Virus record (IMG/VR): IMGVR_UViG_3300030108_003227
Location: 1 to 58,465 of that record
Length of the DNA stretch: 58,465 bases
DNA from: a virus
Lineage: Duplodnaviria; Caudoviricetes
Direction: 5' to 3' (one strand)
The notes beneath the pieces are model-generated. The model was given only the letters and a program-made list of their open reading frames with translations, was not told where the DNA came from and ran no database searches. The position numbers and the translations under genes were made by a program. Position 1 is the first letter of the stretch. Every line of letters starts with the position of its first letter. Positions 1 to 58,465 of the stretch are shown here, one piece after another.

Positions 1-2
1 TA

Positions 3-71
3 ATCACTCCAGCTCTCTCGGACGCGGACCACACCGCCATCGTTACTAATATACGAGACTTCTACTCCTAG
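3..71 (+). CDS. 3' end of truncated upstream CDS (probable tail/fibre protein)
   Basis: Open frame ITPALSDADHTAIVTNIRDFYS* ending TAG at 69-71; resembles the C-terminus of the 57125-58090 protein (SDLETYYGL). Confidence 0.45.
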   Translation: MTPALSDADHTAIVTNIRDFYS

Positions 72-98
72 ACCCCACCCAACCCCGATTAGTGAACC

Positions 99-1745
99 AT
101 GCCCATCCAACGCAACCAGCCTTCACCAGAACGCCAGAGCGTCCTCTCGTTTGTATCGCCAAGCGTTGCGGACCTGCTGTTCTACGAAACGGTTGACGCA
201 AAGACCATTGGGGCTGGGGGAGGTAAAACGGTAATTGCTATTTCGTCCGCTACGCAGGCGGTTGAGGTCACCGCTGATGGCACCTATGACGGAGACTACC
301 ATGAATCTGGGTTCCTTGTTCAAGTGACTTCTACGGCTCACGGTTATGAGAAAGGGGATGTGGTCACGGTTGAGAACGCCCCCGATGGCAGTAACGGCTT
401 AAACCCAAATGGAACTTTTGAGATAAGAGATAAGGACACAAACTGGTTCAAATACTTTGTCCGTGGCACAGGTTCGATCAGCACTTGGGGTGATGCTGCC
501 GTCCAATCAGCAAACACTGTCGTCTATAAAGCACACCCACAATACGGAACGGCTCACCCCGACACGGAAAAGTTCCCCAACCACAAGTTGTGCCACGTTA
601 AACAAGCCGACCCTAATGGTTTGTTCTTTCAATACTACTACGCCGCAGAGCGCAACCACCAAGACGATTACAATTTTGAGTTCAGCCAAGCGGACTTAGG
701 GGGGAATAAATACGACACTGTTGTTCGGACCTATGTTACCCTGCGGTCTGACTTTTCAGATGTTGATGGGGAGTATCAAGCGGGTGACCCCATGCCAGAT
801 CCGCTGAACCAGTTCTCTGCGGACAACGCGGTTCTATACAACAGAGATTTGCGTTCTTACGGAGCCACTGACGAAGATGAAACATCCGTCAATTACATCC
901 TGATGACGCGACAACAGAAGCGCATTGGGGATCAGGAACTTGACGGCTTGTTTGTTGTTGAGCAGCGTGTCTACTTTAGACGTATTGATATAGTTACGCA
1001 GAAGTTAGATGACGCCACTGGCGGTATTCTTAAAACGGTCATAAAACTTATCTACAGGGGTGAGGCAACTTTTGTAACCGCTAATGATATTGTAACCACA
1101 GCAGGGTCCGAGAATTGGGATGCTGATGATAGGTGGGGCCTGACTGCCGCTGGTCAGAATATTGAATGCCAGCAACTAAGCCACGACTGGTGGCAGGTTA
1201 CTATTCAGGATGTCATACCACAGTTAGGATTGACCACGCACCTTGGGGGCAAAGTTATCAGGGATTATAACACATGGGAGAACTTTACTTGGCCTGCCGT
1301 TGTTGACGGCTTGCACTTCAACACCGCTAATAGAAAAGATGGGGCAAGCCAAACCACGGTGACTGTGCGTATGAAGGATGGCAAGGATGGTTTTAGTGGT
1401 CCGACTAAAATGAGAGTTCGGCAGATATGGTCAAAAACTATATTCTCAGGATTAAACCTACCCGACCCTGTTATATTTAAAACAGCTAGTGCTACATACC
1501 GAGGGGTTCAATACAATGTTAGTGTTAGTAATGTTCTTACAGAGGCAATCACTCTTATTGACTTTATTGGCACGGAACACCCGACCTATAAACTAGGAGA
1601 TTACGCCTTCCCAAAACCGTGGTGTAAGGCGTCCTCTCCTACTGATTGGGGGAACCTTGCTAATCCTTTTATTGGTTCTGTAACTCAGAAGCCCTTTAGG
1701 GGTGGCTACTTGTTGGAACTTATTGAAGTTTACCACCCAGCTTAA
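99..1745 (+). CDS. Putative virion structural/tail protein, 548 aa
   Basis: Long T/D/G-rich ORF in the structural block; TAATG coupling to the next gene. Confidence 0.6.
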   Translation: MPIQRNQPSPERQSVLSFVSPSVADLLFYETVDAKTIGAGGGKTVIAISSATQAVEVTADGTYDGDYHESGFLVQVTSTAHGYEKGDVVTVENAPDGSNGLNPNGTFEIRDKDTNWFKYFVRGTGSISTWGDAAVQSANTVVYKAHPQYGTAHPDTEKFPNHKLCHVKQADPNGLFFQYYYAAERNHQDDYNFEFSQADLGGNKYDTVVRTYVTLRSDFSDVDGEYQAGDPMPDPLNQFSADNAVLYNRDLRSYGATDEDETSVNYILMTRQQKRIGDQELDGLFVVEQRVYFRRIDIVTQKLDDATGGILKTVIKLIYRGEATFVTANDIVTTAGSENWDADDRWGLTAAGQNIECQQLSHDWWQVTIQDVIPQLGLTTHLGGKVIRDYNTWENFTWPAVVDGLHFNTANRKDGASQTTVTVRMKDGKDGFSGPTKMRVRQIWSKTIFSGLNLPDPVIFKTASATYRGVQYNVSVSNVLTEAITLIDFIGTEHPTYKLGDYAFPKPWCKASSPTDWGNLANPFIGSVTQKPFRGGYLLELIEVYHPA

Positions 1746-2482
1746 TGGCGCAGGATTTCCAACCCGACCTCACTGCTTCTTTTGATGCGCTGCAAAGGCC
1801 AATACCGACAGGCCCCCACCCTGATGGGTCTGTCATTGGGAATTTTGATGCCGGAACGAACCCTCCTGAAAATCCTGAGATCCTGCACCGCCCTCATGCG
1901 TTTGCGTTGATGCACGGTGACGGCGGGGCGAAGGTTGCTTACGGGCAGTTGCTTTGGAGGATTGATACACTTATAGTGCAGCTTTCTTCGGTATCGGATT
2001 CCGACGACACTCCCACTCTTGAGGGAGCGGGGCAGACCGAAATTGAAGGTCTAAATGTAAGAGTCCCCACGATAGGTTCCGCAGGTGGAGCTTCTATGGT
2101 TGCAGGGTTAAATACAAAATACCATGAGCTGGGCGCGTATGGGGATGTATATCTTTACTGGACTACGGATCTTGACGCCGTAGACGATGGTGCCTCGCAC
2201 GATCCGGCAAACCGTGTAGATGCTTGTTGGGTGCAAGTTGGAGCTACCCCCGCCGAGGACAAGTTGGATGCCGTGTCCGCATCAAGCTCTTTAACTGCGT
2301 TTGATAGAACAGATACTACAACAGGAAATCATTGTCCTACCGAAGCCCAAAAAGTAGGGACTTACCGTGTTAAATTAGGGACCGTAAATGAGGACGAAGA
2401 AATCATACAAAATCATTCGTCAGATGTGTTCTGGTCTATATTCCTTTTGAGGCGGGATGGGGGCCATGCCTGCAATTCGTAG
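1745..2482 (+). CDS. Hypothetical (probably tail-associated) protein, 245 aa
   Basis: Coupled ORF with acidic G/D/T-rich composition. Confidence 0.55.
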   Translation: MAQDFQPDLTASFDALQRPIPTGPHPDGSVIGNFDAGTNPPENPEILHRPHAFALMHGDGGAKVAYGQLLWRIDTLIVQLSSVSDSDDTPTLEGAGQTEIEGLNVRVPTIGSAGGASMVAGLNTKYHELGAYGDVYLYWTTDLDAVDDGASHDPANRVDACWVQVGATPAEDKLDAVSASSSLTAFDRTDTTTGNHCPTEAQKVGTYRVKLGTVNEDEEIIQNHSSDVFWSIFLLRRDGGHACNS

Positions 2483-2868
2483 TGAAGTGTTCACGTAGTT
2501 TATTTCTGTCTGGGTTGTTTATTCACCCACCTAGTTTGTTTTCATTTTCTCCAAATGATTTTCTCCGTTTGGCTTCCTTCCTAAACAGAGAACCTAACTA
2601 TGTAGCACGGCGTGTGTTTAATCAGGGGGGGTCATTTTGTGACATCCCTTTCTTTAGATTGCAGAAAGTTTCTTCTGAATTTTACAGAGTGTGCCATCAC
2701 GATGGCAGGCATCGAGCTATGGTTTTGCGGGATAACGGCTACGAGACCATGCCTGTAAGGTTGCACGTAAATGAGCCGCTAGATTTATCGTTGCGTATAA
2801 AAGCACAGGAAGACGCAAAAGACCCCGATTATTCAATTCCTCTCCCTCCCCGATTCTTGACCACTTAA
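2482..2868 (+). CDS. Small ParB/sulfiredoxin-like domain protein
   Basis: HDGRHRAMVL...MPV resembles the ParB-N DGxHR motif; start uncertain. Confidence 0.4.
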   Translation: MKCSRSLFLSGLFIHPPSLFSFSPNDFLRLASFLNREPNYVARRVFNQGGSFCDIPFFRLQKVSSEFYRVCHHDGRHRAMVLRDNGYETMPVRLHVNEPLDLSLRIKAQEDAKDPDYSIPLPPRFLTT

Positions 2869-2885
2869 ATGATATTTGGTATATT
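2857..2885 (+). promoter_or_regulatory. Sigma70-like promoter
   Basis: TTGACC-17 bp-TATATT with extended TG; ATG 5 nt downstream. Confidence 0.55.
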
Positions 2886-2890
2886 GGGTT

Positions 2891-4147
2891 ATGGCCACGC
2901 TGACCGTAAATGGAGTGGAAGACGCCCTCAAAGAGACTTGTGGTTCTAGGGGTGCAAACTCCGCACAATTCCTTAAAGAATTGAATATGGCCCTGCCCCG
3001 CCTTTATAATATGGGGCTTTGGCGTGATCTGGTTTTTGAATTCACTATCAGCACAACAGACGGGACGTTCACACTGCCCGACCACGCTGAGTCCATTGTG
3101 TCAGCTCTTGTTGATGACGACCCTGAAAAAGTTCACGCACAATTCCATGATTACAGGATTTTAGGGCGCAATGATGACGGTAGCACCTTGGAGTCTTTTG
3201 GGATCGTAGACGATGGATACGTCGCTACGATCAACGAGCTTGATTCGTCTACATCTTATGATGGCTATAAATTGCTGATGCTACCTGTTTTTCCTGACAC
3301 AGCACTACCGTCAGCTTTGTCAGGCAGGACTATTGATGTTGATTACAATGTTGCGGCTGGCGATAAAACAGCAACCTTTACCATGAATGGTGCGGCTGTT
3401 ATTGAGGGGACAGATACAGACATACTAGATGTCAAGGCAGTGAAGTCTGGGACAACTGATCTTTCAGCCGATGTAGATGTTGTAGCCATCCCTTCCTCTG
3501 GACTTACTCTTAGTGATATTCAATTAACCCTGAGTGGCACCACGATTGTTCAATCAGGCACTGTAATCACAGTTCCCGTTACGGATGCATCTAATGTTAG
3601 AGTAGGTGATATCATAACTTTCGCAGGTTGGAATACATCTTCACCGGGCAGTCAAGACCTCGATAATGACGGCAATACTCTGTATCGTGTTACTGGTGTA
3701 GATACGGAGGACAATAAAATATATTTGTATCGGTCAACTGATAGCGAGACATGGACAAGTTCTGGAGCCGCCACCAGTAAAATCTACCACTTCCAAGCTA
3801 CCCACTTAGCCACTGTCCGTGAGCCAAATCAAGTTGCTCGCTATAGACGGTTTCGTATCGCTAACGATAACAATCAAACAGTAACCATGCGGTTGCTGCT
3901 TAAACGAAAATTCAAAAAGCTACTTGATAGCGACGACATTGTTTACCCATCAAGTCTTAATGCAATTAAGCACGCCATGCTTGGCAACATAGCTGAAGAA
4001 AGCGCAGACTTAGAACGCGCAAATTATCATTGGGGTGTGTGCCGCGCCCTCTTGGACGAACAACTTGACGCCCACCGTGGTGCGGCCAAGCCAACCGTTC
4101 AATTTGATCCATCTGGTGTAGGAGCCTACACTGCGAACATGATGTAA
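2891..4147 (+). CDS. Putative tail tubular/adaptor protein
   Basis: ATG 2891 preferred over TTG 2876; helical N- and C-termini flank a beta-rich insert, as in podovirus adaptor proteins; structural context. Confidence 0.5.
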   Translation: MATLTVNGVEDALKETCGSRGANSAQFLKELNMALPRLYNMGLWRDLVFEFTISTTDGTFTLPDHAESIVSALVDDDPEKVHAQFHDYRILGRNDDGSTLESFGIVDDGYVATINELDSSTSYDGYKLLMLPVFPDTALPSALSGRTIDVDYNVAAGDKTATFTMNGAAVIEGTDTDILDVKAVKSGTTDLSADVDVVAIPSSGLTLSDIQLTLSGTTIVQSGTVITVPVTDASNVRVGDIITFAGWNTSSPGSQDLDNDGNTLYRVTGVDTEDNKIYLYRSTDSETWTSSGAATSKIYHFQATHLATVREPNQVARYRRFRIANDNNQTVTMRLLLKRKFKKLLDSDDIVYPSSLNAIKHAMLGNIAEESADLERANYHWGVCRALLDEQLDAHRGAAKPTVQFDPSGVGAYTANMM

Positions 4148-4168
4148 TTTAAACTAACCCCCGACTAA

Positions 4169-4348
4169 ATGATCCAATACATTACCGAGAACGCAGAGCA
4201 ACTTTTGCAAATCGCAGCCAGCGTAATTGCTGTAGCATCTCTTATCGCAACCATGACACCGAACGAGTCGGACAATAAGTGGGTGCAGCGCATTTCGGGC
4301 GTCATTAGCTGGCTCGCCCTGAATGTGGGTAAGGCGAAGTCTAAGTGA
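4169..4348 (+). CDS. Putative holin, 59 aa (not in ORF track)
   Basis: MIQYITENAEQLLQIAASVIAVASLIATMTPNESDNKWVQRISGVISWLALNVGKAKSK; hydrophobic segments, basic tail, in lysis cluster. Confidence 0.6.
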   Translation: MIQYITENAEQLLQIAASVIAVASLIATMTPNESDNKWVQRISGVISWLALNVGKAKSK

Positions 4349-4578
4349 AGGCTTTCTTCCAGTTACTAACTGCTGCTCTTCAAGCCTATGTTGAATATGT
4401 GCGACTGCAAAGAGACAGACATCTCGACGCCTTGGAAGATCGTCTTGATGCTCTCGCATCTATTGGTGATCCCGCTAGCAAGTTGCTCATGGAACGAGTT
4501 GCCCAACGCATCGACCGCGAACGCAAGCGCCTTGTACGATCCGCCGACGATCACTCTGATCGAGGGGAAAACGTATGA
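4345..4578 (+). CDS. Putative i-spanin (Rz-like)
   Basis: Hydrophobic N-terminus followed by a predicted helical/coiled-coil region; overlaps a lipoprotein ORF in another frame. Confidence 0.4.
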   Translation: MKAFFQLLTAALQAYVEYVRLQRDRHLDALEDRLDALASIGDPASKLLMERVAQRIDRERKRLVRSADDHSDRGENV

Positions 4579-4672
4579 GTTCTGTGAGGGTAGTTTGGTA
4601 GGGCGAGAAGACCACAAGTTTCACAGCGACTACTCATATCGTCGTGCGGTTATTATTGGGAGCGACAAATGA
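4448..4672 (+). CDS. Putative o-spanin lipoprotein (Rz1-like)
   Basis: MLSHLLVIPLASC: signal peptide with lipobox LASC; starts inside the previous gene; start could be slightly upstream. Confidence 0.5.
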   Translation: MLSHLLVIPLASCSWNELPNASTANASALYDPPTITLIEGKTYEFCEGSLVGREDHKFHSDYSYRRAVIIGSDK

Positions 4673-4833
4673 TCAACACCCGAATATTTGATTCTCTGAT
4701 TGGCATGGCCGCTCCCGTCATCGGGCTGATCACAAGTATGCAGGAGCAGTTTGAATACTGGCTTCGGGTGGGGTCGCTCATCGTGGGCATTGCTGTGGGG
4801 CTGGCTTCACTCTATCGTATCCTCAAAAAATGA
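4669..4833 (+). CDS. Putative holin/antiholin, 54 aa (not in ORF track)
   Basis: MINTRIFDSLIGMAAPVIGLITSMQEQFEYWLRVGSLIVGIAVGLASLYRILKK; two hydrophobic segments; ATGA overlaps on both sides. Confidence 0.6.
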   Translation: MINTRIFDSLIGMAAPVIGLITSMQEQFEYWLRVGSLIVGIAVGLASLYRILKK

Positions 4834-5378
4834 TTGGTATCTGTGTAGGGCATAGCCGTAAAGGTGATGAGGGGGCTTACACTACAGGCTCTTATGTCGT
4901 CAGTGAGTGGGACTTTAATAGAGACATTGCCCGAAGAATTGGACAGTTACTGGACGTAGACTTTAAGATTTATTCTGACTACGAATTAAACACTTACTCA
5001 GCGGCCATAAGAAATGTGGCACGTAAGATGAGGTGCGATGGCGTTAAAGCAGCCGTTGAGTTGCATTTTAATGCCGCCAGTCCTGCGGCCAACGGACATG
5101 AGTGGCTTTACTGGCACTCCAGTAAAGGTGGCAAACGTCTTGCTGAAACAATGCGTTCAGAGATGGAAGACACTTACCCAAATATGGTTTCCCGTGGTAG
5201 CAAACCTCGCGTGTCCAGACAGAGAGGCTCTGCGTTCTTGCGAGAGACTTATTGTTATGCCATAATTGCTGAACCTTTTTTTGGGACTAATTCTTCTGAG
5301 TGGGAAATGATTAACCGTAACCGAGGTAAACTGGCTGGTGTTTACGCGAGAGCTTTAACTCAATTTGTAAATGCTTAA
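4830..5378 (+). CDS. N-acetylmuramoyl-L-alanine amidase endolysin (Amidase_3)
   Basis: Zn ligands and motifs VGH, E(WDFN), ELHFNA, GHE, IAEPFFGTN. Confidence 0.88.
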   Translation: MIGICVGHSRKGDEGAYTTGSYVVSEWDFNRDIARRIGQLLDVDFKIYSDYELNTYSAAIRNVARKMRCDGVKAAVELHFNAASPAANGHEWLYWHSSKGGKRLAETMRSEMEDTYPNMVSRGSKPRVSRQRGSAFLRETYCYAIIAEPFFGTNSSEWEMINRNRGKLAGVYARALTQFVNA

Positions 5379-5700
5379 TGTTCCTAAAAGCATAACGATG
5401 GCTGGGGTCCGTGTCCTGATAAAGTTCAGGGATCTGGGGGATGATGATTGTTATGGGGCTTACTCCCACAGGAGAAAAGTTATTGAGATAGATAAGACCT
5501 TGAAAGGAAAAGACCTGCACGATACCATAAGACATGAGATGCTCCACGCAGCTCTTGGTATTTCAGGACTAGCTTACTGCGAGTCCTACGAGGAAGAAGC
5601 TATTGTCCGCTGTATGGACGAAATATTTTTCCCTGCATGGGAGCGGTTTAGTAAAAGGTTTAAAGAAAAACCAACTTTAGGTAGTGCCCAAGAAAAATAA
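5371..5700 (+). CDS. Small zinc metallopeptidase-like protein
   Basis: HEMLHA (HExxH) motif with downstream EEE. Confidence 0.6.
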   Translation: MLNVPKSITMAGVRVLIKFRDLGDDDCYGAYSHRRKVIEIDKTLKGKDLHDTIRHEMLHAALGISGLAYCESYEEEAIVRCMDEIFFPAWERFSKRFKEKPTLGSAQEK

Positions 5701-5866
5701 ATCCAGAGTAAACGAAGCGGGTAATTACACAAAACCAGCAATGCGTAAGCGTCTTTTTGAGCGTATAAAGGCTGGCACAAAAGGGGGTAAGGCAGGGCAG
5801 TGGTCAGCACGTAAAGCACAGATACTGGCCCGTGAATACAAATCCAAAGGAGGAGGATACCGATAA
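5684..5866 (+). CDS. Small basic protein (N-half of DUF5872-like family)
   Basis: YTKP...GTKGGKAGQWSARKAQ...YKSKGGGY. Confidence 0.6.
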   Translation: MPKKNKSRVNEAGNYTKPAMRKRLFERIKAGTKGGKAGQWSARKAQILAREYKSKGGGYR

Positions 5867-6117
5867 TGGCCTTGAAGAAGTCGCAGAAGTCCTTGAAGAA
5901 GTGGACGAAGCAAAAGTGGAGAACCAAGAGTGGCAAGAAGTCATCTGAAACTGGAGAACGGTATTTACCAGAGAAAGCTATAAAATCACTTACAGCAGCA
6001 GAGTATGCTGCGGGAACTAGACGAAAAAGAAAAGCATCTGCTAAAGGAAAACAGAGAGCTAAATACACAGCCGCAGAAAGAAAAGCATTGTTAAAGGCAA
6101 CCCGAAGAAAACAATGA
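5866..6117 (+). CDS. Small basic protein (C-half of DUF5872-like family)
   Basis: SQKSLKKWTKQKWRTKSG...GERYLPEKA; TAATG coupling. Confidence 0.6.
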   Translation: MALKKSQKSLKKWTKQKWRTKSGKKSSETGERYLPEKAIKSLTAAEYAAGTRRKRKASAKGKQRAKYTAAERKALLKATRRKQ

Positions 6118-6338
6118 AAAAATCAGACTTCAAACCACACAATATGTATCACCCGAAGACGGGTAAAGCTGTAGCCGCTAAAACCTACGAGCAACATCTC
6201 GCGCTCAAGAAAAAGGGTTATGGGCATTCAGCCCCGAAGAAAAAAGCCCCGAAGAAAAAAGCCCCGAAGAAAAAAGCGGCTAAGAAGAATGAGTCTTATA
6301 GCGATGCTGTAGAAAGGCGCATGAAAGGTGGCTACTAA
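6114..6338 (+). CDS. Lys-rich small protein with APKKK repeats
   Basis: 74-aa ORF with a histone-H1-like composition. Confidence 0.6.
   Translation: MKKSDFKPHNMYHPKTGKAVAAKTYEQHLALKKKGYGHSAPKKKAPKKKAPKKKAAKKNESYSDAVERRMKGGY
6231..6275 (+). repeat. 15-bp tandem repeat x3 (GCCCCGAAGAAAAAA)
   Basis: Read directly; encodes (APKKK)3. Confidence 0.9.
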
Positions 6339-6621
6339 AAGATTTAAGCGTCTTCCTTCTGGGAGGATTCAATACCACGGGGAGACCTTTGCTGGCTTTA
6401 ACAAACCCAAACGCGCCCCTAAAGGGAGCAAAAAGAAGTTTGTTGTTCTTGGAAAACAGGGGGACAAAGTTAAGAAGGTGTCTTACGGTCACCGTGATTA
6501 TTCTGATTTTACCAAGCACAAGAACCCTAAACGCCGTGCTAACTTCAGAGCACGACATAATTGTAAGACCGCTAAGGACAAGACAACTGCTCGCTATTGG
6601 GCATGTAAACATCTCTGGTAA
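6328..6621 (+). CDS. Small basic viral protein
   Basis: VSYGHRDYSDFTKHKNPKRRANFRARHNC...ARYWAC motif recalled from aquatic virus genomes. Confidence 0.6.
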   Translation: MATKRFKRLPSGRIQYHGETFAGFNKPKRAPKGSKKKFVVLGKQGDKVKKVSYGHRDYSDFTKHKNPKRRANFRARHNCKTAKDKTTARYWACKHLW

Positions 6622-7157
6622 TGGCACGAAAGCTACCTCGCCAGTTTTCAAAGGAGCGGAGTAGCAAGTTCATTGCGTTCACACCCAATTCTGAAAATGT
6701 TAAGCAGGCTTTTGAACGAAGCCAAAAGTTGGGAGTTTTACCTAATTCCTTCACCAAGGGCGGGGGGCGAATGACGGGCTTCCTTGGCGAGATTGCTTTT
6801 GAGTTACTCTATCCGGAATCGACTTATGTGGGGGGTCGTTGTTTTAGCCACGATTATGAGATCGGCAAAAAGACAATAGATATAAAATCCAAGACTTGCA
6901 CCAGTAAGCCCCTCCCACATTACACAGCTTCTGTAAACTGTCCTAAACTCAAAAAGCCACAGGCAGGTTACTATTATTTTGTCCGTGTCCTAAAAGACTA
7001 CTCAAAGGTTTGGATGCTTGGTTGGATCAGCACTAAGAAATTATTGGAGCAAGGAGAATACAAGTTCCGTGGCGACCCTGATGATTATGGGTTTACCTAC
7101 AAGGTGGATGGGTATCATGTCCCCATCAAATGTCTTCGTCCTGCTGCCAGTCTTTGA
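6621..7157 (+). CDS. PD-(D/E)XK restriction-fold nuclease-like protein
   Basis: GFLGEIAF...HDYEIG...IDIKSK. Confidence 0.6.
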   Translation: MARKLPRQFSKERSSKFIAFTPNSENVKQAFERSQKLGVLPNSFTKGGGRMTGFLGEIAFELLYPESTYVGGRCFSHDYEIGKKTIDIKSKTCTSKPLPHYTASVNCPKLKKPQAGYYYFVRVLKDYSKVWMLGWISTKKLLEQGEYKFRGDPDDYGFTYKVDGYHVPIKCLRPAASL

Positions 7158-7335
7158 TTCTCGCTGCACGGGCCTTTAGCTTCCGGAGGACGTTTTCCAT
7201 CCTGCTTCGTTCTCTTGTGTAGTGCTTGATCTTGTTTGTGAGGAGTCGATAGTCGTCTCTGGTGAACTGGATTTGCGCTTCCACGCTATCCAGATCCTCC
7301 TCATCACTGTATTCTTCTTCTGATTTTCCCGTCAT
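7126..7335 (-). CDS. Hypothetical coiled-coil protein, 69 aa
   Basis: Last gene of the replication operon; overlaps the convergent nuclease gene. Confidence 0.5.
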   Translation of the reverse strand: MTGKSEEEYSDEEDLDSVEAQIQFTRDDYRLLTNKIKHYTRERSRMENVLRKLKARAARIKDWQQDEDI

Positions 7336-7343
7336 AAGTTTAT

Positions 7344-9497
7344 TTAAGGAGAAGATTTGGAGATGTCAAACTTTTCCTCTATGTTCACAACCCACACCTT
7401 ACCCCCTCCCTTACCCGAAGAGTGCACGGGGCGTATGTTTTTATTAGTTTTCCCTGCCTCTTCCAAGGTGGACATGCCCCGCCTTACAAATTCCAGATTG
7501 TTGCTCATACCCACACTTCTCCCGTTGTTCATGTCGTGGAGCATCACCTGAAATTCTGTCAGGGTGCCCTCCCAATTTACCATATTCGGATTAACGTCTC
7601 GGCAACGCTTGGAGAATATCTCCACCAGTTCCGCTACTGCTGATCTACTGGAGTTGTCGTAAGCCGCAGACGCCACGGATTCGTCTATAAAACTGACCAC
7701 CCCAAATCGTCCGTAGTCCTCTACCTCCTGTGGCGGGGTCCAGTCCATAAGCCACTTGGCCAGAAACGGCAGTTCCTCTTCAATAGTCGCTTCCAGTTTC
7801 ATGTTTGGGGGGAAGTCACTGGTCGCACCATCCCGCACACGTAGTGCCATCAGCTTGTCTCGGTTACTGCTATCGAGGGCGGGTATAACGGATAGGCTAT
7901 TTGCATCCATATTTAAGGATAAGATAACGCGCCCAGACCACGGAATTGAGATCGCGTCCGCATATTTAGCCATGTATTCGATTCTAGGGTTGGCTACGGC
8001 GCGTTTAATTAGCTCTGTTGCCTTTCTTTGGTCCTGAAATGAACTCGCACTGGTTGTATCGTCAATTACCCATGCAGCTACTCGACCTAGATCCTTGTTA
8101 AATTTTGTGTGCCCAGACAGGTAATCCGAAGCGTCAGAGAACCCACCAACCAGTCCGGAGATAACTCTGTTTGATAAAAGTGACTTACCGCGCCCTGTCG
8201 GACCTACCAGAATCAGGGCTTGTCCTTGATACGGTTGCTTCTCCAGCACAGCAGTGTAGAACCGTTTGAGCCACGCAAAGAAATAGTCGCTAGTCGGTTG
8301 GGGTGTTGAGTTCTCAAATAATTGGTGCAGCCAGTCATGGAGGAAGGGCCAGTTTTTTGGGTCACCGTCATCTGCTGGTTCAACAGGTTCGATAGTTGAA
8401 GTATTAAGAATACGGTTACCGTTGCACTCCACAACCCGTTCGTTGGAAAATATCACAGGTGCGATTTCGCTGATCCGATTCTGGTTACTGATGACCAGTA
8501 TAGCAGCTTCCACTTCCGAGAGAGTCTGACCCTTTTTAAGTCTCACAGAAAAACCCATCTGCCTCAGCTCCAAGACTAGTTGCTCCCGTGGGATCTGCAC
8601 TGCTGTGTTAAAGAGTAATTTGAAAAAGGTTCGCCCATTAAACCAGTATTCATCCAACAGGTTACCCATCTTCTGCTGCTCGTATTCCTCTACGAACTTG
8701 GGGCCGAGAATTTCTCTCCAGCTAAGGAACCCTTTACCCGCCCTGTCCGAGTAGCAGAGCATTCCATCCTCTGTTACCTGACACCCTTCACGGTCTACCC
8801 CATCATCCACCCAGAAAAGTGGACCCCTAGCACCGACTTCAAAATCACCGACCCATCTGTTGGGAAATCGCGCTTCGATTTCAGCAGCAACCACATCAAT
8901 AGGGATAGATGTATCACTTGTTTGCGGGGGCCTTTCTGCTGCTGCCTTAAACAAGGCTGTTTGGGCAATGTTTATTGCTATTGGTGTCCCAATCTTTGTC
9001 CAGTCTTCACCTAATTCAAAATACTGCGATGCCTTTAATGATGTAGGGTCAAACCCCGCAAACACCTTGTCTAGCTTAAGGGTAAATTTTATATTCTTCA
9101 TAAAGAGGTCGAACATCTGCGGGGAGATGGGTAAACCTTCTTCAAATTCCCAGACCAGTCGAATGTAACCAGACTGTGTTTTAGAACGCCAAGTTGGTGG
9201 ATACTCTTTGCATTTAACTTGTATGTCTCCATCCACATTGGCCCACTGCACAGGGGCATCATAGTCTGCAACTACACCGTAAATACAATTCGGTGGGTTG
9301 TCCCCCGCCACCCGCTCAGAAGGAGCATCCCCCTCAACCATGCTGTAGAACACATGGTCAGTTGTCTTGTTCGCGCACCATGCCCTGTAATCTGCCTTCT
9401 TTCTAAACTTAGGTTTTACTTTTTTGATTAAGGATAGGTCGTTACTCTTTTGAGTTTTGTTATCTCTAAGGTTCTTAATATATCTATATGTAATCAT
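7344..9497 (-). CDS. Primase-helicase (AEP-like N-terminus + D5/SF3-like NTPase)
   Basis: DYD motif at the N-terminus; Walker A GPTGRGKS, Walker B WVIDD; next to the DNA polymerase. Confidence 0.75.
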   Translation of the reverse strand: MITYRYIKNLRDNKTQKSNDLSLIKKVKPKFRKKADYRAWCANKTTDHVFYSMVEGDAPSERVAGDNPPNCIYGVVADYDAPVQWANVDGDIQVKCKEYPPTWRSKTQSGYIRLVWEFEEGLPISPQMFDLFMKNIKFTLKLDKVFAGFDPTSLKASQYFELGEDWTKIGTPIAINIAQTALFKAAAERPPQTSDTSIPIDVVAAEIEARFPNRWVGDFEVGARGPLFWVDDGVDREGCQVTEDGMLCYSDRAGKGFLSWREILGPKFVEEYEQQKMGNLLDEYWFNGRTFFKLLFNTAVQIPREQLVLELRQMGFSVRLKKGQTLSEVEAAILVISNQNRISEIAPVIFSNERVVECNGNRILNTSTIEPVEPADDGDPKNWPFLHDWLHQLFENSTPQPTSDYFFAWLKRFYTAVLEKQPYQGQALILVGPTGRGKSLLSNRVISGLVGGFSDASDYLSGHTKFNKDLGRVAAWVIDDTTSASSFQDQRKATELIKRAVANPRIEYMAKYADAISIPWSGRVILSLNMDANSLSVIPALDSSNRDKLMALRVRDGATSDFPPNMKLEATIEEELPFLAKWLMDWTPPQEVEDYGRFGVVSFIDESVASAAYDNSSRSAVAELVEIFSKRCRDVNPNMVNWEGTLTEFQVMLHDMNNGRSVGMSNNLEFVRRGMSTLEEAGKTNKNIRPVHSSGKGGGKVWVVNIEEKFDISKSSP

Positions 9498-11242
9498 TTT
9501 TCGTATCTTGTAAGTATTGCTCCTTCAGCATCAAGTGGCAGGTCAATCCACTCAGGGGGTTGCGACATGATATCCACCACCCCCTTGTAAACCTTCTCTG
9601 CGTCCTGCGCGTCAACCTCGATCACCATTTCATCGTGGACATGGAACACGATATTATGCCCCGCACTGCTGACGCGCAGTAGCATGTCACTGAATATATC
9701 TCGCGCCAGTGCTTGAGAAGCATTTTCCGCAACCAGCCCACCCCACAGTTTGATAGGCACCCGTTTTCCGTTTCTTGGCAGCAAAGCCGTTTCCTTAAAA
9801 TCAGCCCCCCGCTTGATTATCCCGTAATCCAAAACCCTGCCACTTGGCAAGGTGACAGAGAACGGTATCTTATGGGCGCAGCTCGCTTTGATGTCTGCGT
9901 TATATTTGGCCCACAGTCTGGTCACCGTAGGCATGTGCGTCCGGTAAATATCGACGGCTGTGTTTGCCTCATGCTGGGTCATACCAGACATTTCCCTGAA
10001 GCGGTTTTTACCTGCTCCGTAACCACAGCCCAAGACCATCTGTTTTACCTTGTGCCTTAGTGCTGGATTTTTCTTCTTCAGAGATCCGGACTCCTCACTC
10101 CACATCTTAAACCGGATGGCGAATGCTTCGTAGATGTCATCCACGTTGGCGATCTCATCCAGCATGCCATCATCCTTTGCCAGCCAGCAAAGGGTGCGGA
10201 CTTCGATCTGACTGAGATCCACCACCACAAGACGTTTACTTTCCTCAGTAGCAATCAGGTGTCGCAGGTTGACACCAAACATTTCACTGCGTGGTAAGTT
10301 CTGGAGATTCAAGTTCCCACCCGATCCACTGAAGCGCCCTGTATGTGCTCCGAAATACATGATGCCTCCGTAGTATCGGTTGTCGGGCATGGTGGCATAA
10401 TCAAAAGATTCTATTTTCTTCTTTAGGGCATTGATACGCCGCCAGTTTTTTACCGCCCCAACCCACGGATGTGCCGCCGAATGGGTATCTATCCATTTTT
10501 GTGATTCCTCGTTACTAGCCGCTAGACTGGCAGGAGGCTCCAGTCCCACCTTGCGGCACTCGTCATTGAATGCCGCCCTGCTTAAAAGTGGACGTTCACC
10601 GTTCCAAGGGATCGACTGTTCCACGTTGAACAGTTCAACCTTAATGGTTTCAAGTTGCTTCTTTAACAGGTCAATGTCGATAGGGATGCCGCCCTGCACA
10701 ATTTTCCTGTTGAGGTGGCTTATAGCCCTTTCCGTCTCAGGCCAGTGCTCGTTGTGTTTTAGCCAGAGTTCAAGGCACAGCTCGGCATCCTTGAGGGCAT
10801 AATCACACACCTCTTTCTGGATTTCCGGTTTCAGCTTGTCCCACCTCTTTCCGGACATCCGGTCGCGGGTGGACTTGCTTACTTCATACCCAAGCGATTC
10901 TTCAGCCGCTCCTTTAAGCGAGCGAGGAAGTTTACAAAATGCCGCCATATCCGCTGTGCAAAACCATGCTTGCGGTTTGGCTTCCGGCCACCACCCTTCT
11001 TTAATTCCATAAAGATGTAGGGTTTCATCGAAGGAGGCATTATGTGCGATTACGATATTCCCGTTTAGGGTGTGCCAATCAAAGAAATCAGGGTGCCCAA
11101 CAAACTTGGTGCCATCCGTCCCCACCACCGAAACCATATATGCTTCAAATTCGGGGTGGGAAAAATAACCAAGAGAACCGAGGTTTTTTATTGAGCAGCT
11201 CTTATCGTAATACGTTTCAAAATCTAGAGCGTAAGTTTCCAC
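9494..11242 (-). CDS. polA: Family A DNA polymerase with 3'-5' exonuclease
   Basis: ExoI DFETY, ExoII HNASFD, ExoIII YALKD; TGRFSG, NLQNLPR, motif A DLSQIEVR, B RHKVKQMVLGCGYG, C VHDE; GTG 11242 likely start. Confidence 0.93.
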   Translation of the reverse strand: METYALDFETYYDKSCSIKNLGSLGYFSHPEFEAYMVSVVGTDGTKFVGHPDFFDWHTLNGNIVIAHNASFDETLHLYGIKEGWWPEAKPQAWFCTADMAAFCKLPRSLKGAAEESLGYEVSKSTRDRMSGKRWDKLKPEIQKEVCDYALKDAELCLELWLKHNEHWPETERAISHLNRKIVQGGIPIDIDLLKKQLETIKVELFNVEQSIPWNGERPLLSRAAFNDECRKVGLEPPASLAASNEESQKWIDTHSAAHPWVGAVKNWRRINALKKKIESFDYATMPDNRYYGGIMYFGAHTGRFSGSGGNLNLQNLPRSEMFGVNLRHLIATEESKRLVVVDLSQIEVRTLCWLAKDDGMLDEIANVDDIYEAFAIRFKMWSEESGSLKKKNPALRHKVKQMVLGCGYGAGKNRFREMSGMTQHEANTAVDIYRTHMPTVTRLWAKYNADIKASCAHKIPFSVTLPSGRVLDYGIIKRGADFKETALLPRNGKRVPIKLWGGLVAENASQALARDIFSDMLLRVSSAGHNIVFHVHDEMVIEVDAQDAEKVYKGVVDIMSQPPEWIDLPLDAEGAILTRYEK

Positions 11243-11248
11243 AGGTCT

Positions 11249-11312
11249 AAAAAACCCCCGCCTCAATCAGCAACATAGACACACACCATACAATACTGAA
11301 AGAAGCGGGGGT
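11249..11312 (-). terminator. Intrinsic terminator/attenuator-like hairpin just upstream of polA
   Basis: Minus strand ACCCCCGC...GCGGGGGT followed by a T-run. Confidence 0.5.
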
Positions 11313-11319
11313 AGCTAAT

Positions 11320-11419
11320 AGAGATGTTGGTTGCCCAGCTTTTATACGGTTACTGGACAGGCGATGAATTAACTAGAGAAAACAAGAAAACCCCGCCGTA
11401 TTACCCTTCCAACACCTCT
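11320..11419 (-). ncRNA. Candidate structured RNA
   Basis: Closing stem AGAGGUGUUGG/CCAACAUCUCU, inner stem UGUCCAGU/GCUGGGCA, possible pseudoknot AUACGG/CCGUAU. Confidence 0.45.
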
Positions 11420-11426
11420 GTAATTA

Positions 11427-11711
11427 TCAATCGCTTTTAGCTTCAAAGGTGAGTGTTACCTCACCGTCTTCACCCACCGCAATATCGGGGGAGTCCTCAA
11501 AACTTACCTCAGTCTGTTTATGCACTTGGTCGAGACCTAGTTGCATACAGGTTCTGAGGGAATCCAGATTAGTTCGTGCTTCCACAGCCTCACTAATCTT
11601 GGAGTCCAGTTCATCAATCGCTAATGTCAGTTTATCAATCTCGGCATTAACGATCTTGGTCGTAGGGTCTTGCACCTCGACAAGCTCTGGCTTCTTTTTC
11701 TTCTTAGCCAT
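11427..11711 (-). CDS. Hypothetical coiled-coil protein, 94 aa
   Basis: ORF within the operon. Confidence 0.6.
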   Translation of the reverse strand: MAKKKKKPELVEVQDPTTKIVNAEIDKLTLAIDELDSKISEAVEARTNLDSLRTCMQLGLDQVHKQTEVSFEDSPDIAVGEDGEVTLTFEAKSD

Positions 11712-11716
11712 GCCTA

Positions 11717-12373
11717 CTACTGAGTGAACTGCTTGATGAAGGCTATGACCTCCGGATCGGGCTTCTCTTCCGTATCCTTCTGCCGAAGGCTAGGAGCGTA
11801 GTAAGTCACCTTTCCGTCGATGCTAATCGACTCCAGTTCCCAGAAGACGTTGAACGGAGGATCATCCGGCCCCCTAAGCTGGCCGTAAGTCGCCAGCCGC
11901 TTGAAGGTTTGAGAGTAAGCCATCTTAGCCACGTTCAAGCGACCAAGTGCATAGTTCTTCCCTCCGATGGGAAACGGGTAAGCCCCCGCTCCTTTAGCCT
12001 CTTCAGGCTCCGGAAACATAAGGGTGATATTGGCGAACTCAATGATCGGGTATTCACTATCCTTTTTGAGTTCTGCAAGATCCTCCGGAGTGTAGACAGA
12101 CCGTCCCATCTCTCCGACCCCAAAGGGTTTATCCTCACGGAAACCTTTCACGGCAGAAACCGGAAGAACCGTAACGGGTTGGTTCACCTCTGCGAGAACG
12201 TGACGCTTGTCAATAACGATGCTTCCGTGAGGTGCTTCAATCTGGCTCACTGCTTGCACCACGTTAAGGCGGGGGATGTCGATGTCCTCTGCCGTAATCT
12301 CAAACCCACCAGTGTGGGGGACAATCTCGTTTTGCGGATCGTCTTGTTCAACTAATGCTGATGTATCACTCAT
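11717..12373 (-). CDS. Putative ssDNA-binding/annealing protein
   Basis: EDIDIPRLNVVQAVS N-terminal motif; position between nuclease and polymerase; ATG 12373 preferred. Confidence 0.5.
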   Translation of the reverse strand: MSDTSALVEQDDPQNEIVPHTGGFEITAEDIDIPRLNVVQAVSQIEAPHGSIVIDKRHVLAEVNQPVTVLPVSAVKGFREDKPFGVGEMGRSVYTPEDLAELKKDSEYPIIEFANITLMFPEPEEAKGAGAYPFPIGGKNYALGRLNVAKMAYSQTFKRLATYGQLRGPDDPPFNVFWELESISIDGKVTYYAPSLRQKDTEEKPDPEVIAFIKQFTQ

Positions 12374-12395
12374 GTTAATATTTAATGCTACTCTG

Positions 12396-13511
12396 TTACT
12401 TCTCCGAAAGAGTCCATCTCTCCGAAGTGCGGGTGATAATGTCCTTCTCTTCGCAAGCGTCAAGAAATTCTTCCACATTTTTTTCTGGCACCCCGTTTGC
12501 GGCTAGGCACTTGGCAACTTTGGTCACCGTGAGAGAGGCAACTTCCAGCAACTCTTCGTCCGTAACTCCGTAATCTTTGGCTAGTTCAACCAACTTTGTG
12601 TGGTCAGAGATTTTACGCAGTGAGCCAAGTGAGCGTAACTTGAAGTTGTCGTATTCAGCCCCGTCTTTAGCAACAGCGATTGCTTTCTTACGAATCGTTT
12701 CTGCCCACTTGGACAAGGTGCTGCTGACGGCAAACATCTTCTCCAGTTCCACAGGATCATCGACAGCTCCAATTTGGAATTCAGGCAGGGTGTTATCGAG
12801 TTGTGCTGCAACTGAGATAGCGAGTCCTCCCAAAGCAGGGCACCGTTCTTCATGCCGACAGTAGATGCAGTGCGCGGTTGGTTTGAGTGTGTTCATATCG
12901 GGCGTTCCCTTTTCCCACTTGGGCCTAGTGATTGAGGCCGACTTGATGACACTTGTGATGGCGGCTTGCAGCGCCCCGATATCACGCCTCTTGAATGTGT
13001 GGTGCAGGGTTACCTCTCGCTGAGGGACATAGAATACAAAAGTGATCTCAGTAAGGTCTTCAAATGCTTGGAAAGCACCGATGGTGTATGCCCACGCTTG
13101 CCAGTTCGTTTCAGGTGGGTCTATCTTCGACACTCCTGTCTTGTAGTCAGCCATGACCGCAGTGTTGTTGTCGAATATGGTGAGCCGATCACAAGTCCCC
13201 CATGTCAACACACCGTCATTCAACTTGATGTCGAGGGCGATTTCCATGTGGTCCGAACTGTCTTTGTTGTCCCCCCTTGCGGCTAATAGGAAAGCATCTT
13301 CCTCTTCTACAATCTGCTCGTAGATTGCCACCTCGTCAGCGCCTTTCAATCCTGATGGGTCACGCACCTCCAGAGCTTCGTGGATACGGGTGCCTTTCTC
13401 AGCAGCGGGGCTTGTGCCATCCTTGCCGTGGTAACCACTGCATTTTGCGATATACTTCAATGCCGATGGTGAAAACTCGGCGTGGTCTCTGTCAGCGTGT
13501 GGAGAACTCAT
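12396..13511 (-). CDS. Cas4-like/DUF2800-type PD-(D/E)XK exonuclease
   Basis: FSPSAL..C, GTRIH, GTCD, ADYKTG, QAWAY, C-terminal CxxC....C. Confidence 0.82.
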   Translation of the reverse strand: MSSPHADRDHAEFSPSALKYIAKCSGYHGKDGTSPAAEKGTRIHEALEVRDPSGLKGADEVAIYEQIVEEEDAFLLAARGDNKDSSDHMEIALDIKLNDGVLTWGTCDRLTIFDNNTAVMADYKTGVSKIDPPETNWQAWAYTIGAFQAFEDLTEITFVFYVPQREVTLHHTFKRRDIGALQAAITSVIKSASITRPKWEKGTPDMNTLKPTAHCIYCRHEERCPALGGLAISVAAQLDNTLPEFQIGAVDDPVELEKMFAVSSTLSKWAETIRKKAIAVAKDGAEYDNFKLRSLGSLRKISDHTKLVELAKDYGVTDEELLEVASLTVTKVAKCLAANGVPEKNVEEFLDACEEKDIITRTSERWTLSEK

Positions 13512-13525
13512 AGTCCTCCCGTCTA

Positions 13526-14017
13526 CTAATTTTTCTGCACGCGAGTCAAATAGTATCTCGCAATAAGAAACGCATCAATCATGCCGTCATGGGGTGTGCG
13601 GCACCTTTTATTCTTCAGCCAGTTCTCTTCGGGGGCAAGTTCCTGTGCCATACCTAAAGCGAATACCTTTGATTTCCCTTTAGCCATCGCGCCAAGCATT
13701 TGTTTCTGCCACTTGTGAACCGAAATACGGGTTGCTTCAAAACCACAACATTCAGCCATGCCCATCAATTTCCCAAAACTAAGAGCCATTGATCGCACAG
13801 CCTGTGAACTTTTGGCAAACCCTAATGGTTCCTCAACAGCAAGGACGAAGGGGGTCTCTAAATCGAGGAGCCATTTTTTTATTTTTGCCGTGTCAATTTC
13901 GGTCTTTTTAGACCTTTGCATGGTGGGCATGGGAATCTTATCTACAATGCCCCCATCAAATTCAGAGACAGCACACAGCCCCCCTTGCAGACCGTTATCT
14001 ACACCTACTATAATCAC
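13526..14017 (-). CDS. RuvC-like Holliday junction resolvase
   Basis: IVGVDNG..GG, AVEE, WQK, HDGMIDAFLIA. Confidence 0.82.
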   Translation of the reverse strand: MIIVGVDNGLQGGLCAVSEFDGGIVDKIPMPTMQRSKKTEIDTAKIKKWLLDLETPFVLAVEEPLGFAKSSQAVRSMALSFGKLMGMAECCGFEATRISVHKWQKQMLGAMAKGKSKVFALGMAQELAPEENWLKNKRCRTPHDGMIDAFLIARYYLTRVQKN

Positions 14018-14018
14018 T

Positions 14019-14261
14019 TTAGTGCGGGATTGCGTGCGCCGATATAATCAATCCGTTGCCTTCGGCTGGAGCAAAGTAGTCGTATCCTTTTTGCAGCGCC
14101 CGTATATACGCCACATCTCTGGCGTTGGCCGGAACTACCCTGTAAAATTTGCCGACCCTTTCTTGCACATTAAACGTAAAATCATTTTTTAAAGGGTCAT
14201 CTTTACGAAGAAGAACCTTCGGGTTTTTTTCCACTCTCCTGTTCTGTAGTAGATTACTCAT
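14019..14261 (-). CDS. Hypothetical protein, 80 aa
   Basis: Coupled ORF in the operon. Confidence 0.6.
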   Translation of the reverse strand: MSNLLQNRRVEKNPKVLLRKDDPLKNDFTFNVQERVGKFYRVVPANARDVAYIRALQKGYDYFAPAEGNGLIISAHAIPH

Positions 14262-14608
14262 TCATCAATGATGCTCGTATCTAAAAAACAAGGAGACTCC
14301 GGACCCAGATCAGTGTCCATTAACTGTTCTAGCGCCAACTTTGCTTGTGGTTCTGTCAGCCCATGTTTGGATTTTAAAATAGAGAGTGTCATGCTGGAGG
14401 AGTAACACGCCACTGATGGGTGGGACGGGTGCTCCACAACTCCAAGAAGAGCCTCTTTAAGCTCAGAGAATAAAACAAGTTTAGGTTTGTATTCCCCCTC
14501 TTCTTTGTCGTCTGCAACAGCGTAGCAATTAAAGCTAAGTTGCCGCTCTGCAAAAGGGTCGTCCATTGGGTCATAATCAAAACCCGACCCATCAAAATCA
14601 CTTATCAT
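14258..14608 (-). CDS. Hypothetical protein, 116 aa
   Basis: Coupled ORF in the operon. Confidence 0.6.
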   Translation of the reverse strand: MISDFDGSGFDYDPMDDPFAERQLSFNCYAVADDKEEGEYKPKLVLFSELKEALLGVVEHPSHPSVACYSSSMTLSILKSKHGLTEPQAKLALEQLMDTDLGPESPCFLDTSIIDE

Positions 14609-15212
14609 TTGGTTCGATGTCGATTACTGGTTGCACGCTGCCCTTACCTTTGTCGGCTTTCCCATTATTCAGGATAGAGATGTCAATTTGCATCTTGCTG
14701 TTTCCTCCTGCTTTTGCATTTAGACCAAGGCTTCTGCGTATAATCTGGTCTAGTTGATCAAGATCCTTCACCGTTCTAGGCCCCCTGAGATTTTTAATAT
14801 TATCTCGCATTAGCTTAATACCAGCGGCAGCAATGTAGTGCTGGTATTTTTCTGCTGGGGTGGTCTGACTTTCTGCGATTTCCAAAATGGCTTGGTCCTC
14901 TTCTAGTCGAGCGTCATGCTGCGCTGATAAGATTGCTTCTCTTGTTCTCTTATCTAGGTTGTCTTCTAAGTCTTTAGCTAATTCGTCAGCATCGAATTCA
15001 ACTTCAGCGTCTGGGCTAACCGTTGTTTGTGGTTGCTCATACGACATACCGCTGTTGTTTTTGCGTGGGGGGAGTCCCATTTTTTTGAACCACCTTCGCA
15101 CTGTTCCTGAATGCACTCCCAGCTCCTTAGCGATTGCGACTGTTTTCCAGTCTGCGTTGTAGAGCTTTACCGCCCGTTCTTGCAGGGTCTCTTTAGGTTT
15201 GTCAGCAGCCAC
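14598..15212 (-). CDS. HTH protein, putative terminase small subunit
   Basis: AVKLY...IAKELGVHSGTVRRW N-terminal HTH with a helical body; adjacent to TerL. Confidence 0.55.
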   Translation of the reverse strand: MAADKPKETLQERAVKLYNADWKTVAIAKELGVHSGTVRRWFKKMGLPPRKNNSGMSYEQPQTTVSPDAEVEFDADELAKDLEDNLDKRTREAILSAQHDARLEEDQAILEIAESQTTPAEKYQHYIAAAGIKLMRDNIKNLRGPRTVKDLDQLDQIIRRSLGLNAKAGGNSKMQIDISILNNGKADKGKGSVQPVIDIEPNDK

Positions 15213-15246
15213 GATCTTTATTACGTTACTCTTTAATTATGGCCAA
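15199..15246. promoter_or_regulatory. Overlapping divergent sigma70-like promoters
   Basis: Plus TTGTCA-17-TACGTT; minus TTGGCC-17-TAATAA. Confidence 0.4.
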
Positions 15247-17026
15247 GAAGAAGCGGTCCATCAAGGCGATACTAGAGCCACGAATTGACCCCAAAACAAA
15301 GAAGATGGATGTCGGTGGCTTACTGATACCTCCAACGAGTGTCTTGACAGGGTTGCTGTATGGCTTCGCCCACCATGATTCTGTGCGCGCCAAGGAGTTC
15401 TATTTCTGGCGCATTTGCGATGAGCTTTGGAACAACGCAGACTTACCAGAAAAGTTAATGGTGAAACATCCTTGGGCCACACAAATGATTCGGGCCGCGT
15501 TAAACAACAAATATCTTTCCATTGGGGGGTCAGCTTCTTCCGGAAAATCACATACGATGGCGGCATGGGGAATCGTAAACTGGTTGTCTCAACCGAAGGA
15601 TACCTTAGTCCTGATGACATCAACCACGTTAAGGGAAGCCCGTAAACGTATTTGGGGTTCCGTAATGTCTCTTTTAACCGTCATTGAAGGAGCACCAATT
15701 AAGATTAGGGACTCTATTGGTAACGCGGCTTACATTGATGAAAACGGCACGCTCATCGAAAGAGCAGGTATTTCTTTGATTGCCGCAGAAAAAAGTAAGA
15801 CCCGTGAGGCAGTTGGTAAGTTTATCGGTATTAAACAAAAACGAGTTATCTTGATTGGTGACGAGCTTTCAGAACTATCTGAGGCCATCTTACAAGCGGG
15901 GCTATCGAACTTATCTAAAAACCCCACATTTCAGTTAATAGGGATGTCCAACCCCAACAGCCGATTTGACGCTTTTGGGGTCTGGTCTGAGCCAAAAAAT
16001 GGTTGGGACTCAGTGGAAACAAATGTTGATGATACTTGGAAAACCAAGTGGGGTGGCCGCTACATCCGGTTAGATGGTGAGCGCAGCCCCAACATTCTGG
16101 CGGGGGATGTTATTTATCCGTGGCTCCCCACCCAGCAAAAACTTGACGAGGATAAAGCCCTGCTGGGAGAGGAATCCCGAGGCTACATGCGAATGGTCAG
16201 GGCGGTGTTCTTTGATTCTGATGAAGCCACAGGCATCTACAACGAGAACGAGCTAACCATGAGCGGTGCGCTTCAGCGTGTTGACTGGCAGGGCGGGGTA
16301 ACCAAGGTGGCTGGGGTTGACCCCGCATTTACGAATGGGGGCGACCGCACCATATTATACACAGCCACAGTGGGTTATAATAATAACGGTCATTACGTGC
16401 TAGAGTTCGGGGAAGCAGTCCATCTTAACGATGACGCGACCAATAAAGCAGTGCCACGGACCTACCAGATTGTGCGTCAGATTAAGGAACATTGCGAAAA
16501 GTTAAACATCCTGCCTGAAAATGTAGCCGTTGATGCGACTGGTGCGGGTGCTCCGTTCTGCGATGTGTTGGCAGGAGAATGGTCAAATAGGTTTATGCGG
16601 GTAGGATTCGGGGGCCGAGCCAGCGATAAACGGGTCAGCGCCAGTAGCCAACTCATTGGTGAAGAGTTATATGTGAACAGAGTGTCGGAGCTTTGGTTCG
16701 TTGGCAAAGAATTGATGCGGACTCGACAAGTATTCGGAGTGAGCACTGATCTGGCCAGCGAGATAACGTCCCGCAACTATGATATGGTCAAAAGCGGCAC
16801 CCTCCGTGTTAAGATAGAATCTAAACCTGAGTTTAAGGCCCGTTTCGGACGCAGCCCAGACCTTGCGGACGCTGCGTTTTTGGCCCTTGATTGTGCCCGT
16901 CAGCGGCTTGGGCTTGTGGCGGTGGACCCCCCAAAGGAAGGTGACAAGAATTTCAAGCGACCCCCCAAGACGATCAAGCAGTTAGGGGCCGCATTACAGA
17001 ATTCTGGGGCAGTTTTGCTGGATTGA
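15239..17026 (+). CDS. terL: Terminase large subunit
   Basis: Walker A GSASSGKS, Walker B ILIGDE, MSNP coupling motif, nuclease GVDPA..GGD, SPDLADA. Confidence 0.9.
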   Translation: MAKKKRSIKAILEPRIDPKTKKMDVGGLLIPPTSVLTGLLYGFAHHDSVRAKEFYFWRICDELWNNADLPEKLMVKHPWATQMIRAALNNKYLSIGGSASSGKSHTMAAWGIVNWLSQPKDTLVLMTSTTLREARKRIWGSVMSLLTVIEGAPIKIRDSIGNAAYIDENGTLIERAGISLIAAEKSKTREAVGKFIGIKQKRVILIGDELSELSEAILQAGLSNLSKNPTFQLIGMSNPNSRFDAFGVWSEPKNGWDSVETNVDDTWKTKWGGRYIRLDGERSPNILAGDVIYPWLPTQQKLDEDKALLGEESRGYMRMVRAVFFDSDEATGIYNENELTMSGALQRVDWQGGVTKVAGVDPAFTNGGDRTILYTATVGYNNNGHYVLEFGEAVHLNDDATNKAVPRTYQIVRQIKEHCEKLNILPENVAVDATGAGAPFCDVLAGEWSNRFMRVGFGGRASDKRVSASSQLIGEELYVNRVSELWFVGKELMRTRQVFGVSTDLASEITSRNYDMVKSGTLRVKIESKPEFKARFGRSPDLADAAFLALDCARQRLGLVAVDPPKEGDKNFKRPPKTIKQLGAALQNSGAVLLD

Positions 17027-17051
17027 CACGCCCCCCTTAAATACATAATAT
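17023..17051 (+). promoter_or_regulatory. Sigma70-like promoter
   Basis: TTGACA-17 bp-TAATAT upstream of the ejection-protein block. Confidence 0.6.
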
Positions 17052-17076
17052 CTCTAAGCACTTTAGCATTTTTGCT

Positions 17077-17517
17077 ATGTCTTCGCCTCTTTTCCCTGAT
17101 TTTGGTAGTTTTAGTTCCGGAAACCCTTTACTTGATTATTTGTCAGGGTTTGAAGGTAACACTCAAGGGGCGCAATCGCTTCCAGAACCACAGAGCACAA
17201 GTCTTCCTTCTAAGGAGGAAGACAGAAAAAAAGTGTCTGGAGATAAAAGGCGTAAAAAAAGAAGAAGAAGATTGTTGGCCCGTGCCCAACAGCAAGTGCC
17301 GCAAGCACAGCAAGCACAGCAAGCACAGCAAGCACAGCAAAATAGGGGTCTAACTACTGGTGGTCTAACTACTGGTGGTCTAACTACTGGTGGTCTAACT
17401 ACTGGTGGTCTAACTACTGGAACAGTTGGAGAGTCGTCTATTAGCGAAGACTCTCCTATGGCCCCTTACAGGGGGTTGGGTAGGAACCCTAACTCACGAA
17501 TCGGACAAGGAGGATAA
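17077..17517 (+). CDS. Low-complexity protein, 146 aa
   Basis: Basic patch, (QAQ)n and (GLTTG)5 repeats. Confidence 0.55.
   Translation: MSSPLFPDFGSFSSGNPLLDYLSGFEGNTQGAQSLPEPQSTSLPSKEEDRKKVSGDKRRKKRRRRLLARAQQQVPQAQQAQQAQQAQQNRGLTTGGLTTGGLTTGGLTTGGLTTGTVGESSISEDSPMAPYRGLGRNPNSRIGQGG
17302..17420 (+). repeat. Tandem repeats (CAAGCACAG)x4 and (GGTCTAACTACTGGT)x5
   Basis: Read directly at 17302-17337 and 17347-17420. Confidence 0.92.
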
Positions 17518-17528
17518 TTTAGTTAATT

Positions 17529-19382
17529 ATGAGCAGAGGAAGAAGAAACCGCCGCAATAGAAGAAATCTAGGGCCATCAAGAGGACGAGGGCAACGTAGA
17601 AACTTAGGGCCATTAAGAAGGCCCACGACAAGTCCAGCTAGTCCAGTTCGTCCTAGACTAACCCCGCCAGTTAGCAATCCTGTTCATGGCCCCTTCGCCC
17701 CGACCCCTTACAACCCTAGCCCTATGCGGCAAGGTTTACGCCTACCAGCTTCTCATCCAGCCTACGCAGTAGGCAATCGCCCTACGACTTCTCCTCGCGT
17801 CCCTTCTACTAGGGGGCCTATGCATGGACCTAAAGTTCCAAGTAGATACACACAATTCATACATGGTTCAGGTCCATCTAAATTTGCTGCTGCTGGGAAA
17901 TACGCTGCAAGAGCAACACCTTTGTATTTAGGTGTCATGGCGGTAGATGCCGCACAAAGATTTGGTAGCGGGGAACAAGCTCAGATGCGCCGTGAACAAG
18001 ACCTTAGCAGATGGGCTGCGCGGGATTATGGTAATGCCCAATATGATCCCGACACGGGAGAGTTGGTAAAACCATCTACTGCTTTGGGGACCGTTCTTGG
18101 CGGGGCTGGACGTGCTCTTGAGGCACAACTTGACCCTGTTGGAACTTTATCTGCGTTTGGCCAAACTATGGGTCAGGTGGGGGAGCAAATTTTTACTGAT
18201 AAAGGTAAAGGTTACGATCCTATGGCGCACGGGGAGAAAGGCTTGATTGGTGACGAACAAATACAAGCTGGTGAAAAACTTAGAGACTACAGGCAACGCC
18301 GTGTTAGTAAGTTGTTTGAAGGGGTCGAAGGTGTAGGAAAACAATTTTTACCCTCTGCGTTTGTGGCGGAAGGGATGGGATCAGAGAGGGCCTTTTTGGA
18401 AGGCCGTGCAGGAGACCCAGAATTTTCAGCGGCTGAAAAACGGCGGGTGATGGAGATTGAAAAGCTCTCCGCTGAAAGAGCAGGCAGAGATCCTCTTTCT
18501 TATGAAGAGGTGATGAAAAGACGGCAAGGGGCAACGAGCAGCAAGGCTGGAAAATTCTTTGACGCAGAAGACCGAAAGGAGTTTGCAAGATTAGCCAAAG
18601 AAGAGCCTCAAACTCTTATGGCCATGTTTGATGCTGACAAAGATGGCGAACTTTCTAATAGAGAACGAAAGGCTATTTTTGATCCGCAAATTGGATTTAA
18701 GGCTAGACGCCAAGCTGTTCTTGCCCAAGAAGAAGAAGCCAAAGCACAAGCTGCAAGGAGCTACGGAGTTGATGCTACACGCGATGCTTTATCTATGTTC
18801 CCCATGCAAGCAGCAGCCGCTCTTGATAAAAGAAAAGCTCGCAAAGAAAAAAGAGCCGCAAGAGCAGAAAAGAAAGCGCAAGAGAAGTCCGAAAAGAAAG
18901 CAGCTAAGGCCGAACAGCTTAAGAAAGACCGCATAGCTTTTGCTAAAGGACTCGAAAGTGATCTGGGGTATGACGACTCTCCTTCCAGTGCATTTCAAAA
19001 CCCAGAAACTCGGCAACGAATTATGGTGGAAGCCTTTAAGCGTGGGGAAGAACTTGGTGTTTCAAAACCTCAAGTTCGTATGTTCCTTCGCAATAAAGGA
19101 CTTTTGGATAAAGGGTTTAGTGAGTCTTATGCTGATTTCCATAAACGCACCACAAGCGGAGGTGGGCTAACCACAGGATCTGTTGGGGCAAGGAGAACAG
19201 TTGGGAGAGGTCCAAAAACTGAAACTGGTGGGGTAACCACACAAGATGGACGAGCCGCAGATGCTGCTAGAAAAGCATACATGGAGGATCTTATGCGGAG
19301 ACGTATGCTTCCGTATCAAGATGGACCAGCCATAACTAGGGATTTCAAACAAACTAATATCCCATCTACTATACTTAAATGA
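17529..19382 (+). CDS. Putative internal virion/ejection protein, 617 aa
   Basis: No Cys seen; Arg/Pro-rich N-terminus; EF-hand-like loop DADKDGELSNRE; precedes the giant protein. Confidence 0.5.
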   Translation: MSRGRRNRRNRRNLGPSRGRGQRRNLGPLRRPTTSPASPVRPRLTPPVSNPVHGPFAPTPYNPSPMRQGLRLPASHPAYAVGNRPTTSPRVPSTRGPMHGPKVPSRYTQFIHGSGPSKFAAAGKYAARATPLYLGVMAVDAAQRFGSGEQAQMRREQDLSRWAARDYGNAQYDPDTGELVKPSTALGTVLGGAGRALEAQLDPVGTLSAFGQTMGQVGEQIFTDKGKGYDPMAHGEKGLIGDEQIQAGEKLRDYRQRRVSKLFEGVEGVGKQFLPSAFVAEGMGSERAFLEGRAGDPEFSAAEKRRVMEIEKLSAERAGRDPLSYEEVMKRRQGATSSKAGKFFDAEDRKEFARLAKEEPQTLMAMFDADKDGELSNRERKAIFDPQIGFKARRQAVLAQEEEAKAQAARSYGVDATRDALSMFPMQAAAALDKRKARKEKRAARAEKKAQEKSEKKAAKAEQLKKDRIAFAKGLESDLGYDDSPSSAFQNPETRQRIMVEAFKRGEELGVSKPQVRMFLRNKGLLDKGFSESYADFHKRTTSGGGLTTGSVGARRTVGRGPKTETGGVTTQDGRAADAARKAYMEDLMRRRMLPYQDGPAITRDFKQTNIPSTILK

Positions 19383-20491
19383 GCAGGTATAACCCAACCA
19401 CTCCCGATGCTTTATACGGGGAGCTTCAACCAGAAGCTATGACGGCTGGGATGAAAGGCGCATTGTTTGGTCCTGAAACAATCGCTGCCATGATGCCCAC
19501 TGAAGGTATGAGTCAGACTGAGAGGGATCGGATAATGCGCGGTCTTCAGACTGAACTTATACCGATGCAGGATGCATATGAGGCAGCTCAAGCTAGGCGG
19601 GATAAACAAGAGATGGACCGTCAAAGGTTTATGATGGCGCAGGAGTCGCATCGAGCAGCATTACGTGCGTCTCAGATTTCATTTGATAAGTCTAAGTTTG
19701 ATTTAGAAAAATCAATTAAAGACGCCAAAATGGAATCCAGTATTGCAGAGCGTATGCCTGTCGTGGTTAGCCAGTTGGACGCTATTGATAAAGATCCCTC
19801 TCTCAATCCCTTTGAAAAGTCCAGTCAAGCAGCGCGGTTACAGGGGCAGTATGCTTCAGAAATTGCAAGAGTTCCTGCGTTGGGGAATCTTTTCAAATCA
19901 TACCAGACATCTATCGGAGCGCAAAAAGCTCAAGAGTCCCAAGAGTTTAATAGAGCATTTCAGTTTGGGCAACAGGGCTATGGGCCTGATACTACAATTA
20001 CTGATTTTGCTTCGGGTCAAAAAGCAAAGAAAGACGCAGCTCTGGCACAAGCAGGTAGAGATAATCAGATTAAGTATCTGACTGAAGAAACACAATACTT
20101 CGACACGCTACAAAAGCGGATTGATAATCTGGATACCATGTATGCAGCGGCTGATACTGCTGCTAGTTTTGCGGGGGAAGCGGCTGGTCAGTATGGCGAT
20201 GACGCACCAAAAGTTGATCGCACTAAACCAAAGATTTACACGGAAGAAGCCAAGAATGAGGCTATTTTCCTCGCACAAGAAATTGCTCGCCAAGGTAACA
20301 GGACGCCTGAAGAAACGCAGGCACTTACCGCACAAGCAACAGATATGTCTACGTTTATCCCGCTTCTGCGGAGAGAGCTACTTAATTTGAGGCGCGTCAA
20401 TCTTGATAGGTATGGTGTCCTTACAGGAGCAATAGCTTCTGGTGATAATGCACCAACCGCAACCACCAGTGTAGGTAGCTGGGGGGAATAA
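19379..20491 (+). CDS. Putative internal virion/ejection protein, 370 aa
   Basis: Helical A/Q-rich, no Cys seen; position. Confidence 0.5.
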   Translation: MSRYNPTTPDALYGELQPEAMTAGMKGALFGPETIAAMMPTEGMSQTERDRIMRGLQTELIPMQDAYEAAQARRDKQEMDRQRFMMAQESHRAALRASQISFDKSKFDLEKSIKDAKMESSIAERMPVVVSQLDAIDKDPSLNPFEKSSQAARLQGQYASEIARVPALGNLFKSYQTSIGAQKAQESQEFNRAFQFGQQGYGPDTTITDFASGQKAKKDAALAQAGRDNQIKYLTEETQYFDTLQKRIDNLDTMYAAADTAASFAGEAAGQYGDDAPKVDRTKPKIYTEEAKNEAIFLAQEIARQGNRTPEETQALTAQATDMSTFIPLLRRELLNLRRVNLDRYGVLTGAIASGDNAPTATTSVGSWGE

Positions 20492-20547
20492 ACATAAGTT
20501 TTACATAAGAAGAGTTAGTTAAAATTACATACCCAAGTCTTACTGCT

Positions 20548-23500
20548 ATGTCAGAAGAACAGTTTAATCCATTGGATGTCCTAAAAAGAGCAGAAGATAT
20601 TCTGCCTTCCGAGCCTACCGCAGATCAGAGAATCGAAGTTTCCGGTTACGATGACTGGTTAAAAAATCAAGACATCCAAGACCCTCTTGAGGGGCACCTT
20701 GGGTATGGTGATTATCTCCGTGAAGAGTATGTAAAAGCTGAAGCATACAACGGTGGTATTGAGCGCAAGATCAAAGAAGAGTTGGGGGCTGCGCTTGTTG
20801 GTAAAGGGTTGCTCACTAATGAGAATAAAGATGAGGTAACCAGCCGGATTGACGCTTACGGTAAACCTGATTTTGAGAAACAGGTTAGGGACATGGTTGC
20901 CCATACAGGGCTGGAGCAAGATGATTGGCATAATGGAGCCGCATACCTTGCTAAGAAAGACACAGCCACTCCGGAAGAACTTGAGTCCATTCTGGAGCAG
21001 GCTGAATCTTCAGTAAACAGAACACGCAATGCCGTGTTGCAGTCCAAGCTGGACTCAGGAGAGATAGCTTTTGCTCGATTTACGAGTGAAGACGGACGGA
21101 GCTATGTCAAAGCTGGGGACGCTGCCATGCAAATACCAATGCACGAAGCCCTTCGCAGGTCACGCGAAGCAGGGGGCGGTGTCAACATGGCTGATGCGCT
21201 GGAGATCCAATCTACAGGACTGTTGGACACACCCGAGGGTATGAGCGCACCGCGCTATAAACTTGTCCAACTGAGTGAGCTAGAAAAGCTAATCCATGCA
21301 GAAATAAAAAATGACCCCAAAATTGCTATCCAAGTAGAAGCGTTGGGTAAACGAATGGCTGAGAACGACTATAGTTCCTTTGACCATTTTGAAGAAGGGT
21401 TTCGCAAGCGGGTGTCTTTGCCCGTAAGAAAGTTCTTTGAGAACATGATCGGGACAATATCCGATCCAAAACCTTTGGGGACAGAAAGAGAAGAAGCGGT
21501 TGATCGTGCGATGTCAAAAGACATTGATGAAACCGTTATGGAAATTTCCAATAAATACAATAAAGACCCAGACGCAGTGCGGACTGCTCTTCAAGAGGTG
21601 GTTGTTAATAACGCCCCTATGAAGGTTTTTAAGGATGAGTCTAACGTAGGTGATAATATCAGGTTAGACGGTTATGGACTTCCGTATGTCCCTGCCGCTG
21701 TAAAACTGAATGACGATCTTTTTGAATCTGCGCTTGAAGCTAGGTCAGACATTTCGGCAGCTACCAAGGAAGCTCTGCGGACAGAGCGTGATTCTTTCCT
21801 CACGACTAACTTTGTTGATATAAGTAAAAAACTTACTGAATCAGAGCTATCTAAAGATTGGTTAGACCACCTTAACAAAGGAAGAAAAAGTGGGCTTAAG
21901 GACAGAGACATCCTGTCTGCCTTTACGTCTAACCCAGACAACCGCACTTACGCCGATACTATTTTTGGCGACCTAGACCTTGGCTGGCGCGATCTCTACA
22001 GACCTCTTACTTCTGCGTTCTCCACAGTGTTTGCATTGGGTGGTGCTGATTGGGCTAAAGAACACCTAAAAGATATTGCAGAGGACAATAACCAAAGGCG
22101 GGAACTTGCAGAACTTTTTGGGGGTAAATTGGGGATGGCCCAAGACCTGATTAAACTGGCCCCTGAAGTAACAGTAGATATTGGAGCTACTGCTCTTCTG
22201 TCAAAGTTTGGTGGCCGCGCAGCAGCTACATCACTTGCTGCTACAAAAGCGCCCTTGTATTCCAGCATGACCAAAAAGGGTGTGCTAAAGGCTTTGACCA
22301 CAAATGCCTTTAGGCGTAAGGCGGGGCAAGAAACCGCAGACCTTGCCGAGAACCTTGCAGCCCAGAACCTAATTCGGAACGCAACAAGCAAGACCGCTCT
22401 TGATGCGCTGGAGGCTTACAACAAAGTAAACCTCAGAGCTATCACTGTAAGTTCAATAGGACTCACTGCGGCTAACCGTTCGGCGGGGGCTACTTACGGC
22501 ACTGTTTACAACCAGATGCTCAAGTCGGGAGCCTCAGAAGAAGACGCGCATGATCGAGCACTTGGGACAGGCATGGTAGCAGGGACCGTAACTGGTTTAA
22601 TTACTGGTTCGTTTTCTGCGTTTGGTGTTGGGGGTATGGAAGATGCGCTTCTTAGCGGGATGTCCTACAGGAACCTCAAAGACATTTCTAACCGTATAAT
22701 TCAAAAAGCAGATCATGTCTCTATTGATGGTGTATCGGATGCACTTTTGCAGTCGGCAATTAAAGAGTCAGCCAAGTCTGTTTTGCGTAAAAACTTTTTT
22801 GGCAAAGGGATTTTAAAAGCAGGCAGCGCAGAATTTGCAGAAGAGGCATTGGATGAATTTGTAAATACATTTGTTACTGATGCTGGTCTGGAGCAGGACA
22901 CTCCTATTTTTGACCATATGAAGCACTCACTTTATGCTGGTGTGCTTGGTGGCATCATGGGTTCTGCCGCTCCTGTAATTTCTTCGGCAGCAAGGCGCGT
23001 TCGTCCCGACAGGATGCGGGAGGTTCAAGAAGCCCGTGCGTATGAGCAACGGATTATTACAGATATAACTGATCGCCTTAAGGAAGCTAACAGTGAGGTA
23101 ACCGCCGATGTCGTAAAAGACATACTGGAAGCAGACCTGTATACAATGCCTCAACAAGAGGTTGTAACAGAGAGCGACATTGATGCTGAAACTTTAGCGG
23201 AAACACAAGACGCCCCGCCAGAAACACTAGAAGAGTTTCTTAGTGCATTTAATACTGTATCAGAAGAAGACATACAGGAAGAAATTGAATCTGTGATGGG
23301 TCCGCGACTCGCACAGATGGAAAGAGATGTCACCAAAGAGGATGATCAATCAGTGTTCATTCTTGATGAAGCGGGAGAAGGTATTGTTTACACCAACGAT
23401 TTAGTTCCTGCGGATAAAAATCTAACTCCTGAGCTTAGTGAGAAGTTGGAAACAAAACCACACTTACTGACTATGGATCAGACTTTGTGGGAATCTTATG

Positions 23501-26500
23501 ACCCTGAATTTGCTGCTCTTGTAAAAGACCGCTTTAAGAAAGACAAAGACGGCAAGTTGGCGTCACCTCTTTCTGAGCAGCAACAGGATTTTGTAGATGC
23601 AAAGATACAGGAGTTTGCAGCAGCCCAGCGGAAAATAGTTGAACTGGCTGCCAAGAAGGGGAGGCCGATTAAAACCCCGACTCTTGGTCCGCAGCCGCTT
23701 GAAGACTTAGGCTTAACCAAAGAAGAATATTTTGAATTAGACAGGCTTCGGATGGAAGACCGAGGAGAAGTTGGTGTTGTTGCAGGCACAAGTCTTGGAG
23801 TCGAAAGAATATTTAACACCAAGCCTGTTAGTGAGCAGACAGGTGACGAGGGCATCGAAACGGTGACTAAGTTCCAACTGATCACAAAAGTTACTTATGA
23901 TTCAAATGACACTGCTCCTTTTGTTGTTGCGCCTAATGCAGAAAGAACCGTATCCGATGATGGCAGCATAACGGACATTATTTCTCGCGGTTACTTCAGC
24001 ACTAAAAAAGAAGCTCAAAAAGAAGCTAAGAATGTAGAGGATGTTACAGGATTAAAGGCCGAAATTGTTCCGGTAAGTGTTCCTGTTAAGAAAAGAAAGA
24101 AAGTAGAAGTTGGGGATGTTGAAGTAGCGAAGGTTACTGAGTATCAAGTTTTCATAACTAAAAAAGCAGAACCAGAAGTAGAGGAGGAAGTAGAAGAGGA
24201 AGAGGAAGTGGAGGAGTTGGCCCCGATGCCAGAGGTTGGTGAAACAATTAAGTATCTACCTTATCCTAATGCAAAAGAACTTGAGACCGCAGAAGTCAGA
24301 AAGATAACCGACGAAGGTATTATTCTGGTTGAGGATAAAGAGATGGGCGCAGAAGTTGAGGTCAAGCTATCCGAGATAGTAACTGATAAGAAGGAAGCCA
24401 AGAGAGCAGCTAAGACAACTAGGAAAAGAACCAAGAAGCCCAAGGAACCTAAAGCCGAACTTGTTGCTTCTTTTGGCACACAGGAAGAAGCTAATCAAAA
24501 AGTAGAAGAACTAAGAAAACAGTATACTGTCGAGCAGGCCGATATTGAGATCAAGCCTGTAAAGAAAGATAGAACTGATTTCTCAGGTGTTACTTCTGGT
24601 GGTGTCCCTGTTTTTGAAGAAGGTGGTTTAGAGCAGCGAGCAGAGGCAGAAAGTGCAACGCACAATGACATGCTCAACAGGATCAAAGAACTAGGTAAAA
24701 AACTAAATGATCCTGTTAAAGTCCGCGATGGTAAAAAACCTTTGCTCACTTTCAAAGAAGCGCGTGAAAAACTAATTGAACTCCTAGACAAAAAAAATGA
24801 CAAGGAAGCAAAGGCAGAAAGAAAAGAGCAGCGTGATGCTTTTGAGGAGATTGAAGACACTTACGAGAAAGCTATCCAACAGGCTGAGTTTGACTTTGAG
24901 GTTGGGGATATAAATGCGGCACTTCTTGAGATAGAAAAAAAAGCGGCTCTTACAAGTCGGTATCAGAAACTTGTTAAACTTCGTAGGAACAAAAAAGCGC
25001 AGGATCTTCTTAAAGAAGCACAAAAAAAACAAGCCGAAGGCACTCCTCTTTTAATTAAAGGCAGAGGGAATACGTTAAGAGAAGGGCAGATAATTAAAGA
25101 TAAGAACGGCAACTTGCAGTTAAAACCGCTTCGTGGCAGGGACAAAAACCCAATCACACCCGTTGACGTAAATGGAAACATATATCTGGTTACAAGTAAG
25201 ATTGACCCCATTACAAAACAAAAGGTGTGGCACGAATTTGGGCGGCAGGATGTTGGGGCCAACTACAACACCAAAGAGAAATTTATCCAGTATCTTAAAT
25301 ATGGCCCTAAAGACGCGCCGTCAAAAATGCCTTGGGAGGGCTTACGTTTAAGTGCCGAGGAGAGCGCGGAAGTTGGTGCAATAGCAAATTACGGATTGCC
25401 CCCAGCGGGTTTGTCCCAGACCAAAAGGTTTGGTATTACCAAACAGAGAAAAGCTAAGGGTTTTTACCCATCCCTAAACAGGGCGATAACAAAAAGGATA
25501 TACCAACTGTATCCTGTCTTGCCTGTTAGCAGACCTACGAATGGTAGTGTCATAACAGCAGTGGATAAAGTTACAGGTTATTCACCTTGGGCTGAAGTTA
25601 CTTCTGAAAAAGGAAGAGTAGTTAAGGGTAAGAAAAGAAAAGACCCAAACCTGTTCCCAGCACAACCAACCAGTTACAGGCCAAAAGCATTTGTTTATAA
25701 AAATGGAGTGGGTGTGTTCGACAACGACCCCATTGCCATGTCTGTGTTGTTGGGTAAGCACCCGATAATCATTCCGGATAGTTTTACAGGTCGTATAAAC
25801 AAAGCCTTCCGCTACCAAAGAATAGATGGTGATTTGGTTGTGACTGATATCGTTGGTGTTGGGGCGAATGGCGTAGCCCAATCAATGAAGCGAAAGAAGG
25901 AAACAACCATTCCATTCTCTCGCGTGGCCTTGGATAAGGAGGCTGGGTTTCTTGGGCTTTTCAAATCGTTGTCACTATTCAGAAATGACAAGACTGGCAA
26001 AACAGCAGAAGTAGAAAACCCCAACGGCGCAGGGATCACTACCGTTGAGGATCTTCTTAATGACCTTAACGACATTATTGAAAATGCAGGTAAGGTTAAT
26101 TTGGAAGAAGAAGCGAGGCTTTCTGATAGAAAGCGTATAGCGGGTATGAAACTTGGCGAGGACGCCACGATTGAAGACCAGCAAAATGCTTTAGAGTCTA
26201 TTGGCTATTCCAGCAAACGTGCAGCCGCCGAGATAGAGAGGCTGAGACAGGACATTCGTATTACGCAAGACCAAATCCTTATTGCCGAGACAAGGGAAGA
26301 AAGTGACAGACTTAACGAGGTGTTGTCTGCAAGGCAAGGGGAGCTTGGTGTTGCACTCATTGAGTTTAGTAATTCTGTAATTCCTGCTGCTAAAATTCTG
26401 GCTGTTGCTGATGAGAATGTTAAAGACAATCTTGATAGGTATACAAAAGCAGAAGGAGAAGTTAAAAGTTTACAACGGAGAATTGACGAGCTTGCTGATA

Positions 26501-29500
26501 CCGAGAAAAAGATCAACAAACTTGGCAAAAGTGGTTCGGTCAGTAAGTTTGTTTTTGGTATAGGTGAGCTAAAAGCGGAAATACAAAACGATCCTAACAA
26601 CCAAGACTTGGTTGATAGACTTGCGGCACTGGAAAAAGAAGCGCAAGCAAACAAAAAATATCAGGAATACGAAGCCGCTCGTAAAAAGTATCTCGATCTA
26701 CTCGACGATAAGGCTAATAAAAATATTGCTGATCAAATAGCTAACGCCCAAGAAAGACAGACACTCCAACTTGAAGGTTTGCACCGTGCTGTTCTCGCAA
26801 AAGAAAAAGTTATTGCAGGTGGTTCCGTTGCAGCAACCAGAGATCCTTTTGCTGCTAAGAAATATCTGGACCGCATCCTATCGTCGAGGCGAAGTGGTAA
26901 GATCGAAGAAGAATTCCGTGGTGATGCTGAAGCAGCTTTACGCACAGAATATGAGCTACACGCCTTGATGTTCCAGCTTCGTCAGGACATGCGCCCCTTT
27001 GTTGATTCTGATGGAAACTTTATAGACGGCGAGGCGAAAGCAAATATAAGAAAAGCAATTTCAATCTTACTTAGTAGGATCGACCATCCTCTTATTGCTG
27101 GTCCGACAGCAAAGAAAACGGCTAAGGGAGCCATCGCCAAGGAAGCAAAGCAGGAGTTTGCTGTTGTGCTCAATAACCTTGCCGACTTGGGCATGGATAA
27201 CGCAGATGTAAACCACGTTGAAGTTTATCGTCAGTTTATTGAAAAGCTGTTTATTAACGGACCAACGTATTGGGCAAGGGGGGATACACTCCCATCTTTT
27301 GAGGCTGTGGGCCAACGTGTAGCGAACAATATTCTTAAACAGCAAGCACGCCGTAATGTCCGCAACAGAAACAAAAAACTCTATGGGCAAGATTCAATTC
27401 CGTATCCTGATGTTGAAGAGCGTCTTTCAGAAGAAGAAAGACTGAGTGGTGAAGACAAGGGACAGTCGTTGTTCTTCAGACACTTTATTTCTTACGACCT
27501 AAAACAAGACGAATTGTTGTTCCTTATTGATGACCTTCAGCAAGACGTAATTAACATTCTGGAAAACAACCCAGAAATAAGACGCGCTTTTGACACACTA
27601 CTTAAAGAAGGTCCATTCATAGAAATGCCGGACTTCAATCCCGCAGAACTCAGTGCAGAAAGTGCTTGGGCTGAAATGGTGGCATATGTTCGGCAAGCCA
27701 GCATTGGGGAGACCTTGGGTGTGGAGGGTCCAGAAGGTGCTACTGGTGCGGCTGGCGTAGAGGGCGGTTCCGCTGTGACTATTGATGGACAGTTAGTGCG
27801 CCGAAAAATTGCGACTGGAAATGTCGCGCCGTTGGCATTTCTTAAAAAACTAGAAAAAGGTTCAACTCCAGAAGCGCAGGCAATCAAACGAGCTTTTCGT
27901 ATATATCGAATGGCTGACTTTGAGTTTAGCCGTGACCCATTCAAGATTGCTAACCCAGAAAATATTGCTGGTCTTAAAGAGACCTTGGCCGACCCCACAG
28001 TAAGCGCCGAAGAAAAGTCAGCAGTTACGGAACAACTTAGTGAAGTTGATGATGCACTTGAGTATACTAATTGGCTCAAAGACGAAATACGTTATCAGTT
28101 GGCACATAGGGTAGATGGCAATCTGGACCTGCCCTCTGAACTCAGGGAGACAATCCTTACCTTCCAAGCTCAGAATGTGCATAAGGCGATTAACGAGATG
28201 CAAGCACGCAGCTTTTTCTCCAAGTCTCAATTCGCCAAAGCAATAGACGTAGCTGTTGCGGGGACCGTAAACAACAGGAACATACTAAGGTTAGGGTTGG
28301 ATAACACCTCAGAGTCCGTCTTGAAAGCGATGGACAAAATTTACGCCTCAGAACCAAAGGAATACCAGCGTAAGATGGCAAGGCTGTTTGGTTCTGACCA
28401 ACCGAATGCTGGTTTTGTTCGGGGTGTTCGTTTCCAACTTGGTCTTATTGACAACTCTTACGCGAGCAAAACAGAAGTTCTTGCTGACGGGAGAATTGGG
28501 GTGACCCTCAATGCAAAAGGGTGGAATGGAAGAGGCGTTACAGACACACTGATACGGTCTTTCCTGCACGCTAAATTGCTACACAACCTGAAGAGCGCAG
28601 AGCTTACTGAGAAACAACAAGCGGCAAAGGGGAAGATCGAAGCAACGCTTAAGGCATTAAGAAAGAAGTTTGGCGGTAATACACAACCCGTAATGCGGTC
28701 TGGGACCAAATCACTTAAGGACTTTGTTGATCACATTTTTGACTCCTCTGATTTTCAGTCAGCATTAAAAGTGCGCTTGAGTAAAAAAGGGATGCCGAGC
28801 TTTGACCAGACTCTTAATAGCCTGCTCATTTTAACTGACCAAAGAGCAGAAGTTAATGGGGATGCTAAGTTCAAAAAATCCTTTAAGGATATGGTAGACC
28901 TTGCTGGGTTTACCTACTCGTCCCCCACCACCCCTGCTGGTGTCCGCGACGAAGCTGTAACCCACGCAGGACAGGCTCTTGCAGAGCACGACAATGTTCA
29001 CAGGATTCTTGGTTCAAGACTGAAAAAACAAAACGAAGAAAAAGAATTAAGTGAAGAGGATAAGAAGGAACTAAGCGAGAGAGCAAACCTTCTTGCAGCG
29101 GTGGCCATGTCGAGAGTGCCAGCAGAAATCGAAGTTGTTATGACTTCGATCCCTAATGGAAAAGTAGCCGCTTTCGATATGGTTTCTGGTCAACTTCTTT
29201 TCGACCCTAGAAATGCCGCCATTGCCACACTGGAACGGGGCATGGACAGGGTAAGCTCACAAGGAATGATTGGCCGTGTCATCCGAGAAGAGATGGCACA
29301 CAAGTCAGCCAAGGCCGCGCTTACAGCGGGAATGGTAAAAGCAGTTATGGATGCTTCGTCCGATGTGGATTACCAGAATGACATCGACGCCTACTACGGG
29401 GAAGGAACACCCGAAGCTGAAGCCGCCGCGAGCCGTCTTAAAGATCCTTCCTCTGAAGTAGCGTTTAAGGAGAAAGAACGCCTCGTCCAAGAACGCCTCG

Positions 29501-32500
29501 CAGCTTTGACGCAGAAGATAATGGATGGGCAAACTACTGAGGATGCAGAAGCATTCTTTGCAGCCAACCCCAGCACGTTGTCGATTGCTATCTTTTATAT
29601 AAAGAAATTCATTAACGGTTTCATCAGGGCATTCAGTGACGGCACCAAGGGGCTTAAGCCAGAAGAGCGAATTGCTGTGAACCGTATGCTGGTTGAACTT
29701 CGTGGGTTGGAGATGGGTTACCGTATGCCACGGCGAATGGACCCGAAGGCTGGTCCGGAAGAAACGGCACTCCAGTTTTTGAAGACCGTTGGTGCGGAGC
29801 CAACTGAAGAGGATGACACTATCAAAGTTGACAAAACCACGCTCCCACAAGAAATGCCGTCCGGTCTTGAGTCGGGGGTGGGGGGCACATTTGTTGTCGA
29901 GGGAGATGAGGACGTTGCTTACATGGAAGCAGTTGAGGCAGGGGACACTAAAACAGCTAAGGAAATACTCGTTAAGGCTACAGATAAGATCACTGTTGAT
30001 TCCTTCAGACAGCTCGCACATACCGTGACCTTGCAGCGCATGGGGGTTGGGTCTCTTCTCAGGGCGCAACAGGAGTATGATAAGAAGCAGGAAAAGTTAG
30101 CTGAGTTGGCTACTGAACCCACTGCGCCTACTGAACCTACCACACCCGTAGAGGAGGCAATAGGGGTAGAAGAAGTTCTTACCCCCGAGCAGAAAACTAA
30201 CTTGGATGCAGTCCTTAATGGAACCGCTCAAAAAGCGGCTCCTGTAGTAATCCCAAAAGAACAAGTTAAAGGAAAGATAGACACCTTAAAGGGTAAGACG
30301 TTTAATATACGAGGTGGCTCTTTTAAGTTCGCTGAACTTTCAGTTGGGTTTGAGTCCATAACAGGTAAACGAACCAAAACGGAAGGGGTCTTTTTCTTCG
30401 GAGGGGGGCGATTCTATGTGCAAGTAGAGATAAACGGAGTCCCCGTCACGTTTTACCAGTCCACTGGCAAAGGAGGAAAAGTATTACAGAGTGGCAGGTT
30501 TTACCCGACAATGGGCGTTGGCACTGACAAATTTATCCAAAAAACAGGAAGCAAGGACATGGCTCGCTTTTACGGGTCTCCTGAGATGGCGCAGGTTTCA
30601 GCTTTTCTGGACGCGGAATTTGGCAATTTATCCCATCTGTTACTTGGTGATGGGCGCGTAGCCGACCCCGATGTCGGGGTAGTTGGGACTAACGCCAAGA
30701 TCATGTCCCGCCTTAGTGCGGGTAGGAAAACTTACACCCAAGCAGAAATCAGTAAAGACCCCCGACTGGTCTTGGATCAGATGGATGGAATCCAGCAGAA
30801 GATCCGTGCTGGAGAACCTGCTCCTGCACCAGCGCCCACTCCAAAGCCGTCTAAGGAACACGCAGAACTCAAAAAGTTCTTTGACGATAAAGATGCTCTT
30901 CAACAGCAACTCTTTGATATGTGGGAGGAGAAGACAAAGGTTGGACCCAAGCACCTTGAGATAATCGTCCGCGACAAAGACGGTAACATCATCCCCTTAA
31001 GTCAAAGGTTAGGGTTTGATGTTAATGTGACCAAGGTGGAAGAAACGTCTCAGGTATTGGAGCCGAGGGTGCCAATCCAAGAATTTGATGAAAGCGGAGC
31101 ACCTATTACTGGCTTACCAAAATTCCGTGAAGAACTAAGTTTGTCTGAGCTGCAAAGTTTACTTGAAAATGAGGAGGAAGGTTCAGATAGAATCCCACTG
31201 ATTGAGTCGGCTATAGAACGCATCGAGAGTGAAATGCGGGACAGGGAAAAAACGAGCCGCCCACAGCCTGATGGAGACGCATTACTCAAGATGTTTGCTT
31301 CGGAATTAGGGATTAAAGTTGATGCCACTATCGACAAAGGTGGTGTGCTCTACTCTGGATTTGGTGCAAGACGGAGGCGTGGGGACACGGACTTCAACGC
31401 ATTTAATTTTGATTACGAGCAACTCTTCTCGCAGTTTGAGATGCCCGTGCTTGAGGTTGATGACCTGAAGATTGAAAAAGGATTTAAGGGTCTGATGAAA
31501 AAGCACCTTGTTGGATTGCTTCAACCAGAGATCCACCACTGGATGAAGCATCGTCAGGCTCTTAAGAAGACCGTAGCCACTGAACTTAAAATGGCGCAGG
31601 TTCAACTAAGGGGCCTGATAGAACAGGTCTATCCTGATGGATCAGTGCCTGTTGACCCTGATGGGCTAACCATTATTCAAAAAGCAACTGGATCAACAGA
31701 AGGTGTATTCCTTTCTGACGCTGTGTCAGCCCGACTCGATAAGGATCTAAACGATGCGAAGAAAGCAGCTTGGTTGAACGCACACACGCAATCCCAACAA
31801 GCTGGGGCAGACATAAAGCAGATCCAAAAAGATCAAAGGGATGCGGTAAACGCAGCTAAAGCCAAGTATGAATCAGACATTAAAGCTGAGTTGGTAAACC
31901 GCAGAGCTGAGATCGTGGCCGAGCGGGATGCAGCACGAACACGAATTGCTAAGGACTCGAAAGAGTTGCTGGTTGCTTTGATCAACCTGAGAAAATTAGC
32001 GGACAAGTTTACCAATAAACTAGAAGCAATACATAAAGAGTCTGTCATTAAGGGAACCACTGGTAAGTATGATGTTAAGATCAGCGATAACAATGGCATC
32101 TACCTGACGCGCACATACAAGATATTCTTGGACGTTGGGTATGCCGATGCCGTCCGGAAGAATCCGGAATACCAAGAGGAGCGGGATGCTGCTATCGCTT
32201 TCTTTGAGAAAACCCACCTTGAAAACGAAGAGGGCAAACTTCGTATGGAGCACCCTGCTAAGACGGATGCCGAGATCAAACAAATGGCCAAGGACAACAT
32301 GGTTGGCCGCAAGATTGGTGAGCGTGCGCTTGAAGCCTTCATCAGTTCATACGAAATGAAGGGCAGCGGGGATGCATATATGTCCGCGCAGGAATCAATC
32401 AAGTCGATGGTTGATAACTTGAAGGCCAAGAAGAACATACCGAAACCATTACGGGACATTCTGGGTGAGCAGAAAGATAAGACCACACCAGACAACCTGC

Positions 32501-34590
32501 TCCGCACAATAATGACAGTGGGTTCGATGGCAGCTAATCAATCGTTCTTAAACTCAATAGCAAAAGCTGGGTTAGACAAAGGGTGGCTAGTCACTGAAGA
32601 AGAGTTCAACAGCAACAGGGACAAATACGTTGATCCTGAAACCAACAAAGAGTGGCAGCGTGTTGTGCAGCATACATCTGACAGGCAATACAACCCCCTG
32701 TCAGGATTGTATGGTCGTCCAGAGTTGGCAGGAGCCTTCGCAGAAACCTTCAAGGAATACGGAACATCCTACGCAAATGATTCTGAGAAGCTCATGGCGG
32801 GGTCGTTCAGGTATTTCCAGAAACTGACAGGTTATTCGATGGCCTCCAAGACTCTTGGAAGCACGGGTTTCTACATGAGGAACGCTTTAAGTAACGTCCT
32901 GTTCTTTGGACCCATGCAAATGGGTGGGGTAGGAAACCTGATGTTGAGCAAGGACTATTTCACAAATTTTGTAACAGAGTTGAAACGCGCCCATAAAGGA
33001 GACAGGGCTAAACTTGACGACGAACTAGCTAAGTTACGTTCACTCCGGATAATTGGTGACGAGAGCAGGACCAACACAATGAGGCAGTTGATGCTTGGAG
33101 AAAGGTCACTTGAGGAGGTGGAGCAGGATTTCATCAGTAGACTGGAAGACGCCGAGGGCGCTGTTGGAAAAGCAAAGGAGAAGGCGGGGCAGGGTGTCGA
33201 ATACCTTTCTCGTATGGCGGCAGCAATGGATGCGTTTTTCAAAATCGCATATTATAAAAATGAACTTAAGGTGTTGGAGAAAGCCTACGCCAACGAGCTG
33301 TCTTCTTTAAGTCCGGAAGACCGTGCAACAAGGATGTCTCAGATTGAAAAGGAGGCCGCTTCCAAAGTCCTCCGGACAACGCAGGCTTACTCCGAGGCAC
33401 CACCGTTGGTGCGGGCGCTACAGAGATCCGTGTGGGGTTCCTTCCTTGCACCGTTCGTTCGCTTCAAGGCTGATGTAATCAGGGTGATGTATAATACCGT
33501 CAAGGTTGCGATGGAGGAGCGAGCGAGTGGTAACGCTGTTTTGATAAAACGAGGTAACCAAAGATTGCGTGGGTTCGCATTCACGATTGGTGGCTTGTCG
33601 TTCCTTGTTCCGTTGCTCCTGAGAATGATCTTCGGAGTGGGTGAAGAAGAAGATGAAGCATACAAAGCGGCGGGTCCGAAGTGGGCGAGACACAACACGC
33701 TGTGGTATCGCCGCAAAAAGAATGGTGAGTTGGAAGCGTGGAACCTGACGTTCCTTAATCCGTTCTCCACTGTGATGGACGGGGTGAACAGCGCCGTCTT
33801 GGGTGAGTTCTTCGGTGGGGGCAGCTTGGACAGTGCCATTGAGGTTGGTCTGTCAGCAGTGTTTGTTGACCAGTTTCTTGATGATCAGATATTCTCCAGT
33901 GCCTTGAAGGAAGCATTTGTTAAAGGTGTTGATGATACAACAGGCAAGAGAGTATGGATCGAAGGTGTTGATACGGGGGTCAACAAACTGTTAAAGCAAC
34001 TCCACCATACTTGGAATAAGGGTTTCGAGCCGAGAGTGTGGACGAAGATGGAGGCCGCGTGGAAGGCCAGTAAGGGTGACTACACCGAGTTGGAATACAG
34101 CCCGATGGGTATTATCTTCAACGAGTTCAAGCCAGTGCGTTCACGCACAGTAAAACCTGACCAACTCTTAAAGCAGTATATCTTTAAGATGGAACAAGCT
34201 AGGTCACAGATCCGTGAGAAGTTCAGACCGCTCTACAACAAGAATGTTTCTGTCTCTGAAGACGAGATATTCGATATCTACGACGAAGTGTATGAGGGGT
34301 TGAAGGACATCAACAAGGACATCATTCGTAAGATGGGTGGTTTTGAAGGGTTGGGCTTATCCAAGGCTGATATTTACAAGATATCGAGGGGCACTGGTGG
34401 TGGGCCTAAGATGGGCAAGCGCAGAACAGAACTACTTATGAATGGCTACATGGAGAAGCCTGTTCTGTCAGCCAACAAGGTTGCTATTATGATGAAGGAA
34501 GCTGAGACAGATCCAAAAATGGCCGAGCGACTGAGGATCTTTGTTGAAGCGGCCAAGCGATACGACCGCTTCAGTAAGATCGACGATTGA
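20548..34590 (+). CDS. Giant virion/ejection (large polyvalent-type) protein, 4680 aa
   Basis: 14-kb ORF; no Cys seen; Gly-rich hydrophobic segments; degenerate zincin-like motifs; C-terminal region resembling large polyvalent proteins. Confidence 0.7.
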   Translation: MSEEQFNPLDVLKRAEDILPSEPTADQRIEVSGYDDWLKNQDIQDPLEGHLGYGDYLREEYVKAEAYNGGIERKIKEELGAALVGKGLLTNENKDEVTSRIDAYGKPDFEKQVRDMVAHTGLEQDDWHNGAAYLAKKDTATPEELESILEQAESSVNRTRNAVLQSKLDSGEIAFARFTSEDGRSYVKAGDAAMQIPMHEALRRSREAGGGVNMADALEIQSTGLLDTPEGMSAPRYKLVQLSELEKLIHAEIKNDPKIAIQVEALGKRMAENDYSSFDHFEEGFRKRVSLPVRKFFENMIGTISDPKPLGTEREEAVDRAMSKDIDETVMEISNKYNKDPDAVRTALQEVVVNNAPMKVFKDESNVGDNIRLDGYGLPYVPAAVKLNDDLFESALEARSDISAATKEALRTERDSFLTTNFVDISKKLTESELSKDWLDHLNKGRKSGLKDRDILSAFTSNPDNRTYADTIFGDLDLGWRDLYRPLTSAFSTVFALGGADWAKEHLKDIAEDNNQRRELAELFGGKLGMAQDLIKLAPEVTVDIGATALLSKFGGRAAATSLAATKAPLYSSMTKKGVLKALTTNAFRRKAGQETADLAENLAAQNLIRNATSKTALDALEAYNKVNLRAITVSSIGLTAANRSAGATYGTVYNQMLKSGASEEDAHDRALGTGMVAGTVTGLITGSFSAFGVGGMEDALLSGMSYRNLKDISNRIIQKADHVSIDGVSDALLQSAIKESAKSVLRKNFFGKGILKAGSAEFAEEALDEFVNTFVTDAGLEQDTPIFDHMKHSLYAGVLGGIMGSAAPVISSAARRVRPDRMREVQEARAYEQRIITDITDRLKEANSEVTADVVKDILEADLYTMPQQEVVTESDIDAETLAETQDAPPETLEEFLSAFNTVSEEDIQEEIESVMGPRLAQMERDVTKEDDQSVFILDEAGEGIVYTNDLVPADKNLTPELSEKLETKPHLLTMDQTLWESYDPEFAALVKDRFKKDKDGKLASPLSEQQQDFVDAKIQEFAAAQRKIVELAAKKGRPIKTPTLGPQPLEDLGLTKEEYFELDRLRMEDRGEVGVVAGTSLGVERIFNTKPVSEQTGDEGIETVTKFQLITKVTYDSNDTAPFVVAPNAERTVSDDGSITDIISRGYFSTKKEAQKEAKNVEDVTGLKAEIVPVSVPVKKRKKVEVGDVEVAKVTEYQVFITKKAEPEVEEEVEEEEEVEELAPMPEVGETIKYLPYPNAKELETAEVRKITDEGIILVEDKEMGAEVEVKLSEIVTDKKEAKRAAKTTRKRTKKPKEPKAELVASFGTQEEANQKVEELRKQYTVEQADIEIKPVKKDRTDFSGVTSGGVPVFEEGGLEQRAEAESATHNDMLNRIKELGKKLNDPVKVRDGKKPLLTFKEAREKLIELLDKKNDKEAKAERKEQRDAFEEIEDTYEKAIQQAEFDFEVGDINAALLEIEKKAALTSRYQKLVKLRRNKKAQDLLKEAQKKQAEGTPLLIKGRGNTLREGQIIKDKNGNLQLKPLRGRDKNPITPVDVNGNIYLVTSKIDPITKQKVWHEFGRQDVGANYNTKEKFIQYLKYGPKDAPSKMPWEGLRLSAEESAEVGAIANYGLPPAGLSQTKRFGITKQRKAKGFYPSLNRAITKRIYQLYPVLPVSRPTNGSVITAVDKVTGYSPWAEVTSEKGRVVKGKKRKDPNLFPAQPTSYRPKAFVYKNGVGVFDNDPIAMSVLLGKHPIIIPDSFTGRINKAFRYQRIDGDLVVTDIVGVGANGVAQSMKRKKETTIPFSRVALDKEAGFLGLFKSLSLFRNDKTGKTAEVENPNGAGITTVEDLLNDLNDIIENAGKVNLEEEARLSDRKRIAGMKLGEDATIEDQQNALESIGYSSKRAAAEIERLRQDIRITQDQILIAETREESDRLNEVLSARQGELGVALIEFSNSVIPAAKILAVADENVKDNLDRYTKAEGEVKSLQRRIDELADTEKKINKLGKSGSVSKFVFGIGELKAEIQNDPNNQDLVDRLAALEKEAQANKKYQEYEAARKKYLDLLDDKANKNIADQIANAQERQTLQLEGLHRAVLAKEKVIAGGSVAATRDPFAAKKYLDRILSSRRSGKIEEEFRGDAEAALRTEYELHALMFQLRQDMRPFVDSDGNFIDGEAKANIRKAISILLSRIDHPLIAGPTAKKTAKGAIAKEAKQEFAVVLNNLADLGMDNADVNHVEVYRQFIEKLFINGPTYWARGDTLPSFEAVGQRVANNILKQQARRNVRNRNKKLYGQDSIPYPDVEERLSEEERLSGEDKGQSLFFRHFISYDLKQDELLFLIDDLQQDVINILENNPEIRRAFDTLLKEGPFIEMPDFNPAELSAESAWAEMVAYVRQASIGETLGVEGPEGATGAAGVEGGSAVTIDGQLVRRKIATGNVAPLAFLKKLEKGSTPEAQAIKRAFRIYRMADFEFSRDPFKIANPENIAGLKETLADPTVSAEEKSAVTEQLSEVDDALEYTNWLKDEIRYQLAHRVDGNLDLPSELRETILTFQAQNVHKAINEMQARSFFSKSQFAKAIDVAVAGTVNNRNILRLGLDNTSESVLKAMDKIYASEPKEYQRKMARLFGSDQPNAGFVRGVRFQLGLIDNSYASKTEVLADGRIGVTLNAKGWNGRGVTDTLIRSFLHAKLLHNLKSAELTEKQQAAKGKIEATLKALRKKFGGNTQPVMRSGTKSLKDFVDHIFDSSDFQSALKVRLSKKGMPSFDQTLNSLLILTDQRAEVNGDAKFKKSFKDMVDLAGFTYSSPTTPAGVRDEAVTHAGQALAEHDNVHRILGSRLKKQNEEKELSEEDKKELSERANLLAAVAMSRVPAEIEVVMTSIPNGKVAAFDMVSGQLLFDPRNAAIATLERGMDRVSSQGMIGRVIREEMAHKSAKAALTAGMVKAVMDASSDVDYQNDIDAYYGEGTPEAEAAASRLKDPSSEVAFKEKERLVQERLAALTQKIMDGQTTEDAEAFFAANPSTLSIAIFYIKKFINGFIRAFSDGTKGLKPEERIAVNRMLVELRGLEMGYRMPRRMDPKAGPEETALQFLKTVGAEPTEEDDTIKVDKTTLPQEMPSGLESGVGGTFVVEGDEDVAYMEAVEAGDTKTAKEILVKATDKITVDSFRQLAHTVTLQRMGVGSLLRAQQEYDKKQEKLAELATEPTAPTEPTTPVEEAIGVEEVLTPEQKTNLDAVLNGTAQKAAPVVIPKEQVKGKIDTLKGKTFNIRGGSFKFAELSVGFESITGKRTKTEGVFFFGGGRFYVQVEINGVPVTFYQSTGKGGKVLQSGRFYPTMGVGTDKFIQKTGSKDMARFYGSPEMAQVSAFLDAEFGNLSHLLLGDGRVADPDVGVVGTNAKIMSRLSAGRKTYTQAEISKDPRLVLDQMDGIQQKIRAGEPAPAPAPTPKPSKEHAELKKFFDDKDALQQQLFDMWEEKTKVGPKHLEIIVRDKDGNIIPLSQRLGFDVNVTKVEETSQVLEPRVPIQEFDESGAPITGLPKFREELSLSELQSLLENEEEGSDRIPLIESAIERIESEMRDREKTSRPQPDGDALLKMFASELGIKVDATIDKGGVLYSGFGARRRRGDTDFNAFNFDYEQLFSQFEMPVLEVDDLKIEKGFKGLMKKHLVGLLQPEIHHWMKHRQALKKTVATELKMAQVQLRGLIEQVYPDGSVPVDPDGLTIIQKATGSTEGVFLSDAVSARLDKDLNDAKKAAWLNAHTQSQQAGADIKQIQKDQRDAVNAAKAKYESDIKAELVNRRAEIVAERDAARTRIAKDSKELLVALINLRKLADKFTNKLEAIHKESVIKGTTGKYDVKISDNNGIYLTRTYKIFLDVGYADAVRKNPEYQEERDAAIAFFEKTHLENEEGKLRMEHPAKTDAEIKQMAKDNMVGRKIGERALEAFISSYEMKGSGDAYMSAQESIKSMVDNLKAKKNIPKPLRDILGEQKDKTTPDNLLRTIMTVGSMAANQSFLNSIAKAGLDKGWLVTEEEFNSNRDKYVDPETNKEWQRVVQHTSDRQYNPLSGLYGRPELAGAFAETFKEYGTSYANDSEKLMAGSFRYFQKLTGYSMASKTLGSTGFYMRNALSNVLFFGPMQMGGVGNLMLSKDYFTNFVTELKRAHKGDRAKLDDELAKLRSLRIIGDESRTNTMRQLMLGERSLEEVEQDFISRLEDAEGAVGKAKEKAGQGVEYLSRMAAAMDAFFKIAYYKNELKVLEKAYANELSSLSPEDRATRMSQIEKEAASKVLRTTQAYSEAPPLVRALQRSVWGSFLAPFVRFKADVIRVMYNTVKVAMEERASGNAVLIKRGNQRLRGFAFTIGGLSFLVPLLLRMIFGVGEEEDEAYKAAGPKWARHNTLWYRRKKNGELEAWNLTFLNPFSTVMDGVNSAVLGEFFGGGSLDSAIEVGLSAVFVDQFLDDQIFSSALKEAFVKGVDDTTGKRVWIEGVDTGVNKLLKQLHHTWNKGFEPRVWTKMEAAWKASKGDYTELEYSPMGIIFNEFKPVRSRTVKPDQLLKQYIFKMEQARSQIREKFRPLYNKNVSVSEDEIFDIYDEVYEGLKDINKDIIRKMGGFEGLGLSKADIYKISRGTGGGPKMGKRRTELLMNGYMEKPVLSANKVAIMMKEAETDPKMAERLRIFVEAAKRYDRFSKIDD

Positions 34591-34593
34591 TTA

Positions 34594-34788
34594 TTATTGT
34601 TTCGTCACATCTGACTTAAGGTTGCTCACATCCGTAAGGAAGTGTCGGTAACCCATGAGGTATAATCTATCGAGTGCCGTTTCTAACTGATCTTTAGTCC
34701 ACTTTCTATCGGCTACATTGCTCACGATCTCTTTAACAAGATTGGCGTGTTCAGTAGCGTTGTTTGGTTTCCGTTTAGTCTTGCTCAT
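34594..34788 (-). CDS. Hypothetical protein, 64 aa
   Basis: Last ORF of the early block, convergent with the giant gene. Confidence 0.55.
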   Translation of the reverse strand: MSKTKRKPNNATEHANLVKEIVSNVADRKWTKDQLETALDRLYLMGYRHFLTDVSNLKSDVTKQ

Positions 34789-35002
34789 CTTTAAGTGATT
34801 TATGGTATAGCTTAGTTAAGCGAGTTGCTACGCTCTCTCCGAGATGGTGCATGAGGTGTTCTGGGATGGGTGCGCCGATGAACCCACCAATGATGGGATA
34901 CATACGGGTGGATGACGGGGCGACCACATCATCGTCCATGATCTCTCCTTGCAGGATTATCGGCGCACCCTTCGGTTGGTATTCTCTTATCAGGTGTCGC
35001 AC
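34775..35002 (-). CDS. Hypothetical protein, 75 aa
   Basis: Overlapping operon ORF. Confidence 0.5.
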   Translation of the reverse strand: MRHLIREYQPKGAPIILQGEIMDDDVVAPSSTRMYPIIGGFIGAPIPEHLMHHLGESVATRLTKLYHKSLKDEQD

Positions 35003-35466
35003 CCCAACTGCCCCCCGATGTTCTTGATGCTGGCAGCAGCCAATGATTCCGCTTCGATCCTTGTGATCTCATCGTAAGCATCACCCCAAGGGCCGTAGGT
35101 TTCATGCTTAAGCATGTTCTCCCTAACTTGTTTTAGGTCATACTCGTAGTAAGGGAATTGGTCAGGGTCCACACCGCCGAGGGCGAAGTAGGTAAGGGCG
35201 GGGATCAACCCACCCTTACCATTCGCAATGTCGAGGACGATGCGGAGTTCCTTGTTCAGAAGGAAGGCGTGTCCAAAGCGCACCCCTTCGATTGGCCCCT
35301 GTCCGAGACACATGGTATGCACTAGCCTCCAGTCTTGTGGGTCCGCGTAGGGTGTGTAGTCCACCCACTTGCGGTCCACCAGAGCGTGCAGCGAAGACTC
35401 GTAACAATCTCCGTTACCCTCGTTTGTATATTCTACGTTAATGCTCATTGTTCTAATAGGGGCCAA
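34990..35466 (-). CDS. Putative papain/transglutaminase-fold protein
   Basis: GDCYE...GHAFL...VLD, a possible Cys-His-Asp triad; start may be ATG 35448. Confidence 0.45.
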   Translation of the reverse strand: MAPIRTMSINVEYTNEGNGDCYESSLHALVDRKWVDYTPYADPQDWRLVHTMCLGQGPIEGVRFGHAFLLNKELRIVLDIANGKGGLIPALTYFALGGVDPDQFPYYEYDLKQVRENMLKHETYGPWGDAYDEITRIEAESLAAASIKNIGGQLGCDT

Positions 35467-35777
35467 CTGTTTCTAGGCGCATCCATGTATTCGTGCATCC
35501 CTTCGATACTGAAGAGTTCGTTGTTAGTCACCTTGTGGACGGCGTTGATAAGCGGGAGGTAAGCCGTGCCACTCCCTTCAGGCCCCCAAAGTTTACCAAG
35601 CACCGCAGATGCCTCGATGAATGTTGTGAATGCTTCGATGTCATTCAAGTGCATCGTGCGGATTGATCCCACTGAGGTGAACACACAGATTGACCAGCGG
35701 CACCGTGCGCTCTCTTCGCGCACGGCGGTGACAGTGATCGTGGTGTCCTTGTCCAGTTTGATTTGTTCTTTGTTCAT
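35445..35777 (-). CDS. Hypothetical protein, 110 aa
   Basis: Coupled ORF. Confidence 0.55.
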   Translation of the reverse strand: MNKEQIKLDKDTTITVTAVREESARCRWSICVFTSVGSIRTMHLNDIEAFTTFIEASAVLGKLWGPEGSGTAYLPLINAVHKVTNNELFSIEGMHEYMDAPRNSWPLLEQ

Positions 35778-36241
35778 TATACTGTTTCGGTAGATTTTAT
35801 TTTAGCCATGTGGTCAGCGAGGATCAGCGACTCGTTCAAGTGCCTCTCGTATGATTCAAGCGAATCCAGTTTCTCAACGATCCTGTCGAACAGATCCACC
35901 AGTGTCACGGCAGACACGGTGACCTCACCCTCCAGCCAAATCGGAGGTCGTTGGTCCTCATGCTTGTTCCAGTGGATCGAATCCATCCGGTAGGTGAACG
36001 TGCATTCCCACGGCTCATACGAATCGTCACCGCAGTAGTAAGGCGGCTTGTCATACTCCAGCGTCCACTTTCTGGCGCGGGAATCAAATATCTTGCCGAT
36101 GACTTTCCTTGCCTCATCACGCATTTGATGGAAGGAGTAGCTTCCAGAGGTAGGGTAGTCCTTTTCAGGAAGCTCCCCCTCTTTTTCGACCACGGTGCGG
36201 TAAGCCTTGGTCCGCTTGTTGTATTTTACTTTGTTGCTCAT
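35777..36241 (-). CDS. Hypothetical protein, 154 aa
   Basis: A/C-rich leader before the ATG. Confidence 0.65.
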   Translation of the reverse strand: MSNKVKYNKRTKAYRTVVEKEGELPEKDYPTSGSYSFHQMRDEARKVIGKIFDSRARKWTLEYDKPPYYCGDDSYEPWECTFTYRMDSIHWNKHEDQRPPIWLEGEVTVSAVTLVDLFDRIVEKLDSLESYERHLNESLILADHMAKIKSTETV

Positions 36242-36275
36242 TTGTTTATTGGTTTGGTTTGTTGTTGTTTGGTTT

Positions 36276-36320
36276 GGTTGCCGCTTTTCTCAGGCAAGCG
36301 GCCAGCCGTCAACTCTTTTC
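36276..36320 (-). promoter_or_regulatory. Repeat family B promoter/inverted repeat, copy 1
   Basis: Minus TTGACG-17-GAAAAG with inverted repeat GCCGCTT/AAGCGGC. Confidence 0.5.
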
Positions 36321-36628
36321 TAAAGTTTATGGACTAACTTCTGCAACTCCTCCACTTGGGCAAGTGCTTCATGAAGGACCGCATCCTTGTCAACCTTGGG
36401 TTGGTGTAACCCGATCAGCTTGTCATGCAAGCTGTCGAGTTCCTGCTTGATGACCATCTGTGCAGACTTGCGTTGCATAGCTGGGAGATATTTCCTTACG
36501 TCGATAATCATTTTTCTACTTAAGTGAGGTTGCCGCATCTTGTGCAGCCCACCGAGTTGACCACGCTCTCCGTGAGCCGTTGGTTGTTCGCCAGAACTTG
36601 CCATCTTCAAAGATGGAATAAGTCCCAT
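36320..36628 (-). CDS. Hypothetical protein, ~102 aa
   Basis: ORF on the early strand; start uncertain. Confidence 0.5.
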   Translation of the reverse strand: MGLIPSLKMASSGEQPTAHGERGQLGGLHKMRQPHLSRKMIIDVRKYLPAMQRKSAQMVIKQELDSLHDKLIGLHQPKVDKDAVLHEALAQVEELQKLVHKL

Positions 36629-36682
36629 GCCGCCACGGTTCTGTCGGACTCCATGAGAACTTAACTATTCTTCGTGTGGTAA

Positions 36683-36901
36683 TCATTTTTCCAGTTTATG
36701 TTGGGCGGCTGCGTCATCTAATAGCTTTCGCCAAGCCTTGACTCCGACATTGCGGTAGCGAAAGAATGCTCTGCGGAGTTCTTCCGCTTCCCATACGGAC
36801 TTAACTTGCATTGCCGCTTGAATAAAAGCTGCCCTATATTCGCTAGTCATCGTCCTGCTATACCATGAACGGCGTGTTATTTCTTCTAAGTCTTTAATCA
36901 T
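36683..36901 (-). CDS. Hypothetical protein, 72 aa
   Basis: ORF on the early strand. Confidence 0.55.
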   Translation of the reverse strand: MIKDLEEITRRSWYSRTMTSEYRAAFIQAAMQVKSVWEAEELRRAFFRYRNVGVKAWRKLLDDAAAQHKLEK

Positions 36902-36918
36902 TGTTCTGTTGGTTCGGG

Positions 36919-37278
36919 TTAGTGGTATTCAGGGTTAGCGGGGTCCATGATGTGGTTAGCATATCGCTCCGCATCTTCCTCCTCCCATGCGGGAGAACCG
37001 TAGACAGGATAATCGCGGGTCCAATACTTAAGTTGGATCACACCACGCGCAATGATCTTGTCGCAGAGTGCTTGTGCTTTCTCCTCTTCACTCGATTCAA
37101 AGCCCACATCCATCAGGCAGAAGCGTTCACCACGCTCTGTTGTAGCCTTGATGAATATCTGCTTTCCCCACACAGCACCACGCGGGTTCGTCATGTCGGC
37201 GTGCTCATGGTGGAAGCACCGGATGTATTCATCCTCGAAAGGATATGCATTGACGATTTTGATTTTGTTTTTGTCCAT
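36919..37278 (-). CDS. Hypothetical protein, 119 aa
   Basis: Leader AAACAAATAAGACAATG. Confidence 0.65.
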   Translation of the reverse strand: MDKNKIKIVNAYPFEDEYIRCFHHEHADMTNPRGAVWGKQIFIKATTERGERFCLMDVGFESSEEEKAQALCDKIIARGVIQLKYWTRDYPVYGSPAWEEEDAERYANHIMDPANPEYH

Positions 37279-37291
37279 TGTCTTATTTGTT

Positions 37292-37465
37292 TTACTCTTC
37301 TAAATACTGGTCAAAACTACGGTAACCCGTCACTGCATACAGGACGCTTTCCATAGTTTCTAAACTCCATCCGTTTATCGCGGTGACTACTTTAAGGGTG
37401 TCTTCAGAAACCCCTGCGTGTTCGATTAAGCAATCCCATGCTTCGTTTACTATAGTGTTACTCAT
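37292..37465 (-). CDS. Hypothetical acidic protein, 57 aa (not in ORF track)
   Basis: MSNTIVNEAWDCLIEHAGVSEDTLKVVTAINGWSLETMESVLYAVTGYRSFDQYLEE; same AAACAAATAAGACAATG leader. Confidence 0.65.
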   Translation of the reverse strand: MSNTIVNEAWDCLIEHAGVSEDTLKVVTAINGWSLETMESVLYAVTGYRSFDQYLEE

Positions 37466-37497
37466 TGTCTTATTTGTTTTTTAGTTTTTGGTTTTAA

Positions 37498-37529
37498 GGT
37501 TGCCCCTTTTATCAGGCAAGGGGCCAGCC
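37498..37529 (-). promoter_or_regulatory. Repeat family B, copy 2 (lacks -35)
   Basis: Plus GGTTGCCCCTTTTATCAGGCAAGGGGCCAGCC. Confidence 0.5.
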
Positions 37530-37537
37530 TTTGGGTT

Positions 37538-38869
37538 CTATTCGTGCATGTCGCTATGGTTAGCGATCTTCCGGTTGATGCTTGTCATCACCTTCTCCTC
37601 GATGGAGTTGGCGGCAACCAGCACCTCCTGCAAAGCGTCCGACTTGGCACCGTTGCGGTGAATCCTGCCGAGCACCTGCTGGTATTCCTTCGCGTTGAAG
37701 GTTGGGCAGATCAGGGATGACCGTGGGCGTTTACCTTGCACATCGTGTAGTGAGATACCCGTGCCCCCAGCAGAGATGTTGCACACCACGCAATGGGATT
37801 CATCACGTTGGAAGCTGTCGATGATAGCTTGCCGTTGTGCTGGTGTCTGCGAACCATCAATCGAGTCACACTTCAGACTGACCTTCAGTGCTTCGACCGT
37901 ATCCGAGAAGTTCACAAACACGACAACACTCTTGCCAGCCGCCATTGAATTCTTTGCCATCTCTGCAATGTCCACCGCCTTGTAACTCTCAGCCAACTGG
38001 CGAGCCTTGAGCAAGCGGACAAGGACATGCTCACTATCAGTGACGGTCCCCTTCTGGATGAAGTCGTCAATGATCTTAGGTGTAATGCCAAGGTCGTCAT
38101 ATGCCTTGATGATCTTGTCATTGCTGCGGAAGTTGATCGGTCGCACAAACACACGGTTGTTGCGGAAGGCATCAGGGAAGTCAGCCGAGGTCAGCCTGTT
38201 AGTATTGACCCCATACATGAGCGCACGAAGTCTGCTAAGTGCCGTGCGGTCAGTCATCTTGTAACTACCCCACTGATCCTGAGTCACACCGAAGTTCCGC
38301 ATGAACCTCCAGAAGTGATCCAGTCCACCCTTGGCGAACTTGCCAGAGTGCAGCCCGAGCATCAGCCCGAGTGCGTTCATCTCCGTTGCGTCCTCACAGG
38401 GTGTTCCGGACATGCCGTGGATGCGGTAGCCTTGAGTCACCAAGGCAATCAGCATCTTGCTGTTAGCTGTGTTCAGCCCTTTACACTTATGGATCTCGTC
38501 CACAAGGATGAGGGTATCAGTGGGGAGTGAGTTCACGTTCCACTGAAAGGCATGTGCCTTCCTGCTACCACGTTGCGTGGTGATCTTGTCGAGGTAGGGT
38601 GTGCTCCCTGTCTTCAACTTCTCAAGGTTGGAGACAAAGATAGGTGTGATGCCAACCTCTTCCAGCTCGCGTTCCCATGCGGGGATTACTGCCTTGGGGC
38701 AGATTACCGCAACGGGTTTGCCGTAGTCACGGGCAAGGTGGCAAGCCACCACCGTCTTGCCCGTCCCCATCTCAGATGAGTCGAGCGTGTTCTTTCCAGA
38801 CAGCAGCACCTTCAAGAAGAAGAGCAGCGCCTGAACCTGCACAGGGAATAGTGTTTTAACTATCTTCAT
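37538..38869 (-). CDS. SF2 (SNF2/HARP-like) helicase
   Basis: EMGTGKT, DEIH, SGTP, GGTGISL, QVLGRIHRNG. Confidence 0.88.
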   Translation of the reverse strand: MKIVKTLFPVQVQALLFFLKVLLSGKNTLDSSEMGTGKTVVACHLARDYGKPVAVICPKAVIPAWERELEEVGITPIFVSNLEKLKTGSTPYLDKITTQRGSRKAHAFQWNVNSLPTDTLILVDEIHKCKGLNTANSKMLIALVTQGYRIHGMSGTPCEDATEMNALGLMLGLHSGKFAKGGLDHFWRFMRNFGVTQDQWGSYKMTDRTALSRLRALMYGVNTNRLTSADFPDAFRNNRVFVRPINFRSNDKIIKAYDDLGITPKIIDDFIQKGTVTDSEHVLVRLLKARQLAESYKAVDIAEMAKNSMAAGKSVVVFVNFSDTVEALKVSLKCDSIDGSQTPAQRQAIIDSFQRDESHCVVCNISAGGTGISLHDVQGKRPRSSLICPTFNAKEYQQVLGRIHRNGAKSDALQEVLVAANSIEEKVMTSINRKIANHSDMHE

Positions 38870-38891
38870 TTTGTCTTTTGTTGTTTAGGTT

Positions 38892-38936
38892 GGGTGCCCC
38901 TTTTATCAGGCAAGGGGCCAGCCGTCAATTCTTTTC
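38892..38936 (-). promoter_or_regulatory. Repeat family B promoter, copy 3
   Basis: Minus TTGACG-17-TAAAAG (extended TG) with inverted repeat GCCCCTT/AAGGGGC. Confidence 0.55.
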
Positions 38937-38937
38937 G

Positions 38938-40428
<1,491 letters not shown>

Positions 40429-40505
40429 AATGTTTATGTTCTTTCTACTGTTTGTTGTTAAGGTGGGGCAAGGTATAGTCGGTTATACCTTGCCCCCTTG
40501 GTTGG

Positions 40506-41501
40506 TTAGATCACAAGCAGATCGTCTGCCGCCGCAAGAACGAGGTCAGACTTCTTACTGAGATCCTCAAGGAGTTCCTCCCTTTCAGGTGGGTCCATCT
40601 TGGGAAGCTCCAACGACTCATAGTCGGACAGGATGGTGTTGCAGATATTGCGAACAAGATCAGCAACGGGTCCAGCAGTCACACCGAAACGATCCTGCTT
40701 GTCCTTGATCGAGTCCACCCTGTTAAGGATGTTACGCATGTTCTCGTTACGCCACCGTCCATTCTTCTTATTGTGAGACTCATCCAGCTTGCCGATGTTT
40801 TGCCTGATCAGCTTGCCGAGTCCGTCCAGTTCATTGGCGAATGCTTTCTCCTCCAATGTGGCTTGGCGTTGTGCTGCTTGCATCGCAGCAGCAATGCCTC
40901 GATTCATTGCCTCATCAGCAATAGCACTGACTGCGCTAAGGTTTCCAGTAACCAATGGTTTCTCCATGAAAACCACGGAGACTTGGAACTCATTGGCGAA
41001 CTCCTCTGCATCCGTGGGATACTTGGGCAACGCTTCCTTAAGCAGTTCCCTGCCATTGTAGTTAGGGTTGCCCTCCAAGTCATCCTTGCCCTGCCTCATA
41101 AGGAAATCGAATTCCTTAATGACTTCGGCCTTGGCCTTGGTGAGTTCGCTCTGGGTCCGGTCATAGATGACCTGCACCTTAGCCTTGTCCTTGTTGGAGA
41201 TGATGTGTGTTCCCTTGTCGAACTGTAACGATTCGCCAAGGCCGACTGTCTTATCGCCATCGCGGATAGACTTACTGAAGCTGGAAAGAATCTTCCTGAC
41301 TTTAGATATAGAGTTATCCTTGGTGCGATAGAGTGAGGCATTGATTCGGACATTCTTCTTGCCCTCCTCAATACCATTGGCACGCCGCAACTTCGCCGCC
41401 GCCGCCTTAAGGGAGGTGTTCGGGTTGGCTTGCTTAACGTGAGGACGCACCATGCTGGTGCCCCTGATCTCTTCGATGCCCATGTTATTTAGTCCATTCA
41501 T
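40506..41501 (-). CDS. DUF3150-like helical protein
   Basis: Lies between the AAA and vWA genes; ASLY, KYPTDAEEFANEFQV and a helical C-terminus; family call tentative. Confidence 0.45.
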   Translation of the reverse strand: MNGLNNMGIEEIRGTSMVRPHVKQANPNTSLKAAAAKLRRANGIEEGKKNVRINASLYRTKDNSISKVRKILSSFSKSIRDGDKTVGLGESLQFDKGTHIISNKDKAKVQVIYDRTQSELTKAKAEVIKEFDFLMRQGKDDLEGNPNYNGRELLKEALPKYPTDAEEFANEFQVSVVFMEKPLVTGNLSAVSAIADEAMNRGIAAAMQAAQRQATLEEKAFANELDGLGKLIRQNIGKLDESHNKKNGRWRNENMRNILNRVDSIKDKQDRFGVTAGPVADLVRNICNTILSDYESLELPKMDPPEREELLEDLSKKSDLVLAAADDLLVI

Positions 41502-41648
41502 TTCTCTTATGTTCTTTCTACTGTTTGTTGTTTGGGTGCTCCTTCTTTGAACGGTGAGAAGCTAACCGTCAATTCTTTTCTGATCTTATCTTGTCTGATG
41601 TTAAAAGGGGGCAAGGTATAGTCGGTTATACCCTGCCCCCTTGCTTGG

Positions 41649-41732
41649 TTAGTTAAGGTCGCGGATCACCTTGTCACCCTGCTCCTCAAGAGCGGTGAGC
41701 GTATCCGGATCAAGGAACTGCTCGTCACCCAT
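41649..41732 (-). CDS. Acidic micro-protein, 27 aa (not in ORF track)
   Basis: MGDEQFLDPDTLTALEEQGDKVIRDLN; TAATG-coupled to the AAA stop and ends just before a hairpin repeat. Confidence 0.5.
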   Translation of the reverse strand: MGDEQFLDPDTLTALEEQGDKVIRDLN

Positions 41733-43012
41733 TACTTGAAGGTGACGAGAGATTCTACCTGCTCCACATCAATGCCGCGCAACTGGCAGAGATCGAATGA
41801 CCACTTGCCAATCTCACGATCAACATTGAGCAGCAACCTCTTGGTGAACCATCCAGTCGCCTCCTGAATGTGGAGGGCGGCATCCAGATTCTCAGTCTCC
41901 TGCAACACTGCAACAGCAGCGAGGCAGAACTGATACTGTTCAGCAGGTGACGAGGGAAGAACCGCATCATCACCATTGATGTATTTCTTAACCTCGTTCT
42001 TCGATTTGCGGATAACCTTGATGTATTGGATAGCACGATCTGCCATCTTGTGTCCGAGGTATCCACGAAGCATGATCTCGAAACCATCAGGGTCGCTACT
42101 CCAATCGAGGAGGGCTTCCTTCATGGCATACGCGGAAGATCGGAATGAACATATCTGCTGACCACGATGCCCATCATTCTGATCGAAGATGGAACACTTA
42201 GCGAGTTGCTCACTGGCAATCCCTTTGGCCTTGGCTTCAATGTTATGTTCAAACTGCACCCAACCGAAGAGGGGTGACCGCGCCATCAACTCACCACCCT
42301 TGGGGCCAGCCAACTCTTTCTTCAACGCAAGAACATTCTTGAGTGTGAAGGGTGCGTTAGCCAACAGGTATTCCGGTGATGCCTTATGACTGCGAGACAG
42401 AACATGGAGGTAATCATTCACGTTACCATTAGACGTAATGTTTTTAGCCCTGTTGACGAACGGAGTCCTCAACCGTTGGGATGAAGAACCGTCAATGCCA
42501 GCACGGTTAGCTGTCATGTAGATTGCGAGGTTCGGCATACACACCCTTGACAGTGCGCTATCCGGATCGGACAGATCAAGGATAGTGTCCTGTGTCTGCT
42601 GCGTTGCCGTGCCGATCTCATCTACATGCCACAATATTGTAGCATCCAGTCCAATGGCCTTACCATTCCGCTTCACCTTAGACCAGTGATGACGGATAGG
42701 CACACACTCATGGTCTTGCAGATAAACCTTCACCTCTTTCGAGTCAGGGTTTGCGTGGTCCGGTGCTCGCATCCCTTTCAGAACGGAGGTCGGAATGTCA
42801 GTCGCATTCAGCGTGACCCTGCCAAGGGCACCGACCAGACCAGCGAAGAGCTTCGCCCTGTATGTCTTGCCAGTTCCACATGGTCCGGTGCTCACCATAG
42901 GCACATTGTTGTCATGGACCTGCATTGCGACTGCTTGATTCGCAAACTGCTGGTCCGTGTCAACGGGGTTGCCCTGCTCATACTCTGCCTGTGCTTCATT
43001 TGTTTTACTCAT
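41732..43012 (-). CDS. MoxR-like AAA+ ATPase
   Basis: GPCGTGKT, HVDEI, MTAN, PFVNR; ATG 43012 follows the repeated leader. Confidence 0.8.
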   Translation of the reverse strand: MSKTNEAQAEYEQGNPVDTDQQFANQAVAMQVHDNNVPMVSTGPCGTGKTYRAKLFAGLVGALGRVTLNATDIPTSVLKGMRAPDHANPDSKEVKVYLQDHECVPIRHHWSKVKRNGKAIGLDATILWHVDEIGTATQQTQDTILDLSDPDSALSRVCMPNLAIYMTANRAGIDGSSSQRLRTPFVNRAKNITSNGNVNDYLHVLSRSHKASPEYLLANAPFTLKNVLALKKELAGPKGGELMARSPLFGWVQFEHNIEAKAKGIASEQLAKCSIFDQNDGHRGQQICSFRSSAYAMKEALLDWSSDPDGFEIMLRGYLGHKMADRAIQYIKVIRKSKNEVKKYINGDDAVLPSSPAEQYQFCLAAVAVLQETENLDAALHIQEATGWFTKRLLLNVDREIGKWSFDLCQLRGIDVEQVESLVTFK

Positions 43013-43152
43013 TTCTCTTATGTTCTTTCTACTGTTTGTTGTTTGGGTGCTCATCCTTTACATGGCGATGAGCCTTCCGTCCATTCAATTCTTTTCTTTT
43101 GAAGTTAAAAGGGGGCAAGGTATAGTCGGTTATACCCTGCCCCCTGTTGGGG

Positions 43153-43512
43153 TTAGAGACGCTCCGCTACCAGTTCAAGTTTCTGGATAACGGATCGCAG
43201 GGCTACATGAGCATCTTCATAGGCCGAGTTTTTCTGGGCCTCGATGCGTTCAGCTTGTGCCTTAGCCTTGCACACAATGTCTTGCGCTTCCGCTTCAGCA
43301 TTGGCAAAGATGTCCTTCGCTTCCTGCACCATCTCACGGTGGTATTCTTTCACCGTCTTGCCATAAACATCAGGGGATACATCCAATCGGATAGCCTGCC
43401 TGATGTATGGCAGTTGGTTAGCGAAGTAATCTCCGCAGTAAGTTGTGTCCCCATCTCTAGTGAGGGAGGCCACGAACTCTTCCAGCAATTTAATCTCTTC
43501 TTCTTTTGTCAT
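43153..43512 (-). CDS. Hypothetical coiled-coil protein, 119 aa
   Basis: ORF ending before a hairpin repeat. Confidence 0.65.
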   Translation of the reverse strand: MTKEEEIKLLEEFVASLTRDGDTTYCGDYFANQLPYIRQAIRLDVSPDVYGKTVKEYHREMVQEAKDIFANAEAEAQDIVCKAKAQAERIEAQKNSAYEDAHVALRSVIQKLELVAERL

Positions 43513-43517
43513 TGTTC

Positions 43518-43958
43518 TTATTTGTTGAATCCCTTTTCACCTTTGCGAATGAGACGAGCAAGATACTGGAGGTCTTTCGCCAACCGTTCATCCCTTTCTG
43601 CTCTGGCACCTTCTGTTATGGCTCCACGCCACACCTCTTTCGATTCCGGACTGAGGTTAGGAGAGTCTTGCAGGAATGCTGTTACCTCCTCATCAATCTC
43701 TTCATTGGTTTGGGGCCTGCGTCGGTTCACTAATGGATGCTTAGGGTTGACGAGAACCTCAGTCTTTGCACGGATCTTGCAATCATCCACCATGATGGAT
43801 GCGAATCCGGTGCAGACTATTCCTCCTGTAGCCAGAAGGATAGACAACAACTGGAAGCTACCGAGTTGGTAGTCCAGTGCAAGGTTGGCCAGTCCGATGA
43901 GGAACAGGACAACCCCGAGTGCCACAAGGACACGGTATGCTATTATCATTTTCTTCAT
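43518..43958 (-). CDS. Hypothetical membrane protein with two N-terminal TM segments
   Basis: MKKMIIAYRVLVALGVVLFLIGLANL...; ATG 43958 follows the leader. Confidence 0.65.
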   Translation of the reverse strand: MKKMIIAYRVLVALGVVLFLIGLANLALDYQLGSFQLLSILLATGGIVCTGFASIMVDDCKIRAKTEVLVNPKHPLVNRRRPQTNEEIDEEVTAFLQDSPNLSPESKEVWRGAITEGARAERDERLAKDLQYLARLIRKGEKGFNK

Positions 43959-44044
43959 TTGTCTTATCTCGTTTGTTTGTTTTTGGTTTAAGGCAGCAGG
44001 GTATAGTTGGTTATACCCTGCCACCAGATTGGTTAGCGGAATGG

Positions 44045-44230
44045 TTAAGGGTTGAAGGGCAGTCCCATCTTGCGACCAAGATGGTAACTGATTTCGTCGA
44101 TCTTACGCGACAGTTGCTGCCGCGTAGCCGGTGTGAGGACATGCCCGCTATCGGCCAGCCTCATCTTATAGTTTGCAAGGAGCGCTTTGAGATCGTCCTT
44201 GCTCATCTCTTCCAGTTGTTGTCTAGCCAT
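44045..44230 (-). CDS. Hypothetical protein, 61 aa (cassette)
   Basis: Bounded by hairpin repeats. Confidence 0.7.
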   Translation of the reverse strand: MARQQLEEMSKDDLKALLANYKMRLADSGHVLTPATRQQLSRKIDEISYHLGRKMGLPFNP

Positions 44231-44304
44231 TGTCTTATGTTCTTTCTACTGCTTTTTGTTAAGGGCGGCAGGGTATAGTTGGTTATACCCTGCCACCAGA
44301 TTGG

Positions 44305-44685
44305 TTAGTCCCCGATAACGAGGTTTCCGGTGGACGGGTTGTAGTATCCGACCTGCTTCCAGCAGACATGTCCGAGAGGCTTGTCCTCACTGTGTCCGAT
44401 CCGCTCCCAGATCGGGAGATGCTTGTAGGTGGGGGAACGCTCCGGCGTGAGTTTATCCTCCACCCATGCGACCTCCACCCATGTGACTCCGCTCCAGCTT
44501 AACAGGAGCCACTCGCCCACCTTCACCTTGTCGGCATCCTGCATGAATTCGTCGAGGGTGAATTCGCTCTCCCACTCAGCGTTCTTGGGATACCACGCGA
44601 AGTGGACCCGCTTATCGTGCCTCTCGGTAGCCAGCTCCAGTGCTCGCTCCTGAGTCTCGGTAAGTTCAATGTTTCTGTGTTTCAT
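44305..44685 (-). CDS. Hypothetical Trp-rich protein, 126 aa (cassette)
   Basis: Bounded by hairpin repeats. Confidence 0.7.
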   Translation of the reverse strand: MKHRNIELTETQERALELATERHDKRVHFAWYPKNAEWESEFTLDEFMQDADKVKVGEWLLLSWSGVTWVEVAWVEDKLTPERSPTYKHLPIWERIGHSEDKPLGHVCWKQVGYYNPSTGNLVIGD

Positions 44686-44760
44686 TTTACTACTTTGTGT
44701 TTGTTGTTTTTGGTTTAAGGTAGCAGGGTATAGTTGGTTATACCCTGCTACCTAGATTGG

Positions 44761-45006
44761 TTAGTCCCACTTATTGAAGATCACCTTGTTTCCCTTGGTG
44801 AAGGTGCGCTCTTGCAGAACAGGCACCCCGTCCACACCTTCAAACTTTCTAGTGAAGGTGCCTTCCTCCATAGCGAGAGCTTTCTTCGGGGAGGTGGAGA
44901 TACACACTCTGGTGTAGGTGCCGGTCTCCCAATTACCACCGCAGGAGGGTGGGTTCTGCTGATGCTCTACGATCTTGTATTTGTAGAGGTTGGATTGTCT
45001 AGCCAT
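44761..45006 (-). CDS. Hypothetical protein, 81 aa (cassette)
   Basis: Bounded by 55-bp exact repeats. Confidence 0.7.
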   Translation of the reverse strand: MARQSNLYKYKIVEHQQNPPSCGGNWETGTYTRVCISTSPKKALAMEEGTFTRKFEGVDGVPVLQERTFTKGNKVIFNKWD

Positions 45007-45076
45007 TTGTCTTTCTGTGTTTGTTGTTTTTGGTTTAAGGTAGCAGGGTATAGTTGGTTATACCCTGCTAAAATCT

Positions 45077-45376
45077 TTACCCTTCCAGCGCATGGGCAAG
45101 GGCAGCGAGGTCATGGATTGCCAAGTAATCTTCCAGCTTCAGTTGGACTGCATCATAGAATGTTTCGGTGGCGATCACCTTGCCCCCTTCAGTTGCATTG
45201 ACAGTCTGGGGATGGATAGCGTGGTTTGCGATGTGGGTAATGTTACCGCAATCATCTACAGTGAAGATGTCTTCCCGCTTCTGAATCAGATACTGGAATA
45301 CTTCTTCATTCACTCTGCCGCCAAACACATCATGCACTATGCAGAAGTTTGTGTCGGAATCGTTTACTTTGCTCAT
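45077..45376 (-). CDS. Hypothetical protein, 99 aa (cassette)
   Basis: Bounded by hairpin repeats. Confidence 0.7.
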   Translation of the reverse strand: MSKVNDSDTNFCIVHDVFGGRVNEEVFQYLIQKREDIFTVDDCGNITHIANHAIHPQTVNATEGGKVIATETFYDAVQLKLEDYLAIHDLAALAHALEG

Positions 45377-45448
45377 TGTTATTTGTCTTTCTGTGTTTAG
45401 GGTTAAGGTAGCAGGGTATAGTTGGTTATACCCTGCTACCAGTATCTA

Positions 45449-45691
45449 CTAGAATTCCATCGCCGTGTTGCACTCATAATTGAGAGCACGACAGACTTCT
45501 GCCTTGGTCCGTCCGAAGGAAAACGAGGCGTAGGATGCACTAGTCTGGATTGCATACCAGTCATCCATGTCATCCTTTCCCGCCTCAATAGCTGCCTCGT
45601 TCACGGCGAGCTTGGCCTCGTCAAGAGTGGGGAAGTATTTGGAACGGGTATCCCCATTGGCATTGGTGTATGTTGCAATAGTAACATTCAT
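45449..45691 (-). CDS. Hypothetical protein, 80 aa (cassette)
   Basis: Bounded by hairpin repeats. Confidence 0.7.
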   Translation of the reverse strand: MNVTIATYTNANGDTRSKYFPTLDEAKLAVNEAAIEAGKDDMDDWYAIQTSASYASFSFGRTKAEVCRALNYECNTAMEF

Positions 45692-45767
45692 TGTATTTGT
45701 CTTTCTGTGTTTGTTGTTTTTGGTTTTAGGTAGCAGGGTATAGTTGGTTATACCCTGCTAAGATTGG

Positions 45768-45986
45768 TTACTTGGTTCTGGAGTATCCACACTTAGGACA
45801 CTTGCATACAGGAGTAGGTGAGATGATGCCAACGGAGCGGGTGTTGCAGGTATAATTGGTGGTTTCGGATGTCTTTTTGTAGAGGGGCGTGTTACCTGCA
45901 AAGGTAACTCTCTTCAGGGCAAGGCCATCTTGGAGAGGGACATTGCAACGGGGACACGTGGAAGCGGGATTGGTAGTAGTGTTCAT
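45768..45986 (-). CDS. Zinc-ribbon protein, 72 aa (cassette)
   Basis: CPRC...CPKCGY; ATG 45986. Confidence 0.65.
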   Translation of the reverse strand: MNTTTNPASTCPRCNVPLQDGLALKRVTFAGNTPLYKKTSETTNYTCNTRSVGIISPTPVCKCPKCGYSRTK

Positions 45987-46125
45987 TTTGTATTTTCGGT
46001 TTAAGGTCTGCTCTATCATGGCAAACTCATCTCTGCCAAGGGGCAGCAAGGTATAGTTGGTTATACCTTGCCGCCGCCTTAGCAGGGCATGAATTGGCTA
46101 TGGTGAGGGTATAGTTGGTTATACC

Positions 46126-46650
46126 TTACGCGGCGTTCTCAGCCGCATTCACAACCGCTTCCAAGCCATGCTGCTTCACAAGGCTGGCCACGATCTGCTC
46201 CATCGTGCGGGGCTTGCGCTTGCCCTTCTTATCGCCATCCCAGATAGGCTTAAGGGTATTGTTATTATCCTGCTTTGTGAGATAGGCGCTCTTCCGGCGA
46301 ACCGAGGGAGCGGGCTTGATGCAATAGCCAGCATCTTCCATCATCTTCAACCCCGCGTTCCATGCTCGGAAGAAACCTTTCCGAGATACCCCAGACTCCT
46401 TGGCACGGGTAGCAAAGTCAAGGTGATTGGGCGCATGCCCTTCACTGGCGACCACTCCAGCGACGACGCTGGAGATGGCATCCTCTTCATTCCCGTTGTT
46501 GATCTTACCGGACCCAAAAGCGTGGATGGTGTCCACGATATTGTCGCAGGACCGATGGTGCTCTATTCCGGCAATGGCGCATGCTTTGTCGAACTTGGCA
46601 TTGTTCGATGCGAAGATTGCGGTCAGTTTAGCTGTGGTTGTATTGTTCAT
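46126..46650 (-). CDS. First early gene, hypothetical 174 aa with basic C-terminus
   Basis: ATG 46650 after an A/C-rich leader; its stop abuts a hairpin core. Confidence 0.65.
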   Translation of the reverse strand: MNNTTTAKLTAIFASNNAKFDKACAIAGIEHHRSCDNIVDTIHAFGSGKINNGNEEDAISSVVAGVVASEGHAPNHLDFATRAKESGVSRKGFFRAWNAGLKMMEDAGYCIKPAPSVRRKSAYLTKQDNNNTLKPIWDGDKKGKRKPRTMEQIVASLVKQHGLEAVVNAAENAA

Positions 46651-47073
46651 CTTATCTTGTTTTCTGTTTTTGTGTTTGTTGGTGAGGGAGGGGGTATAAT
46701 TGGTTATACCTTTTCTCTCCCTCTTCACCTCTGAATGGGGGGCAAGCAAAGCAAAGTCTGGAAAACAGGGGGAAGGGGAAGAGAAAAACCGTTGCACCTT
46801 TCCTGCTAGGTTCAAGTGAACCGTGCAACCGTGCACCTCCTCCAGATGCCCTTTGACTGGCCCTATATAGTCCTGTTAAATCAATTCGTCATATTCCACT
46901 TACCTAAGTCACTGAGAATGAGGGAGTTAGGTTATAAGTTCTGACAAGATGTGTAATGCTGACTAGACGCCACGGGGGGGGTGGGGGTTTTTTATGCACG
47001 CACGCATGTATATATATCTAGGCGTGTGAAAAAATTTGACTCTCCTTATTTTGCACGCATTATGCACGCACCT

Positions 47074-47313
47074 ATGGCAACGAGGGCATATTACCTGAAG
47101 AACAAAGCGGCACGGCTAAAATACCAGCGGGAATACTACCAAGCGAACAAGGACAGAATCGCTAGAAAACGTGAGGTTGCGGAGACTGTAGACCCAGAAC
47201 TGCGCGAAAAACGTAAGCGGTATCAACGTGCATATTACCGTAAAAACCGTGCACGGATTCTGGCAAAGCGTGCAAAACAGTATGCGCTTAAGAAGTCCGC
47301 AAAATCGAAATGA
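47074..47313 (+). CDS. Basic helical protein with YY..N repeats
   Basis: RAYYLKNK/REYYQANK/RAYYRKNR, as in HNH-associated helical regions. Confidence 0.55.
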   Translation: MATRAYYLKNKAARLKYQREYYQANKDRIARKREVAETVDPELREKRKRYQRAYYRKNRARILAKRAKQYALKKSAKSK

Positions 47314-47393
47314 AAAGTTTTCCTAGATGTATATATAATAGTATAATGATTATACTGTTATATATAGCATAGGAAAAACTTTTCAAACCACTC

Positions 47394-47867
47394 ATGCAAA
47401 TCCCAGACGGATTCAAACCTGTTCCGAACACAGATTGCTATGCGCTCTCCCCCTCGGGGCACGTTTACAATGTAAAGACACGCAAGCGGCTCAAGCGGTT
47501 CTTTGACGGCTACAAGATCCGAACTGCGGTCTACGACGCCAACGGTAATCAATTTCTTTTCGCGCATTGTGACATCGACAAGGGGCCACCCCCCGAGGTC
47601 ACGCTTGAATACGTTTTGAAGGACGCCCGTATAATCTCAGATTATCCGGACTACGCGGTCACAGCACTAGGCGTGGTGTGGCGCATCAAGCCCCGCAAGA
47701 AGGGACCGAACGCAGGGCGCATCCACGTTCTGGAGGAGCATGTGCATCAAGGCAAGAGGCATGTCATGCTGGTGCACCCTGACAATTCTTTGCTCCGTAA
47801 GAGGTTTCAGACATACCTGCTTACCAAGGAGGTCTGGGGGGACGATTGTGAGTGCACGCAGGACTAG
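47394..47867 (+). CDS. Tandem NUMOD4-like domain protein
   Basis: Two P...YA(L/V)(S/T)..G.V repeats; no intact HNH motif seen. Confidence 0.45.
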   Translation: MQIPDGFKPVPNTDCYALSPSGHVYNVKTRKRLKRFFDGYKIRTAVYDANGNQFLFAHCDIDKGPPPEVTLEYVLKDARIISDYPDYAVTALGVVWRIKPRKKGPNAGRIHVLEEHVHQGKRHVMLVHPDNSLLRKRFQTYLLTKEVWGDDCECTQD

Positions 47868-47963
47868 GCTATGGGGCAGCAGTTTCTGACATTGGCCTTT
47901 TACTTCCTGCTGGGTTTTTTAGGTGCCACTCTTGCTGTCTGCTTCTTCGACATATTCTGGTGA

Positions 47964-48045
47964 TGTGTCGATTTGGCCCTGAAATTTCGACACAAAAAAC
48001 CCGCTTCGGGTTGCGCTCCCCCGAAGCGGGTTGAATTCTTTTCTT
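47964..48045. terminator. Tandem hairpins, probable bidirectional terminator
   Basis: TGTGTCGA/TCGACACA and a 13-bp stem AACCCGCTTCGGG/CCCGAAGCGGGTT with A- and T-runs, between convergent genes. Confidence 0.7.
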
Positions 48046-48057
48046 GTTTCTTGCCCC

Positions 48058-48261
48058 TTATTCTCCCTCTTCCTCAGTGGGAACAAGGTCCAACCCGATA
48101 CAGAACTTCGGCGGGATTGGCCTAAGTTCAAGGTCGAGTTTAGCACTGGTAGCGGGTTCAGTGAATGGGAGCGGGACTGAGCTTCCCAAGTCTGCTGTGG
48201 AGCAGGAGACGCCCATCAGGGCGAAGGCTGCACCGATTAGTGGATACAATGACCATTTCAT
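48058..48261 (-). CDS. Small lipoprotein
   Basis: MKWSLYPLIGAAFALMGVSC: signal peptide plus lipobox. Confidence 0.65.
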   Translation of the reverse strand: MKWSLYPLIGAAFALMGVSCSTADLGSSVPLPFTEPATSAKLDLELRPIPPKFCIGLDLVPTEEEGE

Positions 48262-48299
48262 GGTCCCCGCTTTTAAAAGTCTTTTCGTGCCTCGTCCAG

Positions 48300-48386
48300 T
48301 TAATTCTTAAGAATCTTAAAAAGAATGACTACTGCTGCGTGGGCCATAATCAACAGCATCAGTATTGTTGGGTCATCGAGGACCAT
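48300..48386 (-). CDS. Hydrophobic micro-protein, 28 aa
   Basis: MVLDDPTILMLLIMAHAAVVILFKILKN, a single TM. Confidence 0.35.
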   Translation of the reverse strand: MVLDDPTILMLLIMAHAAVVILFKILKN

Positions 48387-48409
48387 ACCTTAAGTGTAAA
48401 TATACATAA

Positions 48410-48438
48410 TTGACTAATGGAGGTCAAAAAGGTATCAC
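48410..48438 (+). promoter_or_regulatory. Sigma70-like promoter for portal
   Basis: TTGACT-17-TATCAC, 9 nt before the ATG. Confidence 0.45.
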
Positions 48439-48447
48439 TTTCTTTCA

Positions 48448-50715
48448 ATGAGCCAGCGCCCACTTGACATTGATGGCTTGGATCTCGGCTCCCTAGACGA
48501 AAAGGGACAACCAGTAAAGACCCGCCTGAAGGACGTAAAAAGCGCCCTTTCTATTTTTAACACCTTACAAAAGGCTGACGAGCGGTCTTCCGTGAACCGT
48601 GCGCGTGTAGACGCCATGTTCGACGGAGCCGCCCCTTACGATCAGAGTAGTTTGGTTACCAGTGGGCAGGGGCTGAAAACAAACCTTAATTTTGGAGATG
48701 CTCAACGACTCCTCGATGTGGCTCTTTCTGCTTATGTTGACCTGTATAGTTCTCTGGAGAGACTTGTCGAAGTGCGAGGAACGCAAGGCGAAACAGCGGA
48801 AATCAAACCGGCGGAAGAAATCGTCGCGGAAGAACTGACCCACCTCATCAGGGGTTGGCCAGAGTTCCACAGCGCGTATCTTCGTCTCTGCACTACCTTC
48901 ATTAAGCACGGTGTATCCGTTGCTTATTTTGACACGCCTGACGACTGGCGGTTCCGTGTTGGTGGGTTCAACGATATCTTGATCCCACGGCAGACCCCCG
49001 CGAATGAACAGCATATTGATATCGCTGTTGGCAGGCGGCAATATTTATTGCATGAGCTGTATTCGTATATTCGCAACCCCAAAGCTGCTGAAAAAGTGGG
49101 TTGGAATGTTGACGAAGTGAAGCGAGTGATTACCAAAAACGCCACGACTGATGGCCGCAGGGGTTACAGCAACCACGCTTCTGAATACGAGTCATTGCAG
49201 GCCGAGATGAAGAACAACGACCTCTTCACCGGAATCCAGAACCCATCCGTATCCGTTTTGCATTTTTGGGTCCGCGAGATGGACGGCAGCGTTAGCCATT
49301 ACATTAGTGCGGAGAATGACCCTAAAGACTTTTTGTATAAGAAGGTTAGCCGTTACCCCAGCGTGGAACAGGCTTACATTCTTTTCTCGTATGGTGTCGG
49401 CAGCAACGGCACCTACCATTCGATTCGGGGCTTAGGTCAGAGGATCTTTGCCCATGTCCAGACCAGTAACCGATTGCGTTGCCAGCAGATTGATGGAGCC
49501 ATGCTCGCCTCTGCGGTGATGATCCAACCCGAAAACCAAAGGTCTCTGGACGAATTGCAGTTCACCTACTACGGCGCGTATGCGGTGATGTCCCCCAACG
49601 TAAAAATTGTTGAGAAGGCAATACCCAACTTGGGCACTGCTGTCCAACCAGCGTTGCAGGATCTCAACAATCAGTTGAGGATGAACACCGACACGGTAAG
49701 CACTTATGGTCCGGACCAGAGTTCCCCGTATCGGAATCAGATGCAGGTAGTCGCAGACATGGACGTAACGACCCGACTGTCTGGTGCTAGCTTGAATTTG
49801 TTCTATGCAAGTTGGACCCGCTTGTTGCGCGAGGTTGTGCGGCGTATTGTTACCACCAAGAAACCAGATTCTGCGATCAAGGATTTTTACGCTAGGTGCG
49901 CGGCTAAAGGTGTCCCGAAGGAATTTATCAAGACACTGGATGTTGACCGGACCAAGGCTGTGCGTTCCATTGGTAATGGTAGCCACGCCAACCGGATGGT
50001 GGCCTTGAAAGAATTGCAGGGTATCAGCGGTCAGTTTGACGATGTGGGTCGCCGTAACCTGACACGGGACATTGTATCTACACGGGTGGGGCACGATCTT
50101 GCCGACCGTTATGTTCCTGCTGAAGTGGAGAAGCGCCCAACGGTTGACCTTAAGATTGCCTACTTTGAGAACCAGCAACTTATGGCAGGGCAGCAGGTTC
50201 CTGTTGTTGGGAATGAACTGCATGGGGCACATCTGGGAGTGCATGTCCCGGCCCTTAACCAGATTATCGAACAACTAAATACGGGGGAGGTTGACCCCAT
50301 GCAATCACTGCCTGTGTTGCAGTCTTTTTACGAGCACATCAGTCAGACTGTCCAGTTCGCCGCAGGAGACCCTGCATTACAAGGCCCTGTTGGGCAGGCG
50401 AAGCAGGTGTTGCAGTTTGCTGAAGAAGCCATCAACAATGCAACTAAGGCGGCACAAAAAATTCAGCGCGACCAAGCAAAAGCCCAGCAACAGGAAGCAG
50501 AGATGGCCGCGATGGGTGAGCAGCCAGAACAGCCAGAGATGTCACCTTCTGATGCGAAGATGATGGAGCATCAGGTCAAGATGCGTATAGCGCAGGAGAA
50601 AGCACAGGTAGACATGGCTATCAAGCAGCAGAAACATGACCAAGAAATGGCTATGCGGGATGCAAAAGCTGCCCTAGAGTTCAGGGAGAACAGTGACCTC
50701 GGAGCAACTCCTTAA
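48448..50715 (+). CDS. Portal protein
   Basis: 755 aa, first gene of the head block, Q-rich coiled-coil C-terminal barrel as in P22-like portals. Confidence 0.72.
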   Translation: MSQRPLDIDGLDLGSLDEKGQPVKTRLKDVKSALSIFNTLQKADERSSVNRARVDAMFDGAAPYDQSSLVTSGQGLKTNLNFGDAQRLLDVALSAYVDLYSSLERLVEVRGTQGETAEIKPAEEIVAEELTHLIRGWPEFHSAYLRLCTTFIKHGVSVAYFDTPDDWRFRVGGFNDILIPRQTPANEQHIDIAVGRRQYLLHELYSYIRNPKAAEKVGWNVDEVKRVITKNATTDGRRGYSNHASEYESLQAEMKNNDLFTGIQNPSVSVLHFWVREMDGSVSHYISAENDPKDFLYKKVSRYPSVEQAYILFSYGVGSNGTYHSIRGLGQRIFAHVQTSNRLRCQQIDGAMLASAVMIQPENQRSLDELQFTYYGAYAVMSPNVKIVEKAIPNLGTAVQPALQDLNNQLRMNTDTVSTYGPDQSSPYRNQMQVVADMDVTTRLSGASLNLFYASWTRLLREVVRRIVTTKKPDSAIKDFYARCAAKGVPKEFIKTLDVDRTKAVRSIGNGSHANRMVALKELQGISGQFDDVGRRNLTRDIVSTRVGHDLADRYVPAEVEKRPTVDLKIAYFENQQLMAGQQVPVVGNELHGAHLGVHVPALNQIIEQLNTGEVDPMQSLPVLQSFYEHISQTVQFAAGDPALQGPVGQAKQVLQFAEEAINNATKAAQKIQRDQAKAQQQEAEMAAMGEQPEQPEMSPSDAKMMEHQVKMRIAQEKAQVDMAIKQQKHDQEMAMRDAKAALEFRENSDLGATP

Positions 50716-51010
50716 ACTCCACGATGATACTTGCAAGACCTGCAAGGACATCATGGAGAAAAAAAATTCTGACTACACCGGAGGCAGGGGAGCCACAGAC
50801 CCTTTTGCAAATTTCAGGTGCAGCACCGTTTTGGATATCCACCCTGTCCACGGAATAATGTTGCGTGTCATGGATAAGATTAAGCGCATCCATTCATTTG
50901 TGAATGATAAGGAATTACAGGTTCCTGACGAGAGCGTGGACGATGCCTGTGATGACATTGTAAATTACGCTATTCTTGCCAAGGCCATGCTCAAGGAAGA
51001 GCGGGGTTAA
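50693..51010 (+). CDS. Nucleotide-modification-associated / DUF1599-like helical protein
   Basis: KKNSDY...FANF...DKIKR...DDIVNYA. Confidence 0.6.
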   Translation: MTSEQLLKLHDDTCKTCKDIMEKKNSDYTGGRGATDPFANFRCSTVLDIHPVHGIMLRVMDKIKRIHSFVNDKELQVPDESVDDACDDIVNYAILAKAMLKEERG

Positions 51011-51076
51011 TTTTTTCATATTTCTTTTGTCAGTTCTTCTCTTGTGTGATATTTCGGTCTTAACCAAGTAAATACA

Positions 51077-51274
51077 ATGGAGCGACCGTCATCACCCTCC
51101 CCAAAAAGAGGGCCATACAAAAAAACCAAGTCTTCTTCTGAAGTTCGTTCTTTCGATCCTTTCAGGGGTTTATCCAAGGAAGTCAACGAGGCTTGTGATG
51201 CTTGGCTTCGGAAAAAAGGCATGCTTTCCAAGCAATGGACAAGCGGAGGCTTCAGCAATAAATCAGGTGCCTAA
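51077..51274 (+). CDS. Hypothetical protein, 65 aa
   Basis: Short ORF on the operon strand. Confidence 0.4.
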   Translation: MERPSSPSPKRGPYKKTKSSSEVRSFDPFRGLSKEVNEACDAWLRKKGMLSKQWTSGGFSNKSGA

Positions 51275-51560
51275 GAAAGTAACACCCCCTGTCCCACTCA
51301 ATCGGTGGTTTAATGACTCCAAGTCAGTTCAGGAGTTACGTGATCTCTTGGATAAGGAATGTTTCCAAAAGGCGGTAGCCATCCTTAAGGAAGTAGCTGG
51401 GCCATCGTTTGGCACCTTACAGGATAATGAAACAAATAATTTAAGGCACGCATGGTATGCTGGCTACCGCGATGCCTTTAACGACCTTCACAAATTGACC
51501 AAACTACAGAACAACCAAACCAAAACCGCTCACCCTGACGAGTGGACCCATATACAGTAA
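51267..51560 (+). CDS. Small head-associated protein
   Basis: AWYAGYRDAFNDL motif, between portal and scaffold; GTG 51267. Confidence 0.5.
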   Translation: MPKKVTPPVPLNRWFNDSKSVQELRDLLDKECFQKAVAILKEVAGPSFGTLQDNETNNLRHAWYAGYRDAFNDLHKLTKLQNNQTKTAHPDEWTHIQ

Positions 51561-52747
51561 TGAGCGAAGAAGCCGCCCCAGCCCCAGAAGCACCAGTTGA
51601 AGCTGCCCCAGAAGCACCAGTTGAAGCCAGCCCCGCAGTAGAGCAACTCCCTGACGCCAGTGAAAGCGGAGCCGAAGAGTCCTTCATGGACGCGCTTGAT
51701 ACCGCGTTTGAACAACTCGACGTTTCTGCTACACCCTCTACTGAAACGGTTGAAGCAACGGATGCAACTGAAACGGCGGCTGTAACTGAAGCGGAGCCGC
51801 AACAGTCCTTTGACCCTACGGATGATCTTTCTGATTCCTTGGATGACGGTTGGACCCCTAAAGCCGCAAACAGGTTTAAGCAGTTAAAGGCCGAGCTGAA
51901 GGAATCAACAACAGAAATTGATCGCTACAAGCAGCTCTACGAGGAGAACCAGCAGAAGCTAAAAGAGCTTGCTGGCATGACAGATAGCAATGATGTTGAA
52001 GCCCTACAGGAAAAAATCCGTGCCTACGAGCAAGCTGAGACATTCAACAATCTTGAAGAGACGGAAGCATACCAGAATGCCATTACCCGTCCTTTGAATG
52101 CCTTGCTTGATCAAGCCAACCAGATTGCGGACAAGTATGATCTGGACCGCGACGAAGTGACGGACCTTCTCTCTCTGACGGATCAGGAAGAGCAGGACGC
52201 CAAAATGCTTGAGTTGATGGAGACCGCATCAGACAGGGACAAGGCAACAATTTACCAGATCATAAACTCTATTGACCCGATTCTGGAACATCGACAAACC
52301 CTCTACGATAATGCGGAGGTTGCGATGCAGGAGGCCCAATACCTCCAAGAACAGCGAGACAACCAACAAGCCGCTGAAAATCTGGCACTCAGGCAGAATG
52401 TGGCCCGTAATGTTGTTGAGCGCGTGCAGCAAAAGCTCCCGTTTCTTTCTGGAATTGAAGGTCTGGATATGGATGCGATTCAGGCTAAGGCAGCAGAAAC
52501 GGACCCTGCTGTGATTCATCCGGTGGATTACGCATATAATTCCGTATCCGCCCAGCTCCTGCCTTCAGTAGTGCGGGAGTATATGTCAATGCGTGCTGAA
52601 GTAGAGGCTCTGACGGACAGGCTTGCGGAATACGAGGGGGCAGAACCCACCATGTCTGGTTCCTCCCCAACCATGAAGACTTCACCCGCAGGGGAGGACG
52701 CTACATTTGAAGATACTGTAAACGCAGCTTTCGCGGCAATGGGGTGA
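51560..52747 (+). CDS. Capsid scaffolding protein
   Basis: Very acidic coiled-coil protein directly before the capsid gene; ATG 51560 coupled. Confidence 0.7.
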   Translation: MSEEAAPAPEAPVEAAPEAPVEASPAVEQLPDASESGAEESFMDALDTAFEQLDVSATPSTETVEATDATETAAVTEAEPQQSFDPTDDLSDSLDDGWTPKAANRFKQLKAELKESTTEIDRYKQLYEENQQKLKELAGMTDSNDVEALQEKIRAYEQAETFNNLEETEAYQNAITRPLNALLDQANQIADKYDLDRDEVTDLLSLTDQEEQDAKMLELMETASDRDKATIYQIINSIDPILEHRQTLYDNAEVAMQEAQYLQEQRDNQQAAENLALRQNVARNVVERVQQKLPFLSGIEGLDMDAIQAKAAETDPAVIHPVDYAYNSVSAQLLPSVVREYMSMRAEVEALTDRLAEYEGAEPTMSGSSPTMKTSPAGEDATFEDTVNAAFAAMG

Positions 52748-52795
52748 CCTGTTATCCACAGGCAATCCAGAGTCACCCCGTTGTTTAGTAGCGAA

Positions 52796-52847
52796 AAACC
52801 CCCACCAGATAAGTCGCTTCAATCTTGTTCTGGTGGGGGTTTATTTT
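52796..52847 (+). terminator. Intrinsic terminator
   Basis: AAACCCCCACCAGA/TCTGGTGGGGGTTT plus a T-rich tail. Confidence 0.65.
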
Positions 52848-52852
52848 CCCTA

Positions 52853-52881
52853 TTGACATTTTTTACATTCTACTTAAGAAT
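52853..52881 (+). promoter_or_regulatory. Promoter for the capsid gene
   Basis: TTGACA-16/17-TAAGAAT. Confidence 0.5.
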
Positions 52882-52898
52882 GCCCCTTATAGCAGCGC

Positions 52899-52997
52899 GG
52901 TTGCTCTAGCCACAAATAGTTCTACAAGTTGCTCCCCCCTTGGGCTGTGTTCCAAACAATAGATTCGGTCTGGTTGCTCTAGCCATAAATAGTTCTA
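52899..52997 (+). repeat. 26-bp direct repeat x2 GGTTGCTCTAGCCAYAAATAGTTCTA
   Basis: Copies at 52899-52924 and 52972-52997, one mismatch. Confidence 0.9.
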
Positions 52998-53074
52998 AAT
53001 AAAAGGCCCGATCACCCACAACTTCTTTTGTTAATTGCCCCGCTCGTAGCGGAGGCACAACCTTTTATTGACTC

Positions 53075-54475
53075 ATGGCAATTCAAAACTTCAATCTTCA
53101 GGATGGCACGCAAGCCATCAATACGATCTTGGCCGAAGAAGCTAATCGCATCGGGCAGGATATTTATAAGCGGACTCTCCACACTTCCCCGTGGATTGAC
53201 CTTGTGAAACAGTCGGCCTTCCCAGACGGGATGGGTTATCAACTTACCACACTGGTTTACGACCGTGCTATCCCAACGTCTGACGCGAACGGGGCAGGGA
53301 ACGTAGCGGGTGTTACGTGGAGGAATCTTGGTGTTCTTAACAGTGGAGCTAACAGCTTCTCTACTTCGGACCTGAGCCAACCCCTTAAGGATGCCGCTGA
53401 TAGTACCCAAGGTGGCCGTGGCGGTGTAGCCGCAGACGGCTCGGTTTCTGATAACGATTCGCGTTCCTTCATCCAGTTCAGCAAACAGCTCAAGGAATAC
53501 TCTATCCAACGCGCTGTTGTGGAATCCCCACGCATCTCTCTTGAGGATCTTCGGTTCGCCGCACATCGTCAGGAGCAGCTCCGTGCTGTGATGGATCTGA
53601 TGACGGAGGCAACTCGTTACACTTGGGAGAACCGTTACCGTGATGAGTTTGACCGTCTCGCAGCCAATGTTGCATTCTGTCGGACTTCTTCCTCCACGGT
53701 ATCCTCCTACAAATCGGCTTCCACGACCTTTGAAGGCACTGCTACGGTGGACATCGACACTACTTCTGTCGATTACACCGATGACGGAGCTTCTAATGCA
53801 GGAACGGAGACCCCGAACGCGAATATCTCCAACGCTGTTCTGGACAAGATTTACTACCAGCTTATCCGCAAGGGTGCCGGAAGTAATGCTTATGGCCGTG
53901 AGAATGGTCGTCCAGTATTTGGCTTGGTGCTTTCGTCCGAGGCTTCCTACCAGTTGATGACTGAGGCAGGATTCCGCGACGATGTTCGTTACAACAACGC
54001 GAAGGTTTCCGACCTCATCGCACCGTTGGGCATCGAGAAGTCCTTCCGTGGTTTCTACCACTTGGTGGACGACCTCGCTCCTCGGTTTGAGTTGGATACG
54101 GATACTGATGGTGGTGGTTCGGACACTGCGGACGGAACCCTTAACGCGGTCCTTCCCTACACCACTTCTTCTGGTATCACCTCCCCGAATGCATCTTACG
54201 AGACCGCAACTTACGAAGCGGCCTACGTGATCCACCCCGAAGTTATGGAGTCGCAGATCCCTAACCCCTTCAGTGGAGTTAGCGGTATCAAGTTCGACCC
54301 CGTTAATTATCGCGGAAAGTTTGACTTCAAGAATATCTTGAACGAGGACACGAATCCAGATGGCCAAATCGGGTTCTTCCGTGGGGTTCTTGCTTCGGCC
54401 TCCAAGCCGATTAAGACCGACTTCGGTTACGTCATTCTGTTCGACCGGACCAGCACTACTCCTGCTGCGGTCTAG
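53075..54475 (+). CDS. Major capsid protein
   Basis: 466 aa after the scaffold; own promoter, long leader, strong codon bias, downstream hairpin. Confidence 0.78.
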   Translation: MAIQNFNLQDGTQAINTILAEEANRIGQDIYKRTLHTSPWIDLVKQSAFPDGMGYQLTTLVYDRAIPTSDANGAGNVAGVTWRNLGVLNSGANSFSTSDLSQPLKDAADSTQGGRGGVAADGSVSDNDSRSFIQFSKQLKEYSIQRAVVESPRISLEDLRFAAHRQEQLRAVMDLMTEATRYTWENRYRDEFDRLAANVAFCRTSSSTVSSYKSASTTFEGTATVDIDTTSVDYTDDGASNAGTETPNANISNAVLDKIYYQLIRKGAGSNAYGRENGRPVFGLVLSSEASYQLMTEAGFRDDVRYNNAKVSDLIAPLGIEKSFRGFYHLVDDLAPRFELDTDTDGGGSDTADGTLNAVLPYTTSSGITSPNASYETATYEAAYVIHPEVMESQIPNPFSGVSGIKFDPVNYRGKFDFKNILNEDTNPDGQIGFFRGVLASASKPIKTDFGYVILFDRTSTTPAAV

Positions 54476-54489
54476 GTTTCATAGCTAGT

Positions 54490-54520
54490 GCGGGGCGGTA
54501 GCTTAATACTGCCGCCCCGC
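54490..54520 (+). other. GC-rich hairpin after the capsid gene (stabiliser or weak terminator)
   Basis: GCGGGGCGGTAG/CTGCCGCCCCGC, no U-tract. Confidence 0.55.
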
Positions 54521-54539
54521 GCATAACCAACTACATATC

Positions 54540-54752
54540 ATGCCTACTCTTGGAGACGCCCCAACCCTTGCTGTTAATACAGCTCTCGCTAACGACGACT
54601 TGATTCAAATCTATGACGTTTCTGCTAACGAGCCACGGGTGATGACCGTTCAGCAATTCGTTAAACTTCTCGGAGCACTTCTTCCTACTTCTGAAGGAGC
54701 CACTGGAGAAATCTGGAACGACAGTGATGCTGTTAAAGTTTCTAGTCCTTAA
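54540..54752 (+). CDS. Small capsid decoration/fibre-like protein, 70 aa
   Basis: Immediately after the MCP; LPTS...GEIWND motif. Confidence 0.5.
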   Translation: MPTLGDAPTLAVNTALANDDLIQIYDVSANEPRVMTVQQFVKLLGALLPTSEGATGEIWNDSDAVKVSSP

Positions 54753-54780
54753 TATTACCCACTCTCAACCCTAACCAGTT

Positions 54781-54823
54781 ATCCCGAACCCTGAATGACC
54801 CTTCGGGGTTCGGGATTTCTTTT
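54781..54823 (+). terminator. Intrinsic terminator
   Basis: ATCCCGAACCCTGAA/TTCGGGGTTCGGGAT followed by TTCTTTT. Confidence 0.75.
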
Positions 54824-54837
54824 AACCACTTATAATC

Positions 54838-55632
54838 ATGGCTACTTTTTCAAAAGCCGCAGCATCCATCCAATCACAGATAGCTGCTTTGCAAGCACAA
54901 CTACAGGAAGTCTTGGCCCAAGAAGGCTTGGCCCCCGCACCAGAACCAGAGGTTGACGCTGAAGCTGCCCTCGCTCGCGGGGATGCTGCCACAATGCAGG
55001 AAGCTGTTGAACAAAGACTTCTTTCAGAGCTTCCAGTAGAAGAACAAGCTGCAATCGAATACGACAAACCTTCTATTTCTCCGCGCAGACTTGCAGCGCA
55101 CCGAGAGCGCAAAAAACAAGGCTACCCCAAAAGCCGCGAAGAGTCGTATGACGATCCAGACCCGACAGGCGAGGAATACGATTCTGCTTTCGACGGCTCC
55201 GCTGATAGCGAGGGTCGCTCTACATACGCCCCTTCTGAGTTCCCTTTGGTGGGGGACACTGGAGAAGACGAACCTGCACCAGAAGAAGGTGCTGATATGT
55301 CAGCCCCTGATATGGATGGGATGCTTTCCTCAATAGTGGAAAGTTCCGCAACTGAGATGCCGGAACCTGAACCATTAGACACTGCCCCCTCTGCCTACTC
55401 CAATCCGGAATTTCCTGAAGCACCGGAACCCGCAGCAAAAGCTGTAGTTGTTCCAGCCGAAGAAGATGAAGTAGCACTTCGTCTTTTTAAGAACGCGCAT
55501 AATAGCTCCTTTGATCCCAAGTCCAGCATGGATAAGAAGAAAATGGCTAAACTTCGCAAACTTCTTGCTGACCAAGGCGGTTTGGGGGATATGACTGATA
55601 ACCAATTTGCACTTAAACTTTACCGCCAGTAA
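54838..55632 (+). CDS. Acidic, largely disordered hypothetical protein, 264 aa
   Basis: E/D/P/A-rich ORF. Confidence 0.65.
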   Translation: MATFSKAAASIQSQIAALQAQLQEVLAQEGLAPAPEPEVDAEAALARGDAATMQEAVEQRLLSELPVEEQAAIEYDKPSISPRRLAAHRERKKQGYPKSREESYDDPDPTGEEYDSAFDGSADSEGRSTYAPSEFPLVGDTGEDEPAPEEGADMSAPDMDGMLSSIVESSATEMPEPEPLDTAPSAYSNPEFPEAPEPAAKAVVVPAEEDEVALRLFKNAHNSSFDPKSSMDKKKMAKLRKLLADQGGLGDMTDNQFALKLYRQ

Positions 55633-55970
55633 TGGATTACGAGGGCGAAAAAAACATGGTTCCGGTGGATGCCCCTGAGAACAAGGGGCTGAAACCGGAA
55701 GGGGGCAAGGTTGGAAGCGCCCATAAGATGGTCATGCACCAACTTAATAACCTGCACCAGAATGCCTGTGATCTACTTGAGCACCTGTCTGGGTGTTCAA
55801 CCCCCCACCTTGAAGAAGAGTGGGTTAAAAAAAAGATAACCCTCGCAACCGACTATCTCGATTCTGTTCGCGACTACGTTATGAGCGGTCACGGAGGGAA
55901 GATGAAACCCGATAAAGGCGATGGGTTTTTGGTCATGGTCGAGCAGCAGATGTCTAAGCCTAAGTATTGA
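55632..55970 (+). CDS. Hypothetical phage protein, 112 aa
   Basis: EWVKKKITLATDYLDSVRDY motif; coupled ORF. Confidence 0.6.
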   Translation: MDYEGEKNMVPVDAPENKGLKPEGGKVGSAHKMVMHQLNNLHQNACDLLEHLSGCSTPHLEEEWVKKKITLATDYLDSVRDYVMSGHGGKMKPDKGDGFLVMVEQQMSKPKY

Positions 55971-56001
55971 GCTTAGGCATTTAACTTTGTAAACTACTGA
56001 T

Positions 56002-56412
56002 ATGGCAGCCTCCACGATAAGTTCTTCTGTTACTCTTGGTGTAGGCAACATATTCAAAACGGGGTCGTATTCAACAACTGGCCCCGATCCTTCAGATTAC
56101 ATATTTGGGACGGGACAAGTTGGTAGTGGTGCAAATTCTTATATTGGAGGCGACGCTACCTCACAGTCATCTATGGGCGACGTTGACGGAACATCTTGCG
56201 ATGTCCTGTTATTTTTACGCAATGACAACACATCTGGTGCGTATAATCTTTTAGTAGATTTAACAGCCGCAGCATCCGGCCAGAAGATAAAAATACCTAA
56301 CGGTCACTGTAATCTTTTGTCTGTGCAAACCTTAGCTAATGTTCGTTTAGAAGGAGACGGAGGCACTGTAAACTATACCTTCATGGCTGTTCAAGTCGGG
56401 GCTAATTCTTAA
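56002..56412 (+). CDS. Beta-rich virion protein, paralog 1
   Basis: VDGTSCDVLLFLRNDNT shared with the next gene. Confidence 0.6.
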   Translation: MAASTISSSVTLGVGNIFKTGSYSTTGPDPSDYIFGTGQVGSGANSYIGGDATSQSSMGDVDGTSCDVLLFLRNDNTSGAYNLLVDLTAAASGQKIKIPNGHCNLLSVQTLANVRLEGDGGTVNYTFMAVQVGANS

Positions 56413-56415
56413 AAT

Positions 56416-56820
56416 ATGGCAACAATCGCAGCGACAGTTTCTTTGTCTGTTGGGGATACATCCGTCAACGGAACAGTGTCCCTTACTGGCCCCGTCAATG
56501 CGGGGTCGGATCAGACAGACTTTATTACGGGAACCCAGACAGTAGATGCTGACGATAACGCTTATCTTGTTGTTGCGGGGTCACAGAATAAACTGGGGGG
56601 TGTTGACGGAACTTCTTGCAATGTTTTGGTTTTTTTACGCAACGACAATACTACTGGGGGCGACCTCAAAGTGAGTGTAGACAACGACGACAATTACTAT
56701 ATTTTTATAAAACCAGAACAAACCAACATAATTACTGTTACAGACGCACAAGATCTTCGGGTTGAGTCAAGCACGGGGAACGTAACTTTTACTTATTTGT
56801 TAGTTCAAGTAGGCACGTAA
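56416..56820 (+). CDS. Beta-rich virion protein, paralog 2
   Basis: VDGTSCNVLVFLRNDNT. Confidence 0.6.
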   Translation: MATIAATVSLSVGDTSVNGTVSLTGPVNAGSDQTDFITGTQTVDADDNAYLVVAGSQNKLGGVDGTSCNVLVFLRNDNTTGGDLKVSVDNDDNYYIFIKPEQTNIITVTDAQDLRVESSTGNVTFTYLLVQVGT

Positions 56821-56846
56821 AGACAGTAATTTAACAACAACCAATC

Positions 56847-57125
56847 ATGGCAACATCAAACATTGACAAACAATCCTTCGGTCAGGCGGGGGCAACCATG
56901 CGTAGTGGGACTGAATCAATCGAAAAAGATATATGTGCAATCCTTATCATCGAGGATGCCGTCTTGGATTCTTCAGGCACTATTTGGGATGAACTTACCG
57001 ATACCAGTGTTGGGGGCAAAGCTCTAAAGGGCGGCGTTACCCTCCCTGCTGGAATTACTATATACGGTCAGTTTTCCAAGGTCACCCTAGATAGTGGAAC
57101 CGTCCTTTGTTACCACGCAGCCTAA
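56847..57125 (+). CDS. Small virion protein, 92 aa
   Basis: LPAGITIYGQFSKVTLDSGTVLCY motif typical of phage structural proteins. Confidence 0.6.
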   Translation: MATSNIDKQSFGQAGATMRSGTESIEKDICAILIIEDAVLDSSGTIWDELTDTSVGGKALKGGVTLPAGITIYGQFSKVTLDSGTVLCYHAA

Positions 57126-58090
57126 TGCGCTTAGGGCTATCACAGGGCTTGTCTACAAGCGGCTTTGTGCCTTCTGCTGCGGCAACGCCCATGCTGCTGG
57201 ACAGGGACGGGATGCCGACAGCTACTCTTGCGTATAGCCTAAGAAAGCTACGGGCAGATTACTCAAGCTATGCAGTCAGGGTCCGAAAAGGGACCGGAGG
57301 TTCTGCGGTCGAAGTAGATGTCTCTTTTGACGATGATAATAAGGTCAGCGCATCTTCTGCTATATCGGTTGCTTCAGGATCTTACAGCGGAACAATGACT
57401 TTGACCGCGTTCGCTGGTGGAGCTTCTGTTTATGTGACCACATGGTATGACCAAGTCGGGACGGCACAAAGTGCTTACCAAACATCTGCGAGTTTACAGC
57501 CTCCTCTGTTGGCAGACTTTACTGCGTTAGACTTCAGCGCAACCGAATACCTGCAAACAACCCATGTTCCCGCCGAAGGAGGAGACGGAACAGACGTTGG
57601 AGACTCAAACACATGGTTGACGGCATCTAAGTATATCGACACCGATAACGACAGGCATGAGATAATCTCCGCTCTGTATTATTATCCTGCGTATGGCCGC
57701 TCTCTGTATGTTGAGGGAGACACATACCGCTTTGATGTGGGTGGTGGTGGTGGCATTACCGATATTGATACTTTGAATAGCACGGTTTCTGCTAGCACCA
57801 GTAGCATTGATGTAAACATCGCTTCTTATATGCCCGCCGAGTCAGGCAATGAGATTCAAATGAAGGTGAATGGATCCGATAGGTCGCCAATGAGTTCTTC
57901 GCACAACGTAAACTCGTTTGGTTACGGTCACTTCCATATTGGATATTGCAACTACCCTTACTTTACAACCGACCAGTGGGACGGGCAAATTTATGAGGTA
58001 GTCTGTTGGGAGAACACCGCAGCCTTCGCCGCATCAAGCGCAACTGCCGGAACTGTTTGGAGCGATCTGGAAACCTACTACGGACTGTAA
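57125..58090 (+). CDS. Lectin/LamG-like tail or fibre protein
   Basis: AYSLRKL...AVRVR...VTTWYDQ...WDGQIYEVV; ATG 57125 coupled. Confidence 0.65.
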   Translation: MRLGLSQGLSTSGFVPSAAATPMLLDRDGMPTATLAYSLRKLRADYSSYAVRVRKGTGGSAVEVDVSFDDDNKVSASSAISVASGSYSGTMTLTAFAGGASVYVTTWYDQVGTAQSAYQTSASLQPPLLADFTALDFSATEYLQTTHVPAEGGDGTDVGDSNTWLTASKYIDTDNDRHEIISALYYYPAYGRSLYVEGDTYRFDVGGGGGITDIDTLNSTVSASTSSIDVNIASYMPAESGNEIQMKVNGSDRSPMSSSHNVNSFGYGHFHIGYCNYPYFTTDQWDGQIYEVVCWENTAAFAASSATAGTVWSDLETYYGL

Positions 58091-58335
58091 TGGCCAAATA
58101 CTTACATTTTGAAACAAAGGCGGGGGCCGCAAACCGTAGCAAAGAACTGTGGGGCGGCGATGAAGACGCTGTTACCCAGCATCTCTATGGTTTTGTAGAA
58201 AGCAGAAAGACAACAGGAGGAAGTTTTCTAATCGTTCCAGATGACGGTGGAGAGCTGAATAGCGACGAAAAAAGTAATTTGCAAGACCACGCATCCTATC
58301 TTGAGTGGGTTGAACAATTCCTTGCCCCCGAATAG
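58090..58335 (+). CDS. Hypothetical protein, 81 aa
   Basis: TAATG-coupled start MAKYLHF. Confidence 0.55.
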   Translation: MAKYLHFETKAGAANRSKELWGGDEDAVTQHLYGFVESRKTTGGSFLIVPDDGGELNSDEKSNLQDHASYLEWVEQFLAPE

Positions 58336-58341
58336 TGAACC

Positions 58342-58465
58342 ATGCGCCTAGGACTATCACAGGGATTAGCCACAGGCGGCTTTGTGCCGTCTGAGAGTGC
58401 CATTTTGACCAAACTTGGCATCACGCCGGAACTTGCCGTCTCGATGGCCCGCAAACTTGTTGGGA
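58342..58465 (+). CDS. Truncated paralog of the 57125 fibre-like gene
   Basis: MRLGLSQGLATGGFVPS versus MRLGLSQGLSTSGFVPS; runs off the window. Confidence 0.7.
   Translation, partial: MRLGLSQGLATGGFVPSESAILTKLGITPELAVSMARKLVG

What the first reader, a model, noticed from the sequence alone, without database searches (positions are those of the whole stretch)
40429..46712. Array of 12 co-oriented hairpin elements delimiting gene cassettes across the early region
Seen: most genes from 40.4 to 46.7 kb are separated by the same module on the coding strand: stop, often CCAATCT, a stem of up to ~14 bp around GGTATA-ACCRAC-TATACC, an A/C-rich leader, then ATG. The 18-bp core is nearly invariant, while the outer stems differ but stay paired (GGGGCA/TGCCCC, GGTAGCA/TGCTACC, GGTGGCA/TGCCGCC). 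The cargo is mostly unrelated small orphan genes. No U-tract, no -35 box, and no integrase or cas operon is seen. Inference: a repeat-delimited cassette system for host-takeover or anti-defence genes. The hairpin may be an RNA processing or protein-binding site, a hairpin promoter, or a recombination site. Partial analogies are T4-type PeSL elements, T7 RNase III sites, N4 hairpin promoters and integron attC, but none matches this sequence to my knowledge.
Basis: partly seen in the sequence, partly recalled or inferred. Interest (0 to 1): 0.88.

Follow-up and report, generated by a model that had tools for sequence, protein, structure and literature searches.

The report
Hairpin modules that shuffle phage early genes
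An uncultured marine phage separates its small early genes with twelve copies of one hairpin-containing spacer, and its close relatives carry different genes between the same spacers, so the spacers look like both expression signals and exchange points for gene cassettes.

Summary
There are 12 exact GGTATA-N6-TATACC sites at 40472-46710 and none in 100 shuffles. All lie on the coding (minus) strand. Ten of them sit in 12-16 bp G+C-rich stems (-19 to -30 kcal/mol).

The hairpin is part of a roughly 80-nt module: stop codon, CCAATCT, hairpin, A/C-rich leader with no Shine-Dalgarno, ATG.

Eleven other contigs of near-identical phages carry the same module. Between the modules they hold different, reordered or missing ORFans. 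Crossovers fall at several points inside the module.

At the three variable stem pairs, 17 distinct hairpins show 10 G.U and 1 A.C on the sense strand, and the reverse on the antisense strand. One relative has a hairpin with a different, compensated inner stem. No phage RNA polymerase, integrase or ribonuclease was found.

My best reading (about 0.55): these are intercistronic RNA hairpin and leader modules of an early operon transcribed by the host polymerase. They also serve as substrates for homologous recombination. That makes them a promoter-less, hairpin-centred analogue of the T4-type PeSL cassettes, a new variant of a known kind. The biochemical role of the hairpin (stabiliser, processing site or attenuator) is not resolved, because no RNA data exist.

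The parts
46684..46723 (-). Hairpin 1. It lies in the 5' leader upstream of gene A. Core 46693-46710, 7-bp inner stem, internal loop, 7-bp outer stem GAGGGAG/CTCCCTC.
   Evidence: -17.8 kcal/mol sense, -22.8 antisense. Conserved in L012, L060 and L086.
46108..46125 (-). Hairpin 2. Core-only copy that abuts the stop codon of gene A. With hairpin 3 it bounds a 40-nt empty cassette.
   Evidence: -5.3 kcal/mol. Present in 5 assemblies.
46042..46075 (-). Hairpin 3, before gene B. 14-bp stem with one G.U.
   Evidence: -30.1 kcal/mol.
45731..45760 (-). Hairpin 4, B|C junction. 12-bp stem.
45407..45440 (-). Hairpin 5, C|D junction. 14-bp stem.
45041..45070 (-). Hairpin 6, D|E junction. 12-bp stem.
44718..44753 (-). 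Hairpin 7, E|F junction. 15-bp stem.
   Evidence: (z = -7.5 against shuffles).
44264..44297 (-). Hairpin 8, F|G junction. 14-bp stem with one G.U.
43992..44025 (-). Hairpin 9, G|H junction. 14-bp stem with two G.U.
43110..43145 (-). Hairpin 10, I|J junction. 15-bp stem followed by UUUU. Terminator-like. The GAATTGAAT promoter-like module follows it.
   Evidence: (flagged as terminator-like).
41605..41642 (-). Hairpin 11, J|K junction. 16-bp stem followed by UUUU. The GAATTGACGG promoter-like module follows it.
40465..40496 (-). Hairpin 12, K|L junction. 13-bp stem.
43153..46650 (-). Variable cassette zone. Genes: A 46126-46650, B 45768-46019, C 45449-45691, D 45077-45376, E 44761-45006, F 44305-44685, G 44045-44230, H 43518-43958, I 43153-43512. 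Each gene is preceded by an A/C-rich leader of about 30-45 nt with no Shine-Dalgarno.
38938..43012 (-). Conserved cassettes. J: weak AAA-ATPase match, 41732-43012. K: 40506-41501. L: DUF2201 VWA-like plus metallopeptidase-like, 38938-40428.
   Evidence: Amino-acid identity in L012 98-100% and in L026 94-99.7%.
46862..46890 (-). Candidate sigma-70-type promoter for the leftward early operon: ATGACG, 17 nt, TATATA. It lies about 150 nt upstream of hairpin 1. I found it by eye, and the scan tool did not flag it.
   Evidence: the -10 reads TATAAA in L012 and L060. Inference only.
36253..38936 (-). Second intergenic module family, at 38869-38936, 37475-37542 and 36253-36320: (GAATTGAC)GGCTGGCC(C/G)CTT...AAG(G/C)GGC hairpin plus A/C-rich leader. 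Related copies lie at 41487-41587 and 42998-43098. This family also sits at indel breakpoints in relatives.
   Evidence: (families D4, D5).

Best explanation
The twelve elements are copies of one intergenic module of about 80 nt. It runs stop codon, CCAATCT, a 12-16 bp G+C-rich hairpin, an unstructured A/C-rich leader with no Shine-Dalgarno, then ATG. The modules lie in a leftward early operon that the host RNA polymerase transcribes from a promoter region upstream of hairpin 1.

The hairpin forms in the mRNA and acts after transcription. Between cistrons it would work as a 3'-end barrier or processing signal, and as an insulator for the standard leader that follows it. The two copies with a U-tract would act as terminators, each ahead of a promoter-like module.

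Because the module is repeated twelve times in direct orientation, it is also a substrate for homologous recombination within and between co-infecting relatives. That recombination adds, deletes, swaps and reorders ORFan cassettes.

Shown here: the repeats, the hairpin covariation, the strand bias, and cassette turnover with crossovers at several points. Inferred: transcription by the host enzyme, and the exact RNA role.

The system works like a T4-type PeSL array, but it is centred on a hairpin and has no recognisable promoter in the module.
For: 1. Reality of the repeats: 12 of 12 exact cores against 0 in shuffles. Stems fold at -18.8 to -30.1 kcal/mol in 10 of 12. The fold z-score is -7.5 for one module.

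2. Structure is selected. Among 17 distinct canonical hairpins, 3 stem pairs vary, with 14 cells changed on both sides, and 97.5% of cells are paired. No shuffle of 500 reached the observed pairing or covariation score. L060 carries a hairpin in the same module context with a different inner stem and loop, all compensated: 15 bp with a 4-nt loop.

3. Strand. At the variable pairs the sense strand has 10 G.U and 1 non-pair. The antisense strand has 1 G.U and 10 non-pairs. In the window, all 5 canonical hairpins that hold a G.U (3, 8, 9, 10 and 11) fold 3-5 kcal/mol better in the sense strand.

4. Cassette turnover.
- window: A|-|B|C|D|E|F|G|HI|J|K|L
- L012: A|-|B'|D|X|Y|E|Z|HI|J|K|L
- L037: ..|B|C|D|E|F|Z
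- L086: A|-|D|X|E|Z|G
- L060: ..B'D|X|Y|E|new gene
- L026: ..|G F|HI|J|K|L

5. Homology-driven rather than site-specific exchange. Hairpin arms are hybrid. Leaders are exchanged between genes: the HI leader in L026 equals the Z leader in L012. The G-F junction in L026 lost the hairpin through the shared CCTTAA. The second module family also flanks a 700-bp indel. Shared cassettes D and E are 92-94% identical while the backbone is 98%. Gene A is 70% identical in amino acids in L086, beside a portal that is 100% identical.

6. Terminator logic. Only hairpins 10 and 11 carry UUUU, and only they are followed by the GAATTGA(C/A) module that looks like a -35 box.

7. No phage polymerase to serve a special promoter.

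8. Published precedent: PeSL modules, read in the abstracts of PMC2839356 and PMC4122927 and in section 13 of PMC2839356.
Against: - There are no RNA data. No RNA run holding the stretch was listed, so no transcript end, processing site or read-through has been observed.
- The two atypical copies (hairpins 1 and 2) fold better on the antisense strand: -22.8 against -17.8, and -12.9 against -5.3 kcal/mol. I left these two classes out of the pair counts (5 of 22 distinct sequences dropped).
- At one variable pair the arm combinations are close to what independent assortment of the observed base frequencies would give. So part of the G.U excess could reflect composition or strand-biased C-to-T change rather than selection.
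- The distinct hairpins share ancestry and are not independent events.
- The 18-nt core is far more constant than a purely structural role needs. In 22 distinct sequences only two loop positions vary. A core-only copy with almost no stem is conserved in 5 assemblies. Both facts fit a sequence-specific binder, or concerted evolution.
- The host and its promoter consensus are unknown, so a promoter inside the module cannot be excluded.
- Short-read assemblies can mis-join at 80-nt repeats. Seven contig ends lie within about 110 nt of a hairpin. However, several orders recur in contigs with different accession prefixes.
Confidence: 0.55

Rival explanations
1. The conserved core is the recognition site of a dedicated factor that reads its sequence. 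One form is an RNA hairpin bound or cut by a phage or host protein: a Cas6/Csy4-like or coat-protein-like processing or translation regulator, or an antiterminator. The other form is a DNA palindrome (GGTATA, 6 nt, TATACC) bound by a dimeric regulator that blocks elongation at each junction, as stoperators do, to shut off early genes.
For: Both GGTATA/TATACC arms are invariant in all 22 distinct copies, and only two loop positions vary. A core-only copy with a -5.3 kcal/mol stem is kept in 5 assemblies. All 12 copies point the same way as transcription. Stoperators give a precedent for many co-oriented intergenic sites that stop elongation (PMC9283540, abstract seen in the listing).
Against: No candidate binder was identified. 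Gene A, the basic ORF at 46981-47313 and the other early proteins have no family match. The model of protein A was too poor to use, with pLDDT 52.7. One relative uses a hairpin whose inner stem and loop differ, in the same module context. A dimeric DNA binder does not need the outer stems to covary or to prefer G.U on one strand. Concerted evolution of recombining repeats can also keep a core constant.
Confidence: 0.15
2. Each hairpin is, or overlaps, a promoter for a transcription machinery that I did not recognise. That could be a hairpin promoter for a polymerase carried in the virion, perhaps within the 4680-residue protein, or for a phage sigma-like factor. Each cassette would then be its own transcription unit.
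For: Hairpin 1 lies upstream of the first gene. The distance from core to ATG is 38-45 nt in 8 of 12 copies. The phage has a giant virion-type protein of unknown function. There is a weak AAA-ATPase match beside a DUF2201/VWA protein, a pairing I recall from N4-like phages (the recollection is from memory). A phage sigma factor that reads a single TGTATA-type element exists in the phiEco32/SU10 group (passages of PMC4281155). The portal here is SU10-like as a lead only.
Against: The giant protein has no T7-like motif B, no T/DxxGR and no DxDxD metal-binding motif by regular expression. It has no Pfam, PHROG or PDB sequence match. tblastn against 50,697 phage records finds no match to N4-like phages. 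Only the C-terminal part matches virion structural proteins of Cellulophaga, Pseudoalteromonas and Pelagibacter phages. N4 promoters use a small hairpin with a 3-base loop (a stem of up to 7 bp is mentioned) on the template strand (PMC4496689, passages). Here the stem is 12-16 bp, the loop is 6 nt, and the pairing bias favours the non-template strand. F is carried without its own hairpin in L026. Two hairpins stand in tandem with no gene between them. The module has no sigma-70-type site.
Confidence: 0.1
3. The module is mainly a selfish or neutral repeat, a small palindromic element that spread between genes. It has no role in expression, and cassette turnover is only a by-product of its presence.
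For: The copies are highly similar and the core looks homogenised. An empty cassette and a junction without a hairpin show that genes tolerate gain and loss of the hairpin.
Against: The repeat runs exactly from stop codon to start codon and includes the translation leader. It always has one orientation and occurs only in the early operon: 12 of 12, with no relic elsewhere. Stem pairing is kept through compensatory changes. No transposase and no target-site duplication was seen.
Confidence: 0.1
4. The hairpins are folded single-strand DNA sites for site-specific recombination, like integron attC sites, that capture and excise cassettes.
For: The elements are co-oriented hairpins bounding cassettes that apparently lack their own promoters. 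One strand pairs better than the other, as is described for attC sites (PMC6393395, abstract seen in the listing).
Against: None of the ORFs I scanned (those of 150 aa or more plus a selection of smaller ones) matched an integrase or any other recombinase. Crossovers lie at different points: in the arms, in the leader, and at CCTTAA with loss of the hairpin. The stems are near-perfect, without the extrahelical bases that I recall for attC. A second, unrelated module family also marks indel borders.
Confidence: 0.03

Closest known systems
PeSL (promoter-early stem-loop) regulatory cassettes of T4-type myoviruses (Arbiol et al. 2010, PMC2839356; Comeau et al. 2014, PMC4122927)
   Same: Both are short repeated intergenic modules that run from the upstream stop codon to the downstream start codon. 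Both contain a stable stem-loop with G-T pairs. Both are concentrated in a plastic early region upstream of ORFans. In both, insertions, deletions and replacements between close relatives map to the modules and are ascribed to homologous recombination.
   Different: The GGTATA module has no sigma-70-type promoter. It has an A/C-rich leader in place of a Shine-Dalgarno sequence. One near-invariant 34-nt hairpin is the centre of every copy. PeSLs instead have variable stem-loops placed around a conserved promoter. The phage is not T4-like: it is 58 kb, has a family-A DNA polymerase and, as a lead only, an SU10-like portal. Mini-circles have not been tested. A second module family here (GAATTGACGG plus hairpin) looks more like a classical PeSL.
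RNase III processing sites between the early genes of phage T7
   Same: Both are hairpins between cistrons of a polycistronic early RNA, including one ahead of the first gene. The stem of 12-16 bp exceeds the minimum of about 11 bp for RNase III (PMC3867540, passages).
   Different: T7 has five sites whose sequences differ (the review says five; that they differ is my recollection). Here the sequence is nearly constant. The stems are shorter than the ideal 22 bp. Cleavage has not been tested.
Hairpin promoters of the phage N4 virion RNA polymerase
   Same: Both are DNA inverted repeats upstream of early genes in a phage that carries a giant virion protein.
   Different: N4 has a few small hairpins with a 3-base loop, read on the template strand by a T7-like polymerase (PMC4496689). 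Here there are 12 long hairpins with a 6-nt loop, the bias is on the non-template strand, and no polymerase was detected.
Stoperators of Cluster A mycobacteriophages
   Same: Both are many short sites in intergenic positions, co-oriented with transcription, across operons (PMC9283540, abstract; that stoperators are intergenic and co-oriented is my recollection, not in that abstract).
   Different: Stoperators are asymmetric sites of about 13 bp, with no hairpin, bound by the immunity repressor of temperate phages (recalled). Here no repressor or lysogeny gene was seen.
Integron attC sites
   Same: Both are hairpin-forming repeats that bound promoter-less cassettes, and one strand is preferred.
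   Different: There is no integrase, no single crossover point, the stems are near-perfect, and the setting is a virulent-type phage.

Membership tests
PeSL cassettes (T4-type phages) | Repeated intergenic motif from the upstream stop codon to the downstream start codon, enriched upstream of ORFans in a plastic early region | tested here: met
PeSL cassettes (T4-type phages) | Contains a strong sigma-70-type early promoter (-35 and -10 boxes) | tested here: not met
   The scan flags no minus-strand (coding-strand) promoter-like site in any of the 12 modules; its one hit there (43099-43126) is on the plus strand, and the count (10) is below the shuffle mean (12.9). Inspection by eye finds no acceptable pair of hexamers. 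The host consensus is unknown, so a non-canonical promoter is not excluded.
PeSL cassettes (T4-type phages) | Stable stem-loop able to attenuate or terminate transcription | tested here: inconclusive
   The stems are stable. Only 2 of 12 have a U-tract. Termination itself cannot be tested here.
PeSL cassettes (T4-type phages) | Indels and replacements between close relatives map to the modules | tested here: met
PeSL cassettes (T4-type phages) | Recombination between neighbouring modules gives packaged mini-circles | not testable with these tools
   Needs outward PCR or long reads. No DNA run was available to lay.
T7-type RNase III sites | Double-stranded RNA stem of at least about 11 bp between cistrons of an early polycistronic RNA | tested here: met
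   Stems of 12-16 bp in 10 of 12. The minimum length comes from PMC3867540.
T7-type RNase III sites | Cleavage by host RNase III that leaves a 3' hairpin | not testable with these tools
   No RNA data.
N4 hairpin promoters | Small hairpin (stem of up to 7 bp, 3-nt loop) active on the template strand | tested here: not met
   Stem 12-16 bp, loop 6 nt. The pairing bias favours the non-template strand. The definition comes from PMC4496689.
N4 hairpin promoters | Phage encodes a T7-like RNA polymerase carried in the virion | tested here: not met
   No motif, Pfam, PHROG, PDB or tblastn support in the 4680-residue protein or in any other ORF scanned. A very divergent enzyme cannot be excluded.
Integron attC | An associated tyrosine recombinase (integrase) | tested here: not met
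   No recombinase family in the ORFs scanned. Not every small ORF was scanned.
Integron attC | Exchange at one fixed point in the folded site | tested here: not met
   Breakpoints lie in the arms, in the leader and at CCTTAA.
Intrinsic (Rho-independent) terminator | G+C-rich hairpin followed directly by a U-tract | tested here: not met
   Met by 2 of 12 (hairpins 10 and 11, UUUU). The other 10 are followed by UUAAAC, CUUAAC or similar.
Rfam RNA families | Match at gathering score to a curated model | tested here: not met
   One search gives only a sub-threshold chance hit: let-7, 29.9 bits against a cut-off of 53.5.

The most novel reading that the evidence does not exclude
The near-invariant hairpin core is read by a dedicated factor that has not been identified, either an RNA-processing or antitermination protein or a hairpin-dependent initiation system. 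On this reading the array is a self-contained platform. It gives any ORF dropped between two modules a standard signal for expression and, through the same repeat, a route for exchange between co-infecting phages. That would be a phage counterpart of an integron, working by RNA signals and homologous recombination instead of an integrase.
Probability: 0.15. Interest if true: 0.85.

Novelty: new variant of a known kind. Interest (0 to 1): 0.6.

Why it matters
Modular shuffling at repeated regulatory cassettes has so far been documented mainly in T4-type myoviruses. This case shows the same logic in an unrelated, uncultured marine phage lineage. It is built around one hairpin and a leader with no Shine-Dalgarno, with no visible promoter.

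It also shows cassette turnover among genomes whose backbones are 96-98% identical. That points to a general way in which phages keep a fast-evolving set of small early genes, the class that usually holds host-takeover and anti-defence functions.

Three practical points follow:
- The module marks where accessory early genes sit in related metagenomic contigs.
- It explains why assemblies break there.
- It offers a compact natural part (hairpin insulator plus leader) that could be tested as an expression cassette in hosts that do not use Shine-Dalgarno sequences.

Tried and rejected
- **Expression data.** The sequencing-run search listed no RNA holder. Laying three metatranscriptome contig sets gave one low-complexity fragment only. 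Nothing follows from this for or against expression.
- **Wider relatives.**
  - The phage database had no DNA match to the array.
  - It had no tblastn match to TerL or to protein L.
  - Its DNA polymerase hits were below 30% identity.
  - Protein searches for J, K and F found only close kin, at 53-100% identity.
  - An alignment-based scan of viral contigs gave the same two contigs again.
  - A scan with the leader pattern gave 15 unrelated loci with no protein similarity.
  - The variant hairpin of L060 is absent from viral contigs and from all other held loci.
- **Pelagiphage HTVC027P.** It shares part of the giant protein, but its genes are tightly packed and it has no comparable array by its annotation. 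I dropped it.
- **Giant protein as polymerase.** Regular expressions, Pfam, PHROGs, PDB sequences and two tblastn searches were all negative.
- **The 755-residue ORF as polymerase.** The Atlas points to an SU10-type portal, which is a lead only.
- **Protein A as the binder.** The Atlas gave no named cluster. The AlphaFold model had pLDDT 52.7, so I ran no fold search.
- **An rrn-type boxB-boxA antitermination site** (hairpin followed by CUUAACAA). A search with the recalled boxA consensus at up to 2 mismatches found 10 sites against 6.5 expected, and none in a module. Rejected.
- **A sigma-70 promoter in the module.** None was flagged.
- **Rfam and literature.** Rfam gave no family. A search of the held PubMed Central and bioRxiv full text for the three core 18-mers found 0 papers.
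- **Not seen.** I did not see the supplementary figures of the PeSL paper, which hold its reporter data.

Full report
**What the window is.** The window is a complete record of an uncultured virus: 58,465 bases, linear, with an estimated completeness of 97%.
- It encodes a family-A DNA polymerase, a primase-like protein, an exonuclease, a helicase and a large terminase.
- It has an amidase and a 755-residue protein that the Atlas places with SU10-type portals, as a lead only.
- It has a 4680-residue ORF with no family match at all. The C-terminal part of that ORF resembles virion structural proteins of Cellulophaga, Pseudoalteromonas and Pelagibacter phages at 22-25% identity.
- No cultured phage is close.
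- At most one or two of 27 genes have a well-placed Shine-Dalgarno sequence.
- No tRNA was found.

**The observation.** The pattern GGTATA-N6-TATACC occurs 12 times between 40472 and 46710 and never in 100 shuffles. There is no degenerate copy elsewhere. All genes here run leftward.

On the coding strand each copy lies in the same module: stop codon (often CTAA), CCAATCT, outer stem, GGTATAACC(A/G)ACTATACC, outer stem, CCTTAA(A)C, an A/C-rich leader, ATG. The distance from core to ATG is 38-45 nt in 8 of 12 copies.

Ten copies form stems of 12-16 bp with a 6-nt loop, at -18.8 to -30.1 kcal/mol. Two are atypical:
- Hairpin 2 (46108-46125) is the bare core, abutting the stop codon of gene A.
- Hairpin 1 (46684-46723) has an internal loop.

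Perfect stems of 9 bp or more are otherwise almost absent from this genome: two other sites in 58 kb. So this is a special feature of the leftward early block, not the phage's general terminator style.

**Relatives and cassette turnover.** Exact-core scans found the array in two other IMG/VR contigs. They also found it in nine metagenome contigs out of 96 stretches. The remaining 87 were single hits, which I take to be chance matches. None of them encoded a relative of a window protein.

Backbone DNA identity to the window is 96-98%. Grouping the ORFs between hairpins by blastp gives these orders:
- window: A|-|B|C|D|E|F|G|HI|J|K|L
- L012: A|-|B'|D|X|Y|E|Z|HI|J|K|L (L096 agrees as far as it reaches)
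- L037: A|-|B|C|D|E|F|Z
- L086: A|-|D|X|E|Z|G
- L060: A|-|B'D|X|Y|E|new gene
- L026: G F|HI|J|K|L

Genes B, C, F and G of the window are absent from L012, which has B', X, Y and Z instead. The order of F and G is inverted in L026. The 40-nt interval between hairpins 2 and 3 is an empty cassette in every assembly that covers it.

Shared cassettes are more diverged than the backbone. D is 94% and E is 92-93% identical, against 98% for the backbone. Gene A is 70% identical in amino acids in L086, beside a portal that is 100% identical. Homologues of F range from 99% down to 53%.

**Where exchange happens.** The breakpoints are not at one place.
- The 5' and 3' arms of the hairpin combine in different ways.
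- The leader in front of the same gene differs between genomes. The HI leader in L026 is the Z leader of L012.
- In L026 the stop codon of G is fused through CCTTAA directly to the leader of F, and the hairpin is lost.
- In L060 one core carries a point change.
- A second, unrelated intergenic module (GAATTGACGG plus a GCCCCTT...AAGGGGC hairpin) lies at the border of a 700-bp insertion in L012 and L013, next to a replaced segment.

This pattern fits homologous recombination between short repeats, not site-specific exchange.

One caveat applies. Repeats of 80 nt can cause assembly mis-joins, and seven contig ends lie within about 110 nt of a hairpin. However, cassettes absent from the window cannot be created by mis-joining it. 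Several orders also recur in contigs with different accession prefixes. Whether these assemblies share raw data I cannot tell.

**Is the hairpin selected, and on which strand?** I collected 22 distinct 36-nt hairpin sequences and aligned the 17 canonical ones. I left out the five rows of the two atypical classes.

On the sense strand 97.5% of cells pair. Three pairs vary, with 14 cells changed on both sides. No shuffle of 500 reached the observed pairing or covariation score. At those three pairs the sense strand has 10 G.U and one A.C. The antisense strand has one G.U and 10 non-pairs, with 93.7% of cells paired.

In the window, all 5 canonical hairpins that hold a G.U (3, 8, 9, 10 and 11) fold 3-5 kcal/mol better as sense RNA. 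L060 also has, in the normal module context, a hairpin whose inner stem and loop are different but fully compensated: 15 bp with a 4-nt loop. The second module family shows a C-G to G-C swap.

These results support a structure that matters on the coding strand, which means the mRNA or the non-template DNA strand. They are not proof, for four reasons:
- The rows share ancestry.
- At one pair the combinations are near those expected from base frequencies.
- Strand-biased C-to-T change would act in the same direction.
- The two atypical copies fold better on the antisense strand.

**How the block is probably expressed.** I found no phage RNA polymerase or sigma factor. So I infer that the host polymerase transcribes the block.

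The non-coding stretch upstream of hairpin 1 is almost invariant among four genomes. It holds an acceptable ATGACG-17-TATATA site about 150 nt upstream of hairpin 1. I found this site by eye, and the scan did not flag it.

Only hairpins 10 and 11 are followed by UUUU. Only they are followed by the GAATTGA(C/A) module with a TTGAC(G) hexamer that looks like a -35 box. This suggests the following layout:
- an immediate-early operon from A to I, read through nine hairpins that do not terminate;
- two terminator-plus-promoter junctions, before J and before K;
- further promoter-like modules before the helicase and the genes after it.

In that layout the nine hairpins without a U-tract are best explained as RNA elements. 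They could be barriers to 3' exonucleases, processing signals, or insulators for the standard unstructured leader. Their stems exceed the minimum of about 11 bp for RNase III (PMC3867540, passages). In T7, five such signals punctuate the polycistronic early RNA (same source). I recall that the first of them precedes the first gene. I cannot decide among these roles without RNA data.

**Rivals.**
- *A sequence-specific factor.* It remains possible because the core is much more constant than the structure needs, and because a core-only copy is conserved. No candidate protein emerged.
- *An N4-type hairpin promoter.* It fails on hairpin size, on strand and on the polymerase.
- *An integron-like site.* It fails on the integrase and on the single crossover point.
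- *A purely selfish repeat.* It does not explain the exact span from stop to start, the single orientation, or the kept pairing.

**Comparison with what is known.** The closest described system is the PeSL cassette of T4-type phages. I read the abstracts of PMC2839356 and PMC4122927 and section 13 of PMC2839356. PeSLs are repeated intergenic modules with a stem-loop, placed upstream of ORFans in plastic regions, and they mediate modular shuffling by homologous recombination.

The present array shares the architecture and the evolutionary behaviour. It lacks the defining sigma-70 promoter and the Shine-Dalgarno sequence. It is built around one nearly invariant hairpin, and it sits in an unrelated phage lineage. 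So it works like a PeSL array but is not a member in the strict sense.

The motif is in no Rfam family. It is also in none of the searchable full texts.

**Verdict.** The feature is real and striking. Its function as a platform for cassette exchange is well supported by comparison. Its role in expression is inferred. I rate it a new variant of a known kind, with interest 0.6.

Noticed in passing
window 20548-34590 (+): A single ORF of 4680 residues has no Pfam, PHROG or PDB sequence match. Its first 2000 residues match nothing in 50,697 phage records. Query residues about 2070-2980 of the C-terminal 3000-residue piece resemble virion structural proteins of Cellulophaga phages phi18:3, phi13:2 and phi19:3, a Pseudoalteromonas phage and pelagiphage HTVC027P at 22-25% identity. 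One hydrophobic segment lies near residue 4343.
   Followed up: partly
window 38869-38936, 37475-37542, 36253-36320; also 41487-41587 and 42998-43098 (minus strand): A second intergenic module family: AAAAGAATTGACGG, then a GCC(C/G)CTT...AAG(G/C)GGC hairpin with a compensatory C-G/G-C swap, then an A/C-rich leader. It resembles a classical PeSL, with a -35-like box, a hairpin over a weak -10, and a leader. It borders a 700-bp insertion in L012 and L013.
   Followed up: partly
window 46981-47313 (+) and 47311-47385: A very basic ORF of about 95-110 residues with repeated YY..N motifs runs rightward, divergent from the early operon. Its DNA is nearly identical (3 differing columns) in four genomes, more conserved than the neighbouring genes. 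It has no family match. Just after it lies an A+T-rich inverted repeat with 37-nt arms, a possible origin or regulatory region.
   Followed up: partly
window 47998-48032: This is the only other long G+C-rich hairpin (13-bp stem). It has a T-run on the minus strand and an A-run before it on the plus strand. It looks like a bidirectional terminator between the 47394-47867 gene and the portal gene.
   Followed up: no
window 17289-17421 and 6230-6289: Tandem repeats of 9 and 15 nt lie between the terminase gene and the next large ORF. There are also three copies of a 15-nt unit (AGCCCCGAAGAAAAA) near 6230. Their function is unknown.
   Followed up: no
whole window (upstream regions of 27 ORFs): Shine-Dalgarno sequences are almost absent. 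Leaders are A/C-rich in the early block. This suggests a host that uses little Shine-Dalgarno pairing. The host is unknown.
   Followed up: partly
L013, L015, L026, L037, L086, L096, L100 (contig ends): Seven ends of metagenome or viral contigs fall within about 110 nt of a hairpin. Assemblies break at the module, as expected if populations mix several cassette orders.
   Followed up: partly
L086:1711-2217 (-): The first early gene, A, is only 70% identical in amino acids to the window's copy. The adjacent portal gene is 100% identical. So even the 'fixed' first cassette has been replaced by a diverged allele.
   Followed up: partly
window 38938-40428 and 41732-43012 (minus strand): A DUF2201 VWA-like plus metallopeptidase-like protein lies close to a protein with a weak AAA-ATPase match. 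I recall this pairing from N4-like phages. I did not test it further.
   Followed up: no
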